A stretch of 44,774 bases of DNA from Candidatus Methanofastidiosia archaeon (GTDB lineage Archaea > Methanobacteriota_B > Thermococci > Methanofastidiosales > NM3): assembly GCA_020854925.1 (NCBI GenBank), contig JAHKLV010000093.1, positions 1 to 44,774 of the forward strand, in the 5' to 3' direction. Positions 1 to 44,774 of this stretch are shown here, piece after piece. The notes below the pieces were generated by a model, which was not told the DNA's origin, did no database searches, and was given only the letters and a program-made list of their open reading frames with translations. Every line of letters starts with the position of its first letter. Position 1 is the first letter of the stretch. The translations under genes and the position numbers were made by a program.

Positions 1-59
1 AACTATTCCTAAGGCCATCATATGGAAAACCATTTGAATATCATTCCCCCTTTGGATGC

Positions 60-725
60 ATGTCATCCATCGACGAGCAGGTTCAGCGAATACGCTCCAT
101 GGTGCTGCCTTCAGGCGTACTTCACGGGGACCCGTTCCAGGTTCTTATCAAGACCATTCTTTCCCACCGTACAAGGGACGAAACCACCGATACCGCGGCG
201 TCCCGCCTCTTTGAGCGATTTCCTGGTCCACGGGAGCTCAAGAATGCGCCTCTGGAAGAGGTTGAGACGCTCGTACGTCCAACAGGATTCTATTCGGTGA
301 AGGCGGCACGTATCATCGAGGTGGCACGCATCATCGACGAGGACCTTGGCGGTGTCGTCCCCCGTACGAAGGAGGGGCTCATGCGCCTGCCCGGGGTGGG
401 GCCCAAAACGGCCAACTGCGTCCGTGTCTTTGCCTACGGCGACGATGCCATCCCCGTGGACACCCATGTTCACCGCATTGCCAACCGGCTCGGGTGGGTG
501 CATACCACCTCTCCGGAAGCCACGGAATCCGCCCTTGAGGCTGTGCTTCCCCGGCACCTTTGGGTCCCCATAAACGAGCTGCTTGTGACGTTTGGCAAGC
601 AAGTCTGCCGGCCTGTTCGCCCACGGTGCGAATCATGCCTTCTTGCCGATACGTGCCCGCACGGGTCGGCACATTCACACGTAAGGGAAGGGGGTATCGT
701 CAAACGCCACTTCGAAAACCAATAG
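60..725 (+). CDS. nth: Endonuclease III (HhH-GPD DNA glycosylase/AP lyase)
   Basis: 221-aa ORF; helix-hairpin-helix LPGVGPKTANCV, VDTHVHRIANRLG, C-terminal [4Fe-4S] loop CRPVRPRCESCLLADTCP. Confidence 0.9.
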   Translation: MSSIDEQVQRIRSMVLPSGVLHGDPFQVLIKTILSHRTRDETTDTAASRLFERFPGPRELKNAPLEEVETLVRPTGFYSVKAARIIEVARIIDEDLGGVVPRTKEGLMRLPGVGPKTANCVRVFAYGDDAIPVDTHVHRIANRLGWVHTTSPEATESALEAVLPRHLWVPINELLVTFGKQVCRPVRPRCESCLLADTCPHGSAHSHVREGGIVKRHFENQ

Positions 726-764
726 GCTTAAAAGGTTGCGTCACGAGTCATAGGTGGTGAACGC

Positions 765-1064
765 ATGGGAGATTTGGAACTGACGCTGGCTCGCAAGACC
801 GATAAGATCCTCATATACAACAAGAAGGGATCCATAGACGATACCACCTGCCTGTTTTGTGGGGAGACGTGCGACGGCGCGTCAAAACTAGCAATCGATT
901 ATGGTGCCGGCGTGCTTTTTGCCCGCATCTGCCAGAAGGACCGCAACAAGACCCTTGGCGAGTTCATCGCCGAGGCCGTGTATGCCGCATCAGAGGTGGA
1001 GCTCGACCCCGAGTCCAACATGCAAATAGATTTTGTCCTTCGCCAGTATGGCTCAAAGGAGTAA
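765..1064 (+). CDS. Small hypothetical protein (99 aa) with a CxxC(x3)C segment
   Basis: Clean ORF filling the gap after nth; CLFCGETCDG motif; no family recognised; 12-nt convergent overlap with next gene. Confidence 0.45.
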   Translation: MGDLELTLARKTDKILIYNKKGSIDDTTCLFCGETCDGASKLAIDYGAGVLFARICQKDRNKTLGEFIAEAVYAASEVELDPESNMQIDFVLRQYGSKE

Positions 1065-1610
1065 GGCGTCCTCAAGGACCCCGAATCGGGGTATGAGTGC
1101 CATCTGCACCGATTGGCAGCTGAACTCCGTTCGAGTGATCCATCCCTTGGAGAGCATGCCAATCGCCCCTTCTCGGTGCTTGATATCCTCTGTGCCGCTG
1201 AGCGTGGCAAAGATGTCCCCTATTTCTTTTCCTTTCTCGACTTCCTTGACAACGGATGGCGGGTAGGTGAATCCGCCGCTATGCCCGATGGTGAGGATGC
1301 CTTCCCTGTCAAGGATGGCGCAGTACTGCGTGTCGATGCGATGGACACCCTGCGGGTAGATGCCTGCCTCGATGCCTACCGCATAGTGGGGGCGATGGCG
1401 TGTCATGACCTCCCGTGCCCTGTTGCAGGCACCCGTGTAGATGTCATCCAAGGAGAGCGGCTGCGGGGGGACGCCCGAGGGCACGTCGTAGCCGGTGACA
1501 TCAACGCGTCCTTCGAGTCCCGCGCGGTCGGCGTAGGCACCCATCATTATCTTCACCGCACCGACCTTGGAGGGATTCTTCGAACCGACTCCCACGGTAA
1601 GCGGGTTCAT
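1053..1610 (-). CDS. Non-canonical NTPase, DUF84/YjjX family (inosine/xanthosine triphosphatase-like)
   Basis: 185 aa; N-terminal VGVGSKNPSKVGAV motif and overall length typical of YjjX/DUF84; ATGA overlap with upstream PHP gene. Confidence 0.7.
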   Translation of the reverse strand: MNPLTVGVGSKNPSKVGAVKIMMGAYADRAGLEGRVDVTGYDVPSGVPPQPLSLDDIYTGACNRAREVMTRHRPHYAVGIEAGIYPQGVHRIDTQYCAILDREGILTIGHSGGFTYPPSVVKEVEKGKEIGDIFATLSGTEDIKHREGAIGMLSKGWITRTEFSCQSVQMALIPRFGVLEDALLL

Positions 1611-2197
1611 GTCGCCCCCTCCGCAAGGAAAGAAAGCTCGTGGAAGGGAGAAACGAAGGACGGGATGTCTTGGGAGATGCCGTGAGGCCCATGGGCGTCG
1701 CTTCCGAAGGTGACGGCGATACCCCGCCTTCGCGCTTCGGTGTAAAAGCGTTCAGGCCCCCCGTACGCGGCGTTCCATTCCATGGCTACACCCTCTCTTT
1801 GTGCCGTTTTGAGAATGCCGTCCCAGGCCGCCTTTGGCGCTGGGCAGGTAGAAAACGGATGGGCAAGGATGGCCACGCCCGCATCGGCCGCCATGACAAG
1901 GGCTTCTTCGAATCCTATTCCCTGCGGGGCATGACCGAGGAGGTACGCTGCCCCTTTGGGGGGACGGCATGCTGGCACAAGCCGTACCTCTGCGCCGAAG
2001 AGCGCCCGTATCGTGCCCGTGTCCCCGCGGGGGGCACAGGTATCATGGCATACAAATCCCGCTATACCAATCCCCGCCTCGAGAAGCGAAACGAGGTAGT
2101 CCTCTGCATCGTATCGTCTGCCCGAGTGGGTATCGAGGTGAATGTGGAGGTCATATGCCGTCCTTGTGCTGGAGTGAAATCCGGTGTTGTGATGCAT
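1607..2197 (-). CDS. PHP-domain metal-dependent phosphoesterase
   Basis: YDLHIHLDTHS near N-terminus, AILAHPF, FGSDAHGPHGI near C-terminus. Start placed at the in-frame ATG 2197, because the longer ORF to 2365 overlaps the TPR gene; the start is uncertain. Confidence 0.6.
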   Translation of the reverse strand: MHHNTGFHSSTRTAYDLHIHLDTHSGRRYDAEDYLVSLLEAGIGIAGFVCHDTCAPRGDTGTIRALFGAEVRLVPACRPPKGAAYLLGHAPQGIGFEEALVMAADAGVAILAHPFSTCPAPKAAWDGILKTAQREGVAMEWNAAYGGPERFYTEARRRGIAVTFGSDAHGPHGISQDIPSFVSPFHELSFLAEGAT

Positions 2198-3752
2198 ATG
2201 ATGTGCGCCTTTTGGTGGCGACCTCGAGGCTATCCCTGGCGAGATTAAAGTCCGGATTGAGCTCGAGCGCCCGCTCGTAGCTTGCAATCGCTTCTTCCAA
2301 GTCGCCTTCCTCGAACATGATAAAGCCGTAGTTATAGTGTGCCTCGGCATAGCCCGGGTCTGCATCGATGGCTTTTTTGAAAAAGTCGATGGCCTGGCGG
2401 TAGTGGTACTGGAGCTTGTAAATCATTCCGAGATTGTTGAGAAGAATTGCGTTTTCAGGTGTCCTCTTGAGCTGATTGCGGTATGCGGCGATGGCTTTTT
2501 CCATCTCACCCGCCTCAAAGAAGGCATCGCCGAGTTCTCCCCAGACCCATTCGTTGAGCGGTTGTTCTCGCTGGATGGACTCAAGGAACGATATGCGCTC
2601 AAAGGGGTCGCTGCGGGCCGCAAGCTCTGCAAGGATGTCATTTCCCGGCGTCTTGGGCGAGGTCTTGTTCCGCTCCGATTCCAGTTCCTCGAGCCGCATG
2701 AGGGGCGCTATCACCGGTGCGGGCTCTTCATCGAACGCCACCGCGGGCATCTCCTCCATAAGGGGGAGGTCTGAGAGAGCCTGATAGGCGCCAAGGTCAT
2801 CAGCCGCACCTTGTTCTTCCGGTGGCGCAGGGGCTCTGTGCAGCGAGGGAAGGTCCACACAGGCAGAGGACAGTTCTGCATAGGCCTCCTTGTAGCGTTC
2901 TACGTGGTAGTGCGACGCAGCCCTGTTGAGTCTCATTTCTATGGATGCGAGGACGTCCTGCTCGTCGGTGCGGGTTGCTTTTCGGAGTTCCGGGGGAAGC
3001 TGTTCTTCGACCGTGGCGAGAAGCTGTTCGTACTTGTCCTTGTACCGGTACTGCACGACATCCTCCTCAATGACCTTTTGCACCTTACGAAGATAAAACG
3101 CCGCCCTGCCATAAAGCGACTCCTTAGCAAGCTCCTTGGCCCGGTAATAGTCCTCATATTCCCGTGTATCCTTCCCTAATGAGGCCAGGTATGCTATCTT
3201 TTCGTCAATCTCGTCCATGAGGGAAATGATCATGCCTTTCTTAGTCGGAATGATGCGTTCCTCCCGGACATCTTCCACGACGGGTTTTGCCTGTTCGGTA
3301 AACGGCGCCAGATTCTGCTGCTGCCTGATGATGGTATCGAGGGCCGCCCGCGGCGTGTCCTCGACCGAAACCGGCACGCGCTCCAGCTTGAGGCCGTGAA
3401 TCCACAGCGCCCTGATGTCCTTTTCGGGGTCCTGGTCCACGATGCACATGACGGCGTGCGGCATGATATCCTGAATCCGTGTCTGGGTCCTGAATTTTTC
3501 AAGGGGGATAAACGACTCGTTGGGGTCGCGCACATATGCCCATCCTGCGAGGTCGAGCGGCCCCCGCTTGAGCTCAAGGGAGGTGAGGGGATCCCCCATC
3601 TCTTTCACCGGCACCGCTTCAACTACTTGGAGCGAACCGTCCTTTTGGGCGTAGAACCCGTAAAGGGCAAATATGTCGCGAATGGACACAAACATGCGCA
3701 GCGCCTGTTCAACGCTCCTAGCTATATGGACCCTGAAAGACATTCGTATCAC
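2151..3752 (-). CDS. TPR-repeat protein with uncharacterised N-terminal and coiled-coil regions
   Basis: 533 aa; C-terminal TPR repeats (AIAAYRNQLKRTPENA..., AIDFFKKAIDADPGYAEAHYNYG..., AIASYERALELNPDF); N-terminal ~130 aa not recognised. Confidence 0.7.
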   Translation of the reverse strand: MIRMSFRVHIARSVEQALRMFVSIRDIFALYGFYAQKDGSLQVVEAVPVKEMGDPLTSLELKRGPLDLAGWAYVRDPNESFIPLEKFRTQTRIQDIMPHAVMCIVDQDPEKDIRALWIHGLKLERVPVSVEDTPRAALDTIIRQQQNLAPFTEQAKPVVEDVREERIIPTKKGMIISLMDEIDEKIAYLASLGKDTREYEDYYRAKELAKESLYGRAAFYLRKVQKVIEEDVVQYRYKDKYEQLLATVEEQLPPELRKATRTDEQDVLASIEMRLNRAASHYHVERYKEAYAELSSACVDLPSLHRAPAPPEEQGAADDLGAYQALSDLPLMEEMPAVAFDEEPAPVIAPLMRLEELESERNKTSPKTPGNDILAELAARSDPFERISFLESIQREQPLNEWVWGELGDAFFEAGEMEKAIAAYRNQLKRTPENAILLNNLGMIYKLQYHYRQAIDFFKKAIDADPGYAEAHYNYGFIMFEEGDLEEAIASYERALELNPDFNLARDSLEVATKRRTSYASQHRISLQHKDGI

Positions 3753-3880
3753 GTTCCCTTCCTTTTTATTGTGTTAAATATTTTTCTATATATTAAGACC
3801 CGTGCGACACGTGCAGTCGCTAAACGTGGCGGGAAATGGAAACTTATTAATAATCCCCCGACCCTACCCTCACTGATATC

Positions 3881-4615
3881 ATGAAAGTGTTTGCCGTATA
3901 CGGATTCAAAAATTCAGGAAAGACCGCCGTTGTCACCTCCATAATCCGGGAGCTCCGGCGGCGTGGAAAGAGCGTTGCGGCCATCAAGCAGATTGCACAC
4001 GCCGACTTTACCATCGACACCCCCGGTGCCGACTCGTACATGTTTTCAAAGGCCGGCGCCCGTACCATCGGGGTCATGAGCGAAAAGGAGACGTCCATCA
4101 TCTACAAGCAGAAAAAGGCGCTCATGGATGTCATGCCTTTCTTCCATGCCGATTACCTGGTTCTGGAAGGATTCAGGCAGGCGCTGGTACCCAAGGTGCT
4201 CACGGCAAAGAACAAGGAGGAGCTAGAAAAAGACTTCCGTCAAGAGGTCTTTGCCATCAGTGGGCTTGTGGCCAATGAGATTACGGACTACAAAGGGAAA
4301 AAGGCCGTTTCCATCGGAAAGATCGAGCAGCTTGTCGACCTCATCGAGGAAAAGGCATTCGAGAAGATCCCCGAGCTCAACTGCCGCGGTTGCGGCATGT
4401 CGTGCGAGGAGATGCTCTACAGCATCGTAAACGGGGAGGCAACCATCGATTCGTGCCTTACGTACAAGCAGGACGTGCACATCATGATCGGTGAGCGCGA
4501 GGTGAAGATGAACAAGTTTGTACAGGCCATTGTGCGAAATACGATTCTCGGCCTCATCTCGTCCCTGAACGAGTACAATGACGGTGCCGTTCACATCACC
4601 ATCGAGAATCCGTGA
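3881..4615 (+). CDS. mobB: MobB-like P-loop protein (molybdopterin-guanine dinucleotide biosynthesis adapter) with C-terminal extension
   Basis: MKVFAVYGFKNSGKT Walker A at the N-terminus, typical MobB layout; extra ~80-aa tail containing CRGCGMSC. Confidence 0.65.
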   Translation: MKVFAVYGFKNSGKTAVVTSIIRELRRRGKSVAAIKQIAHADFTIDTPGADSYMFSKAGARTIGVMSEKETSIIYKQKKALMDVMPFFHADYLVLEGFRQALVPKVLTAKNKEELEKDFRQEVFAISGLVANEITDYKGKKAVSIGKIEQLVDLIEEKAFEKIPELNCRGCGMSCEEMLYSIVNGEATIDSCLTYKQDVHIMIGEREVKMNKFVQAIVRNTILGLISSLNEYNDGAVHITIENP

Positions 4616-4619
4616 GCAC

Positions 4620-5450
4620 ATGGAACAGCGCCACTATGCGCGCATCGCCGCCCTTCTCTCACCATGGTTGTCACCCGAGGAGGTGGCTGCCCTTCCCCGC
4701 CGGTACGAATGTGTGGGCGATATCATCCTGCTCTCGCTTCCCCCCATCCTGCATGAACACAGGGATGCCGTGGCCAAGGCGTATTATGACGTTCTCGCCC
4801 CCGCCGCCGTCATGGAAAAGGCGCCGGTGCAGGGGGAGTACCGCCAGCCGGGGCACACGCTTCTCTGTGGCTCGCGGACGACCACGGTCCATCGGGAAAA
4901 CGGCGTGGCGTACGAGCTGGACCTTTCCCGTCTTATGTTTTCTGCCGGGAACATCGCCGAGCGCATCCGGATGGCGCATGTGCCCGACAGGGGCCTCACC
5001 CTCGACATGTTTGCGGGCATTGGCTACTTTTCCCTTCCCATCGCAAAGCATGCGCACTCGCGGGTGATTGCCTTGGAAAAGAATCCCGTGTCTTTTGGGT
5101 ACCTATGCAAAAACATAGCCCGTAATCGGCTTGAGGGAAGGGTCACGCCACTCAACATCGACTGCAGGAACTATGTCGGGCCCCCGGCACGGCGCATCAT
5201 CATGGGGTATGTCCATACCACGGACGAGTACCTCCCCGCCGCCCTTTCCTACGCTGATGAGCGGTGCCTGCTCCACTTCCACCAGACCGTGCCACACGAT
5301 ACCTTTTTTGACGCCCTCGCCGACCAGATACTGCCGGCCGCAAACAGTGCAGGCGTCGAGGCGCATGTCGTTGGCGCCAGGGTCATCAAGAAGTACGCGC
5401 CGGGGGTCGTCCATGCGGTGGCCGACGTCGAACTGACAAAGCATTCTTAA
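4620..5450 (+). CDS. Met-10+/Trm5/Taw2-family tRNA methyltransferase (class I SAM MTase)
   Basis: DMFAGIGYFSLPIAKH SAM-binding motif characteristic of Trm5/Taw2; start taken at ATG 4620, 5 nt after the mobB stop. Confidence 0.7.
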   Translation: MEQRHYARIAALLSPWLSPEEVAALPRRYECVGDIILLSLPPILHEHRDAVAKAYYDVLAPAAVMEKAPVQGEYRQPGHTLLCGSRTTTVHRENGVAYELDLSRLMFSAGNIAERIRMAHVPDRGLTLDMFAGIGYFSLPIAKHAHSRVIALEKNPVSFGYLCKNIARNRLEGRVTPLNIDCRNYVGPPARRIIMGYVHTTDEYLPAALSYADERCLLHFHQTVPHDTFFDALADQILPAANSAGVEAHVVGARVIKKYAPGVVHAVADVELTKHS

Positions 5451-5473
5451 AGAGCTGATACAAAGATGCCCCG

Positions 5474-7192
5474 ATGTTTGAGGTAAAGGCCAAGGACGGC
5501 CTGGGGCGCATCGGTAAGTTCCAGGTGGGAAAAAAGGCGGTGGAAACGCCGACTATCATGCCGGTCATCAATCCGGGGAAGGTTGTCGTATCCCCCGCCG
5601 AAATGAAGGAGCAGTTTGGGACCGACATCATCATTACGAATTCCTATATCATCCACTCTTCGCCGCGGCTTCGGGAGAAGGCACTGGCCCAGGGGGTGCA
5701 CCGCCTGCTCGACTACGAGGGCATCATCGTCACCGATTCGGGGTCGTTCCAGCTTATGCAGTATCGCGATGTCGATGTCACCAACAGCGATATTATCCGA
5801 TTCCAGGGGGATATCGGTGTAGACGTGGCGACGTCGCTTGACATACCCACCCTTCCCGACACGCCGTATGCGCAGGCGAGGCGCGAGCTCGAAACGACCA
5901 TAGCGCGAGCAAAGGAGGCGAGGGAGCTCCGGGATGGTTATCTCAACGGAACGGTCCAGGGATCGACACATATGCGCCTTCGCCGCGCATCTGCCAGGGC
6001 CATGGCCGCCATGGACTTCGAAGTCCACCCCATCGGCGCGGTCGTGCCCCTCTTCCTCGACTATCGGTTCAAGGATGTGGTGGATATCGTCCTCACGGCG
6101 AAGCAGGAGCTCTCGCCCGCAAAGCCGGTGCATCTGTTCGGCGCCGGCCACCCCATGGCGCTCTCCCTCTTCGTCCTCCTCGGCTGTGACCTCTTCGACT
6201 CGGCAGCCTACGTGCTCTATGCCCGGGACAACAGGTACCTCACGGTTTCGGGTACCAAAAAGCTTGAGGAGATGGCATACCTTCCGTGCAGGTGTCCCGT
6301 CTGCAGGCGCCACACGCCGCAGTCGCTCCTGGCGCTGCCACCCGAAAAGCGGGTCCGCGAGCTTTCCCTTCACAATCTCCACGTCACCTATGAGGAATTT
6401 GCCCGTATCAGGCAGGCCATCCACGAGGGCTCGCTGTGGGACTACGTGGAGATGCGGGTGCGTGGCCACCCCAAGCTGTATTTCGCGTTCAAGGAAGTGT
6501 CAAAGTACCGGCGGTTCATACAGGCCTACGATCCGCTCGTGAAGCGATCCACCCCGTTTTATACGGGTATCGAGTCGAGGTCTCGGCCGGTCTTTGCCAC
6601 GGCACGGGCCCGGGCGTCCGAGCGTCTACCGGCTCCCGCCGTCACCCTGCGTCACCCCCTCTTTGGGGCCATGCCCGCCTCGCTCTGTCACACCTACCCC
6701 TTTAATGTGGAAATGGGGGAGGAGTATTATGCTGATGTGGATGAGGATGTGATGATACGGGAGCTTGCCGACTACCAGTACGGCAGAGGCGTTGGCGCCC
6801 GCCTCTTTGACGGGGGCACGGTCTCATATTCGCGCACCGACCGAGTGCGTTCGGTCACAGACGGCACCGATGTCATCGCCACCCTCCGAGCGAGGGACGG
6901 TCTGTTCATCCTCGGCAAGGCAGGCCAGGAACGCCTGCACCGCATCCTGCCGGCACCCACGTACCGCGTCGTGGTGGACAATGAGGTTGCACCATTCGTA
7001 AAGGAGCGCGGCGACGTGTTTGCCAAGTTCGTCCGTGGCGTCGACCCTTCGCTTTACGCGGGGGAGGAGGTGCTTGTCGTCGACGAGGACGACACCCTCC
7101 TGGGCTCGGGATGGCTCCAGCTTGCCCCGAGGGAGATCCCGTTCTTCTCCCGCGGCATCGCGGTGCGTACACGGCGCGGGGCAGGGGAATAG
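5474..7192 (+). CDS. tgtA: Archaeosine tRNA-guanine transglycosylase (ArcTGT) with C-terminal PUA-type domains
   Basis: 572 aa; N-terminal MFEVKAKDGLGRIGKF, TDSGSFQ, zinc site CRCPVCRRH, long C-terminal extension as in archaeal TgtA. Confidence 0.9.
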   Translation: MFEVKAKDGLGRIGKFQVGKKAVETPTIMPVINPGKVVVSPAEMKEQFGTDIIITNSYIIHSSPRLREKALAQGVHRLLDYEGIIVTDSGSFQLMQYRDVDVTNSDIIRFQGDIGVDVATSLDIPTLPDTPYAQARRELETTIARAKEARELRDGYLNGTVQGSTHMRLRRASARAMAAMDFEVHPIGAVVPLFLDYRFKDVVDIVLTAKQELSPAKPVHLFGAGHPMALSLFVLLGCDLFDSAAYVLYARDNRYLTVSGTKKLEEMAYLPCRCPVCRRHTPQSLLALPPEKRVRELSLHNLHVTYEEFARIRQAIHEGSLWDYVEMRVRGHPKLYFAFKEVSKYRRFIQAYDPLVKRSTPFYTGIESRSRPVFATARARASERLPAPAVTLRHPLFGAMPASLCHTYPFNVEMGEEYYADVDEDVMIRELADYQYGRGVGARLFDGGTVSYSRTDRVRSVTDGTDVIATLRARDGLFILGKAGQERLHRILPAPTYRVVVDNEVAPFVKERGDVFAKFVRGVDPSLYAGEEVLVVDEDDTLLGSGWLQLAPREIPFFSRGIAVRTRRGAGE

Positions 7193-7306
7193 GGTTGCAG
7201 CATGCGTAGGGCCCAGGGCGTCTGGGTCCCCTGGTGCGCCTGTTCCGAGAACGGTATTCACGCTGGTTGCCCCTTCCCGCTCTCTACCCTGGACGGAGGC
7301 GGTGAC

Positions 7307-7320
7307 AAAAGGTTTATATG
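7307..7320 (+). promoter_or_regulatory. Candidate BRE/TATA promoter (AAAAGGTTTATATG) for tfs
   Basis: A-rich BRE plus TTTATAT box ~55 nt upstream of the tfs start; GGTGA Shine-Dalgarno at 7363-7367. Confidence 0.45.
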
Positions 7321-7371
7321 TCCCCTCCCCCTTTATGTCTCTCATCGTATTTTTGAATAATAGGTGATTAT

Positions 7372-7698
7372 GTGGAATTTTGTCCTGAGTGCGAATCATT
7401 GATGCTGCCAACAAAAAAGGACGGAAAGACGATTATCGTTTGCAAGAAGTGCGGCTACTGCCGGGAACTAGAGAAGGGTGAGTCAAGCAAGTTTACCATC
7501 AAGGAAAAGACCGCGCCCAAGGAAAAGATTGTCGTCATAGAGGAAAATATCGACACCCTGCCCAAGACGAGGGAGGAATGCCCCAAGTGCAAGAATCTGG
7601 AAGCATACTGGTGGGAGCTCCAGACCCGGTCTGCCGATGAGCCCTCCACGAAGTTTTTCCGCTGCACAAAATGCGGCCATACGTGGAGGGAGTACTAG
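7372..7698 (+). CDS. tfs: Transcription factor S (TFS / RpoM-like, TFIIS homolog)
   Basis: 108 aa; two Zn ribbons (CPECES...CKKCGY and CPKCKN...CTKCGH) and acidic-loop motif QTRSADEP; GTG start (the nearby ATG at 7370 is out of frame). Confidence 0.9.
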   Translation: MEFCPECESLMLPTKKDGKTIIVCKKCGYCRELEKGESSKFTIKEKTAPKEKIVVIEENIDTLPKTREECPKCKNLEAYWWELQTRSADEPSTKFFRCTKCGHTWREY

Positions 7699-7706
7699 TG
7701 CCGCCT

Positions 7707-8003
7707 ATGCGACGCATTCCCGCGCGGCTTTCCCGTACTGATGAGGTGTCATCCCATGCTAAGGTCGCCATTCTCGGTGCCATTGTGGCGCTTGATGGCG
7801 GCATAGCCGTCCTTGCCGATGCGGCAGGGCAGGTGGAAGTAGCCCTTTCCGAAGGGCAGGCATCGGTGGGCGACGTCGTATGGGTCATAGGCCGCGTCTA
7901 CGGCGGCACCATAGAAGCGGAGGTCGTCCAGCCCGCCAAGGGGGTCAATATCGACCTTTACAACAAGTCGCTCCCTGTTTTGCAAAAATATGCCGAATTA
8001 TAA
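7707..8003 (+). CDS. OB-fold-like small protein (possible nucleic-acid binding), hypothetical
   Basis: 98 aa from ATG 7707 (GTG 7698 alternative). The pattern VAILGAIVALDGG..AVLADAAGQVEVAL...GDVVWVIGRV...IEAEVV resembles tRNA_anti/RPA-type OB folds. Confidence 0.4.
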   Translation: MRRIPARLSRTDEVSSHAKVAILGAIVALDGGIAVLADAAGQVEVALSEGQASVGDVVWVIGRVYGGTIEAEVVQPAKGVNIDLYNKSLPVLQKYAEL

Positions 8004-8022
8004 CCCTATGAAGCGTAGCCAA

Positions 8023-8038
8023 GAAAACCTTTATAAGG
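8023..8038 (+). promoter_or_regulatory. Candidate BRE/TATA promoter (GAAAACCTTTATAAGG) for pcn
   Basis: TATA-like box ~40 nt upstream of ATG 8072. Confidence 0.4.
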
Positions 8039-8071
8039 GTACAATAAAACTTCATTTCAGTGGTGGTAGCG

Positions 8072-8806
8072 ATGTTTGAAGCGAAAATAGAAGCCAAAAA
8101 CTGGAAAAGCATTATTTCGATTATCGGGAGCATCATCGAGGAGGCCCCCCTTAAGCTTACGGCAGACGGCATGACACTGCGGGCCATGGACCCCTCCCAC
8201 ATTTCCCTTATCGACCTCGAGCTTCCGAAGGACCAGTTCATTTCCTACGAGGTTGGCTCTGAGCGCGTCGTCGGCATCGATGTCGATGAGATGTCCCGTG
8301 TCATGAGCCGGGGAAAACCCACCGACATGCTGGTCATCAAGGTCGATGAGGAGACGAACAAGCTCTTTATGACCTTTGTTGGCGAATCGACGCGCCGATT
8401 CGGCCTTCCCATCATCGACACCCCCGAGCAGTCTCAGCTCAAGATGCCCAATTTTCCCACCAGCGCCATCATCGGCATCGACGCCTCCGTCTTTAAGGAC
8501 GGCATCAAGGACGCTTCCATCGTCGCTGACCACATCGCTCTCGAGGCCACCGCTGATGCCCTCGTCATGCGCGCTGAAGGCGACATCGGCGACATCGAGA
8601 CGCGCATTACGAAGGAGACGCTCGTTGAGTTCAAGGTCCAGGAACCCTGCAAGTCGACGTTTAATCTGAGCTACCTCGCCGACGTTTCCGGTTCCATCAC
8701 CGGCCCTATCTCAATCGAGCTCGGCATGGACGCCCCCATCCTCATGAATTTTGAAATAGGGGGCGCCATCATCAAATTCGTTCTCGCGCCGCGGATCGAA
8801 CGATGA
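8072..8806 (+). CDS. pcn: DNA polymerase sliding clamp PCNA
   Basis: 244 aa from ATG 8072; MFEAKIE...LKLTADGMTLRAMDPSHISLIDLELP..., C-terminal FVLAPRIE typical of archaeal PCNA. Confidence 0.9.
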   Translation: MFEAKIEAKNWKSIISIIGSIIEEAPLKLTADGMTLRAMDPSHISLIDLELPKDQFISYEVGSERVVGIDVDEMSRVMSRGKPTDMLVIKVDEETNKLFMTFVGESTRRFGLPIIDTPEQSQLKMPNFPTSAIIGIDASVFKDGIKDASIVADHIALEATADALVMRAEGDIGDIETRITKETLVEFKVQEPCKSTFNLSYLADVSGSITGPISIELGMDAPILMNFEIGGAIIKFVLAPRIER

Positions 8807-9297
8807 AGGAGCTCGACCTGGCGGTGGCCGAAGAGGTGTCGTCGCCGAACCTTGCTGCCATCAACGAGGGCCTCTTCGAGCGTGTCGCCCGCCACATCCG
8901 CCTGCTCGAGGAACGTGCGCTTGCCGAAAGCGGGATAGAAAACGAGCTGCTCATAGCAGAGCTGGCAGATGTGAGGAAAAAGACAACGGCCCTTTTTGAG
9001 GAACGCGTCCGGAAAATAACCTGTCTTGACGATTCGGAGCTTCTCTCCGATGAGCAAAAGATTTTTAAACACGTTCTCGCATTGAAACAACAATACCGTA
9101 AAGAGCTCCTTGACCCAATCTTACGGGGAAAGTACGCTTATGAGAGAGACGGGTTTATAAAGGCAAAGGTGAAAGTCCCCATACCTTCATTCTTGGACGG
9201 AGAGCTGAAGAAGTACGGTCCGTACAGGCCTGGAGATGTCGATCATTTTCCTGAACGCATTCATGCTCTGCTCAAGACGCATGGGTATGTCGAGTAA
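8803..9297 (+). CDS. GINS subunit, Gins51/Gins15-like (replication factor)
   Basis: 164 aa, helical N-domain plus C-terminal [35 protein letters not shown], matching the conserved GINS B-domain pattern; 4-nt overlap with pcn (PCNA-Gins51 adjacency is known in Pyrococcus). Confidence 0.55.
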
Positions 9298-9316
9298 GAA
9301 GGTGAAGAGAATGATT

Positions 9317-9586
9317 ATGCCAAAGACGAGACGGACATACTGTCCGACATGCAAAAAACATACGATCCATAAGATTAAGGTTGTTAAGAAGCGCAAGAGG
9401 GGCGAGCTTTCAAGCGGTCAGAGACGATTCCGTAGAAAGATGGCCGGATACCGCGGTTACCCCAGGCCAAAGCCTTCGGGCGAAAAACCGACCCGAAAGC
9501 ACGACCTGCGCTACGAATGCACCGAATGCCACAAGTCCCAGACCAAGCCCGGATTCAGGGTGAAGAAGCTGGAATTCAAGGGATGA
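9317..9586 (+). CDS. rpl44e: 50S ribosomal protein L44e (eL42)
   Basis: [19 protein letters not shown]...CTECHK zinc-ribbon ribosomal protein; start at ATG 9317 (9311 possible). Confidence 0.9.
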
Positions 9587-9590
9587 TACC

Positions 9591-9767
9591 ATGAAAGCAC
9601 CATCGTCAAAATTCATCAAGGTCAAATGCGAAGACTGCGGCAACGAGCAGGCTGCATTTAGCAAGCCGTCTACGAACGTGCGCTGTGTGGTGTGCGGCAA
9701 GACGCTTATCGAATGCACCGGCGGCCTTGGCAATGTCAAGGCACCCATTGTCGCCGAACTGGAGTGA
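9591..9767 (+). CDS. rps27e: 30S ribosomal protein S27e
   Basis: 58-aa ORF not in the supplied track, translated by hand: [58 protein letters not shown]; C4 zinc finger and the canonical L44e-S27e-aIF2a order. Confidence 0.85.
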
Positions 9768-9772
9768 ATCGG

Positions 9773-10558
9773 ATGTTTGAACAGGAAGAGGGATTTCCGT
9801 TAGCTGGGGATTACGTCATCTGCACGGTGTCCGAGATATTCCCCTACGGGGCCATGGTCCACCTCGACGAGTATGGTCTTGAGGGAATGGTCCCCATACG
9901 GGAGATCTCCTCTAGCTGGGTCAAAAACATCCGCAACCACGTGAAGGAGAACCAGAAGATTGTCTGTAAGGTCCTTCGTGTGGACCAGGAAAAGCGCCAC
10001 ATCGACCTGTCGCTGCGCAAGGTCACGAATCAGCAGAAGAAGATGACCATCCAGCGGTACAAGGTAAAGAAAAAGGGCAACAAGCTTCTCGAGTACTTCG
10101 GCACGCAAAACGGTATACCTGCCGAGCAGCTCATGGAAATCTACAACGCCATCCTCGAGCGCTACGTCACCATCTACGAGTGCTTTGAGGACGTTGTCGC
10201 CAAGGGGAAGCACAAGCTTGAACCCGTTGTGCCTGCGCAGCACGTTGATACGCTCTACGAGATAATAATGAGCAATATCGAGTCACCTCTCGTGGAGATA
10301 ACGGGGGAGCTCATGGTGACCTGCCCACGTGGCGACGGTGTGAACGTCATCAGGGATGCGCTGTCCCACCTCCGCGACGAAAACTCGACGGAGGATGTCA
10401 CGGTGGACATCCGCCTGCTCGGGTCGCCGCGATACAGCGTCAAGATCATCGCCCCCGACTACAAGATGGCGGAATCGGCGCTTGAGACCGTCGTGCGCAG
10501 TGCCGAGTCCCACTTCAAGAACGAATGCGGTACCGCCGAGTTCAAACGAAGCAAGTAA
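9773..10558 (+). CDS. eif2a: Translation initiation factor aIF2 alpha subunit
   Basis: N-terminal S1 domain (GDYVICTVSEIFPYGAMVHLDEYGLEGMVPIREISSSWVKNIRNHV), 261 aa from ATG 9773. Confidence 0.9.
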   Translation: MFEQEEGFPLAGDYVICTVSEIFPYGAMVHLDEYGLEGMVPIREISSSWVKNIRNHVKENQKIVCKVLRVDQEKRHIDLSLRKVTNQQKKMTIQRYKVKKKGNKLLEYFGTQNGIPAEQLMEIYNAILERYVTIYECFEDVVAKGKHKLEPVVPAQHVDTLYEIIMSNIESPLVEITGELMVTCPRGDGVNVIRDALSHLRDENSTEDVTVDIRLLGSPRYSVKIIAPDYKMAESALETVVRSAESHFKNECGTAEFKRSK

Positions 10559-10562
10559 TCTT

Positions 10563-10724
10563 ATGAAGATACTCAAGTGTTCCTCCTGCGGAGGATATAC
10601 CATCCACAGCACCTGTCCGCGGTGTAGCGGGCAGGCCGACGTGGCGAGGCCGCCGCGGTTCTCGCCAAAGGACAAGTATGCCCGGTACCGGCGCATGTGG
10701 AGAGCGCAGTGTGCAGAGGAGTAG
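10563..10724 (+). CDS. nop10: H/ACA RNP protein Nop10
   Basis: 53 aa MKILKCSSCGGYTIHSTCPRCSG...RFSPKDKYARYRR, the classic Nop10 zinc ribbon and tail. Confidence 0.85.
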   Translation: MKILKCSSCGGYTIHSTCPRCSGQADVARPPRFSPKDKYARYRRMWRAQCAEE

Positions 10725-10770
10725 TGATTGTGTGAAAGAGACTGTTATTAATGAATTAGAAAGACCGGAC

Positions 10771-11508
10771 ATGAAAAACATCGTTTTTATAGAAGGCCTT
10801 CCCGGCATCGGGCTCATCGGAAAGCTTGCCGCAGAGCATCTTATCCAGGAGACGGATGCCAAGAAGTTTGCCGAGCTGTACTCCCCCCACTTTCCGCACC
10901 AGGCGCTGGTGAAGGAGGATGCAACGCTGCGCCTCATGAAGAATAAGTTCTACCACGGGACCATCGGGGACATCGACCTCGTCATCCTCGTGGGCGATAC
11001 ACAGCCTTCCCCCTCCAATTCATACGGGCACTATGAGATTGTCACCAAAATCCTTGAGTACCTCATGCCCTTTGGGATATCGCGCATCTTCACGCTTGGT
11101 GGGTATTCCACCGGCGGCGAGGTTGTCGAAAAGCCGCGGGTACTCGGGGCCGTGAGCCATGCTGACCTGGTAGAAGAGTACAAGGACAGTGGCATCACAT
11201 TTCGCGATGACCCCGGTGCCGCCATCGTGGGCGCATCCGGATTGCTTCTTGCCATGGGCCGGCAGACCGAGATTCGGGGCGTCTGCCTTCTCGGCGAGTC
11301 TCCGGGCTACATGTACATAGACGCCAAGGCCGCCAAGAGCGTCCTTGAAGTCCTCTCGAGCATCCTCGGCATCACCATCGACATGACCGCCTTGGAAGAA
11401 CGCGCCGAAGAGACCGAGAACCTCATCAAGAAGATCCAGGACATGCAGCGCAAGTCCATGGCACAAAACGTGCCCGAGATGAGCAAGGATCTCGGCTATA
11501 TCAGGTAG
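10771..11508 (+). CDS. PAC2-family proteasome assembly chaperone-like protein
   Basis: MKNIVFIEGLPGIGLIGKLAAEHLI N-terminus and conserved position after nop10 in archaea. Confidence 0.7.
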   Translation: MKNIVFIEGLPGIGLIGKLAAEHLIQETDAKKFAELYSPHFPHQALVKEDATLRLMKNKFYHGTIGDIDLVILVGDTQPSPSNSYGHYEIVTKILEYLMPFGISRIFTLGGYSTGGEVVEKPRVLGAVSHADLVEEYKDSGITFRDDPGAAIVGASGLLLAMGRQTEIRGVCLLGESPGYMYIDAKAAKSVLEVLSSILGITIDMTALEERAEETENLIKKIQDMQRKSMAQNVPEMSKDLGYIR

Positions 11509-12452
11509 GCCGAGCGGTCTACCACATTGCGCACGGGTTCTCCCCTGAGGGCCCGTGTAACATTTTCTGCGGCCGTGCGGAGCATGGCTTGTTTCCACCC
11601 TTCTGCGAGCCCGGCGATATGCGGGGTAATGATAGCGTTTTCCAGTGTTTCGAACGGATGCCCCTGTGACCAGGGCTCGTCGTTTCGGGGATACCGCCAC
11701 CACACATCTAGGCCGGCACGAAACGAGGGGCGAGCCGCAAGGTGGCGGTACAGGGCGTCCTCGTCCACCACCGGGCCACGGGCGACGTTGACGAACAGTG
11801 CGTCATCGGGCAGTGCCTCCAGTTCGCTTGTGCCGATAAGCCCCTCCGTGGCAGGGGTGTGCGCAACGGCAAGTACAACGGCATGGGCGGAGCTGAGGGC
11901 ACCGAGCAAGCCGTCGGAGGTGACGGTCCTGTCAGCATCGCTTGCGCCTGACGTGTTCACGGCGATGGTGCGCATACCCGCCGCCCGCGCCATCCTACCG
12001 ACACGTGAGCCCACATGGCCGTATCCCACGATGCACAGCGTCTTTCCCTCGAGAAGGACGCCATGGTAGCCGTCCTGGGAAAAGGTGCCTTCCCGCAGGC
12101 GCCGGTCCTGGCACCTGAGGTCTTTGGCCAGCGCGGAAAGGAGTGCCCAGGCGTGCTCCGCCACGGCCGCCGCGTTGGAGCCGGCACCCGTGGCAACGGT
12201 CACCTGCGGTGGTATGGCCGCAAGGGGTATCCGCTCAACGCCTGCCATGAACGACTGTACCAGGGCGAGCCGGGGCATATGGGGGACATGGGGTGCCACT
12301 TCCTTCCATGACATCACAAGCACCGCCTCGCAGCGGTGTATCGATTCGGGAGAAGGCGTGTCTGATAAAAAGACGGGCGTTGCCCCCGTGAGCAGGGCCG
12401 TGAGGAATGTCTTCTCATCCTCGGTCCAGCTTCCCCCTACGAGAACGTGCAC
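11496..12452 (-). CDS. D-isomer-specific 2-hydroxyacid dehydrogenase family (NAD-binding)
   Basis: GKTLCIVGYGHVGSRVG Rossmann motif, NVARGPVVDEDAL, ITPHIAG catalytic His region. Confidence 0.8.
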   Translation of the reverse strand: MHVLVGGSWTEDEKTFLTALLTGATPVFLSDTPSPESIHRCEAVLVMSWKEVAPHVPHMPRLALVQSFMAGVERIPLAAIPPQVTVATGAGSNAAAVAEHAWALLSALAKDLRCQDRRLREGTFSQDGYHGVLLEGKTLCIVGYGHVGSRVGRMARAAGMRTIAVNTSGASDADRTVTSDGLLGALSSAHAVVLAVAHTPATEGLIGTSELEALPDDALFVNVARGPVVDEDALYRHLAARPSFRAGLDVWWRYPRNDEPWSQGHPFETLENAIITPHIAGLAEGWKQAMLRTAAENVTRALRGEPVRNVVDRSAYLI

Positions 12453-12465
12453 GCGTGCTCACCAC

Positions 12466-13038
12466 CTAGAGGGGTTCTTCTTCTTTTTCCTTGACGGAGA
12501 ATCCGTGTGTTCCTACCGCCTCCCCGAGAAGGTAGTACGTCCCCTGCGCATAGGCAAGGGTGTCCATCCTGCTGAGGTCGGGCTTGCCGTTGAGGAGGAG
12601 CGACTCGTCGATGGCGACGTTTGCGACATGGCCTATAAAGAGGTCATGCGTGCCGAGGTGCACCGTCTGCTCAAGGTAGCACTCGATGCTTACCGGGCAT
12701 TCCCCGATTCGTGGCGACGTTACCCTGAGCGACGGTTCGGGCGTATAGCCGCACTGGGCGAATTTGTCAACCGTCTCGCCAGAGAGATTGCCGCAGAGAT
12801 CGACCTTGAACACGTCCCTCGCAAAGGGGATGTTGACGACAAAGTCGCCTGACTCAAGGATAAGATTGTATGAATGCCTGCTGGGGGTGACGGCAATGGA
12901 TACCATGGGAGGTTCCCTGCATGCCGTCGCAGCCCATGCGATGGTGATGATGTTGGGGTGCTCAAGAGGCCCGCACGTAACAAGCGACACGGGATTGGGG
13001 AAGAGCGCCGGATAGGGTGTAACGTCCTTTTTTTTCAT
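12466..13038 (-). CDS. Flavin reductase-like FMN-binding split-barrel protein
   Basis: 190 aa; PNPVSLVTCG...NIITIAWAATACREPPMVSIAV...SYNLILESGDFVVNIP typical of the Flavin_Reduct domain. Confidence 0.75.
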   Translation of the reverse strand: MKKKDVTPYPALFPNPVSLVTCGPLEHPNIITIAWAATACREPPMVSIAVTPSRHSYNLILESGDFVVNIPFARDVFKVDLCGNLSGETVDKFAQCGYTPEPSLRVTSPRIGECPVSIECYLEQTVHLGTHDLFIGHVANVAIDESLLLNGKPDLSRMDTLAYAQGTYYLLGEAVGTHGFSVKEKEEEPL

Positions 13039-13046
13039 GCTGCCAC

Positions 13047-13406
13047 CTACTGGTATGCATCAAGCCCGGAAGGAAGGTCGCCAAGAGCGTAGGCACAGAC
13101 CTGCTCCCAGGCGCGTTCGTAGCCCCGCTGACGGTCGTCCCGAAAAGCCTGCTCCGAGCGCGTATGGCAATACTCCCTTTGCGCCGCCAGCTGGTCGGGG
13201 GAGAGTTCCTTTGTGAGTATTTTGTACAGCATGCCGTCCTTTTCATCGTTTTCATAGCTGGCGACCATGCCCTTGATGGCCAGGGCGTATCCCTCCTCAA
13301 AAGGGGATCCCGGCTCGGGGAGCGAGGAGGCTCGCTCCCGCGCCCGTGCCAGGTCCTGTGAGGAGAGGGCATGCACGACAGCCACGAGGTCGATGTCTGA
13401 TATCAT
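13047..13406 (-). CDS. Hypothetical protein (119 aa)
   Basis: ATGA overlap with the FAU-1 stop indicates coupled translation; no family recognised. Confidence 0.5.
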   Translation of the reverse strand: MISDIDLVAVVHALSSQDLARARERASSLPEPGSPFEEGYALAIKGMVASYENDEKDGMLYKILTKELSPDQLAAQREYCHTRSEQAFRDDRQRGYERAWEQVCAYALGDLPSGLDAYQ

Positions 13407-14794
13407 AAGATCTCACTCTCGTCGTATGTTTTTACGAGGTCGGCCTCGCTCATAGCCAGCGTGGCGACCTTTTCTGGGAAGATCCCCTCCTCCACCCTCC
13501 GGCGTAGCTGGTCCTCGTCGATGATGTAGCTGTCACCGTTGGGGAAGCGGATGACATCGACCTCAAGGTCGATGTAACGGATCTTGTTGGGAAAGATCTC
13601 TATCGGCGTGCAGATGTTGTAGTACTCGCCCTTAACCTGATTGTTGCGGTCGTAATACGTGTGCTTGAAGTGCCAGGATCCTTCCTCCATTTCAGTGATG
13701 CAGTAATCCCCCGCCTCTTTACGGATTTCCAGGCCGTCATAATACCCCTTGGGGGCCATATACCGTTTGAGCTTGATGTACGGGGGGGCGTACCGCTTGA
13801 CTTTGGCCCCCTCCATGTAAATGGGGTGCGAAGCGGGCTTTACATGCTCAAAGGTCACTTCGTCACCGATTTTGGGGCCTTTCACCTGACGGAAGATGCT
13901 GTGGAACAGGGTGTCAAGGTCCTTGATGTCACGCTCGGCCTTGATCTTTTCCACCACGTCTACGGCAAACGAGATGTCTCTGCCTGCCGATTTGAGCATA
14001 TGGTGATTGCGGATGGTGGCGGTCACGGTGTTACGTATGTCGTCGAGCCGCTGCTTGGCCTGGCTGCCAAAGAGTATCTTCATGTGGCTTTTCCCTTCCT
14101 TGATGAGGCCGGGGCCGTCGAGGCGGTCGTAGCGGTCCATGACATATTCTGCGTTTTTCGCAAGCTCTTTCGCCTCTTCCATGAGCACGGTCTCGCCGAC
14201 ATATTCAGATGACGTCCGCCACAGGACGCCAAACGTTGCGGGTTTAATGCGCCTGCCGATGCCGATAAGCCGTTCCCGTTCAGCCTCGTCGCGAATCTTT
14301 CGGGATATCTTGATGTCGTCCTCGGGGATGATGACAGCATATTCACCTGAGAAGGTGATGCGGGTGGTGAGGATGGGCTTGTCGTTCATCTCGAGGACCT
14401 GGACAAGGACCTCGTCCTCGACAGTAGGTTCGGGGAGAATGCCGATATCGGTGCCGAGATTGACGATGGTCTCGTTGTTTGCCTTGATGATGGACCCCTT
14501 GTAGATGCCATAGAGGTCTATGCTGGAGCGGAGTGAGAAGACATCCACAAACTCGTCCTGCATGTCCTTCGCGATATCCTCAAGCGCCTCGCGTTCACCC
14601 ACGAGGGAGATGCCCTGGAGGTCCTTGGTGTGCTTGATGTCGACGGTGGGGATGTCTTGGGTCTCACTTTCGGCAAAGCGGTCGCGCATGGTCTCCGACA
14701 TCTGATTGATGGCGTAGCCCCGGTCAATGAAAAACTTGGTCAGGGCGGTAGTATAGATGCCCCTAATTCGTATTGAAGTCATGTTGTTCACCAT
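13403..14794 (-). CDS. FAU-1-type RNA-binding protein / RNase E/G-like (DUF402 C-terminus)
   Basis: N-terminus IRIRGIYTTALTKFFIDRGY matches the archaeal FAU-1 signature; 463 aa; start 14794 or 14782. Confidence 0.7.
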   Translation of the reverse strand: MVNNMTSIRIRGIYTTALTKFFIDRGYAINQMSETMRDRFAESETQDIPTVDIKHTKDLQGISLVGEREALEDIAKDMQDEFVDVFSLRSSIDLYGIYKGSIIKANNETIVNLGTDIGILPEPTVEDEVLVQVLEMNDKPILTTRITFSGEYAVIIPEDDIKISRKIRDEAERERLIGIGRRIKPATFGVLWRTSSEYVGETVLMEEAKELAKNAEYVMDRYDRLDGPGLIKEGKSHMKILFGSQAKQRLDDIRNTVTATIRNHHMLKSAGRDISFAVDVVEKIKAERDIKDLDTLFHSIFRQVKGPKIGDEVTFEHVKPASHPIYMEGAKVKRYAPPYIKLKRYMAPKGYYDGLEIRKEAGDYCITEMEEGSWHFKHTYYDRNNQVKGEYYNICTPIEIFPNKIRYIDLEVDVIRFPNGDSYIIDEDQLRRRVEEGIFPEKVATLAMSEADLVKTYDESEIL

Positions 14795-15569
14795 ATTTGA
14801 ATACTTTTGTACCGCCCCTCATTTTAGTTTCCAATAGGCCGAAGCGGGCAAGGCCGTCGACGACCTGCTCGATACGGTCACGGGGGAGAGACAGCGCCTT
14901 TTCAATGAATCGCGGTTCCACCCAGGCGACGTTCTCGTCGTGGAGCTGTTGTATCGCCTTGAGGACCACCGCCTCATCCTGTTCGAGGACGTCCTCGGGG
15001 TGTTTTTGTATGACAAGCGAGAGCCGTTGCTCGCATACGCCGAGCCGGGTGGCAAGCCTCTCGACGGCGAGGGAAAGCTCGTCAATCCTCGCGATGACGT
15101 CACCTGCCTTTTTTGCCTGGATCTCGGGAGCAAAGACAGCAGAAGTAATCTCTGACGAGAGTTCACCGATGAAGAGCGAAAGGACGTACTCGGCGCTTGC
15201 CATGGTGCGCTTGAGTGAGGAAAGATACTTGGCGTATGCTGCCTTGTCCTTGGCAAGGTACGCCTCCTTGAGCGCCTCGGCCTTGAGCGCGGTCTGGTGG
15301 AGAAACTTGGCAAGCTCCGATGAGTCCTTGTACAGGGCCTTGTTGGCAAAGAGCGCGCCAGCCCGCTTTCCCACATCCTCTACGGTGAAGACGCCCTGGG
15401 AGAAGGCAAGGACGATGCGTCCCAGCGTCTCGGGGTCCGGTGGGTGCTGGTCGAGGTACTGCAGCGTTTCTGCGATGTGGAGAATTTCCTTTTTCAGGCC
15501 GTATATTGTTTCATGGAGGTAGTCTATTTCTTTTTTTTGCGCATCCCCGATATTGTCCATAATACGCAT
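14763..15569 (-). CDS. Hypothetical helical protein with probable C-terminal winged-helix domain
   Basis: Start trimmed to ATG 15569 (MRIMDNIG). C-terminus LSLPRDRIEQVVDGLARFGLLETKMRGGTKVFKY looks wHTH-like; overlaps the FAU-1 start by 20-32 nt. Confidence 0.5.
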   Translation of the reverse strand: MRIMDNIGDAQKKEIDYLHETIYGLKKEILHIAETLQYLDQHPPDPETLGRIVLAFSQGVFTVEDVGKRAGALFANKALYKDSSELAKFLHQTALKAEALKEAYLAKDKAAYAKYLSSLKRTMASAEYVLSLFIGELSSEITSAVFAPEIQAKKAGDVIARIDELSLAVERLATRLGVCEQRLSLVIQKHPEDVLEQDEAVVLKAIQQLHDENVAWVEPRFIEKALSLPRDRIEQVVDGLARFGLLETKMRGGTKVFKYGEQHDFNTN

Positions 15570-15661
15570 ACTATACGGCCTCACGTTTATTAACCTTTTT
15601 ATATCACGCGTTGTGGCACAACACTTATGAAGGCGCCCACCATAAGTACCGTGGTGATACC

Positions 15662-16015
15662 ATGGTGTCTCAGGAAGTGAGTGATACAATCGTGGCCTAT
15701 CACGAGGGCGGCATGCACCTGCAGGAGATAGCGGCGCGCCTCCTTCTTGACATCGCCACTGTTCGAGAGGCCATTGAGGAGTACGAGAAGCGGATAAAGG
15801 CCCAACGGGTGCATGCGGGGCATTACGCCTTTGTCTTCGAACAGCTACGCCAGCAGGCGGGCTCCCTCAGTGGGCATCTTGAGGACCTTTTTGCAGCTAG
15901 GCAATTTGCCATGTACAACGACGCATACGCCAACTGGCTCGACACCATGCGCCTATACGCGGACGTAATGGATTCGTACCGTTCCGCTACTGAACACGGC
16001 GGAGAGGGATCATAA
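15662..16015 (+). CDS. Small HTH-containing hypothetical protein
   Basis: 117 aa from ATG 15662; HEGGMHLQEIAARLLLDIATVREAI resembles a resolvase/HTH_23-type helix-turn-helix; TATA-like CTTTTTATATC at 15592-15602. Confidence 0.45.
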   Translation: MVSQEVSDTIVAYHEGGMHLQEIAARLLLDIATVREAIEEYEKRIKAQRVHAGHYAFVFEQLRQQAGSLSGHLEDLFAARQFAMYNDAYANWLDTMRLYADVMDSYRSATEHGGEGS

Positions 16016-16027
16016 GGGGATGCACCG

Positions 16028-16417
16028 ATGGCTTGGGAAATATTTGGTCTGGTCTTCACGGGCCTTGCGGCCGTACTCGCCGCAATAGTCGCCATTTTTG
16101 TGTTTCAGGCGCTCTTTTTATGGGTGGGCGCAAAGATTGCAGGTATCAAGGAAGCCTCCTTCGGGAAGGCATTCGTTGCTGCCGTGGGCATAACGTTGGT
16201 CACGGTGGTGGCAAACGCCGTCTTTGCCCTCGCGTCTGTCGCCACAGGCGGCCTCGCGGGGCTGGTGGTATCCATCCTCATAGCCGTGTGGGTCATCAAG
16301 TCGGTCTTCGACACGGGATGGGCACAGGCCCTCGTGGCATGGATACTCTCGATTGTGGGGTTTGTGGTCGCCATCGTCCTTGTCGGCCTCCTCGTAGCGG
16401 GTGCCGCCTTTATGTAG
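16028..16417 (+). CDS. Integral membrane protein (about 4 TM helices), hypothetical
   Basis: 129 aa, almost entirely hydrophobic segments; starts 12 nt after the HTH protein stop. Confidence 0.55.
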   Translation: MAWEIFGLVFTGLAAVLAAIVAIFVFQALFLWVGAKIAGIKEASFGKAFVAAVGITLVTVVANAVFALASVATGGLAGLVVSILIAVWVIKSVFDTGWAQALVAWILSIVGFVVAIVLVGLLVAGAAFM

Positions 16418-16473
16418 CGGCATTTCTTTTCCTCTTTTGCCTGAGCGGCGCTTTGTAAATGTCGTTTCATACA

Positions 16474-16491
16474 ACAAAAATTATTTAAATG
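16474..16491 (+). promoter_or_regulatory. Candidate BRE/TATA promoter (ACAAAAATTATTTAAATG) for the hdr operon
   Basis: Only AT-rich TATA-like element in the 150-nt gap upstream of hdrC. Confidence 0.35.
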
Positions 16492-16570
16492 CCGAAAAAG
16501 CCCGTCAGTCAATACTATTGCTTTTGCCATTGCTCTTTTGCAGTGGGACAACCACAGGCATGGTGATATC

Positions 16571-17008
16571 ATGGCTATTCGTGTATCTTCGTGCATGAAG
16601 TGCGGCACCTGCAGCGGGTCATGCCCCTCCGGGCGTGTCGTTGCCTTTCGCACCAGGGCCCTTGTCGAGGCCCGGGCGACAGGTACCATAGACTACGACG
16701 ACCCCTCACTCTGGTACTGCACCACGTGCTATACGTGCATGGAGCGCTGCCCGCGCTCCATCGACATCACAGATGAGATTCTCCATATCCGAGAGGAGGC
16801 ATACCGGCTTGGAAAGGTGCTCGAACCGCACAAGGCGGTGCTTACCTACATATGGAAGACGGGTCACGCAGTTCCCATCAACGACGCCGTCAGGGAAAAG
16901 CGCGTACGCCTCGGCCTTTCCGAGGAGCCCCCCACGACTCACCGCCACGCCGATGCGCTTGCCGTAGTCAGGGCGCTTATGGAAGAGGAGGGCGTAACCA
17001 ATGAGTGA
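16571..17008 (+). CDS. hdrC: Heterodisulfide reductase subunit C
   Basis: Two ferredoxin-type motifs CMKCGTCSGSCPSGR and CTTCYTCMERCPRSI; start at ATG 16571. Confidence 0.85.
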   Translation: MAIRVSSCMKCGTCSGSCPSGRVVAFRTRALVEARATGTIDYDDPSLWYCTTCYTCMERCPRSIDITDEILHIREEAYRLGKVLEPHKAVLTYIWKTGHAVPINDAVREKRVRLGLSEEPPTTHRHADALAVVRALMEEEGVTNE

Positions 17009-17810
17009 GCTAGCTTTCTTTTTGGGATGCATCATCCCCAACAGGATGCCTGAGATCGAAAAGGCAGCCCGCCTTTCCGCAGAACGTCTCGGCATCACCC
17101 TTTCCGACATGGGGGGCGCCTCGTGCTGCCCGGCCCCGGGTGTCATGAAGTCGTTTGACCAGACACTCTGGCTCAAGCTTGCCGCACGCAACCTGTCCAT
17201 AGCCGAGGCAATGGGGTGCGATATCGTCACGCTCTGCAACGGATGCTACGGCACGCTCAAGGATGCCTCCATGGAGCTTCGGGAGGACCCGGCGCTGTGT
17301 GCTTCCGTGTGCGAGGCCCTCCGTCCGAAGGGGTACGACCTTGCTGTGGTGCCGGACGTCTACCACTTCGTGGAGTACTTGTACCATACCTATGGTGTGG
17401 ATGCGCTTCGTGAGCGCGTAACGACGCCGCTTTCCTACAAGGTGGCCGTTCACTATGGGTGCCACCTTCTCAAGCCCACAAAGTACCGCCAAGGCGCATC
17501 CAGCGAGCGCCCCACGTTCTTCGACGAGCTTGTCGAGGTTACGGGTGCTACGAGCATCCCCTATGCCGAAAAGGCCTCGTGCTGCGGCGCGGGCGGTGGC
17601 GTGCGGTCGGGTCTTAAGGACATCTCTCTTGCCATGGCACAAAAGAAGGTAGATTCCATCAAGGGCGCCGACTGTATCGTGACCCCGTGTCCGTTCTGTC
17701 ACATGCAGCTTGAACAGGTCGCCGACATCCCCGTGCTCCATTATGTCCAGCTGCTTGCCCTTTCCCTGGGTGTGCAACCAGGGGAGATGGGACTGGAGGT
17801 GCTTCCATGA
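17001..17810 (+). CDS. hdrB: Heterodisulfide reductase subunit B (two CCG domains)
   Basis: FFLGCIIPNRMPE...GGASCCPAPG and VHYGCHLLKP...EKASCCGAGGG; 8-nt overlap with hdrC. Confidence 0.9.
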   Translation: MSELAFFLGCIIPNRMPEIEKAARLSAERLGITLSDMGGASCCPAPGVMKSFDQTLWLKLAARNLSIAEAMGCDIVTLCNGCYGTLKDASMELREDPALCASVCEALRPKGYDLAVVPDVYHFVEYLYHTYGVDALRERVTTPLSYKVAVHYGCHLLKPTKYRQGASSERPTFFDELVEVTGATSIPYAEKASCCGAGGGVRSGLKDISLAMAQKKVDSIKGADCIVTPCPFCHMQLEQVADIPVLHYVQLLALSLGVQPGEMGLEVLP

Positions 17811-20794
17811 ACAAGACCGCAGCGGTCATCGGCGGAGGCATCTCCGGAATGCAGGCCGCGCTCAGCCTTGCCGACCGGGGTATTAAGGTCTATCTTATCG
17901 AGCGGTCCTCGAGTATCGGCGGCATCATGGCCCGCCTAGATAAGACCATGCCAACCATGGACTGCTCCATCTGCATTCTCTCACCGTTCATGCTTGCGGT
18001 GGCACGAAACCCCCTTATCGAGGTCATGACGCTTGCCGAGGTCGTGGGGGATGAGCGTACCGCTGGAGGCCACACCCTCACCGTTCGCACGCATCCCCGG
18101 TATGTCGATCTTGAGAAATGCACCGGGTGCCGTGAATGCATGGCCAAGTGCCCCAAAAAGGTCACCCTCCCTTACGAGGGCGCCTATGGTACGCAAAAGG
18201 CCATTCATTTTGACTTTGACCAGGCTATTCCCGCTGCGCCGTATATCGACGCCTCGGTCTGCCTCAAGCTTACGAAGGGCATCTGCGGCAACTGTGCCAA
18301 GTTCTGCGACAAGGACGCCATCGACTTTGACCAGGTGGAGGAAGAAGCGACGCTTTCCGTCGGCGGCGTGGTCATAGCAACGGGTGCTGAGCCGTACCTG
18401 CCTACCGACCGGCCGGAATACGGTTACGGCGTCTACAAAAACGTCATCACCGCCATGGAGCTCGAGCGCCTTCTTTCGGCCGCAGGCCCCACGGGCGGCA
18501 CGGTGCTTCGCGCATCGGACAAGAAGGAACCGAAACGGGTTGCCTTCATCAACTGCGTCGGGTCCCGTGACCACAAGACCGGCAAAGGGTACTGCTCCAA
18601 GGTGTGCTGCATGTACGGCATCAAGGAGGCACTGCTTGTCAAGGACCATGACAAGGAGGCCGATGTCACCATCTTTTACATCGATATCCGTGCCAGCGGC
18701 AAAGGGTACGAGGAATTCTACCAGAACGCGCGCTCGTCCCTCAGATTTGTCCGCGGACGTCCAGGGGAGGTGCTCGAATGCGACAACGGGGACCTTATTG
18801 TCCGCTATGAGGACACCGAAGCCCAGGAGGTAAGGGAGGAGCGGTTCGACCTCGTCGTCCTCAACTCGGCGCTTGTTCCCTCGAAGGGTTCGGCCGAGCT
18901 CGCTCGCATCTTCGACATACCCATAAACGAGTACGGGTTCTTCGAGGCTGATAACGACTATGCCGACCCCCTCTCGCCCCGCCAGCATGGCGTGTACATC
19001 ATCGGTGCCTGCCAGGGTCCCAATGACATCACCGACAGCGTCTCGCAGTCCATCGGTCCGGTGGCAAAGGCGTATGGCCTCGAGGGGGATATCCCCGTCC
19101 GGACAGCCCGTGAGCTACCCGGTACCGACGGGGGAGCACCCCGTGTTGGTGTCTTTGTCTGCCACTGCGGCAAGAACATTGGCCGCTATGTGGACGTACC
19201 GGCCGTTGTCGAGTACGCAAGGACGCTTCCTGACGTTGTATACGCGGAGGAGTCCCTCTTCACCTGCTCCGAGGCGGGCCAGTCATCCATCAAGGAGAAG
19301 ATTAAGGAACTCGGCCTTAACAGGGTCGTTGTCGCTGCGTGTTCCCCCAAGACGCATGAAAACACGTTCCAAGAGGCGCTCGTCGAGGCTGGGCTCAATC
19401 CGTACATGCTTGAGATGGCAAACATCCGCAATCAATGCTCATGGGTCCATTCGGAGGATATGGCTTCTGCGACGCAGAAGACCAAGGACCTTGTGCGCAT
19501 GTCCGTTGCCAAGGCGCGCCTTCTCACCCCGCTCTACGAGCGGCAGGTGCCGGTCCGGCGAGCAGCGGTGGTCATTGGTGGCGGTGTTGCCGGGATGACC
19601 AGCGCGCTTGAACTCGCACGAAACGGCTTTGGGGTGACGCTTGTCGAACGCTCTGCGTCTCTTGGCGGCAGGGCGTCGTTGGCAAGCACGATTGAAGGCG
19701 GGCCTGATCCGCGCCGCGTGGCACGAGACCTTGCCAAGCGAGTGGCTACCGAAGAATCCATCGACATCCTGCTCTCAAGCGAGGTCACCGCCGTTGAGGG
19801 ATTCGTGGGTGATTTCACCATCGGGGTGACGACACCGGCCGGCGTGCGGGACGTACCGTGCGGGTCGGTCATCATCGCCACCGGCTTTGACTACGCTGAC
19901 CCGGTGAGCAGCGGATACCGTCCCGGCGGCATGGTCATGACGGAGGAGGAGCTCATTACGGCGCTTGATGAGAAGTCCCTTGCGGGCGGGGCATATGTGT
20001 TCATGCTCTGCATGGGTGTTCGAAATGCCGAGCATCCCTACTGTTCGCGGTTCTGTTGCATCTCTTCGCTCAACCATGTCCGCAGGGTGCTTACCGAGGT
20101 ACCGGGGGCATCTGTCACCGTCCTGTACCGTGATATCCGTTCCTACGGGTACTACGAAGACATCTACAAGGAGGTCTCGGAGCTCGGAGCGCGCTTTATC
20201 CGCTACGCCCCCGAGGAGATGCCCGTGCTTTCCGACGATGCGGTCACCGTGCGGGACCAGACCTCCGGGGAGGACATCCTCGTACCGTGCGACCGCGTGG
20301 TCCTTGAGCGCGGTGCTGTTCCCCCCACGGGAACGACGGCGCTCCGCCAGCTCTTCAAGATCTCTGCGGCCCCCTCCGGCTTTTACGCGGAGACCCACCT
20401 CAAGCTTGCGCCGCTCGATACGGCACTTGACGGTGTCTTCATCGCCGGCGGCTGCCAGTATCCAAAAAGCATCCCCGAATCGGTTTCGCAGGCGATATCC
20501 GCCGCAGGGCGTGCCGCCATCGTCATGGGGAGCGGGAGCTATGCCGTGCAGCCCATTAGCGCGTCCATCGATGCAGCCAAGTGCGTGGCGTGCCGCCAGT
20601 GCGAGGCGCTTTGTCCGTACAAGGCGCTCCAGATGTCGGAGGATGGCACCCATATGGAGGTCATCACCGTCTCCTGTAAGGGGTGCGGGACGTGCGCTGC
20701 CTTCTGTCCCTCCAACGCCATTACCATCTCGGGATTCACGTACAATCAGGAAAAACAAAAACTCAAGGCTGCGCTTGAGGGGGCGATGGAATGA
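17807..20794 (+). CDS. hdrA: Heterodisulfide reductase subunit A, tandem two-module fusion (995 aa)
   Basis: Two GxGxxG FAD motifs (AAVIGGGISGMQAAL; AAVVIGGGVAGMTSAL) and two CSxxCC motifs (YCSKVCCMYG; YCSRFCCISS). An internal canonical HdrA N-domain (RVGVFVCHCGKNIG...VVVAACSPKTHE...MANIRNQCSWVH) starts near nt 19140. Ferredoxin motifs occur in both halves. Confidence 0.9.
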   Translation: MNKTAAVIGGGISGMQAALSLADRGIKVYLIERSSSIGGIMARLDKTMPTMDCSICILSPFMLAVARNPLIEVMTLAEVVGDERTAGGHTLTVRTHPRYVDLEKCTGCRECMAKCPKKVTLPYEGAYGTQKAIHFDFDQAIPAAPYIDASVCLKLTKGICGNCAKFCDKDAIDFDQVEEEATLSVGGVVIATGAEPYLPTDRPEYGYGVYKNVITAMELERLLSAAGPTGGTVLRASDKKEPKRVAFINCVGSRDHKTGKGYCSKVCCMYGIKEALLVKDHDKEADVTIFYIDIRASGKGYEEFYQNARSSLRFVRGRPGEVLECDNGDLIVRYEDTEAQEVREERFDLVVLNSALVPSKGSAELARIFDIPINEYGFFEADNDYADPLSPRQHGVYIIGACQGPNDITDSVSQSIGPVAKAYGLEGDIPVRTARELPGTDGGAPRVGVFVCHCGKNIGRYVDVPAVVEYARTLPDVVYAEESLFTCSEAGQSSIKEKIKELGLNRVVVAACSPKTHENTFQEALVEAGLNPYMLEMANIRNQCSWVHSEDMASATQKTKDLVRMSVAKARLLTPLYERQVPVRRAAVVIGGGVAGMTSALELARNGFGVTLVERSASLGGRASLASTIEGGPDPRRVARDLAKRVATEESIDILLSSEVTAVEGFVGDFTIGVTTPAGVRDVPCGSVIIATGFDYADPVSSGYRPGGMVMTEEELITALDEKSLAGGAYVFMLCMGVRNAEHPYCSRFCCISSLNHVRRVLTEVPGASVTVLYRDIRSYGYYEDIYKEVSELGARFIRYAPEEMPVLSDDAVTVRDQTSGEDILVPCDRVVLERGAVPPTGTTALRQLFKISAAPSGFYAETHLKLAPLDTALDGVFIAGGCQYPKSIPESVSQAISAAGRAAIVMGSGSYAVQPISASIDAAKCVACRQCEALCPYKALQMSEDGTHMEVITVSCKGCGTCAAFCPSNAITISGFTYNQEKQKLKAALEGAME

Positions 20795-21207
20795 CATTTG
20801 AACCAAAGATTATAGCCTTCCTATGCAACTGGTGCTCGTACGGCGCTGCCGACATGGCGGGGACCTCCCGCCTGCAGTATCCGCCAAACGTCCGCATCAT
20901 ACGCTTCATGTGCAGCGGCCGCATCGACCCGAACTTTGTCATCGAGGCGTTCCTTCGTGGCGCCGACGGGGTCATGATGACCGGTTGCCATATCGGCGAC
21001 TGCCATTATATCGACGGCAACTACAAGACGGTGCACCGGTACGAGTTCCTCAAGGACTATCTCGACACCCTCGGCATCGGCTCGGAACGCCTTACACTTG
21101 CGTGGTGCTCGGCGGCCGAGGGAGCGAAGTTTGCCCAGACGGTGGCGGACTTCACCGAGCAGATACGTCGACTTGGACCAAGCCCCTTCAAGGAGCGTGG
21201 CCAGTGA
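20791..21207 (+). CDS. mvhD: MvhD/FlpD (methyl-viologen-reducing hydrogenase delta subunit family)
   Basis: KIIAFLCNWCSYGAADMAG...IRFMCSGRIDP...GADGVMMTGCHIGDCHY; ATGA overlap with hdrA. Confidence 0.9.
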   Translation: MTFEPKIIAFLCNWCSYGAADMAGTSRLQYPPNVRIIRFMCSGRIDPNFVIEAFLRGADGVMMTGCHIGDCHYIDGNYKTVHRYEFLKDYLDTLGIGSERLTLAWCSAAEGAKFAQTVADFTEQIRRLGPSPFKERGQ

Positions 21208-22361
21208 TGGGGACCGAATACTGGGGCTGGGCAGGCGAAGCGCATCTGCGTGAGCATGGCGAGTCTGGTGGGGCGGTCTCAGGACTTCTTGCCAGCGTCC
21301 TTTCCTCCTACGACGAGGTCATCGTTATACGAAAGACCGGAACGGTGTTCGAGGCGGAGGTGCACACGCTTGATTCCCCCCAAGGCATCGCGCGCGTGCA
21401 GGGAGCGCTCCATGCGGTGAGCATAGAGCTTTCTCATTATCTGCAGCTTGGAAGGAAGACGGCCATCGTGCTCAAACCGTGTGAGGCGCGGGCCGTCATC
21501 GAAAACATCAAGCGCAACCATGTGCGTCGCGAGGATGTGCTTCTCATAGGCCTGAACTGCGGCGGCACGCTTCCGCCCGTCAAGACAAAGGAGTACTTGC
21601 GATCGCAGTTTGGCGTCTCGCCAGGTGACATTGCCAAAGAGGAGATTGCCAAGGGTAATCTCATCTTCTTCACCACCGACGGGCAGGAGCTGTCGCGTTC
21701 CATCGACGAACTTGAGGAGGCCGGCTACGGGCGGCGCGAAAGCTGCCGATACTGTGACGTGAAGATTCCCTCCATGTGCGACATCGCGTGTGGCAACTGG
21801 GGAACGCCTGCAGAAAAGCATATCACGTTTCTTGAGGTCTTTACCGATGCGGGTGCGGCGGCCCTTGAAGCCGCCGTTGACGGAGGGTATGTCTCGGTCT
21901 CAGAACCGGGGGAAAAGCTTGCTGCCGTGAGGAAAAAGATCGAGGGCATCATGGTTAAGATGGCAAAGGGATGGCAGGAAAAGATGCTTGGTCCCTTCAT
22001 GGCCATGGAGCCGAAGGAGCGCCTCGATGCCATCCACGCGGCCCTTGCCCCCTGCATCGGCTGCTACGCATGCCGCAAGGCATGCCCGGTCTGCAAGTGC
22101 GGTGACGACTGCAAGTGTTTCCAGGCCGACCCTGACGACCAGCTTCCCATATCCATGTTCCATGCGGTGCGATTCCTCCACCTTATGGAGTCCTGTGTGG
22201 GATGCGGTCAGTGCAGTGACGCATGCCCCATGGAGATACCCCTGGCGCACCTGCACCAACTCTTTGCCAAGGCCTATGAGGGCCGAACCGGCTACAAACC
22301 GGGCATGTCCTGCGGCGATATCCCGCCGCTTTCACGAGGTGATTTCCCTGAAGGTTACTAA
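21207..22361 (+). CDS. FrhB/FdhB-family flavo-iron-sulfur subunit (F420 hydrogenase/formate dehydrogenase beta-like)
   Basis: 384 aa from ATG 21207 (TGATG overlap with mvhD). It has LKPCEARAV, LIGLNCGG and CDIACGNWG motifs plus C-terminal 2x[4Fe-4S] CIGCYACRKACP / CVGCGQCSDACP. The track ORF from 20823 is an out-of-frame overlap of mvhD. Confidence 0.8.
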   Translation: MGTEYWGWAGEAHLREHGESGGAVSGLLASVLSSYDEVIVIRKTGTVFEAEVHTLDSPQGIARVQGALHAVSIELSHYLQLGRKTAIVLKPCEARAVIENIKRNHVRREDVLLIGLNCGGTLPPVKTKEYLRSQFGVSPGDIAKEEIAKGNLIFFTTDGQELSRSIDELEEAGYGRRESCRYCDVKIPSMCDIACGNWGTPAEKHITFLEVFTDAGAAALEAAVDGGYVSVSEPGEKLAAVRKKIEGIMVKMAKGWQEKMLGPFMAMEPKERLDAIHAALAPCIGCYACRKACPVCKCGDDCKCFQADPDDQLPISMFHAVRFLHLMESCVGCGQCSDACPMEIPLAHLHQLFAKAYEGRTGYKPGMSCGDIPPLSRGDFPEGY

Positions 22362-23766
22362 TTCCCACTGCCCCGGGTGCTCGCTTCTCTGCGGCGTCCA
22401 GATGATTGAGCGCGAAGGGTTGCTTGATGTCGAGTTCATGAAGGACTGCGACATAAACAGTGGCAAGTTGTGCCGGTTCGGCATCGAGCTTGCCCGCTAT
22501 TACGGCGAGCTTCAGACGTCGGCTCTTGCCGGCGGACGGGAGGTGTCCTACGAGGAAGCGGTGACGCTCGCCGCGAAGGCGCTCTCCTCGTCGCGTGGTG
22601 CCGGTGTGGCGCTATGTACGGGGGATGCCACTACGGAGGAGCTGTATGCACTCTCTCTCTTCGCCGATGCCGCCGGGCTTGCAACGACCCTTGGACTTGG
22701 CCATCACATGCATGCCGTCGGCTTGGAGGCGTTCCACAAGACCGTGACACATCCTGATGTCCTTGATCATGCACAAATGATCGTGCTCGTGGACATCGAT
22801 CCCGCCTACCAGTACCCGCTCCTCGCCAGGCGGCTTATGCTCGTGCGCGAGCAGGGCACAACCATCGTGAGCATCGGGCCGGAAAAGGAGCATCTATCCT
22901 TCTACACAGACGCCCGGTACCCCTGTCATCCATCGCGTACCGTAGATGCCCTACGGGCCTTTGTTGAGCACGCCATGCCCCATGCGCTCTACGTCGTGCC
23001 TTGTGGCATGTACGGGGACGCCGCCCTCACGGCGCAGGTGAACAACATCTGTGCCGCCACATCTTCCCGGGCGCTGTTTGTCACCGATTTCGCCAATGTG
23101 CGTGGCGGACTGGCATTGGGAATGGAATCTCTTTCCCATGGCATCGACGGGCTAGTGGCCTCCATCGAGGCCGGTGACGTCACGTCGCTTGTCCTTGTGG
23201 AAAGCCCGCTCTTTTCATCGTACCTTGATGATGCGCGCTTCTGGGCAGCATGCGAAACGCTCGATGCGCTGGTCGTGCTCCAGTCGCACCGGTGCGAGGC
23301 ATATCCCCCGAATGCCATCGTCCTGCCGCTCCCACCCTTCTATCAACGGAAAGGCACGCTCAGGAACGTATGCAATCGCCGTCTTGTCCTTTCTGGAGAG
23401 GCCGAAGGCGCGGTTGCCGTCCTGCGCGACCTTGGTGCCGCCATGGGCCATGGTCTTTCCCCCTTTGATGCGGTGGCGAAGGAGGCACGAAGCCTCTGCG
23501 ATGCGTGGTATGAGACGGTTGCGACCTTTACCCCCGTGGAGCTTCCTCCCCAGGCCGGCGTCGAGGGCCCATGCCATCGCTATGTGCCCAATCCCTACCT
23601 CGTACGCGGCATGCCGAATCCGAGAAGCAAGCGCGTGGGATTGGATCTCTATGCCGTCGCCAAGGGGAAGGAGCGCTACGTCATACGTGAGGATGTGGCC
23701 GAAGACGTTGTCTTTGCCTATGAAAAGGATCCCCGGTACACGCTTCCTCTGCAGCCGTATGAGTGA
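22339..23766 (+). CDS. Molybdopterin-oxidoreductase-family subunit, short FwdB/FdhA-like form
   Basis: N-terminal Fe4S4 motif HCPGCSLLCG...x27...CRFG. About 475 aa, shorter than FdhA and about FwdB-sized. Start assigned to in-frame GTG 22339 because no ATG precedes the Cys motif; the start is uncertain. Confidence 0.6.
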   Translation: MISLKVTNSHCPGCSLLCGVQMIEREGLLDVEFMKDCDINSGKLCRFGIELARYYGELQTSALAGGREVSYEEAVTLAAKALSSSRGAGVALCTGDATTEELYALSLFADAAGLATTLGLGHHMHAVGLEAFHKTVTHPDVLDHAQMIVLVDIDPAYQYPLLARRLMLVREQGTTIVSIGPEKEHLSFYTDARYPCHPSRTVDALRAFVEHAMPHALYVVPCGMYGDAALTAQVNNICAATSSRALFVTDFANVRGGLALGMESLSHGIDGLVASIEAGDVTSLVLVESPLFSSYLDDARFWAACETLDALVVLQSHRCEAYPPNAIVLPLPPFYQRKGTLRNVCNRRLVLSGEAEGAVAVLRDLGAAMGHGLSPFDAVAKEARSLCDAWYETVATFTPVELPPQAGVEGPCHRYVPNPYLVRGMPNPRSKRVGLDLYAVAKGKERYVIREDVAEDVVFAYEKDPRYTLPLQPYE

Positions 23767-23783
23767 TTCCTCTCCATATTGCA

Positions 23784-23835
23784 CTCTTTTCTTTCCTTTT
23801 TTCCTTTAATGCACGTTTCTTTTTCCCGCTTTCGG
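23784..23835 (+). terminator. Oligo-T-rich region, probable archaeal terminator of the hdr operon
   Basis: CTCTTTTCTTTCCTTTTTTCCTTT and CGTTTCTTTTTCCC runs directly after the stop at 23766. Confidence 0.35.
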
Positions 23836-23915
23836 AATTGCCCGTGTGGGGGATGGCATACATAAATCAGATATGATTATATATCTGGAAGCTACATAGA
23901 ATTACGGTGGTAAAC

Positions 23916-24584
23916 ATGGTAGATATTGAAACATACGTAGAAGACGCCATTGGCGATACTGTAGCATTCCTGCCAAAGCTTGTCGGGGCGCTCATTATCC
24001 TCCTCATAGGGTGGCTGGCAGGCAGAATGCTTGGGAAGTACCTTTCCAAGGTGCTGGACCGGGTGGGGGTGGACGATGCCATCCGAAAAACATCCATCGG
24101 ACAAAACATTGAGAAGTCCGGCCTTAGCCTGGTGCGGCTGTTCGACCTGCTCATACGCTGGTTTGTGTACCTCATAGCACTCATGGGTGCGACAAACGTT
24201 TTGGAGATAGAGTTTCTCAGTACCTTCATGGACCGTCTCGTGTCTTACATACCCAATGTCGCAGCATTTCTCATAGTACTCATGGGTGGCTTTGTCCTCG
24301 TCGACTTCTTTGCCGACTTTGTACACAAGTTTGGTTCCGCCTCTGAAATAGGGCTTATGGGCCCAGCCGTCACGTTGCTGCGGATATTCTTCTCCTTTGT
24401 CGTCGTCGTGCTGGCGCTCACCCAGCTCAAGATAGACCTTGAGATAATATACACCTTCGTGAAGCCCGTGGCGTGGGGCGTTGGCATCGGGGTCGGTGCG
24501 GCAATTGCCATCATCTTCGGATTCGGGCTGCGGGACCGGAGCAAGGAGATGGTAGACACCTTCCTCACTAAGGTTAAGAAGTAG
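23916..24584 (+). CDS. Membrane protein with conserved TM-helix repeats (MscS-related TM_helix family-like)
   Basis: About 222 aa, repeated hydrophobic helices separated by amphipathic linkers; GGTGG SD 6 nt before ATG 23916. Confidence 0.55.
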   Translation: MVDIETYVEDAIGDTVAFLPKLVGALIILLIGWLAGRMLGKYLSKVLDRVGVDDAIRKTSIGQNIEKSGLSLVRLFDLLIRWFVYLIALMGATNVLEIEFLSTFMDRLVSYIPNVAAFLIVLMGGFVLVDFFADFVHKFGSASEIGLMGPAVTLLRIFFSFVVVVLALTQLKIDLEIIYTFVKPVAWGVGIGVGAAIAIIFGFGLRDRSKEMVDTFLTKVKK

Positions 24585-24831
24585 GCATTCTTCACCTCTT
24601 TTCTTTTTTCCCCTCTCTTCGAATGCGTATTCGAACAACATTTTTTTTCTGCCATGTCCGAATGCCGTAAAGGGCCCCCTGGTGCCCTTATGGTGAAAAA
24701 AGGAGTATTCGTACTACTTTTTCTTCGTGCATACGTAATTGGTAACACGCCGGTACGATACGTTTTTATAGTGATTATTTTGGTTCAATGGTAATACAAA
24801 AATAAAAATAGTGACATACTAGACAGGATGC

Positions 24832-25920
24832 ATGCACATGGAACGGGAAATGAGTGCTCATGAGCGGCTAGTGCCCCGCGCCACGGGAACAGGGGACCTT
24901 TTTGCCGTGCGGGGGAAGCAGCGGTACCTTCTCATCTTGATGTGTATGCTTCTTTGTTCCATCATGCTATCCTTGGCGCTAGGTGCGTATGCCGTTTCTT
25001 TGAAGGGCACCGTATCCGTTCTTGTAGCGCACCTTACTCCTTTTGGGGACGTAGGCAGCCTCCATCCCGTGCAGGACAAGGTCATCTGGAACCTACGCTT
25101 TCCACGGATACTCGTGGCGATTGTCGTGGGCGTGTCGCTTTCCGTTTCTGGTGCCGTCTTCCAGAGCGTGTTTCGAAACCCTCTTGTCGAGCCGTATATC
25201 CTCGGCGTCTCATCGGGGTCCGCTTTTGGCGCAGCATGCAGCATCGTCTTTCCCACAATTTTTTTCTCGGTACAAGGCACCGCTTTTCTCTTTGGTTCCG
25301 TGGCCGTCGGTGCAGCTTACGCACTTTCTCGCGTGCGGGGAGATACGCCCGTTATCACGCTCGTCCTCTCAGGCGTTATCATCGGTTCTGTTTTCTCCTC
25401 CTTTGTCTCTATTCTCAAATATGTCGCATCCGACACGGCGCTTAGGGACATCGTGTTCTGGCTCATGGGAGGGTTTTACTATGCATCATGGGACGACGTG
25501 TTCGTATCATTGCCGATAGTCACCCTCTCGATTCTCTTTTTATGGTCCTATGGGTGGAAACTAAACATCCTCTCCATGGGCGACGAGGAGGCGCGCTGCC
25601 TTGGCGTCAATCCAGAACACGCAAAGCTTGCAGTGGTATCTGTCGCTACGCTCCTTACCGCCTATGCGGTGTCACTTGCCGGCATCATCGCGTGGGTCGG
25701 GCTCATGATGCCTCATGCCGCCCGATTGCTCTTTGGGCCTGACAACAGATACGTGCTTCCTGCCTCAGCGCTCATGGGTGCGATATATCTCATCGTCTGT
25801 GACACGATTGCACGGACCGTAGCATCGGCTGAGATACCGGTAGGCATCATCGCCTCGATTCTTGGCGCCCCTTATCTATGCTACCTTCTGCGCAACAAGG
25901 GGCGAGTTATATACGGGTGA
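24832..25920 (+). CDS. ABC transporter permease, FecCD/BtuC family (iron-chelate/corrinoid type)
   Basis: 362 aa, about 10 TM; RFPRILVAIVVGVSLSVSGAVFQSVFRNPLVEPYILGVSSG signature of FecCD. Confidence 0.85.
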   Translation: MHMEREMSAHERLVPRATGTGDLFAVRGKQRYLLILMCMLLCSIMLSLALGAYAVSLKGTVSVLVAHLTPFGDVGSLHPVQDKVIWNLRFPRILVAIVVGVSLSVSGAVFQSVFRNPLVEPYILGVSSGSAFGAACSIVFPTIFFSVQGTAFLFGSVAVGAAYALSRVRGDTPVITLVLSGVIIGSVFSSFVSILKYVASDTALRDIVFWLMGGFYYASWDDVFVSLPIVTLSILFLWSYGWKLNILSMGDEEARCLGVNPEHAKLAVVSVATLLTAYAVSLAGIIAWVGLMMPHAARLLFGPDNRYVLPASALMGAIYLIVCDTIARTVASAEIPVGIIASILGAPYLCYLLRNKGRVIYG

Positions 25921-25925
25921 ATACC

Positions 25926-26735
25926 ATGAACATGATGGATGTTGGGGACCTCTGGTTCAGCTATGGAAAAAAGCCGATTCTTTCAGGGGCCTCTTTTTTT
26001 GTAGAGGAGGGCACGCTGTGCGGGCTCTTTGGTCCGAACGGTTCGGGAAAGACGACGCTATTTAAATGCTGCCTCAAATTCCTTGCGTATGCCCGGGGAA
26101 CAGTCTGCATGGACGGTACGGACATCTCTGGCCTTTCCGTATCGCAGATGGCACGGCTTGTTTCCTATGTTCCCCAGGACCATGCACCACCGTTTCCCTT
26201 CTTGGTGAAGGAAATTGTGCTCATGGGGCGTTCACCCCATCTTCGGGGCGTGTTTGGCGCAAGCAGCGAGGATAAGCGGAAAGTGTGTGATGTTCTTGAT
26301 TCCATGGGGCTTCTCGATATTGCTGACTCCCCTTACAATCAGCTTTCGGGCGGACAGCGACAGCTCGTGCTCATGGCACGGGCCATAGCGCAGGAAACCC
26401 CGCTCATGTTTCTTGACGAGCCGACCGCAGCACTCGATTTCTCGAACCAACTCAAGGTGTGGAAGCTGGTACGATCGATTGTCGACGACGGGGTTACGGT
26501 TCTCGCCTGTAGCCATGACCCCAATCACGTATCATGGTTTTGTGACAAGGTCGTAGTCATGGGTTCCAACAAGATACTCGATTCGGGACCCCCCGAGGAC
26601 GTGATAACTGACGCAACACTCGGCACGCTCTATGCCGAACCATGTGTACGTTCATACAGTGGTTCTGTACCCGTCATCATACCCCGATTCTCGCCGGGCC
26701 AGATACCTTCTTTCCCGTGGGGGGCATGCCCATGA
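25926..26735 (+). CDS. ABC transporter ATP-binding protein (FepC/BtuD-like)
   Basis: Walker A GPNGSGKTT, signature LSGGQRQ, Walker B LMFLDEPT. Confidence 0.85.
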   Translation: MNMMDVGDLWFSYGKKPILSGASFFVEEGTLCGLFGPNGSGKTTLFKCCLKFLAYARGTVCMDGTDISGLSVSQMARLVSYVPQDHAPPFPFLVKEIVLMGRSPHLRGVFGASSEDKRKVCDVLDSMGLLDIADSPYNQLSGGQRQLVLMARAIAQETPLMFLDEPTAALDFSNQLKVWKLVRSIVDDGVTVLACSHDPNHVSWFCDKVVVMGSNKILDSGPPEDVITDATLGTLYAEPCVRSYSGSVPVIIPRFSPGQIPSFPWGACP

Positions 26736-27589
26736 GAGGTGGCTCCCCTGTCGACTGGAACGATGAGTGGAATGCACGCCTGGATAGCAATATGTCTTCG
26801 CGGGCGTGGGGGGACTGTGCCTCGATGTGGGTGACAAAAGAGCAAGCGCTTGCCTATCTCAGGATGTCACGGGAGGATGAAGGTCGCACGAGAGAGGAAT
26901 TGAACTCCTTGCCCCTTACCCCGGGCTCACGTGTTCTGGACATCGGTGCAGGGCCCGGTACCCTCGCCCTACCCCTCTCACGAATGGTGGCGCACGTTAC
27001 CGCCGTGGAGCCTGCAGAAGGCATGATTGGAGTGCTCAGGGAGCGCCTTTCCCAGGAATCGGTGACAAACGTGGCATGTATACAGAAGCGTTGGGAGGAT
27101 GTCTCAGTGAAACGGGAGCTGCCTCAACCGTACGACGTTGTCATCGCTTCGTATTCACTAGGAATGAAGGATATTCGAACAGCGCTCTCTGCCATGAACC
27201 TCGCTTCATGCGCCTGGGTCTACATATATTGGTTTGCGGGCATGAAATCATGGGAACAACTGATGGCAGACGTGTGGCCCCGGCTTCATGGGAGGAAATA
27301 TCAACCTGGGCCAAAGGCAAACGTCATCTTCAACGTCCTTTATGACATGGGGTATTGCCCCTGCATCGATGTCGAGCGCGTTGAGCGCACCAGGGAGTAT
27401 GGTTCGCTCGATGAGGCAGTCGCTGACTTTAGTCAGCGATTCCGTATCGATACGTCGGAACAAAGGTGTGAGCTAGCAGCGTATCTTCAGGATACACTCG
27501 AGCGTGAACATGCACGCTATGTCTACCATGGTTTTCACAATCGTGTCAAACTGTGGTGGCATGTGCATGATTCAAAAGTTATAGACTAG
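26726..27589 (+). CDS. Class I SAM-dependent methyltransferase embedded in the ABC operon
   Basis: VLDIGAGPGTLALPL motif I, VTAVEPAEGM; start ATG 26726 or ATG 26732 (ATGA overlap with the ATPase stop). Confidence 0.7.
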   Translation: MPMRGGSPVDWNDEWNARLDSNMSSRAWGDCASMWVTKEQALAYLRMSREDEGRTREELNSLPLTPGSRVLDIGAGPGTLALPLSRMVAHVTAVEPAEGMIGVLRERLSQESVTNVACIQKRWEDVSVKRELPQPYDVVIASYSLGMKDIRTALSAMNLASCAWVYIYWFAGMKSWEQLMADVWPRLHGRKYQPGPKANVIFNVLYDMGYCPCIDVERVERTREYGSLDEAVADFSQRFRIDTSEQRCELAAYLQDTLEREHARYVYHGFHNRVKLWWHVHDSKVID

Positions 27590-28813
27590 GTGAACCGTAT
27601 GAACGTACTACGAAAGGGACTCATATACGCAATGATGGCCATCCTATTACTCTCCTTGGCGGCAGCTGGATGCATAGGCAAGGCTGAAACGGGGGACACA
27701 TCACCGAATGCCCAGCCAACTACCCGCACGATTACCGATATGCGGGGCGTTGAGGTCACGATTCCCGCGACACCCTCGCGTGTTGTCGATATCAGCAGGG
27801 GTCTTGTCGATGAGGTCATGTATATCTTTGGGCTTGATGATACCATTGTAGGAGGTAGTTTTTATCAGGGGTCGGTGAAGCCGGGCGAGTATGTATGGGA
27901 TGACGTAGACTATACCGTCAACACGTACATTTCGATGGTGCTCATGCCACGCCTTGCCGATGCGAGCGAGGTCACCAACGTGGGTGGCTTCGGGGGACCT
28001 TATGGTGGTGTCCCTAAAGTTGAGACCGTTCTCTCCCTCGAACCGGATCTGCTTATCCTGCGTGATTTTGGCGGGGATGACGAAAACACCTCGAATTTTA
28101 TCTCGCTCATTGAGGAAGTTGGCATACCAGTCGTTGTGCTCAAGTACCCCGATTGCTATGCCGTTCCATCCCCCGATAGCATTTACGAGGAAGTACGAGT
28201 ACTAGGGGCAGTATTTGGGTATGAGGAATCTGCAGAATCCATCATTGTTACAATGAAAAGCCGGGTAGATACCGTCATAGAGCGCACATCAACGGTCCCC
28301 GTTGATGAGCGGCCCTCAGTCCTGTTCTTTGGAGCGCCTACCTGGGCAGGAGACCAAGGTGGCGTGGGTGTCGCTTTTGGAACTGGCACTATCGAAGTTG
28401 CTTTCCTCAACTCTGTGCTTCACGGATGCTCGGCGTACACGGGAAGTGGCCGTACCCTTGTCTCCTCTGAGCAGGTTCTTGCCATGGACCCCGATGTAAT
28501 ACTACTCCCCACCTGGAGCGGGTACCACCCCCCTCGCCAGCTCTATGAAGCAGCATACAGCGAGATTGCGGACTTGCGCGCCCTGCGGGAAGGGTCAGTC
28601 TATGCCCTTGCCACCACACCAGTCAACTCACAGAGGCTCGAATTTTCCATCAACCTCATGATAGCTGCCAAGGCACTGTACCCCTCACTCTTTGATGACA
28701 TCGACCTCGGTACGTGGATACGTGCGTACCTCTCCGAGTTGTACGGCACCGACGAGGCAATGATAGAAGGGATGGTGGATGCCCTTATGCTCGCGTATCT
28801 CGAGATAGCATAA
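27590..28813 (+). CDS. Substrate-binding protein, periplasmic-binding-protein type 2 (FhuD/BtuF-like), probable lipoprotein
   Basis: Signal/lipobox-like LLLSLAAAGCIG, LEPDLLIL motif; GTG 27590 or ATG 27599 start. Confidence 0.75.
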   Translation: MNRMNVLRKGLIYAMMAILLLSLAAAGCIGKAETGDTSPNAQPTTRTITDMRGVEVTIPATPSRVVDISRGLVDEVMYIFGLDDTIVGGSFYQGSVKPGEYVWDDVDYTVNTYISMVLMPRLADASEVTNVGGFGGPYGGVPKVETVLSLEPDLLILRDFGGDDENTSNFISLIEEVGIPVVVLKYPDCYAVPSPDSIYEEVRVLGAVFGYEESAESIIVTMKSRVDTVIERTSTVPVDERPSVLFFGAPTWAGDQGGVGVAFGTGTIEVAFLNSVLHGCSAYTGSGRTLVSSEQVLAMDPDVILLPTWSGYHPPRQLYEAAYSEIADLRALREGSVYALATTPVNSQRLEFSINLMIAAKALYPSLFDDIDLGTWIRAYLSELYGTDEAMIEGMVDALMLAYLEIA

Positions 28814-28871
28814 GGACTATCAATGGGCACGCGTCGTGCAGTGTCCGTTAGAACGATTAAGAGGTAAGACT

Positions 28872-29630
28872 ATGAAGATAGTTATCTGTGGAAAAGGAGG
28901 AAGCGGCAAAAGCACCATCGCCACGCTTCTAGCAAACGATTTTGTTGCAGCAGGAAAAAAGGTCGTCCTTGTGGATACCGACGAGTCCAACAAGGGGCTT
29001 CATCGGTTGGTAGGGACGACACCACCCCGGGACCTTATGGATCATTTAGGCGGAAAGAAGCACGTGATTGAAGCCATGCGGTCATCTCCGCGTGAATCCT
29101 GGCCTATGAATTCGCTCACGAAAGGATTCACCCTTGATTATTTCCCCGAAGCGTATGTTAGCCGAACTCGTTCGGTACGCCTGGTGTCCATAGGCAAGAT
29201 TCATGATTTTGGCGAGGGGTGTGCCTGCCCAATGGGGATGCTGGCGAAAACTTTTCTTGAGGGCCTCACCCTTGCCCCAGATGAGGTTGCACTGGTGGAC
29301 ACCGAAGCTGGTATCGAGCATTTTGGGCGGGGGGTAGAAGAGCGTGCAGATGCAGTGCTCATGATCCTCGACCCTTCGTACGAGTCTGTTCTCCTTGCCA
29401 AACAGGTCGCTGAGTTGGTGGGTGTCAAGGGCATTCCGCTCTACTATCTTATCAACAAGGCAGATGAGCAAGTGGCAGACCACATCCGTTCCGCCCTTTC
29501 TGAAGACCCGCGAATCGTAGGTGTTATACGACCGGACGAAACCATTTTGGTCAGTGGATTAAAGGGGGATAGCCTCGTTGGAGGGCATCCGGTGACTGCC
29601 GCTTTTGTTGCTAAGATGGTATCGGGCTGA
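28872..29630 (+). CDS. CooC/AcsF-type MinD-family ATPase (metal-centre maturation factor-like)
   Basis: Deviant Walker A CGKGGSGKST and CxC metal motif GEGCACPM, characteristic of CooC. Confidence 0.7.
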   Translation: MKIVICGKGGSGKSTIATLLANDFVAAGKKVVLVDTDESNKGLHRLVGTTPPRDLMDHLGGKKHVIEAMRSSPRESWPMNSLTKGFTLDYFPEAYVSRTRSVRLVSIGKIHDFGEGCACPMGMLAKTFLEGLTLAPDEVALVDTEAGIEHFGRGVEERADAVLMILDPSYESVLLAKQVAELVGVKGIPLYYLINKADEQVADHIRSALSEDPRIVGVIRPDETILVSGLKGDSLVGGHPVTAAFVAKMVSG

Positions 29631-29652
29631 GAAGGCCCGATTCTTTTTTCTT

Positions 29653-29835
29653 TTATACCCGTGTTATCTTTGCTTCAGCCTCGTCAAGCATCTTGGTGCA
29701 TGTCACCACTATTTCCTTTCCCTTTTCAAAGAGTTCCACGGCTATTTCTAAGGGAAGGTCCCCTTGCTCGAGGGATGACACAATCATTTCCAGTTCCTTG
29801 ATGCCATCCTCGAAGCTGGCCAGTTCATTGTTCAT
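29653..29835 (-). CDS. xseB: Exodeoxyribonuclease VII small subunit
   Basis: MNNELASFEDGIKELEMIVSSLEQGDLPLE... matches the XseB helical hairpin; AGGAGG SD 5 nt upstream of ATG 29835. Confidence 0.75.
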   Translation of the reverse strand: MNNELASFEDGIKELEMIVSSLEQGDLPLEIAVELFEKGKEIVVTCTKMLDEAEAKITRV

Positions 29836-31048
29836 GGTATTCCTCCTTTTCAATGATTTTTGCGGTCAGTGATCCGTTTTTCACCCTGATAGACACTATG
29901 TCGCCTTCGTGCACATCCTTGGTGGTCCGCAGTGCCTGCCCGTCCTTCATGACGATACAATATCCGCGCTCTATGACGGCAAGGGGGTCGAGCGTGACAA
30001 GCTTGCCTTCAAGACGCTGGACGAGATGGCGCTGCCGGTCGATATGTCGCCGGTATGCCGCATCGAGTCGCTCGGCACCGAATGCCGCCCCCTGGCGGTG
30101 TCGGTCAAGCACCATCCGTGGATGGACCGTTTCCATGCGTGCCAGGAGGGCGGCCAGTTCCGACCTTCTCATATGGAGATACATGGCGGCCACCGAGCGT
30201 GACCGTGCATGGAGCAGCTTGAGCCGGTCGAGCTCTTCTGACATGTTGCGCGTCACAAGCACCGCCGCCTGTGTGGGCGTTGTGGCGGCCACGTCTGCCA
30301 CGTACTCGGCTATGGTATGGTCAATCTCGTGCCCGACACCGCAGATGACGGGTATTTTGCATGTGGCAATGGTGCGTGCCACCTCCTCCTCGTTGAACGG
30401 CCAGAGCTCCTCGATGGAACCGCCGCCTCGTGCCAGGATGATGGTGTCAACCCCTGGTATCCCTTCAGCCTTTTTCAGTGCCGAAACGATGTCGTCTTTT
30501 GCATACATGCCCTGGACTTTAGCAGGTACGACCACCAGCTCGACGAAGGGGTTCCTGGCAATAAGCTGATTGATGATGTCCTGGAGCGCTGCACCTTCCG
30601 GGGAGGTGACAACGGCTATTTTTTTGGGGTATTGCGTTGGTTTTTTCTTTCTTCCGAGGTCAAAGAGCCCCTCTTTTTCCAACATCTCCTTGAGCCGGAG
30701 AAAACGGGCATAGAGGGCCCCTTCCCCTTGGTCCTGCACCGTCTCGACAATACAGGTCAGCTTGCCGTAGGGCGCGTAAAAATCGATATAGCCCGTGACC
30801 ACCATGGTCTTGCCTTCTTGGGGCAGGCAGGCTGCTGCTCCCGCCCGATTGGAGAAGAGGGCGCAGCTGATTCTCGCCGCACTGTCCTTGAGCTCAAAGT
30901 AGTAGTGGCCATGGGAGGGCGATACGCGAAAGATTTCCCCAACAACACGTACCCCGCGCAGGTCTGGATTGGCAGAAAGGGTCTTTTGTACAAGGGCGCA
31001 CAGTTCGGAAACGGTCCGTACCGGTTCCTCCGCGGGGGTAAGCTTCAT
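29825..31048 (-). CDS. xseA: Exodeoxyribonuclease VII large subunit
   Basis: N-terminal OB fold, catalytic core VVTSPEGAALQDI...ARGGGSIEELWPFNEE...GVGHEIDHTIAEYVAD; start ATG 31048 in ATGA overlap with the upstream gene. Confidence 0.85.
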   Translation of the reverse strand: MKLTPAEEPVRTVSELCALVQKTLSANPDLRGVRVVGEIFRVSPSHGHYYFELKDSAARISCALFSNRAGAAACLPQEGKTMVVTGYIDFYAPYGKLTCIVETVQDQGEGALYARFLRLKEMLEKEGLFDLGRKKKPTQYPKKIAVVTSPEGAALQDIINQLIARNPFVELVVVPAKVQGMYAKDDIVSALKKAEGIPGVDTIILARGGGSIEELWPFNEEEVARTIATCKIPVICGVGHEIDHTIAEYVADVAATTPTQAAVLVTRNMSEELDRLKLLHARSRSVAAMYLHMRRSELAALLARMETVHPRMVLDRHRQGAAFGAERLDAAYRRHIDRQRHLVQRLEGKLVTLDPLAVIERGYCIVMKDGQALRTTKDVHEGDIVSIRVKNGSLTAKIIEKEEYHEQ

Positions 31049-31461
31049 CTGCATCGGTATTCCTCCCACCTGACGCTTCCGCGTTCAATGGCCTCTTTCA
31101 GGCTCCGCTCTACGGGAGAAAGGCGAGACGAACCGGTTTTCACCTCCACAAAGACGACCTCCTCAACACCCTTGCCGTCAAGTCCCTCAAAGACGATGAA
31201 GTCCACCGGTTTACCTATGAATCGTGCCTCGGAGGGATTGTGGCCAAAATTGGGTAGGTACGGCGCAAGCTGTTCATTCACCTGGCCGGCAATGACCGCC
31301 CTTGAACGTGTTGCGACATCTTTTCTCATGCTGGGAATGGAGCGTTCCCACGCCCTGTTTGCCTTGAGCATGCCGTAATGTGTTCCGATAAAGATGCCGA
31401 TAAGGGTGGAGACGATTACTGCCACGTAATATTGCCAGTCCATAGGCACCCTTATGTCCAT
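31045..31461 (-). CDS. Membrane-anchored Holliday-junction-resolvase-like endonuclease (Endonuc_Holl / COG4741-like)
   Basis: N-terminal TM helix YYVAVIVSTLIGIFIG, then PVDFIVFEGL...VVFVEVKTGSSRLSPVERSLKEAIERGSVRW, which is the restriction-endonuclease-like core. Confidence 0.6.
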   Translation of the reverse strand: MDIRVPMDWQYYVAVIVSTLIGIFIGTHYGMLKANRAWERSIPSMRKDVATRSRAVIAGQVNEQLAPYLPNFGHNPSEARFIGKPVDFIVFEGLDGKGVEEVVFVEVKTGSSRLSPVERSLKEAIERGSVRWEEYRCR

Positions 31462-31504
31462 ATCCTTATCTGTGTTGTGGTGGCGAGGTGGTAACGAGAA
31501 CGAG

Positions 31505-31592
31505 TGGTGCGGGGGAAGGGATTTGAACCCTCGAACTTCTACAAGACTAGGCCCTGAACCTAGCGCCTTTGACCAATCTCGGCAACCCCCGC
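31505..31592 (-). tRNA. tRNA-Leu (anticodon CAG), long variable arm, genomically encoded CCA
   Basis: Hand-folded reverse complement: GCGGGGG/CCCCCGC acceptor, CTAGG-TTCAGGG-CCTAG anticodon arm, 12-nt variable arm, GAGGG-TTCAAAT-CCCTT T-arm, ACCA tail. Confidence 0.9.
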
Positions 31593-31714
31593 ACTATATG
31601 GTGCAGATGAACGTATGTGAATGCGTATTAAAGCTTTTTGCTTTGGGCGATGACCTTTCGTTCGGTGCCGTTGTCCCGTGTTCGAGCGATGGCACCCCCG
31701 GGTACCGATACCCG

Positions 31715-32575
31715 CTATGGGGGTATGAAGACAAAGGAACGGACAATCATTTCCTGGTCTTGGCCGTCTTCGGGCGTCCTTCCCGAATAAAGGTAATAGT
31801 TGAGGTGGACCGATTCACCCGCAGGAACAGGCACGTCGCCGGTATACGTCCATGAAGCGTAGGTAAAGCGGGATGCAGCGGGGTCTGAGACATGGCCGGG
31901 GAGCGCATGGAATGTTATCGCGTCTTCTGTCCATTCAAAGAGAAGGGTCGAGAGCGCGGGCATCGGTCCGATGGTCCGCCAAGCGATGCGTCCGTGATAC
32001 GCCGGTTGGACGACAAACTGCACGACCGGCCTTGCGTTTCTCACAAGTACCTCAATGTCAATCTCGTTGTAGTGGGCGGTATCGGCGCCGTATGTGAACA
32101 GACCGAGTACCACATGGGGGTCTATGTCGTCAAGCGGGGTATCGAGAAAAAAGACATAGCTGCCGTACCCGAACGTTTCATGGGATATGACTTCTGCGGC
32201 ATACCATGTCCCGTCACGCTCCCTGATGGCAAGATGAAGGCGTCCCGCCTCGTCTACCCATACCGAATCACCCTTTTGTGAGAAATGGTTGTACTGGGGG
32301 CCGACACGGTATGGGGCATACTTCACCGACCATTCGATGCCTGAAAAGAGCACGGTCTCTTGGATTCCTGCCGAGTCGGAAGGGCCCATTGGGGGGTACA
32401 TCAGCACCGGTTCTGTTCCTTGTGGTGGGGCGACCGGAAATCGCGTCCCAAGGGGGAGGGGGGGTGCGGTGATGCCCACGGCGGGGGGATGCGGCCCCAT
32501 GTATGCCGCGGCAACGCTTCCAACCAAGGCCACAAGCACAAGGGCAAGCACCACTTTCCCTGGTCGAAAGCGCAT
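31715..32575 (-). CDS. Secreted/anchored GH16-like (concanavalin-A-like glucanase fold) protein
   Basis: N-terminal hydrophobic signal VVLALVLVALVGSVAAA, Pro-rich linker, GH16 catalytic-type motif NEIDIEVL (ExDxxE). Confidence 0.6.
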   Translation of the reverse strand: MRFRPGKVVLALVLVALVGSVAAAYMGPHPPAVGITAPPLPLGTRFPVAPPQGTEPVLMYPPMGPSDSAGIQETVLFSGIEWSVKYAPYRVGPQYNHFSQKGDSVWVDEAGRLHLAIRERDGTWYAAEVISHETFGYGSYVFFLDTPLDDIDPHVVLGLFTYGADTAHYNEIDIEVLVRNARPVVQFVVQPAYHGRIAWRTIGPMPALSTLLFEWTEDAITFHALPGHVSDPAASRFTYASWTYTGDVPVPAGESVHLNYYLYSGRTPEDGQDQEMIVRSFVFIPP

Positions 32576-32654
32576 ATAGTATCCAGGGGGTGCGCGCTAC
32601 TTAAGCCTTGCGAGGGCGTAACAGTCACGGCTGTGCACATACCGTATCCTCCCC

Positions 32655-33150
32655 TTATGTGCATTCACATGCGAACCCCATTGCTCCCCATGCCGGATGC
32701 ACGCTTACATCCTCTCTCCACTTCGCAAACGCCCCGGGGAATACCTTCCGTATCACGGTACAGGTGGCGTTGACGTCCGCGTTGATGGGCGTAACGGTTC
32801 CCGACACGAAGAGCCCGCGGTGCCGCGCCTCCCCGCGTATTCCTCGCCGTGCGTGAGGGTGTGGTGGACGTTTTTTGCCGTGCGGCACCAGTACGGGACG
32901 TGACCACCCTTACGAGCAACCCTCTGCTGTGCGTGACTAGCATGGCACAGGCGCGAGTACGGTGCATCTATCACCGGTACGAGTGTACGGCAGTAACATG
33001 AACAGGCACGTTATGTCCCCAGGGGGGAACGTTATGTTCAGATGTGACTTTTTGTGCGATGCCACAGCACAGCCACGAAAGGTTTATATTGATGCATCCG
33101 ACTGTTCCCCGTATAGGTGTGTGATATGTACCAATTTTGACTGTTGCACC
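32655..33150 (-). pseudogene. Degraded TnpB (IS200/IS605 OrfB family) C-terminal remnant
   Basis: Fragments are spread over three minus-strand frames. They read VKIGTYH..ININLS, FVAVLWHRTKSHI*, IDAPYSRLCH, EEYAGRR and HRGLFVSGTVTPINADVNATCTVIRKVFP. The last resembles the RGLF...INADVNGAxNIxRK C-terminus of IS605-type OrfB. Several frameshifts and stops are present and no N-terminal half is seen. Confidence 0.55.
33076..33090 (+). promoter_or_regulatory. Candidate BRE/TATA promoter (CGAAAGGTTTATATT) upstream of pheS
   Basis: Near-identical to the tfs element AAAAGGTTTATAT; lies ~110 nt upstream of the pheS start and inside the TnpB remnant. Confidence 0.4.
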
Positions 33151-33200
33151 CGGACTCGCGAACCCATACATGAGGATGCCGTCTGGCAGGGGGTCTCTTT

Positions 33201-34697
33201 TTGAATAATGGAACTGTGAATGCCTTGACCAATGAAGAAAAGAAGGTGCTGCTTCTCCTGCTTTCGTCGGAAACCGGCGCGGCGTCCCCTGAGGCGCTTG
33301 CATCCGGCGATATGGTGGCTGTCGCCATACACCGCGCCTCCCTTGGCCTTGCCTCCCGTGGTTTCATCACCATTGAAGAATCGGTGAAGACCACGCTGCG
33401 TATCACGAACGAGGGCGAGGAGCTGCGATCGGTTATACCCGAACGTGCCGTTGCCGAGGCCATACGCGCCACCGGGGGCACGAGCGCCTATCTTGACGAA
33501 CTGGCAATCGACAAGCGCCTTTCCGGCATCGCCTTGGGATGGCTCAAGAAACGCCAGTGGGCGGAAATGGAAAAGGAAGGCGGCCGCATGCGCGTCACCC
33601 TCACCGAACCTGCCATCGAGGCGCTCGGACGCCCGTCCCCGCTCCAGGATGCGCTCGAACGTATCGCCACCGAGGTCGTTATGCTGGAAGAGGTTGACGC
33701 CTCCATCGTCTCGGACCTCAAGTCCCGCAAAGCCATCGAGATGCGAACCGAGCGTACGAGGACCCTGGTCCTTACCGACGCAGCACGGGCAGTAGACCCT
33801 GCTTCCATCATCATCCGCGAGGAGGTGACCCAGCTTACCCCCGACCTTGTGCGCAACGGGCGCTGGAAGGACGTGCAGTTCAAGCGCTTCGACGTGAGCG
33901 TGCCCGTAAAGCCGTTGTATCCCGGCAAGAAGCAGCCGTACCTTGCCTTCCTTGACAGCCTCAAGGCGCAGTTTGTCGCCCTGGGATTCCAAGAGATGCG
34001 CGGACCACTCATCGAAACGGAGTTCTGGAACTTTGACGCACTCTTCCAACCGCAGAATCACCCTGCCAGGGACTGGACCGATACCTACCGGCTCATCTCA
34101 CCAAAGCAGGGACGATTGCCGGATGACGGTACCGTCGAGGCAGTGAAGCGTTCGCACGAGTCGTCGTGGAAGTATGTGTGGGACCCGGAAAAGGCTCGGA
34201 ATCTCATGCCCCGTGCCCATGGAACATGCCTGTCGGCGCGCCAGTTGCACGCTGGCGTTTCGCTTCCCGGCAAATACTTTTCGATTGCCCGCTGTTTTCG
34301 CCCCGATGTCCTTGACCGCACCCACCTTATCGAATTCAATCAGATAGAGGGCATCATCTGTGATGAAAGCCTTACCTTCCGCAATCTGCTTGGTGTCCTC
34401 AAACAGTTTGCCGAAGAGATAGCGGGTGCCAGGCAGGTACGATTCTATCCCGATTACTATCCCTTTACCGAACCGTCGGTCCAGATGTCTGCAAAACATC
34501 CCGACCTTGGATGGGTGGAGTTTGGCGGTGCAGGCATCTTCCGGTCCGAGTTGACACGCCCTCTTGGCGTTGAGGAACCGGTCATAGCGTGGGGTCTCGG
34601 TGTTGACCGCCTCGCCATGTTCAAGCTGGGAATCGACGATATCAGGTATCTCTTCTCAGACGACATCACATGGCTTCGACGAGAGGTGATGATGTAA
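33201..34697 (+). CDS. pheS: Phenylalanine-tRNA ligase alpha subunit
   Basis: Class II motifs: FQPQNHPARD, HGTCLSARQL, FRPDVLDRTHLIEFNQIEG, GAGIFRSE. Non-ATG start (TTG 33201, or GTG 33213, or TTG 33222). Confidence 0.9.
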   Translation: MNNGTVNALTNEEKKVLLLLLSSETGAASPEALASGDMVAVAIHRASLGLASRGFITIEESVKTTLRITNEGEELRSVIPERAVAEAIRATGGTSAYLDELAIDKRLSGIALGWLKKRQWAEMEKEGGRMRVTLTEPAIEALGRPSPLQDALERIATEVVMLEEVDASIVSDLKSRKAIEMRTERTRTLVLTDAARAVDPASIIIREEVTQLTPDLVRNGRWKDVQFKRFDVSVPVKPLYPGKKQPYLAFLDSLKAQFVALGFQEMRGPLIETEFWNFDALFQPQNHPARDWTDTYRLISPKQGRLPDDGTVEAVKRSHESSWKYVWDPEKARNLMPRAHGTCLSARQLHAGVSLPGKYFSIARCFRPDVLDRTHLIEFNQIEGIICDESLTFRNLLGVLKQFAEEIAGARQVRFYPDYYPFTEPSVQMSAKHPDLGWVEFGGAGIFRSELTRPLGVEEPVIAWGLGVDRLAMFKLGIDDIRYLFSDDITWLRREVMM

Positions 34698-36358
34698 TGC
34701 CTACCTTGGAAATATCATGCAAAGACCTTTCACGGCTTCTCGGACGCACCGTGACCGTCGAGGAGCTCGACGACCTCATCCTGTATGCGAAGGGGGAGAT
34801 AGACGGCGTCGAGGGCGACACGGTGAAGGTGGACCAAAAGGACACGAATCGCCCGGACCTCTGGTCGACAGAGGGCATCGCCCGCCAGCTGCGCGGCATC
34901 CTGTCCCTTGAGACGGGGCTTCCCGACATCACGATAGAGGAAAGCGATGTCGAGATCTTCGTAGACCCCGCCCTAGCCGATGTCCGTCCGTACTGTGTCA
35001 ACGCCGTGGTGAAGGGCCTTGACATTGACGAGGCGTTCCTTTCCCAGATTATACAGCTTCAGGAGAAAGTGGCCCTCACGTATGGCCGCAAGCGCCGGGA
35101 GGTGGCGGTGGGCATCATCGACTACGACCGCATCGTGCCCCCCATCTACTATCGAGCAACGGGACCGGAGGAAAACGCCTTTGTCCCCCTGTCCTTTTCC
35201 GAGGCGCTCACGCCGAGCGAGATCCTCTCCCTGCACCCCAAGGGGCAGGAATATCGGCACCTTGTGGAGGGGCACGACGTCTACCCACTGCTTGTCGACT
35301 CGGAGGGCACGGTCCTTACCATGCCCCCCATCATCAACTCCGAGCACACGGGGAAAGTCACCACCGAGACGAAGAACGTGTTTGTGGATGTCACCGGTTA
35401 TGACATCGAGACACTCAAGACGGCGCTCAATGTCATCGTGTCTGCCTTTGCCGAGCGCGGGGCAACCATCTACAGCGTCACGGTCCACTACCCCGGAAGA
35501 AAGGAGCGCGTCCCCGACCTGACACCCCGGACGTTTTCCGTGAGCAAGGCATATGTACAAAAGACCCTTGGCATGGCGCTTGACGACCGCGACCTCGTGG
35601 CCCTCCTGGCCAAGATGCGTTACGACGCGTTTGTCGACGGCGACGACATCGTGGTCTCCTACGCACCCTACCGTGACGACATCATGCATGAAAACGACGT
35701 CCTTGAGGACCTGGCCATCGCATATGGGTATAACAGTATGGTGCCGGACGTACCCGACCTCTCGACAACGGGCAGGCTCCTTCCCCTTACGTCCCGTCTT
35801 CTCATCGCACGGGAGCTCATGGTGGGGCTGGGATACCAGGAAATCGTCACATTCACGCTCTCCAGCAGCGAGATGCTCTTTGAGCGCATGGGGGTCGCTC
35901 GACCGGACGATGTTGTGGAGATAGAGAATCCCGTGTCCGCATCCTGGTCGGTGCTGCGCCCCGCGCTTTTGCCTTCCCTCATGGCGTTTCTATCGAAAAA
36001 CACGCACAACGACTATCCTCAGACCGTCTTTGAGGTATCGGAGGCGGCCCGCATCGACGAGTCACAGGAAACGGGTGTCGAAAGCGCCTACCGTCTTGCC
36101 TTTGCCGCCTGCAGCGCAACGGCAACGTTCACCGAGGCGCGACAGGCACTTGACGCGTTCATGGCCAACTGCGGCATTGCCTTTGAGGTCAGGGGCATCG
36201 AGCACCCCTCCTTCTTGGAGGGAAGGGTCGGTGCCATCGTTGTCGACGGCATCGAGCGGGGAATCATCGGAGAGATACATCCCCGTGTTCTCGAGGCATG
36301 GGGCCTTGAGCATCCCGTCGCCGCCGTGGAGCTAGCGCTCGAGCGGCTCCTTGAATGA
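34697..36358 (+). CDS. pheT: Phenylalanine-tRNA ligase beta subunit (archaeal type)
   Basis: MPTLEISCKDLSRLLG..., B3/4 and B5 regions; TAATG overlap with pheS. Confidence 0.9.
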   Translation: MPTLEISCKDLSRLLGRTVTVEELDDLILYAKGEIDGVEGDTVKVDQKDTNRPDLWSTEGIARQLRGILSLETGLPDITIEESDVEIFVDPALADVRPYCVNAVVKGLDIDEAFLSQIIQLQEKVALTYGRKRREVAVGIIDYDRIVPPIYYRATGPEENAFVPLSFSEALTPSEILSLHPKGQEYRHLVEGHDVYPLLVDSEGTVLTMPPIINSEHTGKVTTETKNVFVDVTGYDIETLKTALNVIVSAFAERGATIYSVTVHYPGRKERVPDLTPRTFSVSKAYVQKTLGMALDDRDLVALLAKMRYDAFVDGDDIVVSYAPYRDDIMHENDVLEDLAIAYGYNSMVPDVPDLSTTGRLLPLTSRLLIARELMVGLGYQEIVTFTLSSSEMLFERMGVARPDDVVEIENPVSASWSVLRPALLPSLMAFLSKNTHNDYPQTVFEVSEAARIDESQETGVESAYRLAFAACSATATFTEARQALDAFMANCGIAFEVRGIEHPSFLEGRVGAIVVDGIERGIIGEIHPRVLEAWGLEHPVAAVELALERLLE

Positions 36359-37666
36359 GGAAAGCAGCATGTCAAGGGGGCCTATGTTGCCTGCCTCCTT
36401 GGCTTTTTCTGCCGTAAATCCTTGCTCTTTGGCCATCTGCTTTAAGAGGGCGTGCAGGCCGCTGCCGTACTGCATGGCCTTTTTCTTCCGTTCGCAGATT
36501 TCCATGGGCAGCCCTTCTCGTTCGGCAAGCTTGCGCAGCACTATCTTGTTCTTTGTCACGTTGATGCGCGCTAGCGTCTCTGTCGAGAGGACGACCGACG
36601 CCATACCGGGGGTGAGGTACGGCGTGGTGATGTGGCAGCCATTGGCGTGCGCTGCGAGCTGGTCGCGCTGGAGATTGGTGCGTCCGATGCGTCGGAGGTC
36701 CTCAAGCTGCATCTTCTCAAAAGCGGCGGGTGATTCCTTGTACGCTTCCTGATAGCGGTGATAGCCTCCGAAGAGCTCATCGGCCCCCTGCCCAGAAAAG
36801 ATGAGTCTTGTCTTTGCATGCTTGGATGCAAGGTAGGCGGGAAGGGCAAGCTCGAAGTCAAGGACAGAACACGACGGGCCGATGGCTTGTATGACGTCGC
36901 GGGCGATGTCGGCAACCACGTCCTCGTCGAGCTCGATGAGAGAAAGCGACGCACCCATCTCTTCCTCCATCTGGACGGCAAATGCGCAATCCTCTGCGAG
37001 GTCCGCGCCGATGGTGAGCAGGCAGACGTCGGCGTGTGAAAGGCTGAGCTTTGCCAGGAGCGCGCTGTCTATACCCCCTGAAAACATGATGGAAAAGGTC
37101 GGGGCATGCGCTGCTCTCCGCCCCAGGGCCGCGTCGAGTTCCGCGCGTATGCGGGGCAGGCTTTCATAAAAGTCGGTGCGGTGCTTGCCGAAGGAGAGCT
37201 TGGGCCGGCGGTATGTCTTCGTTACACGGCCCCGCTTGACGAGGATGGTGGAACCGTCCTCCATCTGGAGCTTTGGTGGCGCATCCTCGAATCCGCCAAG
37301 GGAAGTCGAGAAGCAAAAGGCAGGGTCCTTTTTTATGAAAAGCGGATACTTGCCGTAATAGTCACGTGAAAGGCACAGCTTCCCCTCCTCGAAGGCGGCT
37401 GCAACGTATTCCCCGTCGGCGGTGGCCGCGAGCGCGGAGAGCGCCTTGGCGGCATCTTCAACGGTCCCCTCCCGAAGGATGTCAAGCTGTTCATCCGAGT
37501 ACAGTACGCCGTAAAAGAATCCGTTGCCAAGGTAGGTGCCTTCTTTGCCAACGAGGGCCACACCGGGGTCGCGCACAAAGAGTTCGCGTTCACCACCTTC
37601 CTTCACGAGGGCCACAAGCGACTCAAGGTCCTCAAAGGAACCGAACGATCCGCACAGTCCTCCCAT
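36332..37666 (-). CDS. Asparagine synthase (AsnB)-related protein with short N-terminal domain
   Basis: PP-loop FSGGIDSALLA, SRDYYGKYPLF; the N-terminus MGGLCG places the Cys at position 5 rather than 2, so glutaminase activity is uncertain. Confidence 0.7.
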   Translation of the reverse strand: MGGLCGSFGSFEDLESLVALVKEGGERELFVRDPGVALVGKEGTYLGNGFFYGVLYSDEQLDILREGTVEDAAKALSALAATADGEYVAAAFEEGKLCLSRDYYGKYPLFIKKDPAFCFSTSLGGFEDAPPKLQMEDGSTILVKRGRVTKTYRRPKLSFGKHRTDFYESLPRIRAELDAALGRRAAHAPTFSIMFSGGIDSALLAKLSLSHADVCLLTIGADLAEDCAFAVQMEEEMGASLSLIELDEDVVADIARDVIQAIGPSCSVLDFELALPAYLASKHAKTRLIFSGQGADELFGGYHRYQEAYKESPAAFEKMQLEDLRRIGRTNLQRDQLAAHANGCHITTPYLTPGMASVVLSTETLARINVTKNKIVLRKLAEREGLPMEICERKKKAMQYGSGLHALLKQMAKEQGFTAEKAKEAGNIGPLDMLLSSFKEPLER

Positions 37667-37741
37667 GCCCTTAGGTGGGTTGCGGTCTATATATACTTTT
37701 TGAAAGTACCTATATTAAGGAAGACACCCTACACCTATGGC

Positions 37742-38017
37742 ATGAAGCAATGGATGCTCGTCCGTGTGGAGGGGAGGGTACAGGGCGTGTATTATCGGGA
37801 CTCCGCACGCACGGAGGCGAGAAGGCTTGGTGTCACGGGGTGGGTGCGCAACGTGCCAGATGGTTCTGTCGAGGCGCGGATAGAAGGTGACGCCGGCCAG
37901 CTTGACGGCATGCTCCGCTGGCTCAGGTCGGGGACCCCCGCTGCACGGGTCGATGCCGTCGTTGTCCGGGCACGTGGCGAAGGCGCTGTTCATGAGGCGT
38001 TTACTATCGAGCGGTGA
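37742..38017 (+). CDS. acyP: Acylphosphatase
   Basis: VRVEGRVQGVYYRDSARTEARRLGVTGWVRNVPDGSVEA, canonical acylphosphatase signatures. Confidence 0.85.
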   Translation: MKQWMLVRVEGRVQGVYYRDSARTEARRLGVTGWVRNVPDGSVEARIEGDAGQLDGMLRWLRSGTPAARVDAVVVRARGEGAVHEAFTIER

Positions 38018-38020
38018 GGC

Positions 38021-38344
38021 CTATTCTTCTGCGCACTTTTCTAGCTCGATGATGACATTCTTCGGAACGGCGAGGCCTGCCTCGACCTCTACGGCCTTGA
38101 GGATGGCGCACGGGACGGGACAGGCCATGTGTTTGATGCATTCCTTGGCCTTTCCGTACACTTTTGAGGTCTCATAGCCATTGTACAGGTCTTCTGCCGC
38201 ATTGACAATGCCAATGGAGAGCTTCTTTATATGGGCGCAGTCTGAGGTAACGGAAACATAGACATGCTCGGGTGCCACCTTCTTGGCTTCGATGAAGGTT
38301 ATGAACCCGCATGGCCCGGGGTCGACCTTTGCTCGTGTGGTCAT
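38021..38344 (-). CDS. Small Cys-containing hypothetical protein (107 aa)
   Basis: Clean ORF with 6 Cys (PGPCGF, SDCAHI, KECIKHMACPVPC, KCAEE); divergent from the redox cluster across the AT-rich region. Confidence 0.55.
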   Translation of the reverse strand: MTTRAKVDPGPCGFITFIEAKKVAPEHVYVSVTSDCAHIKKLSIGIVNAAEDLYNGYETSKVYGKAKECIKHMACPVPCAILKAVEVEAGLAVPKNVIIELEKCAEE

Positions 38345-38390
38345 GAACGAGCGTTTTCATCAACATTAATAAGGGTTCGTATCTTGAAAT

Positions 38391-38422
38391 GAATAATATT
38401 CAATATAAATAGAATAATATTC
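38391..38422. promoter_or_regulatory. Two copies of the palindrome GAATA-A-TATTC spaced 21 bp (candidate operator pair)
   Basis: GAATAATATTC at 38391-38401 and again at 38412-38422, immediately followed by TATA-like CTATATAAAAATA (38426-38438). Confidence 0.5.
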
Positions 38423-38485
38423 TTTCTATATAAAAATACACGTACATATGCAGTACTTATACACCTTGCCCCATATCTCCGACGA

Positions 38486-38499
38486 AAGTTTTTTATATT
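38486..38499 (+). promoter_or_regulatory. Candidate BRE/TATA (AAAGTTTTTTATATT) for the FAD-oxidase operon
   Basis: A-rich BRE plus TTTTATATT about 90 nt upstream of the TTG start; GAGGAGG SD at 38571-38577. Confidence 0.4.
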
Positions 38500-38584
38500 A
38501 CATTTTGAATGTTTGGGGCAACGGTAGTTATTCCATTATTATTTTTGATGACGCTACCGCATTAATCGAAGAGGAGGAAGAAAT

Positions 38585-40015
38585 TTGGTATCTGATCCAA
38601 AGATCTTAAAAGAACTTCAAGGGATTGTCGGCGAAGAGCACGCTACTTCTGATACGCACGTTATGTACGCGTATTCGTACGACATGTCCTTCGTCAAGAA
38701 TAGGCTGCCCGGCTATGTGGCCATGCCTAAGACTGTCGAGGAAGTCCAACAGATCATGAAGATGGCAAACCGAACAAAGACTCCCGTCATTCCGTACACC
38801 GCCGGTTCGAACATCGGCGGATTGTGTATCCCGGAAAAGGACGGAAGCATCGTCATGGACATGAAGCGGATGAACAAGATTATCCGTATCGACGAGGAGT
38901 CCCGGTTCGCCGTTGTCGAGCCCGGTGTGTCGCACGCCGAGCTTGCTGAAGAACTCTACAAGCGCGGTCTCCGCTTCGGATGGCCGGTCGGCCCACCATC
39001 CGCATCCGTCCTTTCATGTGCCATTTGTCACGGTATTGGCGGCATCACTGGCCGCTACGGTCTGAACAGCGAACAGATAACGAGCATGGAAGTAGTGCTC
39101 CCCACAGGTGAACTTACCCGTGTCGGTTCCTGCGCCATTCAGAAGGATGCTTGGCACTCGCTCCTACCCCTGCCGCTCGTCGGAGGTCTCTTTACTGGGT
39201 GGCTCGGTACTACCGGTGTCGTTACCAAGCTCGGTATCTTCACACCAGCCGTTCCACCGCACGTTGAGATTGTTACGACGGCTACGGACGACCTGCAGGA
39301 CATGTACAAGTATATGCTTGAGTTCTCCCGATACGAGGCTGCTGACGACCTTACGGCCGTGAGCTGGTGGCTTTCCCAGGTGCCTATACCGTATCCCTAC
39401 AAGGAAAAGCCGAAGGATGCTCCCGAATGGAACAGCTATGCTGTCCTGTACGCCTACACAGAGAAGGAACTTGAAGCGAAGGTCGAAATGTTCGAGCGGA
39501 CGGTCAAGAACCAGCAGAAGAACGGCAGCTCGCTCCAGGTTACCCAGTACCCTGAAGAGGCAAAGCGCGCCCGTACGGAGCTTCCGTCACAGATTGTCGG
39601 TTCCACAAAGAACTACTCCAAGCAGGCTGGTGGCGGCATTTCATGGCCGGGTACCTTTACCCCTGCAAACAAGTGGGTCCCTGTATGGGAAAAATGGAGA
39701 GAGATTTATAAAAAGAGGAATCTTTCCCCATCAGTCCGCGTGACCATGTACCGCGGAACGCACTATGGTATGCTTAGGGCCATGACCCCCATCAACAAGC
39801 AGTACCCGGACCAGGTAGAGAACTCGCGGATGGCCATTGTTGAAGCGCTGAAGGTGCTTCTCGATGAAGGAGGTATACCTTACAAGCCGCCTGTGGACTT
39901 TGCCAAGGAGATTTATTCACGTGCTGACCCAGGCTACGTTGACCTTATAAAGAAGGTTAAGGACTTCCTTGACCCGAACGAGATCATGAATCCCGGGAAG
40001 TTGTGGATTAGGTGA
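38585..40015 (+). CDS. FAD-linked oxidase/dehydrogenase, GlcD / D-lactate dehydrogenase-like
   Basis: 476 aa; FAD_binding_4 pattern (PKTVEEVQQIMKMANRTKTPVIPYTAGSNIGG..., MKRMNKIIRIDEESRFAVVEPGV); TTG start 8 nt after GAGGAGG. Confidence 0.8.
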   Translation: MVSDPKILKELQGIVGEEHATSDTHVMYAYSYDMSFVKNRLPGYVAMPKTVEEVQQIMKMANRTKTPVIPYTAGSNIGGLCIPEKDGSIVMDMKRMNKIIRIDEESRFAVVEPGVSHAELAEELYKRGLRFGWPVGPPSASVLSCAICHGIGGITGRYGLNSEQITSMEVVLPTGELTRVGSCAIQKDAWHSLLPLPLVGGLFTGWLGTTGVVTKLGIFTPAVPPHVEIVTTATDDLQDMYKYMLEFSRYEAADDLTAVSWWLSQVPIPYPYKEKPKDAPEWNSYAVLYAYTEKELEAKVEMFERTVKNQQKNGSSLQVTQYPEEAKRARTELPSQIVGSTKNYSKQAGGGISWPGTFTPANKWVPVWEKWREIYKKRNLSPSVRVTMYRGTHYGMLRAMTPINKQYPDQVENSRMAIVEALKVLLDEGGIPYKPPVDFAKEIYSRADPGYVDLIKKVKDFLDPNEIMNPGKLWIR

Positions 40016-41346
40016 TACAGATGGAATGGAACTTTAGGAACGTAGACGACGAGGGAGAACTCAACCTCAAGCACTTCTTCTGGAGGTGTACTGCGTGTGG
40101 TACCTGCCGTAGTGGTTACACGTACGGTCCGCCACCCACTTTCAGGAAAATCTGCCCACAGGGTGAGAAGTTCGGATACGAGGGATTCTTCGCTTCAAAG
40201 GGCAAGGCTGCCCTTGCCCGCTGGATGACCTCAGACCCCGTCCTCAAGAACGAGTTTGAATGGACCCCAGAGTACCTTAAGACCCTTTACACCTGTATCG
40301 GCTGTGCAGGATGCCAGAACCAGTGTCTTATCGACTTCAAGCCCCACATTATCGACACTATCGAGGCCATGAGGGCTAAGGCAGTCAATGACGGCGTCGG
40401 CCCACTTAAGGAGCACCACATCCTCATCACCTCAATGAAGAACAACGACAACCCCTACACCGGGCCTCGTTCCGTTCGTGCGAAGTGGATGAAGGGTCTC
40501 GAGGGCATCAAGGACATAAACAGCGAAAGCGCGCCTGTCCTGTACTTTGCCGGCTGCACGCCTGCATACAACGCCCCAGTGAAGAATCTTGCTCTCAAGA
40601 CCGTCAGCGTCTTCAACAAGATCGGCATCGACTACGGTTCACTCGGGAAGAAGGAACTGTGCTGCGGTTCCACCGTGCTCAGGCTTGGTGCCCGCGACGA
40701 GTTCAAGCGCATTGCTGAGAAGAACCTTGAGACCTTCAAGTACCTCCACGACGAGCGTGGTGTAGACACTATCGTCTCATCGTGTGCAGGCTGCTACCGG
40801 TCACTCCTTGAAGACTATTCGCTCTCAGAGGGATACAAGGACTACATGGACGGCATCAAGGTCATCCACACCGCCGACTTCCTGTACGACCTGTACAAGA
40901 AGGGCGAGTTCGAGCCGAAGAATGAGATCAAGATGAAGGTCACCTACCACGACCCCTGCCACCTTGGACGACATGTCAAGGAATGGATCATCGACTGGGA
41001 TGGCAAGGAGCAGTGGAAGGGTTCCTACATGGGTGTAGAGGATCACGGTACCTTCGAGTCGCCTCGTGAGCTCATCAAGGCAATCCCTGGTATCCAGTTT
41101 GAGGAGATGCGCCGCAACCAGAACAACTCGTACTGTTGCGGTTCCGGTGGCGGTGTCAAGACTGCCTTCCCCGACTGGGCTGCCGAGAACGCCGCGCTTC
41201 GCGTAGAGGAAGCAGAACAGACTGGTGCAGAAAAGATCATCACCTGCTGCCCGTTCTGCCACGCCAACCTCAACGACGGTGCCAAGGTGCGCAACTCGAC
41301 GCTTCGGACCATCGACCTTGTAGAGCTTCTTGATGAGGCTCTCTAA
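40012..41346 (+). CDS. HdrD/GlcF-like iron-sulfur protein (2x[4Fe-4S] plus two CCG domains)
   Basis: CTACGTC and CIGCAGCQNQC; CCG domains YFAGCTPAYN...ELCCGS and YHDPCHLGRH...SYCCGSGGG; start GTG 40012 or ATG 40021. Confidence 0.8.
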   Translation: MIQMEWNFRNVDDEGELNLKHFFWRCTACGTCRSGYTYGPPPTFRKICPQGEKFGYEGFFASKGKAALARWMTSDPVLKNEFEWTPEYLKTLYTCIGCAGCQNQCLIDFKPHIIDTIEAMRAKAVNDGVGPLKEHHILITSMKNNDNPYTGPRSVRAKWMKGLEGIKDINSESAPVLYFAGCTPAYNAPVKNLALKTVSVFNKIGIDYGSLGKKELCCGSTVLRLGARDEFKRIAEKNLETFKYLHDERGVDTIVSSCAGCYRSLLEDYSLSEGYKDYMDGIKVIHTADFLYDLYKKGEFEPKNEIKMKVTYHDPCHLGRHVKEWIIDWDGKEQWKGSYMGVEDHGTFESPRELIKAIPGIQFEEMRRNQNNSYCCGSGGGVKTAFPDWAAENAALRVEEAEQTGAEKIITCCPFCHANLNDGAKVRNSTLRTIDLVELLDEAL

Positions 41347-41385
41347 TCTTTTTTTCATTTTTTTCTTTTTTAGGAGGTTACACAA

Positions 41386-41724
41386 ATGGCTATACAGATA
41401 GAACCACTCAAATGCATCAACTGCGGCGCCTGCGAGCTTGGTTGCAGCTTTTACCGTGACGAGGTTTTCACCACCATGTCCGCATCCATCATGATGTACA
41501 GGGAGGAAAAGCGCAACTACTTCGGGCTCATGCTCAAGAAGGAGGAGGAAATGGTCCTCGGCAGGCCGGAGGGTGTAGAGGTCCAGAAGGACGGTGAATC
41601 GTCCGGTGAGGAGGAGGCCAACGCCTCAGCAAAGCCCATTCTCATGCGGGAGCCGTGCGACGAATGCAAGAACGCCATGTGCGTTCGTTTCTGCCCAACC
41701 GGCTGTTTGACAGAGGTGGACTAA
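41386..41724 (+). CDS. 4Fe-4S ferredoxin-domain protein with acidic insert
   Basis: CINCGACELGC and CDECKNAMCVRFCP; AGGAGG SD upstream. Confidence 0.7.
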   Translation: MAIQIEPLKCINCGACELGCSFYRDEVFTTMSASIMMYREEKRNYFGLMLKKEEEMVLGRPEGVEVQKDGESSGEEEANASAKPILMREPCDECKNAMCVRFCPTGCLTEVD

Positions 41725-42954
41725 ATGGATAACATGTACACTGAATATTATCTCGTCGTTGACCTTGCAACCGGTACGGCCGAGGAGATCGAGCTTGAGG
41801 AGGAATTCGTCCAGGAGTACGTGGGCGGAGCAAAGCTCAACATGGCCCTGTACGAGGAGCACAAGGACGGAGAACCCATCGTTCTCGGTACCGGCCTCTT
41901 CACCGGCACGCTTGTCCCCGGGTCCTGCCTTGGCGTCATCACAGCCAAGAGCCCCGTCACCGGAAAGGTTGCCCACGCCCCTTTTTCATGGGGAGCAGGC
42001 GCTGAACTCAAGCTTACCGGATACTCCTTTGTCGTCATCAAGAACGCCGCCGAGGCGCCGACGTACCTCTGGCTCCACGATGAGATTGCCGACTTCGTAG
42101 ATGCATCCGCCCTCTGGGGCAAGAACGTCTGGGACGCGGTAGACATTATCCGTGACGAGCAGGGAGAGGACAGGATCCAGGTTCTTTCCATCGGCAAGGC
42201 TGGCGAGAACAAGGTCACCACAGCCCAGATAGTGAACAACTACTGGGGAGACGGCGACCGGTTCGGATTTGGTGCCCTCTTCGGTGCCAAGAACCTGAAG
42301 GCCGTAGCCATGCGCGGCATGGGTGAGCTTGAGATCGACGACGCCGATGCATTCATCGAGAAGACCGAGGCGCTTCTCGGGGTTGTCAAGAAGCAGATTG
42401 CAGGAAAGTCCGGCTTTTCAGCACTCGACTTTGCAAATATCCCCGCAGCGCTCAAGGCAGCAGCCGAGAAGCAAATGCACCGTGTCGAGGCAGACTTCAA
42501 CAACCCCCTGCCATACAAGTTCTTCCTCAAGTACCGGGAGGACCCTACGACCATGGCTTCAACGAAGGTTGAGGAACCTGGCGTGCTCGTCTCCGACCCC
42601 ATCGGATACGCCGCCCTTGGTGCAGCTGTCGCCCCGGAGGATGCGGCAGAGGTCCTTGAGGCGTGCTTCAAGCTTGGGCTCAACCCCGTCGCTGTTGCAG
42701 GTAAGCTCACTGCCAAGGACAAGGCAGGTGCCATTGCAGAGCTCGAGAAGATGGCTGAATCGTCAAAGGCAGACGCATTTGACGCGGTCTTGAGTCCCTT
42801 CGCTCCAGCGAGCGAGCGCGCAGAAGCGGCATACATTGCCGGTATCTGCCCTGTGCTTGCCGCCGCGGCAGAGGCGCTCAACGCAGAGGCACTCGCAGAG
42901 CTTGCATCAATCGGCACTGGACTCGACTTTGATGCAGATGCTTTCAAACTGTAG
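41725..42954 (+). CDS. Aldehyde:ferredoxin oxidoreductase N-terminal-domain protein, truncated, lacking cluster ligands
   Basis: AFOR_N-like: GGAKLN...GTGLFTGTLVPGS...KSPVTG...ELKLTGYSFVVIKN...LWGKNVWD...IGKAGENKV...FGAKNLKAVAMRG. It is only 409 aa, has an Ala-rich C-half, only 3 Cys and no CxxCxxxC. Confidence 0.7.
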   Translation: MDNMYTEYYLVVDLATGTAEEIELEEEFVQEYVGGAKLNMALYEEHKDGEPIVLGTGLFTGTLVPGSCLGVITAKSPVTGKVAHAPFSWGAGAELKLTGYSFVVIKNAAEAPTYLWLHDEIADFVDASALWGKNVWDAVDIIRDEQGEDRIQVLSIGKAGENKVTTAQIVNNYWGDGDRFGFGALFGAKNLKAVAMRGMGELEIDDADAFIEKTEALLGVVKKQIAGKSGFSALDFANIPAALKAAAEKQMHRVEADFNNPLPYKFFLKYREDPTTMASTKVEEPGVLVSDPIGYAALGAAVAPEDAAEVLEACFKLGLNPVAVAGKLTAKDKAGAIAELEKMAESSKADAFDAVLSPFAPASERAEAAYIAGICPVLAAAAEALNAEALAELASIGTGLDFDADAFKL

Positions 42955-42990
42955 GAATCGTACTTTTTCGATTCCTTTTTTTTTCCTTTT
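42955..42990 (+). terminator. Hairpin (GAATCG-N8-CGATTC) followed by a T-run
   Basis: Read directly after the stop at 42954; followed by CTTTTTTTTTCCTTTTT. Confidence 0.4.
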
Positions 42991-43007
42991 TAAGGTGGAG
43001 TGGACGG

Positions 43008-44195
43008 TTGGAACGCATCACTATGGCGAAGTCTCTAAAGATAGGCATCTTTATTGGAAAGGGTGCTTCATATTCGTGGATATGGTTTGTAAAAACGTTC
43101 GATGCCCTAGATTTTAATGATATTTTCTTCTTGGACGAGAACGATGTTTTGCACGGTCAGCTTGACCATTTCGACTGCTTCATCCTCCCTGGGGGGGATC
43201 CCTTCCAGGTGGCCGAAGGTCTGGGGGAACAGGGCCTGTCCCTCGTCAGGTCGTTTGTGGAACGGGGCGGCACGTACATCGGAGTGTGTGCGGGCACGTA
43301 CCTTGCCCTGCGATTCTGCGAAGATCCCATGCCGTGGCTAAATCTGGTGGATGTTCCTATACGGAACTATGCCAGAACACCTCCTGAGGCAGTTCGCATG
43401 CAGTACAAGTACCTTGTGCCGTACCGGGATGGATTCGTCTTCCATCCGGTGCGCGGCTCGCTCGAGGTGACAACGGGGGACGAGGTCTTTAAGGCCCCGC
43501 TCTATGGAGGGCCCCCCATGGTGGCACCACCGGAGATGCGGCTGCTTGACTACAGCGGATTCGATGCAAAAACCCTCTATCTTATTGATGAACATGAGGC
43601 ACAACGGACGATGCTCGGGCATGCTGCCGGCATACGAGTGCCGGTGGGAGGGGGCAATCTCTACCTCTTTGGCCCCCATTTTGAGCATCCGCATTATCCG
43701 CGGGCAAACCAATTCCTGCACGAAATTCTCTGCACGATATCTCCTCTGGCCGACGGGCCCCCGGCTTTGCCGGTGACCCTGCTCCAAGGACCGGAACTGC
43801 GGCGGTGGGTCACCTCACTGCGGCGTGACGTATCGTCGTCCCGCGTCCTTGCAAACGGGTTGACCGACCTGCGCTGGAAAATCGGGGAAAAGGTCTGGGA
43901 GGATGAGAAGATTCTTTACTTTGTGAACGAGCTTCTCAAGCTGCTCAAGGACCTTACACGTTACGACGTGCTCCCTGTCTGCGACCCCGCGTCGCTTCGT
44001 CGGGAGGCGCAGAACATGCGTATGCATCTTGCAGAGATACGCGTCCTTTCCAAGGATGGCATGGAGACTACTCGCCAGGCCAGTGCGCTCATAGATTCCA
44101 CCAAGAAGCTCTCAAAGGGGCTGTATGAATCGTATTTTATGTTCAAACGTCAACATTGGTGGTCAAATGGAGAAAACAACAGAACTCATAGTTAA
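43008..44195 (+). CDS. Class-I glutamine-amidotransferase-fold / BPL_N-like protein with helical C-terminal domain, unknown function
   Basis: KIGIFIGKGAS...FDCFILPGGDPFQ...FVERGGTYIGVCAGTYLAL matches the BPL_N/GATase1 pattern; TTG 43008 sits 8 nt after AAGGTGGAG (ATG 43023 alternative). Confidence 0.6.
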   Translation: MERITMAKSLKIGIFIGKGASYSWIWFVKTFDALDFNDIFFLDENDVLHGQLDHFDCFILPGGDPFQVAEGLGEQGLSLVRSFVERGGTYIGVCAGTYLALRFCEDPMPWLNLVDVPIRNYARTPPEAVRMQYKYLVPYRDGFVFHPVRGSLEVTTGDEVFKAPLYGGPPMVAPPEMRLLDYSGFDAKTLYLIDEHEAQRTMLGHAAGIRVPVGGGNLYLFGPHFEHPHYPRANQFLHEILCTISPLADGPPALPVTLLQGPELRRWVTSLRRDVSSSRVLANGLTDLRWKIGEKVWEDEKILYFVNELLKLLKDLTRYDVLPVCDPASLRREAQNMRMHLAEIRVLSKDGMETTRQASALIDSTKKLSKGLYESYFMFKRQHWWSNGENNRTHS

Positions 44196-44649
44196 GGAGG
44201 GAAATGGCTTTGCGTGCATCCAATGCGGGCGATGCACGGGGTCCTGTCCTTCCGGAAGAGAATGTGGGCTTCGAACACGCCGCATCGTACACATGGCCAA
44301 GCTCGGCATGGAAGTGTACAAGTGTGACGAGCTGTGGGACTGCACGACCTGCTTTACCTGCCAGGAACGCTGTCCAAAGGAAGTGAAGATTACCGATATC
44401 ATCATCGAGCTGCGGACTCTTGCCGTCAAGAACAGCTTCTACCCTACGATGGCCGACGTGCCAAAGATAATCATCCAGAATCTGTACCGGACGGGAAATG
44501 GGCAGCCGCTCTCACCGGAGGTATCGAAACTGCGTTCAATCATCGGCCTGGACAAGGAGCCCAACGACATTGCCAAGAATAAGGCTGCCTTAGCCGACTT
44601 CCAGAAGCTCCTCGACGGGCTGCCGCTCATGCGCTGGGGTGGTATCTGA
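44167..44649 (+). CDS. hdrC: Heterodisulfide reductase subunit C, second copy
   Basis: CIQCGRCTGSCPSGR and CTTCFTCQERCPKEV; parallels the first HdrC; overlaps the preceding gene by 29 nt. Confidence 0.8.
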   Translation: MEKTTELIVKEGNGFACIQCGRCTGSCPSGRECGLRTRRIVHMAKLGMEVYKCDELWDCTTCFTCQERCPKEVKITDIIIELRTLAVKNSFYPTMADVPKIIIQNLYRTGNGQPLSPEVSKLRSIIGLDKEPNDIAKNKAALADFQKLLDGLPLMRWGGI

Positions 44650-44774
44650 TGGACTACGCCTTTTTCCCAGGATGCATCGCGAAGAACGTCTATCCCGGCA
44701 TCGAGAAGGCGACACGCATCGTCTTTGAGAAGATGAATGTCGGCCTTCACGACTACCCGTACTCGTGCTGCCCT
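44649..44774 (+). CDS. hdrB: Heterodisulfide reductase subunit B, second copy (3'-truncated by window end)
   Basis: Hand translation MDYAFFPGCIAKNVYPGIEKATRIVFEKMNVGLHDYPYSCCP, which is the first CCG domain; TGATG overlap with hdrC2. Confidence 0.75.
   Translation, partial: MDYAFFPGCIAKNVYPGIEKATRIVFEKMNVGLHDYPYSCCP

Follow-up and report, generated by a model that had tools for sequence, protein, structure and literature searches.

A conserved trio of ferredoxin, cofactor-less AOR relic and amidotransferase-like protein beside a flavoprotein/HdrD-like pair in Methanofastidiosa

Seven genes in three putative modules

The redox gene array that closes the window (the whole 44,774-nucleotide stretch analysed, from a Candidatus Methanofastidiosa MAG) has, in our reading, one new part: a widely conserved trio encoding a ferredoxin, a cofactor-less relic of the tungsten aldehyde:ferredoxin oxidoreductase (AOR) and an amidotransferase-like protein. 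The trio recurs next to dehydrogenases of the flavoprotein/HdrD type, in methanogens as in sulfate reducers, and may function as an accessory of such CCG-type dehydrogenases. Between 38585 and 44774, seven same-strand ORFs were confirmed at or near the positions given in the preliminary description, and profile annotation bore out the domain assigned to each. The features are:

38585..40015, + strand, FAD flavoprotein of the VAO/PCMH superfamily ('GlcD-like'), 476 aa (FAD_binding_4, 6.5e-30)
40012..41346, + strand, HdrD/GlcF-like iron-sulfur subunit with 2x[4Fe-4S] motifs and two CCG domains
41347..41385, + strand, intergenic T-runs (T7, T7, T6), then AGGAGG and the ferredoxin ATG
41386..41724, + strand, 2x[4Fe-4S] ferredoxin of the AOR-partner type, 112 aa (Fer4 families)
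41725..42954, + strand, mini-AOR, a truncated, cofactor-less homologue of tungsten AOR, 409 aa (AFOR_N, 2e-47)
42953..42992, + strand, 8-bp GC-rich hairpin, then a T9 run, between the mini-AOR and BPL_N genes (from folding)
43008..44195, + strand, BPL_N/class I glutamine-amidotransferase-like protein (BPL_N, 4.6e-11)
44125/44167..44649, + strand, HdrC, 2x[4Fe-4S] (TIGR03290, about 4e-40 (4.3e-40))
44646..44774, + strand, HdrB N-terminus of 43 codons that runs off the window (CCG, 5.3e-06; TIGR03288, 1.1e-11)

With moderate confidence, we divide the seven genes into three modules rather than assigning them to one seven-subunit enzyme: module A (38585-41346), module B (41386-44195) and module C (from 44167). 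The literature searched held no prior description of the gene combination, in keeping with its earlier designation as an undescribed unit, and none on the trio of ferredoxin, mini-AOR and amidotransferase-like protein.

The two T-rich signals noticed earlier within the array proved real and are kept in all six related Methanofastidiosa loci. T-runs, here seen at 41347-41375, lie at the same site in each of the six, and 41347..41385 resembles an archaeal terminator, possibly a leaky one. The hairpin at 42953..42992 (-10.7 kcal/mol, z = -5.5) is matched at the same site in all five other loci by a hairpin of different stem sequence with its own T-run, and is either an element like an intrinsic terminator or one that marks an mRNA 3' end. 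Signals of this kind within the array speak against co-expression in strict stoichiometry.

Modules A and C

The flavoprotein ORF opens with TTG, preceded by GAGGAGG. Its best NCBIfam match is TIGR00387 (glcD), whose 108 bits fall far short of the cut-off, 568; the FAD-oxidase_C match is weak. For a profile of 12 orthologues, the best match was PCMH PchF, full-length, at 117 bits; the PCMH alignment spans positions 13 to 445, whereas LDHD, LctD and glycolate oxidase align over the FAD domain only. The invariant Y344 of the family corresponds to PCMH Tyr384 and the invariant Y433-K434 to Tyr473-Arg474; equivalents of Tyr384, the covalent-FAD residue, and of Tyr473 are thereby shared with the 4-phenol-oxidising VAO subfamily. 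Compared with PchF, the flavoprotein is only ~25% identical, carries Lys for Arg474, has Tyr95 in a gap, and has an HdrD-like protein rather than cytochrome c as its redox partner. Orthologues are 476-481 aa long and 65-69% identical between Archaea and Desulfobacterota; their JGI label is 'glycolate oxidase'. Judged by sequence, the flavoprotein forms a distinct subfamily that is only loosely 'GlcD-like', and the lactate/glycolate reading offered earlier is weakened by the low TIGR00387 score and by PCMH as the best full-length structural relative.

The HdrD-like gene shares its first 4 nt with the end of the flavoprotein gene. Its product carries two CxxCxxC...C motifs and two CCG domains (1.8e-29 over 2 stretches), matches TfrB-like proteins (3.3e-56), followed by LdhH, GlpC and TmcB, and in a PDB search best matched 9ojn_A (a 1042-aa iron-sulfur-binding reductase), then HdrB. 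In Desulfobacterota, the protein that accompanies the orthologous flavoprotein shares 50-55% identity with it. An FAD_binding_4 subunit followed by a 2x[4Fe-4S], two-CCG subunit with overlapping genes is the arrangement of GlcD/HdrD (Dld-II or GlcDF-type) dehydrogenases, from which module A differs in its flavoprotein score, far under the GlcD cut-off, and in a cap domain that aligns to PCMH instead of LDHD or glycolate oxidase. Unlike the heterodisulfide-linked GlcD/HdrD systems, orthologues of this pair also occur in organisms without heterodisulfide. Module A would be a soluble two-subunit dehydrogenase whose FAD subunit, of the VAO/PCMH superfamily, would act on a small organic substrate as oxidant and pass two electrons from FAD, through 2x[4Fe-4S], to the two CCG-type clusters of the HdrD/GlcF-like subunit.

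Module C begins with hdrC, which starts at 44167 and has 29 nt in common with the 3' end of the BPL_N gene, an overlap kept in all six Methanofastidiosa loci; automated hdrC calls of 118 aa lose the first cluster motif. The hdrA gene suspected beyond 44774 was found on a 99.84% identical contig (L001), where the array continues hdrC-hdrB-hdrA-mvhD-fdhB'-fdhA. There, HdrB is complete at 292 aa, and after it come HdrA, MvhD, an FeS protein, FdhA and a protein of 277 aa; mobA-like and fdhD genes come after fdhA. FdhA matches 9t1s_L at 827 bits and keeps the Cys-His active site. The hdrA-hdrBC-mvhD-fdhB-Molybdop cluster type is known, and its Methanofastidiosales copy groups with FdhA (PMC12054007). 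Module C is the start of a formate-dependent electron-bifurcating heterodisulfide reductase of known type, sharing with HdrABC-MvhD-FdhAB (7bkb, 9t1s; PMC12054007) hdrC and hdrB, then hdrA, mvhD, an FeS protein and a true FdhA. It departs from that type in an FdhB-like protein that is just 259 aa long and matches FrhB_FdhB_C only marginally, and in the GATase-like gene that precedes the operon, its 3' end overlapping hdrC. The 'HdrC2B2' that had been counted into a novel unit is therefore ordinary.

The ferredoxin, mini-AOR and amidotransferase-like trio

The best PDB match of the ferredoxin was the FeS subunit 9mqx_E, from a bifurcating tungsten AOR; the AorA-like subunit 8c0z_C was also retrieved, and identity to the Theionarchaea copy is 64%. 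For the mini-AOR, no AFOR_C match was obtained even at E<=10. Its AF2 model (pLDDT 92) gave significant Foldseek matches solely to AOR, BamB, FOR and WOR5 (TMq 0.68-0.79); the protein has a whole truncated AOR fold rather than the N-domain alone. Of its earlier designation as an AOR N-domain protein without cofactor ligands, the missing ligands stand and the single domain does not. At the CxxCxxxC...C positions of AOR the mini-AOR has D/N/Y/C, keeping one of the four [4Fe-4S] cysteines. The residues aligned to AOR R76, R182, D338 and D489, which we take from the 1AOR literature to be pterin ligands, are L/G/F/Y, all changed, with only the two Arg of these four seen conserved in two true AORs. 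On this comparison the mini-AOR does not qualify as a tungstoenzyme. The family has 50% mean column identity with many highly conserved polar residues, a conservation that fits an enzyme as well as a scaffold.

As in the two-subunit tungsten AORs and BamBC(D) of class II benzoyl-CoA reductase (8c0z, 9mqx, 6x1o, 4z3w), a ferredoxin-type small subunit gene adjoins that of an AOR-fold large subunit, and an HdrD-like protein often accompanies the pair. Compared with these enzymes, the mini-AOR is ~200 aa shorter, has no recognisable AFOR_C and in this lineage lacks the FeS ligands. BamB is the tungsten catalytic subunit, a part that the mini-AOR cannot play because only one FeS cysteine remains and all four presumed pterin-ligand positions are changed; the analogy drawn earlier to BamBCD holds for gene order and the AorA/BamC-type ferredoxin partner, and fails at the cofactor site. 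There is a likeness in kind to the non-catalytic molybdopterin-oxidoreductase relics of HdrA2 clusters and FhcB, in which a cofactor-less Mo/W-enzyme descendant serves as a structural Hdr-linked subunit (PMC12054007); those belong to the MopB superfamily, whereas this one belongs to AOR, and an AOR-derived relic was not described in the literature searched. One MopB-type relic lies within the same window, at 21988-23766.

The BPL_N protein has 395 aa from TTG at 43008, or 390 aa from ATG at 43023. In its AF2 model (pLDDT 92), the N-terminal domain matches the HisH/GuaA amidotransferases (TMt 0.71). GGD, GGxYxGxCAG and GPHxEHP are invariant in the family; C89, H219 and E221 (390-aa numbering) make up an apparently intact Cys-His-Glu catalytic triad, the Cys aligning with the PdxT active-site Cys. 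The fold and the PGG, GxCxG and HxE motifs are shared with class I amidotransferases (HisH, PdxT, GuaA subunit A) and the BPL_N domain of eukaryotic biotin ligases. Relative to class I amidotransferases, the protein has a unique extra C-terminal helical domain of ~150 aa, and its partner genes are the ferredoxin and the AOR relic rather than a known synthase.

Module B, in this reading, descends from a two-subunit AOR. It comprises an AorA/BamC-type ferredoxin, a truncated AOR from which tungstopterin and, in the lineage at hand, the [4Fe-4S] cluster too have apparently been lost, and a class I amidotransferase-like protein whose Cys-His-Glu triad is intact. The ferredoxin would then be the sole redox-active part, the mini-AOR a docking or ligand-binding scaffold, and the amidotransferase-like subunit the agent of a hydrolytic (amide or thioester) step.

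Co-conservation and rival explanations

We surveyed 80 GTDB loci, mostly from MAGs. The ferredoxin gene lies directly upstream of the mini-AOR in 80/80; a BPL_N gene follows adjacently in 44/72, a CCG (HdrD-like) protein occurs within 10 kb in 33/34 and a flavoprotein nearby in 36/46, counts that are not independent events because the loci are top matches to one query and many come from related Desulfobacterota. The adjacency is not chance: ferredoxin, AOR-like and CCG proteins recur together in Methanofastidiosa and many Desulfobacterota, usually joined by the BPL_N protein and the flavoprotein. In Desulfobacterales and Desulfospira-type loci, a divergent GntR/FCD regulator of LldR/GlcC type faces the flavoprotein-HdrD-like pair, and the trio is followed by genes for a multihaem cytochrome c, cytochrome b, a NarI-like/c fusion and a TmcB/HmcF-like CCG protein. 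This array resembles the Tmc/Hmc complexes of sulfate reducers; the archaeal window has no such complex, and hdrCBA occupies that position. The modules can also work apart, since in Halobacteriota and Methanomassiliicoccaceae the ferredoxin and a mini-AOR that retains all four FeS cysteines are the only parts present, with unrelated genes around them, and since the trio is missing from one Methanofastidiosum that has the flavoprotein-HdrD pair. Theionarchaea carry the trio as an operon of its own, its stops and starts overlapping, next to ribosomal-protein genes.

The analysis shows domain content, folds, cofactor-ligand loss, triad conservation, co-conservation and the downstream genes; physical association, the direction of electron flow, the substrate and whatever module B may catalyse are inferred. 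In Methanofastidiosa, where the three modules are chained and BPL_N overlaps hdrC, CoM-S-S-CoB would thus be the final acceptor of electrons from the substrate and/or formate; in Desulfobacterales, modules A and B would be wired instead to a Tmc-like cytochrome/CCG membrane complex. As a whole explanation, conserved juxtaposition of modules A, B and C stands for us at an even balance.

Module A might instead be a D-lactate or glycolate dehydrogenase (GlcD/Dld-II plus HdrD/GlcF) that drives heterodisulfide reduction, the other genes being bystanders. We consider this unlikely. The glcD family as best NCBIfam match, the JGI label and the GntR/FCD regulator favour it, against which stand the shortfall from the glcD cut-off and the full-length PCMH alignment with both Tyr matched. 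Sulfate reducers lack CoM-S-S-CoB and yet hold 50-69% identical orthologues, which makes heterodisulfide an improbable family-wide acceptor, and the co-conserved neighbours of module A are not bystanders. Also in favour of this reading, co-located HdrD/GlcD has been proposed to reduce heterodisulfide in other methyl-reducing methanogens and, specifically, in Methanomethyliales, Bathyarchaeota and Archaeoglobus (PMC6421429). That the trio by itself makes up a glutamine-dependent enzyme of biosynthesis or maturation, unconnected with energy metabolism and only secondarily adjacent to redox genes, is unlikely: the intact class I GATase motifs, the Theionarchaea operon and the housekeeping surroundings of the ferredoxin-mini-AOR pair in Halobacteriota and Methanomassiliicoccaceae speak for it, but none of the acceptor ('synthase') domains of known amidotransferases accompanies the trio, and the bacterial copies nearly always have CCG proteins, cytochromes, a GntR regulator and transporters or permeases on their flanks, a catabolic or respiratory context.

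Distinctly unlikely is one BamBCD-like substrate-oxidising complex of all seven products plus HdrA, with a catalytic AOR-like subunit feeding HdrBC. The HdrD-like/ferredoxin/AOR-like order mirrors BamD/BamC/BamB, BamB is among the structural matches, the ferredoxin is similar to the partner subunits of AORs, the BPL_N/hdrC overlap recurs in every Methanofastidiosa locus, and HdrA and MvhD follow as BamE/F-like parts would. Set against these are the cysteine and presumed pterin-ligand losses of the mini-AOR, the conserved terminator-like elements that split the array, and downstream genes that form a complete known Hdr-Fdh unit by themselves; moreover, among the surveyed loci the hdrCBA linkage is confined to Methanofastidiosa, a single archaeal class, so the single complex proposed earlier does not generalise. 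Highly improbable, finally, is that unrelated genes merely share a strand. Terminator-like signals do separate three groups and each module occurs alone somewhere, but the co-occurrence counts span two domains of life with differing gene orders (divergent in bacteria, collinear in the archaeon), and genes overlap at flavoprotein/HdrD-like and BPL_N/hdrC.

Gene content and transcription signals of the array

The seven forward-strand ORFs at 38585-44774, with the domains assigned to them in the preliminary description, were found to be real by ORF and domain searches.

Genes and signals of the array (window coordinates)
38585-40015, +, FAD_binding_4 flavoprotein, 476 aa
40012-41346, +, HdrD-like protein, 444 aa, two ferredoxin-type cysteine motifs and two CCG domains
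41386-41724, +, 2x[4Fe-4S] ferredoxin (Fd), 112 aa
41725-42954, +, truncated AOR-like protein (mini-AOR), 409 aa, AFOR_N only
42953-42992, +, hairpin and T-run after the mini-AOR stop
43008-44195, +, amidotransferase-like BPL_N protein
44167-44649, +, HdrC
from 44646, +, HdrB, first 43 codons

The T-runs 3′ of the HdrD-like gene and the hairpin with its T-run 3′ of the AOR-like gene, both described earlier, are present in the window. In each of the six other Methanofastidiosa loci, T-runs likewise come after the HdrD-like gene, and a 6-8 bp hairpin followed by a T-run lies 3′ of the mini-AOR gene in five of five Methanofastidiosa loci folded, with a stem sequence that differs by lineage; within this hairpin comparison (loci L011-L016), the mini-AOR/BPL_N spacers of L012 and L013 hardly differ. 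RNAalifold returned no pairs on the spacer alignment, in which MAFFT had mis-registered the hairpins, and folding each spacer singly recovered them. The element after the mini-AOR stop is terminator-like or a 3′-end stabiliser, of bacterial-looking form in an archaeon. Throughout the Methanofastidiosa loci, the 3′ end of the BPL_N gene overlaps the hdrC start. The array probably gives up to three transcript classes, and among its genes BPL_N is the most tightly tied to hdrCBA.

The TTG start at 38585 is favored over the shorter automated flavoprotein call because orthologue length and a GAGGAGG eight bases upstream support it. The automated call on the public contig begins the flavoprotein 26 codons late (position 6939 of L001, an ENA contig near-identical to the window), missing the TTG with its strong SD. 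The automated hdrC call (118 aa; window 44125-44204, L001 12569) is likewise too late, and the first CxxCxxCxxxCP motif is lost. Within the AT-rich spacer 5′ of the flavoprotein, a 53-aa ORF at 38448-38609 (+) is called as a gene on public contigs; it had no family match in the domain search and is probably promoter/leader sequence. Further upstream, and divergent from the flavoprotein, lies a DUF6951 protein (38021-38344, −; 107 aa, several Cys), whose place is the same at three further Methanofastidiosa loci; L025, a deltaproteobacterial locus, encodes a copy with 36% identity (7932-8252) that lies between RACo and CobW, two genes upstream of Fd-miniAOR. An Asn_synthase/DUF7411 protein of 444 aa is also encoded upstream on the opposite strand (36332-37666, −).

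The truncated AOR-like protein and its neighbors

The mini-AOR matches PF02730 (AFOR_N) over residues 9-198 (2e-47), while no Pfam match to AFOR_C was detected in it even at E<=10; relatives that retain the FeS site match only ~140 of the 385 AFOR_C positions (~52-136 and 257-312). At 409 aa it is considerably shorter than true AORs, which span 605-653 aa. An AF2 model (pLDDT 92) returned significant Foldseek matches only to AOR, FOR, WOR5, BamB and bacterial AORs (TMq 0.68-0.79, TMt ~0.45-0.55), and the protein is, as modeled, an AOR fold that is truncated yet whole.

Where AOR has its [4Fe-4S] ligands, CxxCxxxC...C, the mini-AOR reads D/N/Y/C. All four cluster cysteines are kept in 19 of the 83 family members, from Theionarchaea, Halobacteriota, Methanomassiliicoccales and some bacteria, and the remainder lack three or four of them. 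In the columns that line up with PfAOR R76, R182, D338 and D489, which we take to be the pterin/phosphate-binding residues of the 1AOR structure, the mini-AOR reads L/G/F/Y; the AOR residue occurs at these columns in none of the 83 members, the alignment being weaker for the D338 and D489 columns than for the arginines. In the same alignments, 1aor and 8c0z both retain R76 and R182. Because these ligand columns are changed across the family alignment, the mini-AOR family appears to lack tungstopterin altogether, and the window lineage the iron-sulfur cluster as well. The earlier characterization as an AOR N-domain protein without cofactor ligands thus stands as to the ligands, the residues being changed and three of the four cysteines gone, and falls as to the fold, which is whole and truncated. 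The mini-AOR family is nonetheless well conserved, mean column identity being 50% across two domains of life.

The ferredoxin is most similar to 9mqx_E, the FeS subunit of a bifurcating tungsten AOR, and also matches the AorA-like subunit 8c0z_C; judged by these similarities, Fd and mini-AOR seem to have come down from an AOR of two subunits. Literature searches found no description of a tungsten-free AOR relic, nor of the Fd/mini-AOR/GATase-like trio. The mini-AOR would be, to our knowledge, the first known example of a tungstoenzyme relic retained without cofactor, and it parallels the cofactor-less molybdoenzyme relics lately noted in Hdr complexes.

The third member of the trio, the BPL_N protein, was modeled with equal confidence (AF2 pLDDT 92). 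Its N-terminal domain adopts a class I amidotransferase alpha/beta fold, with HisH and GuaA-A as top Foldseek matches (TMt 0.63-0.72), and its helical C-terminal domain had no Foldseek match. Across 18 diverse homologues there is no variation in the motifs GGD, GGxYxGxCAG and GPHxEHP or in residues C89, H219 and E221; the three residues are predicted to form a GATase triad, with the Cys at the nucleophile elbow and the other two in its His-x-Glu motif, and in alignment the Cys falls on the nucleophile of PdxT. A glyoxalase-III/DJ-1 reading was set aside, since the triad follows the HxE layout of GATases and differs from the Cys-His arrangement of DJ-1. No known synthase domain is encoded near the BPL_N gene. 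The family is small, a scan of 1.84 billion representatives yielding only 133 proteins at E<=1e-30.

The flanking dehydrogenase and heterodisulfide reductase genes

The best NCBIfam model for the flavoprotein is TIGR00387 glcD, at 108.3 bits against a cut-off of 567.9, and NF008408 scored 70.5 bits against 897. Among solved structures, VAO/PCMH-type enzymes are the best matches by single sequence and by a 12-orthologue profile alike; the profile aligns with p-cresol methylhydroxylase PchF across positions 13-445 (117 bits), while LDHD, LctD and glycolate oxidase align over the FAD domain only (positions ~6-220), a stretch that leaves out the LDHD/GlcD cap with its metal-binding His/His/Glu. 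In the 4-phenol-oxidising VAO/PCMH subfamily, a Tyr-Tyr-Arg triad binds phenolate and FAD is covalently linked. PCMH Tyr384, the covalent FAD site, aligns with the invariant Y344, and Tyr473-Arg474 with the invariant Y433-K434, so that Arg474 is replaced by Lys, whereas Tyr95 falls in a gap. The GlcD-like, lactate/glycolate reading proposed previously is weakened by the score far under the curated GlcD equivalog cut-off and by the PCMH-like cap. We conclude that the flavoprotein forms a distinct subfamily for which 'lactate/glycolate dehydrogenase' is only a guess. Its relatives include more than 100 cluster representatives at >=64% identity, all but a few 475-497 aa long and mostly from Desulfobacterota, one of them being from the cultured Desulfospira joergensenii; the family is large and slow-evolving. 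Recent horizontal transfer as the source of the 65-69% archaeal-bacterial identity is unsupported, because another Methanofastidiosum copy is equally distant (65%).

The partner protein matches PF02754 (CCG) over two stretches (1.8e-29), and its translation carries two CCG domains with CCG and CxxC motifs behind N-terminal 2x[4Fe-4S] motifs. HdrB structures match residues 176-423; the best family matches are TfrB, LdhH, GlpC and TmcB, and the best structure match is a 1042-aa iron-sulfur-binding reductase, followed by HdrB. By these features it is an intact HdrD/GlcF-type protein. HdrD/GlcD pairs are already known (PMC6421429).

The exact mini-AOR sequence, which NCBI names as from a Candidatus Methanofastidiosa MAG, is also encoded on the 100-kb contig L001, which shares 99.84% identity with the window across 13,050 nt. 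The earlier question was whether an hdrA2 follows past 44774, and on L001 an hdrA does.

Genes downstream of the array on L001
hdrB, 292 aa
hdrA, 649 aa
mvhD/FlpD, after hdrA
16182-16961, FeS protein in the FdhB position, 259 aa, FeS motif and marginal FrhB_FdhB_C match (E 0.008)
molybdopterin enzyme (FdhA), 685 aa
277-aa protein of no family, after the molybdopterin enzyme
mobA-like and fdhD genes, on the other strand, beyond the 277-aa gene

The 685-aa enzyme matches the F420-type FdhA of PDB 9t1s with 827 bits and has Cys-His where the latter has Sec-His. A full-length F420/FAD-binding FdhB is absent from the FdhB position of the L001 operon, and the 259-aa protein found there may connect FdhA with HdrA while having no F420/FAD site. 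Window and L001 together place hdrC, hdrB, hdrA, mvhD and a catalytic-type FdhA in one cluster, as in HdrABC-MvhD-FdhAB. Such Hdr-Fdh clusters are already known: hdrA with hdrBC, mvhD, fdhB and Molybdop/FdhA is a described type, whose Methanofastidiosales copy groups with FdhA (PMC12054007). Because the downstream genes on L001 fit this type, the HdrC2B2 pair, once counted as part of an undescribed unit, is the ordinary start of a formate-dependent bifurcating heterodisulfide reductase operon of known kind. Two Methanofastidiosa papers later than the WSA2 genome paper mention only HdrABC/MvhADG and Ehb.

The window holds a second Hdr cluster (16538-23766), which fits, by gene content, the 'type II HdrA-MvhD-FdhB-non-catalytic Molybdop' cluster of PMC12054007.

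Second Hdr cluster (window coordinates)
16538-17008, +, hdrC
17001-17810, +, hdrB
17807-20794, +, double HdrA, 995 aa
20791-21207, +, mvhD
20823-22361, +, FrhB/FdhB-like protein, 512 aa
21988-23766, +, degenerate Molybdop, 592 aa, weak Molybdopterin match only

Neighborhood conservation and a three-module reading

An alignment of 15 mini-AORs was used to retrieve 80 loci from GTDB species genomes, and neighbors were scored by tblastn with the cluster proteins.

Genes near mini-AOR (the loci are top matches to a single query and include many related MAGs, so the counts overstate independence)
Fd directly upstream of mini-AOR: 80 of 80 loci
BPL_N gene adjacent to Fd-miniAOR: 44 of 72 loci where the flank allows
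CCG protein within 10 kb of mini-AOR: 33 of 34 loci
FAD_binding_4 protein nearby: 36 of 46 loci, 24 of these being a 62-69% orthologue of the window flavoprotein

All six Methanofastidiosa loci are collinear with the window, and linkage to hdrCBA was seen in Methanofastidiosa alone among the loci surveyed. In Desulfobacterales, a GntR/FCD regulator separates the trio from the divergently oriented genes for the flavoprotein and its HdrD-like partner; 3′ of the trio lie a multihaem cytochrome c, cytochrome b561, a cytochrome c/NarI-like fusion and a TmcB/HmcF-like CCG protein, and the neighborhood repeatedly includes ABC transporters, a family-less 9-TM protein, CobW or RACo, and an MtaA-like methyltransferase. 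A second bacterial layout comprises six genes, FAD_binding_4 - CCG - FAD_binding_4 - Fd - miniAOR - CCG, and lacks the BPL_N gene; it joins a GlcD/GlcF/GlcE-like set to Fd/mini-AOR at L030 5239-12586 and in L026, L033, L039, L040 and L075. In Theionarchaea the trio forms a stand-alone operon of overlapping genes; Halobacteriota and Methanomassiliicoccaceae carry Fd-miniAOR only, amid unrelated genes; and one Methanofastidiosum has the flavoprotein pair beside a RamA/RACo-like gene without the trio. Chance is still a poor explanation for recurrence in different gene orders and in both domains.

The best reading of the array is a composite of three modules, and we judge its module roles and electron routes, taken jointly, to have an even chance of being right. 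Module A would be a flavoprotein/HdrD-like dehydrogenase acting on some substrate; module B, the trio, would unite the AOR-derived Fd/mini-AOR with an amidotransferase-like hydrolase and accompany CCG-type redox proteins; module C would be the formate-Hdr operon. Electrons would end in CoM-S-S-CoB in the methanogen, and the same modules A and B would feed a Tmc-like complex in sulfate reducers. Within this scheme, physical association, the substrate and what module B does are inferred.

A single BamBCD-like complex, the likeness drawn in the preliminary description, would account for the ferredoxin and HdrD-like genes as in BamC and BamD, but the catalytic W-pterin BamB is missing, its equivalent being a mini-AOR without a cofactor site, and the NCBIfam Bam models gave no match. 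We consider such a complex very unlikely and, because the cofactor site is lost, reject it in its strict catalytic form. That module A is a plain lactate/glycolate dehydrogenase seems unlikely to a lesser degree, given the PCMH-like cap and the presence of orthologues where heterodisulfide does not occur. A reading of the trio as an amidotransferase for biosynthesis alone would suit its stand-alone archaeal operons but not its bacterial contexts, and we regard it as quite improbable. The analogy to a Puu-like pathway (FAD oxidase, aldehyde oxidoreductase and GATase-type hydrolase) is attractive and is undermined by the cofactor-less AOR. More tentatively than the three-module reading, and with considerable doubt, we propose that Fd, mini-AOR and the amidotransferase-like protein could form a new three-subunit enzyme in which the emptied tungstopterin cavity is re-used for substrate or ammonia, and Cys-His-Glu hydrolysis or amidotransfer is coupled to ferredoxin and CCG-cluster (HdrD/HdrB-type) redox. 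Such an enzyme would be catabolic, would act on a compound class common to methyl-reducing methanogens and marine sulfate reducers, and might be tied to nearby corrinoid methyltransferase genes.

Methanofastidiosa are thought to live on H2 and methylated thiols only; a conserved flavoprotein/HdrD dehydrogenase chained to a formate-Hdr operon would suggest that these uncultured methanogens have additional electron donors. The trio constitutes a conserved, unannotated gene set of many Desulfobacterota and several archaeal lineages, and the cultured host D. joergensenii makes the system testable. Because current pipelines label parts of this set 'aldehyde:ferredoxin oxidoreductase' or 'glycolate oxidase', metabolic reconstructions probably err where they take those labels to mean oxidation of aldehydes or glycolate.

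Corrinoid-methyltransferase-related genes (MtaA-like URO-D, RACo/RamA-like activators, CobW) recur beside the flavoprotein pair or Fd/mini-AOR in both domains, examples being L093 12940-15767, L095 8048-9676 and L025 5789-9210. The 9-TM protein without a family and an 81-aa 2-TM protein likewise recur at loci such as these.
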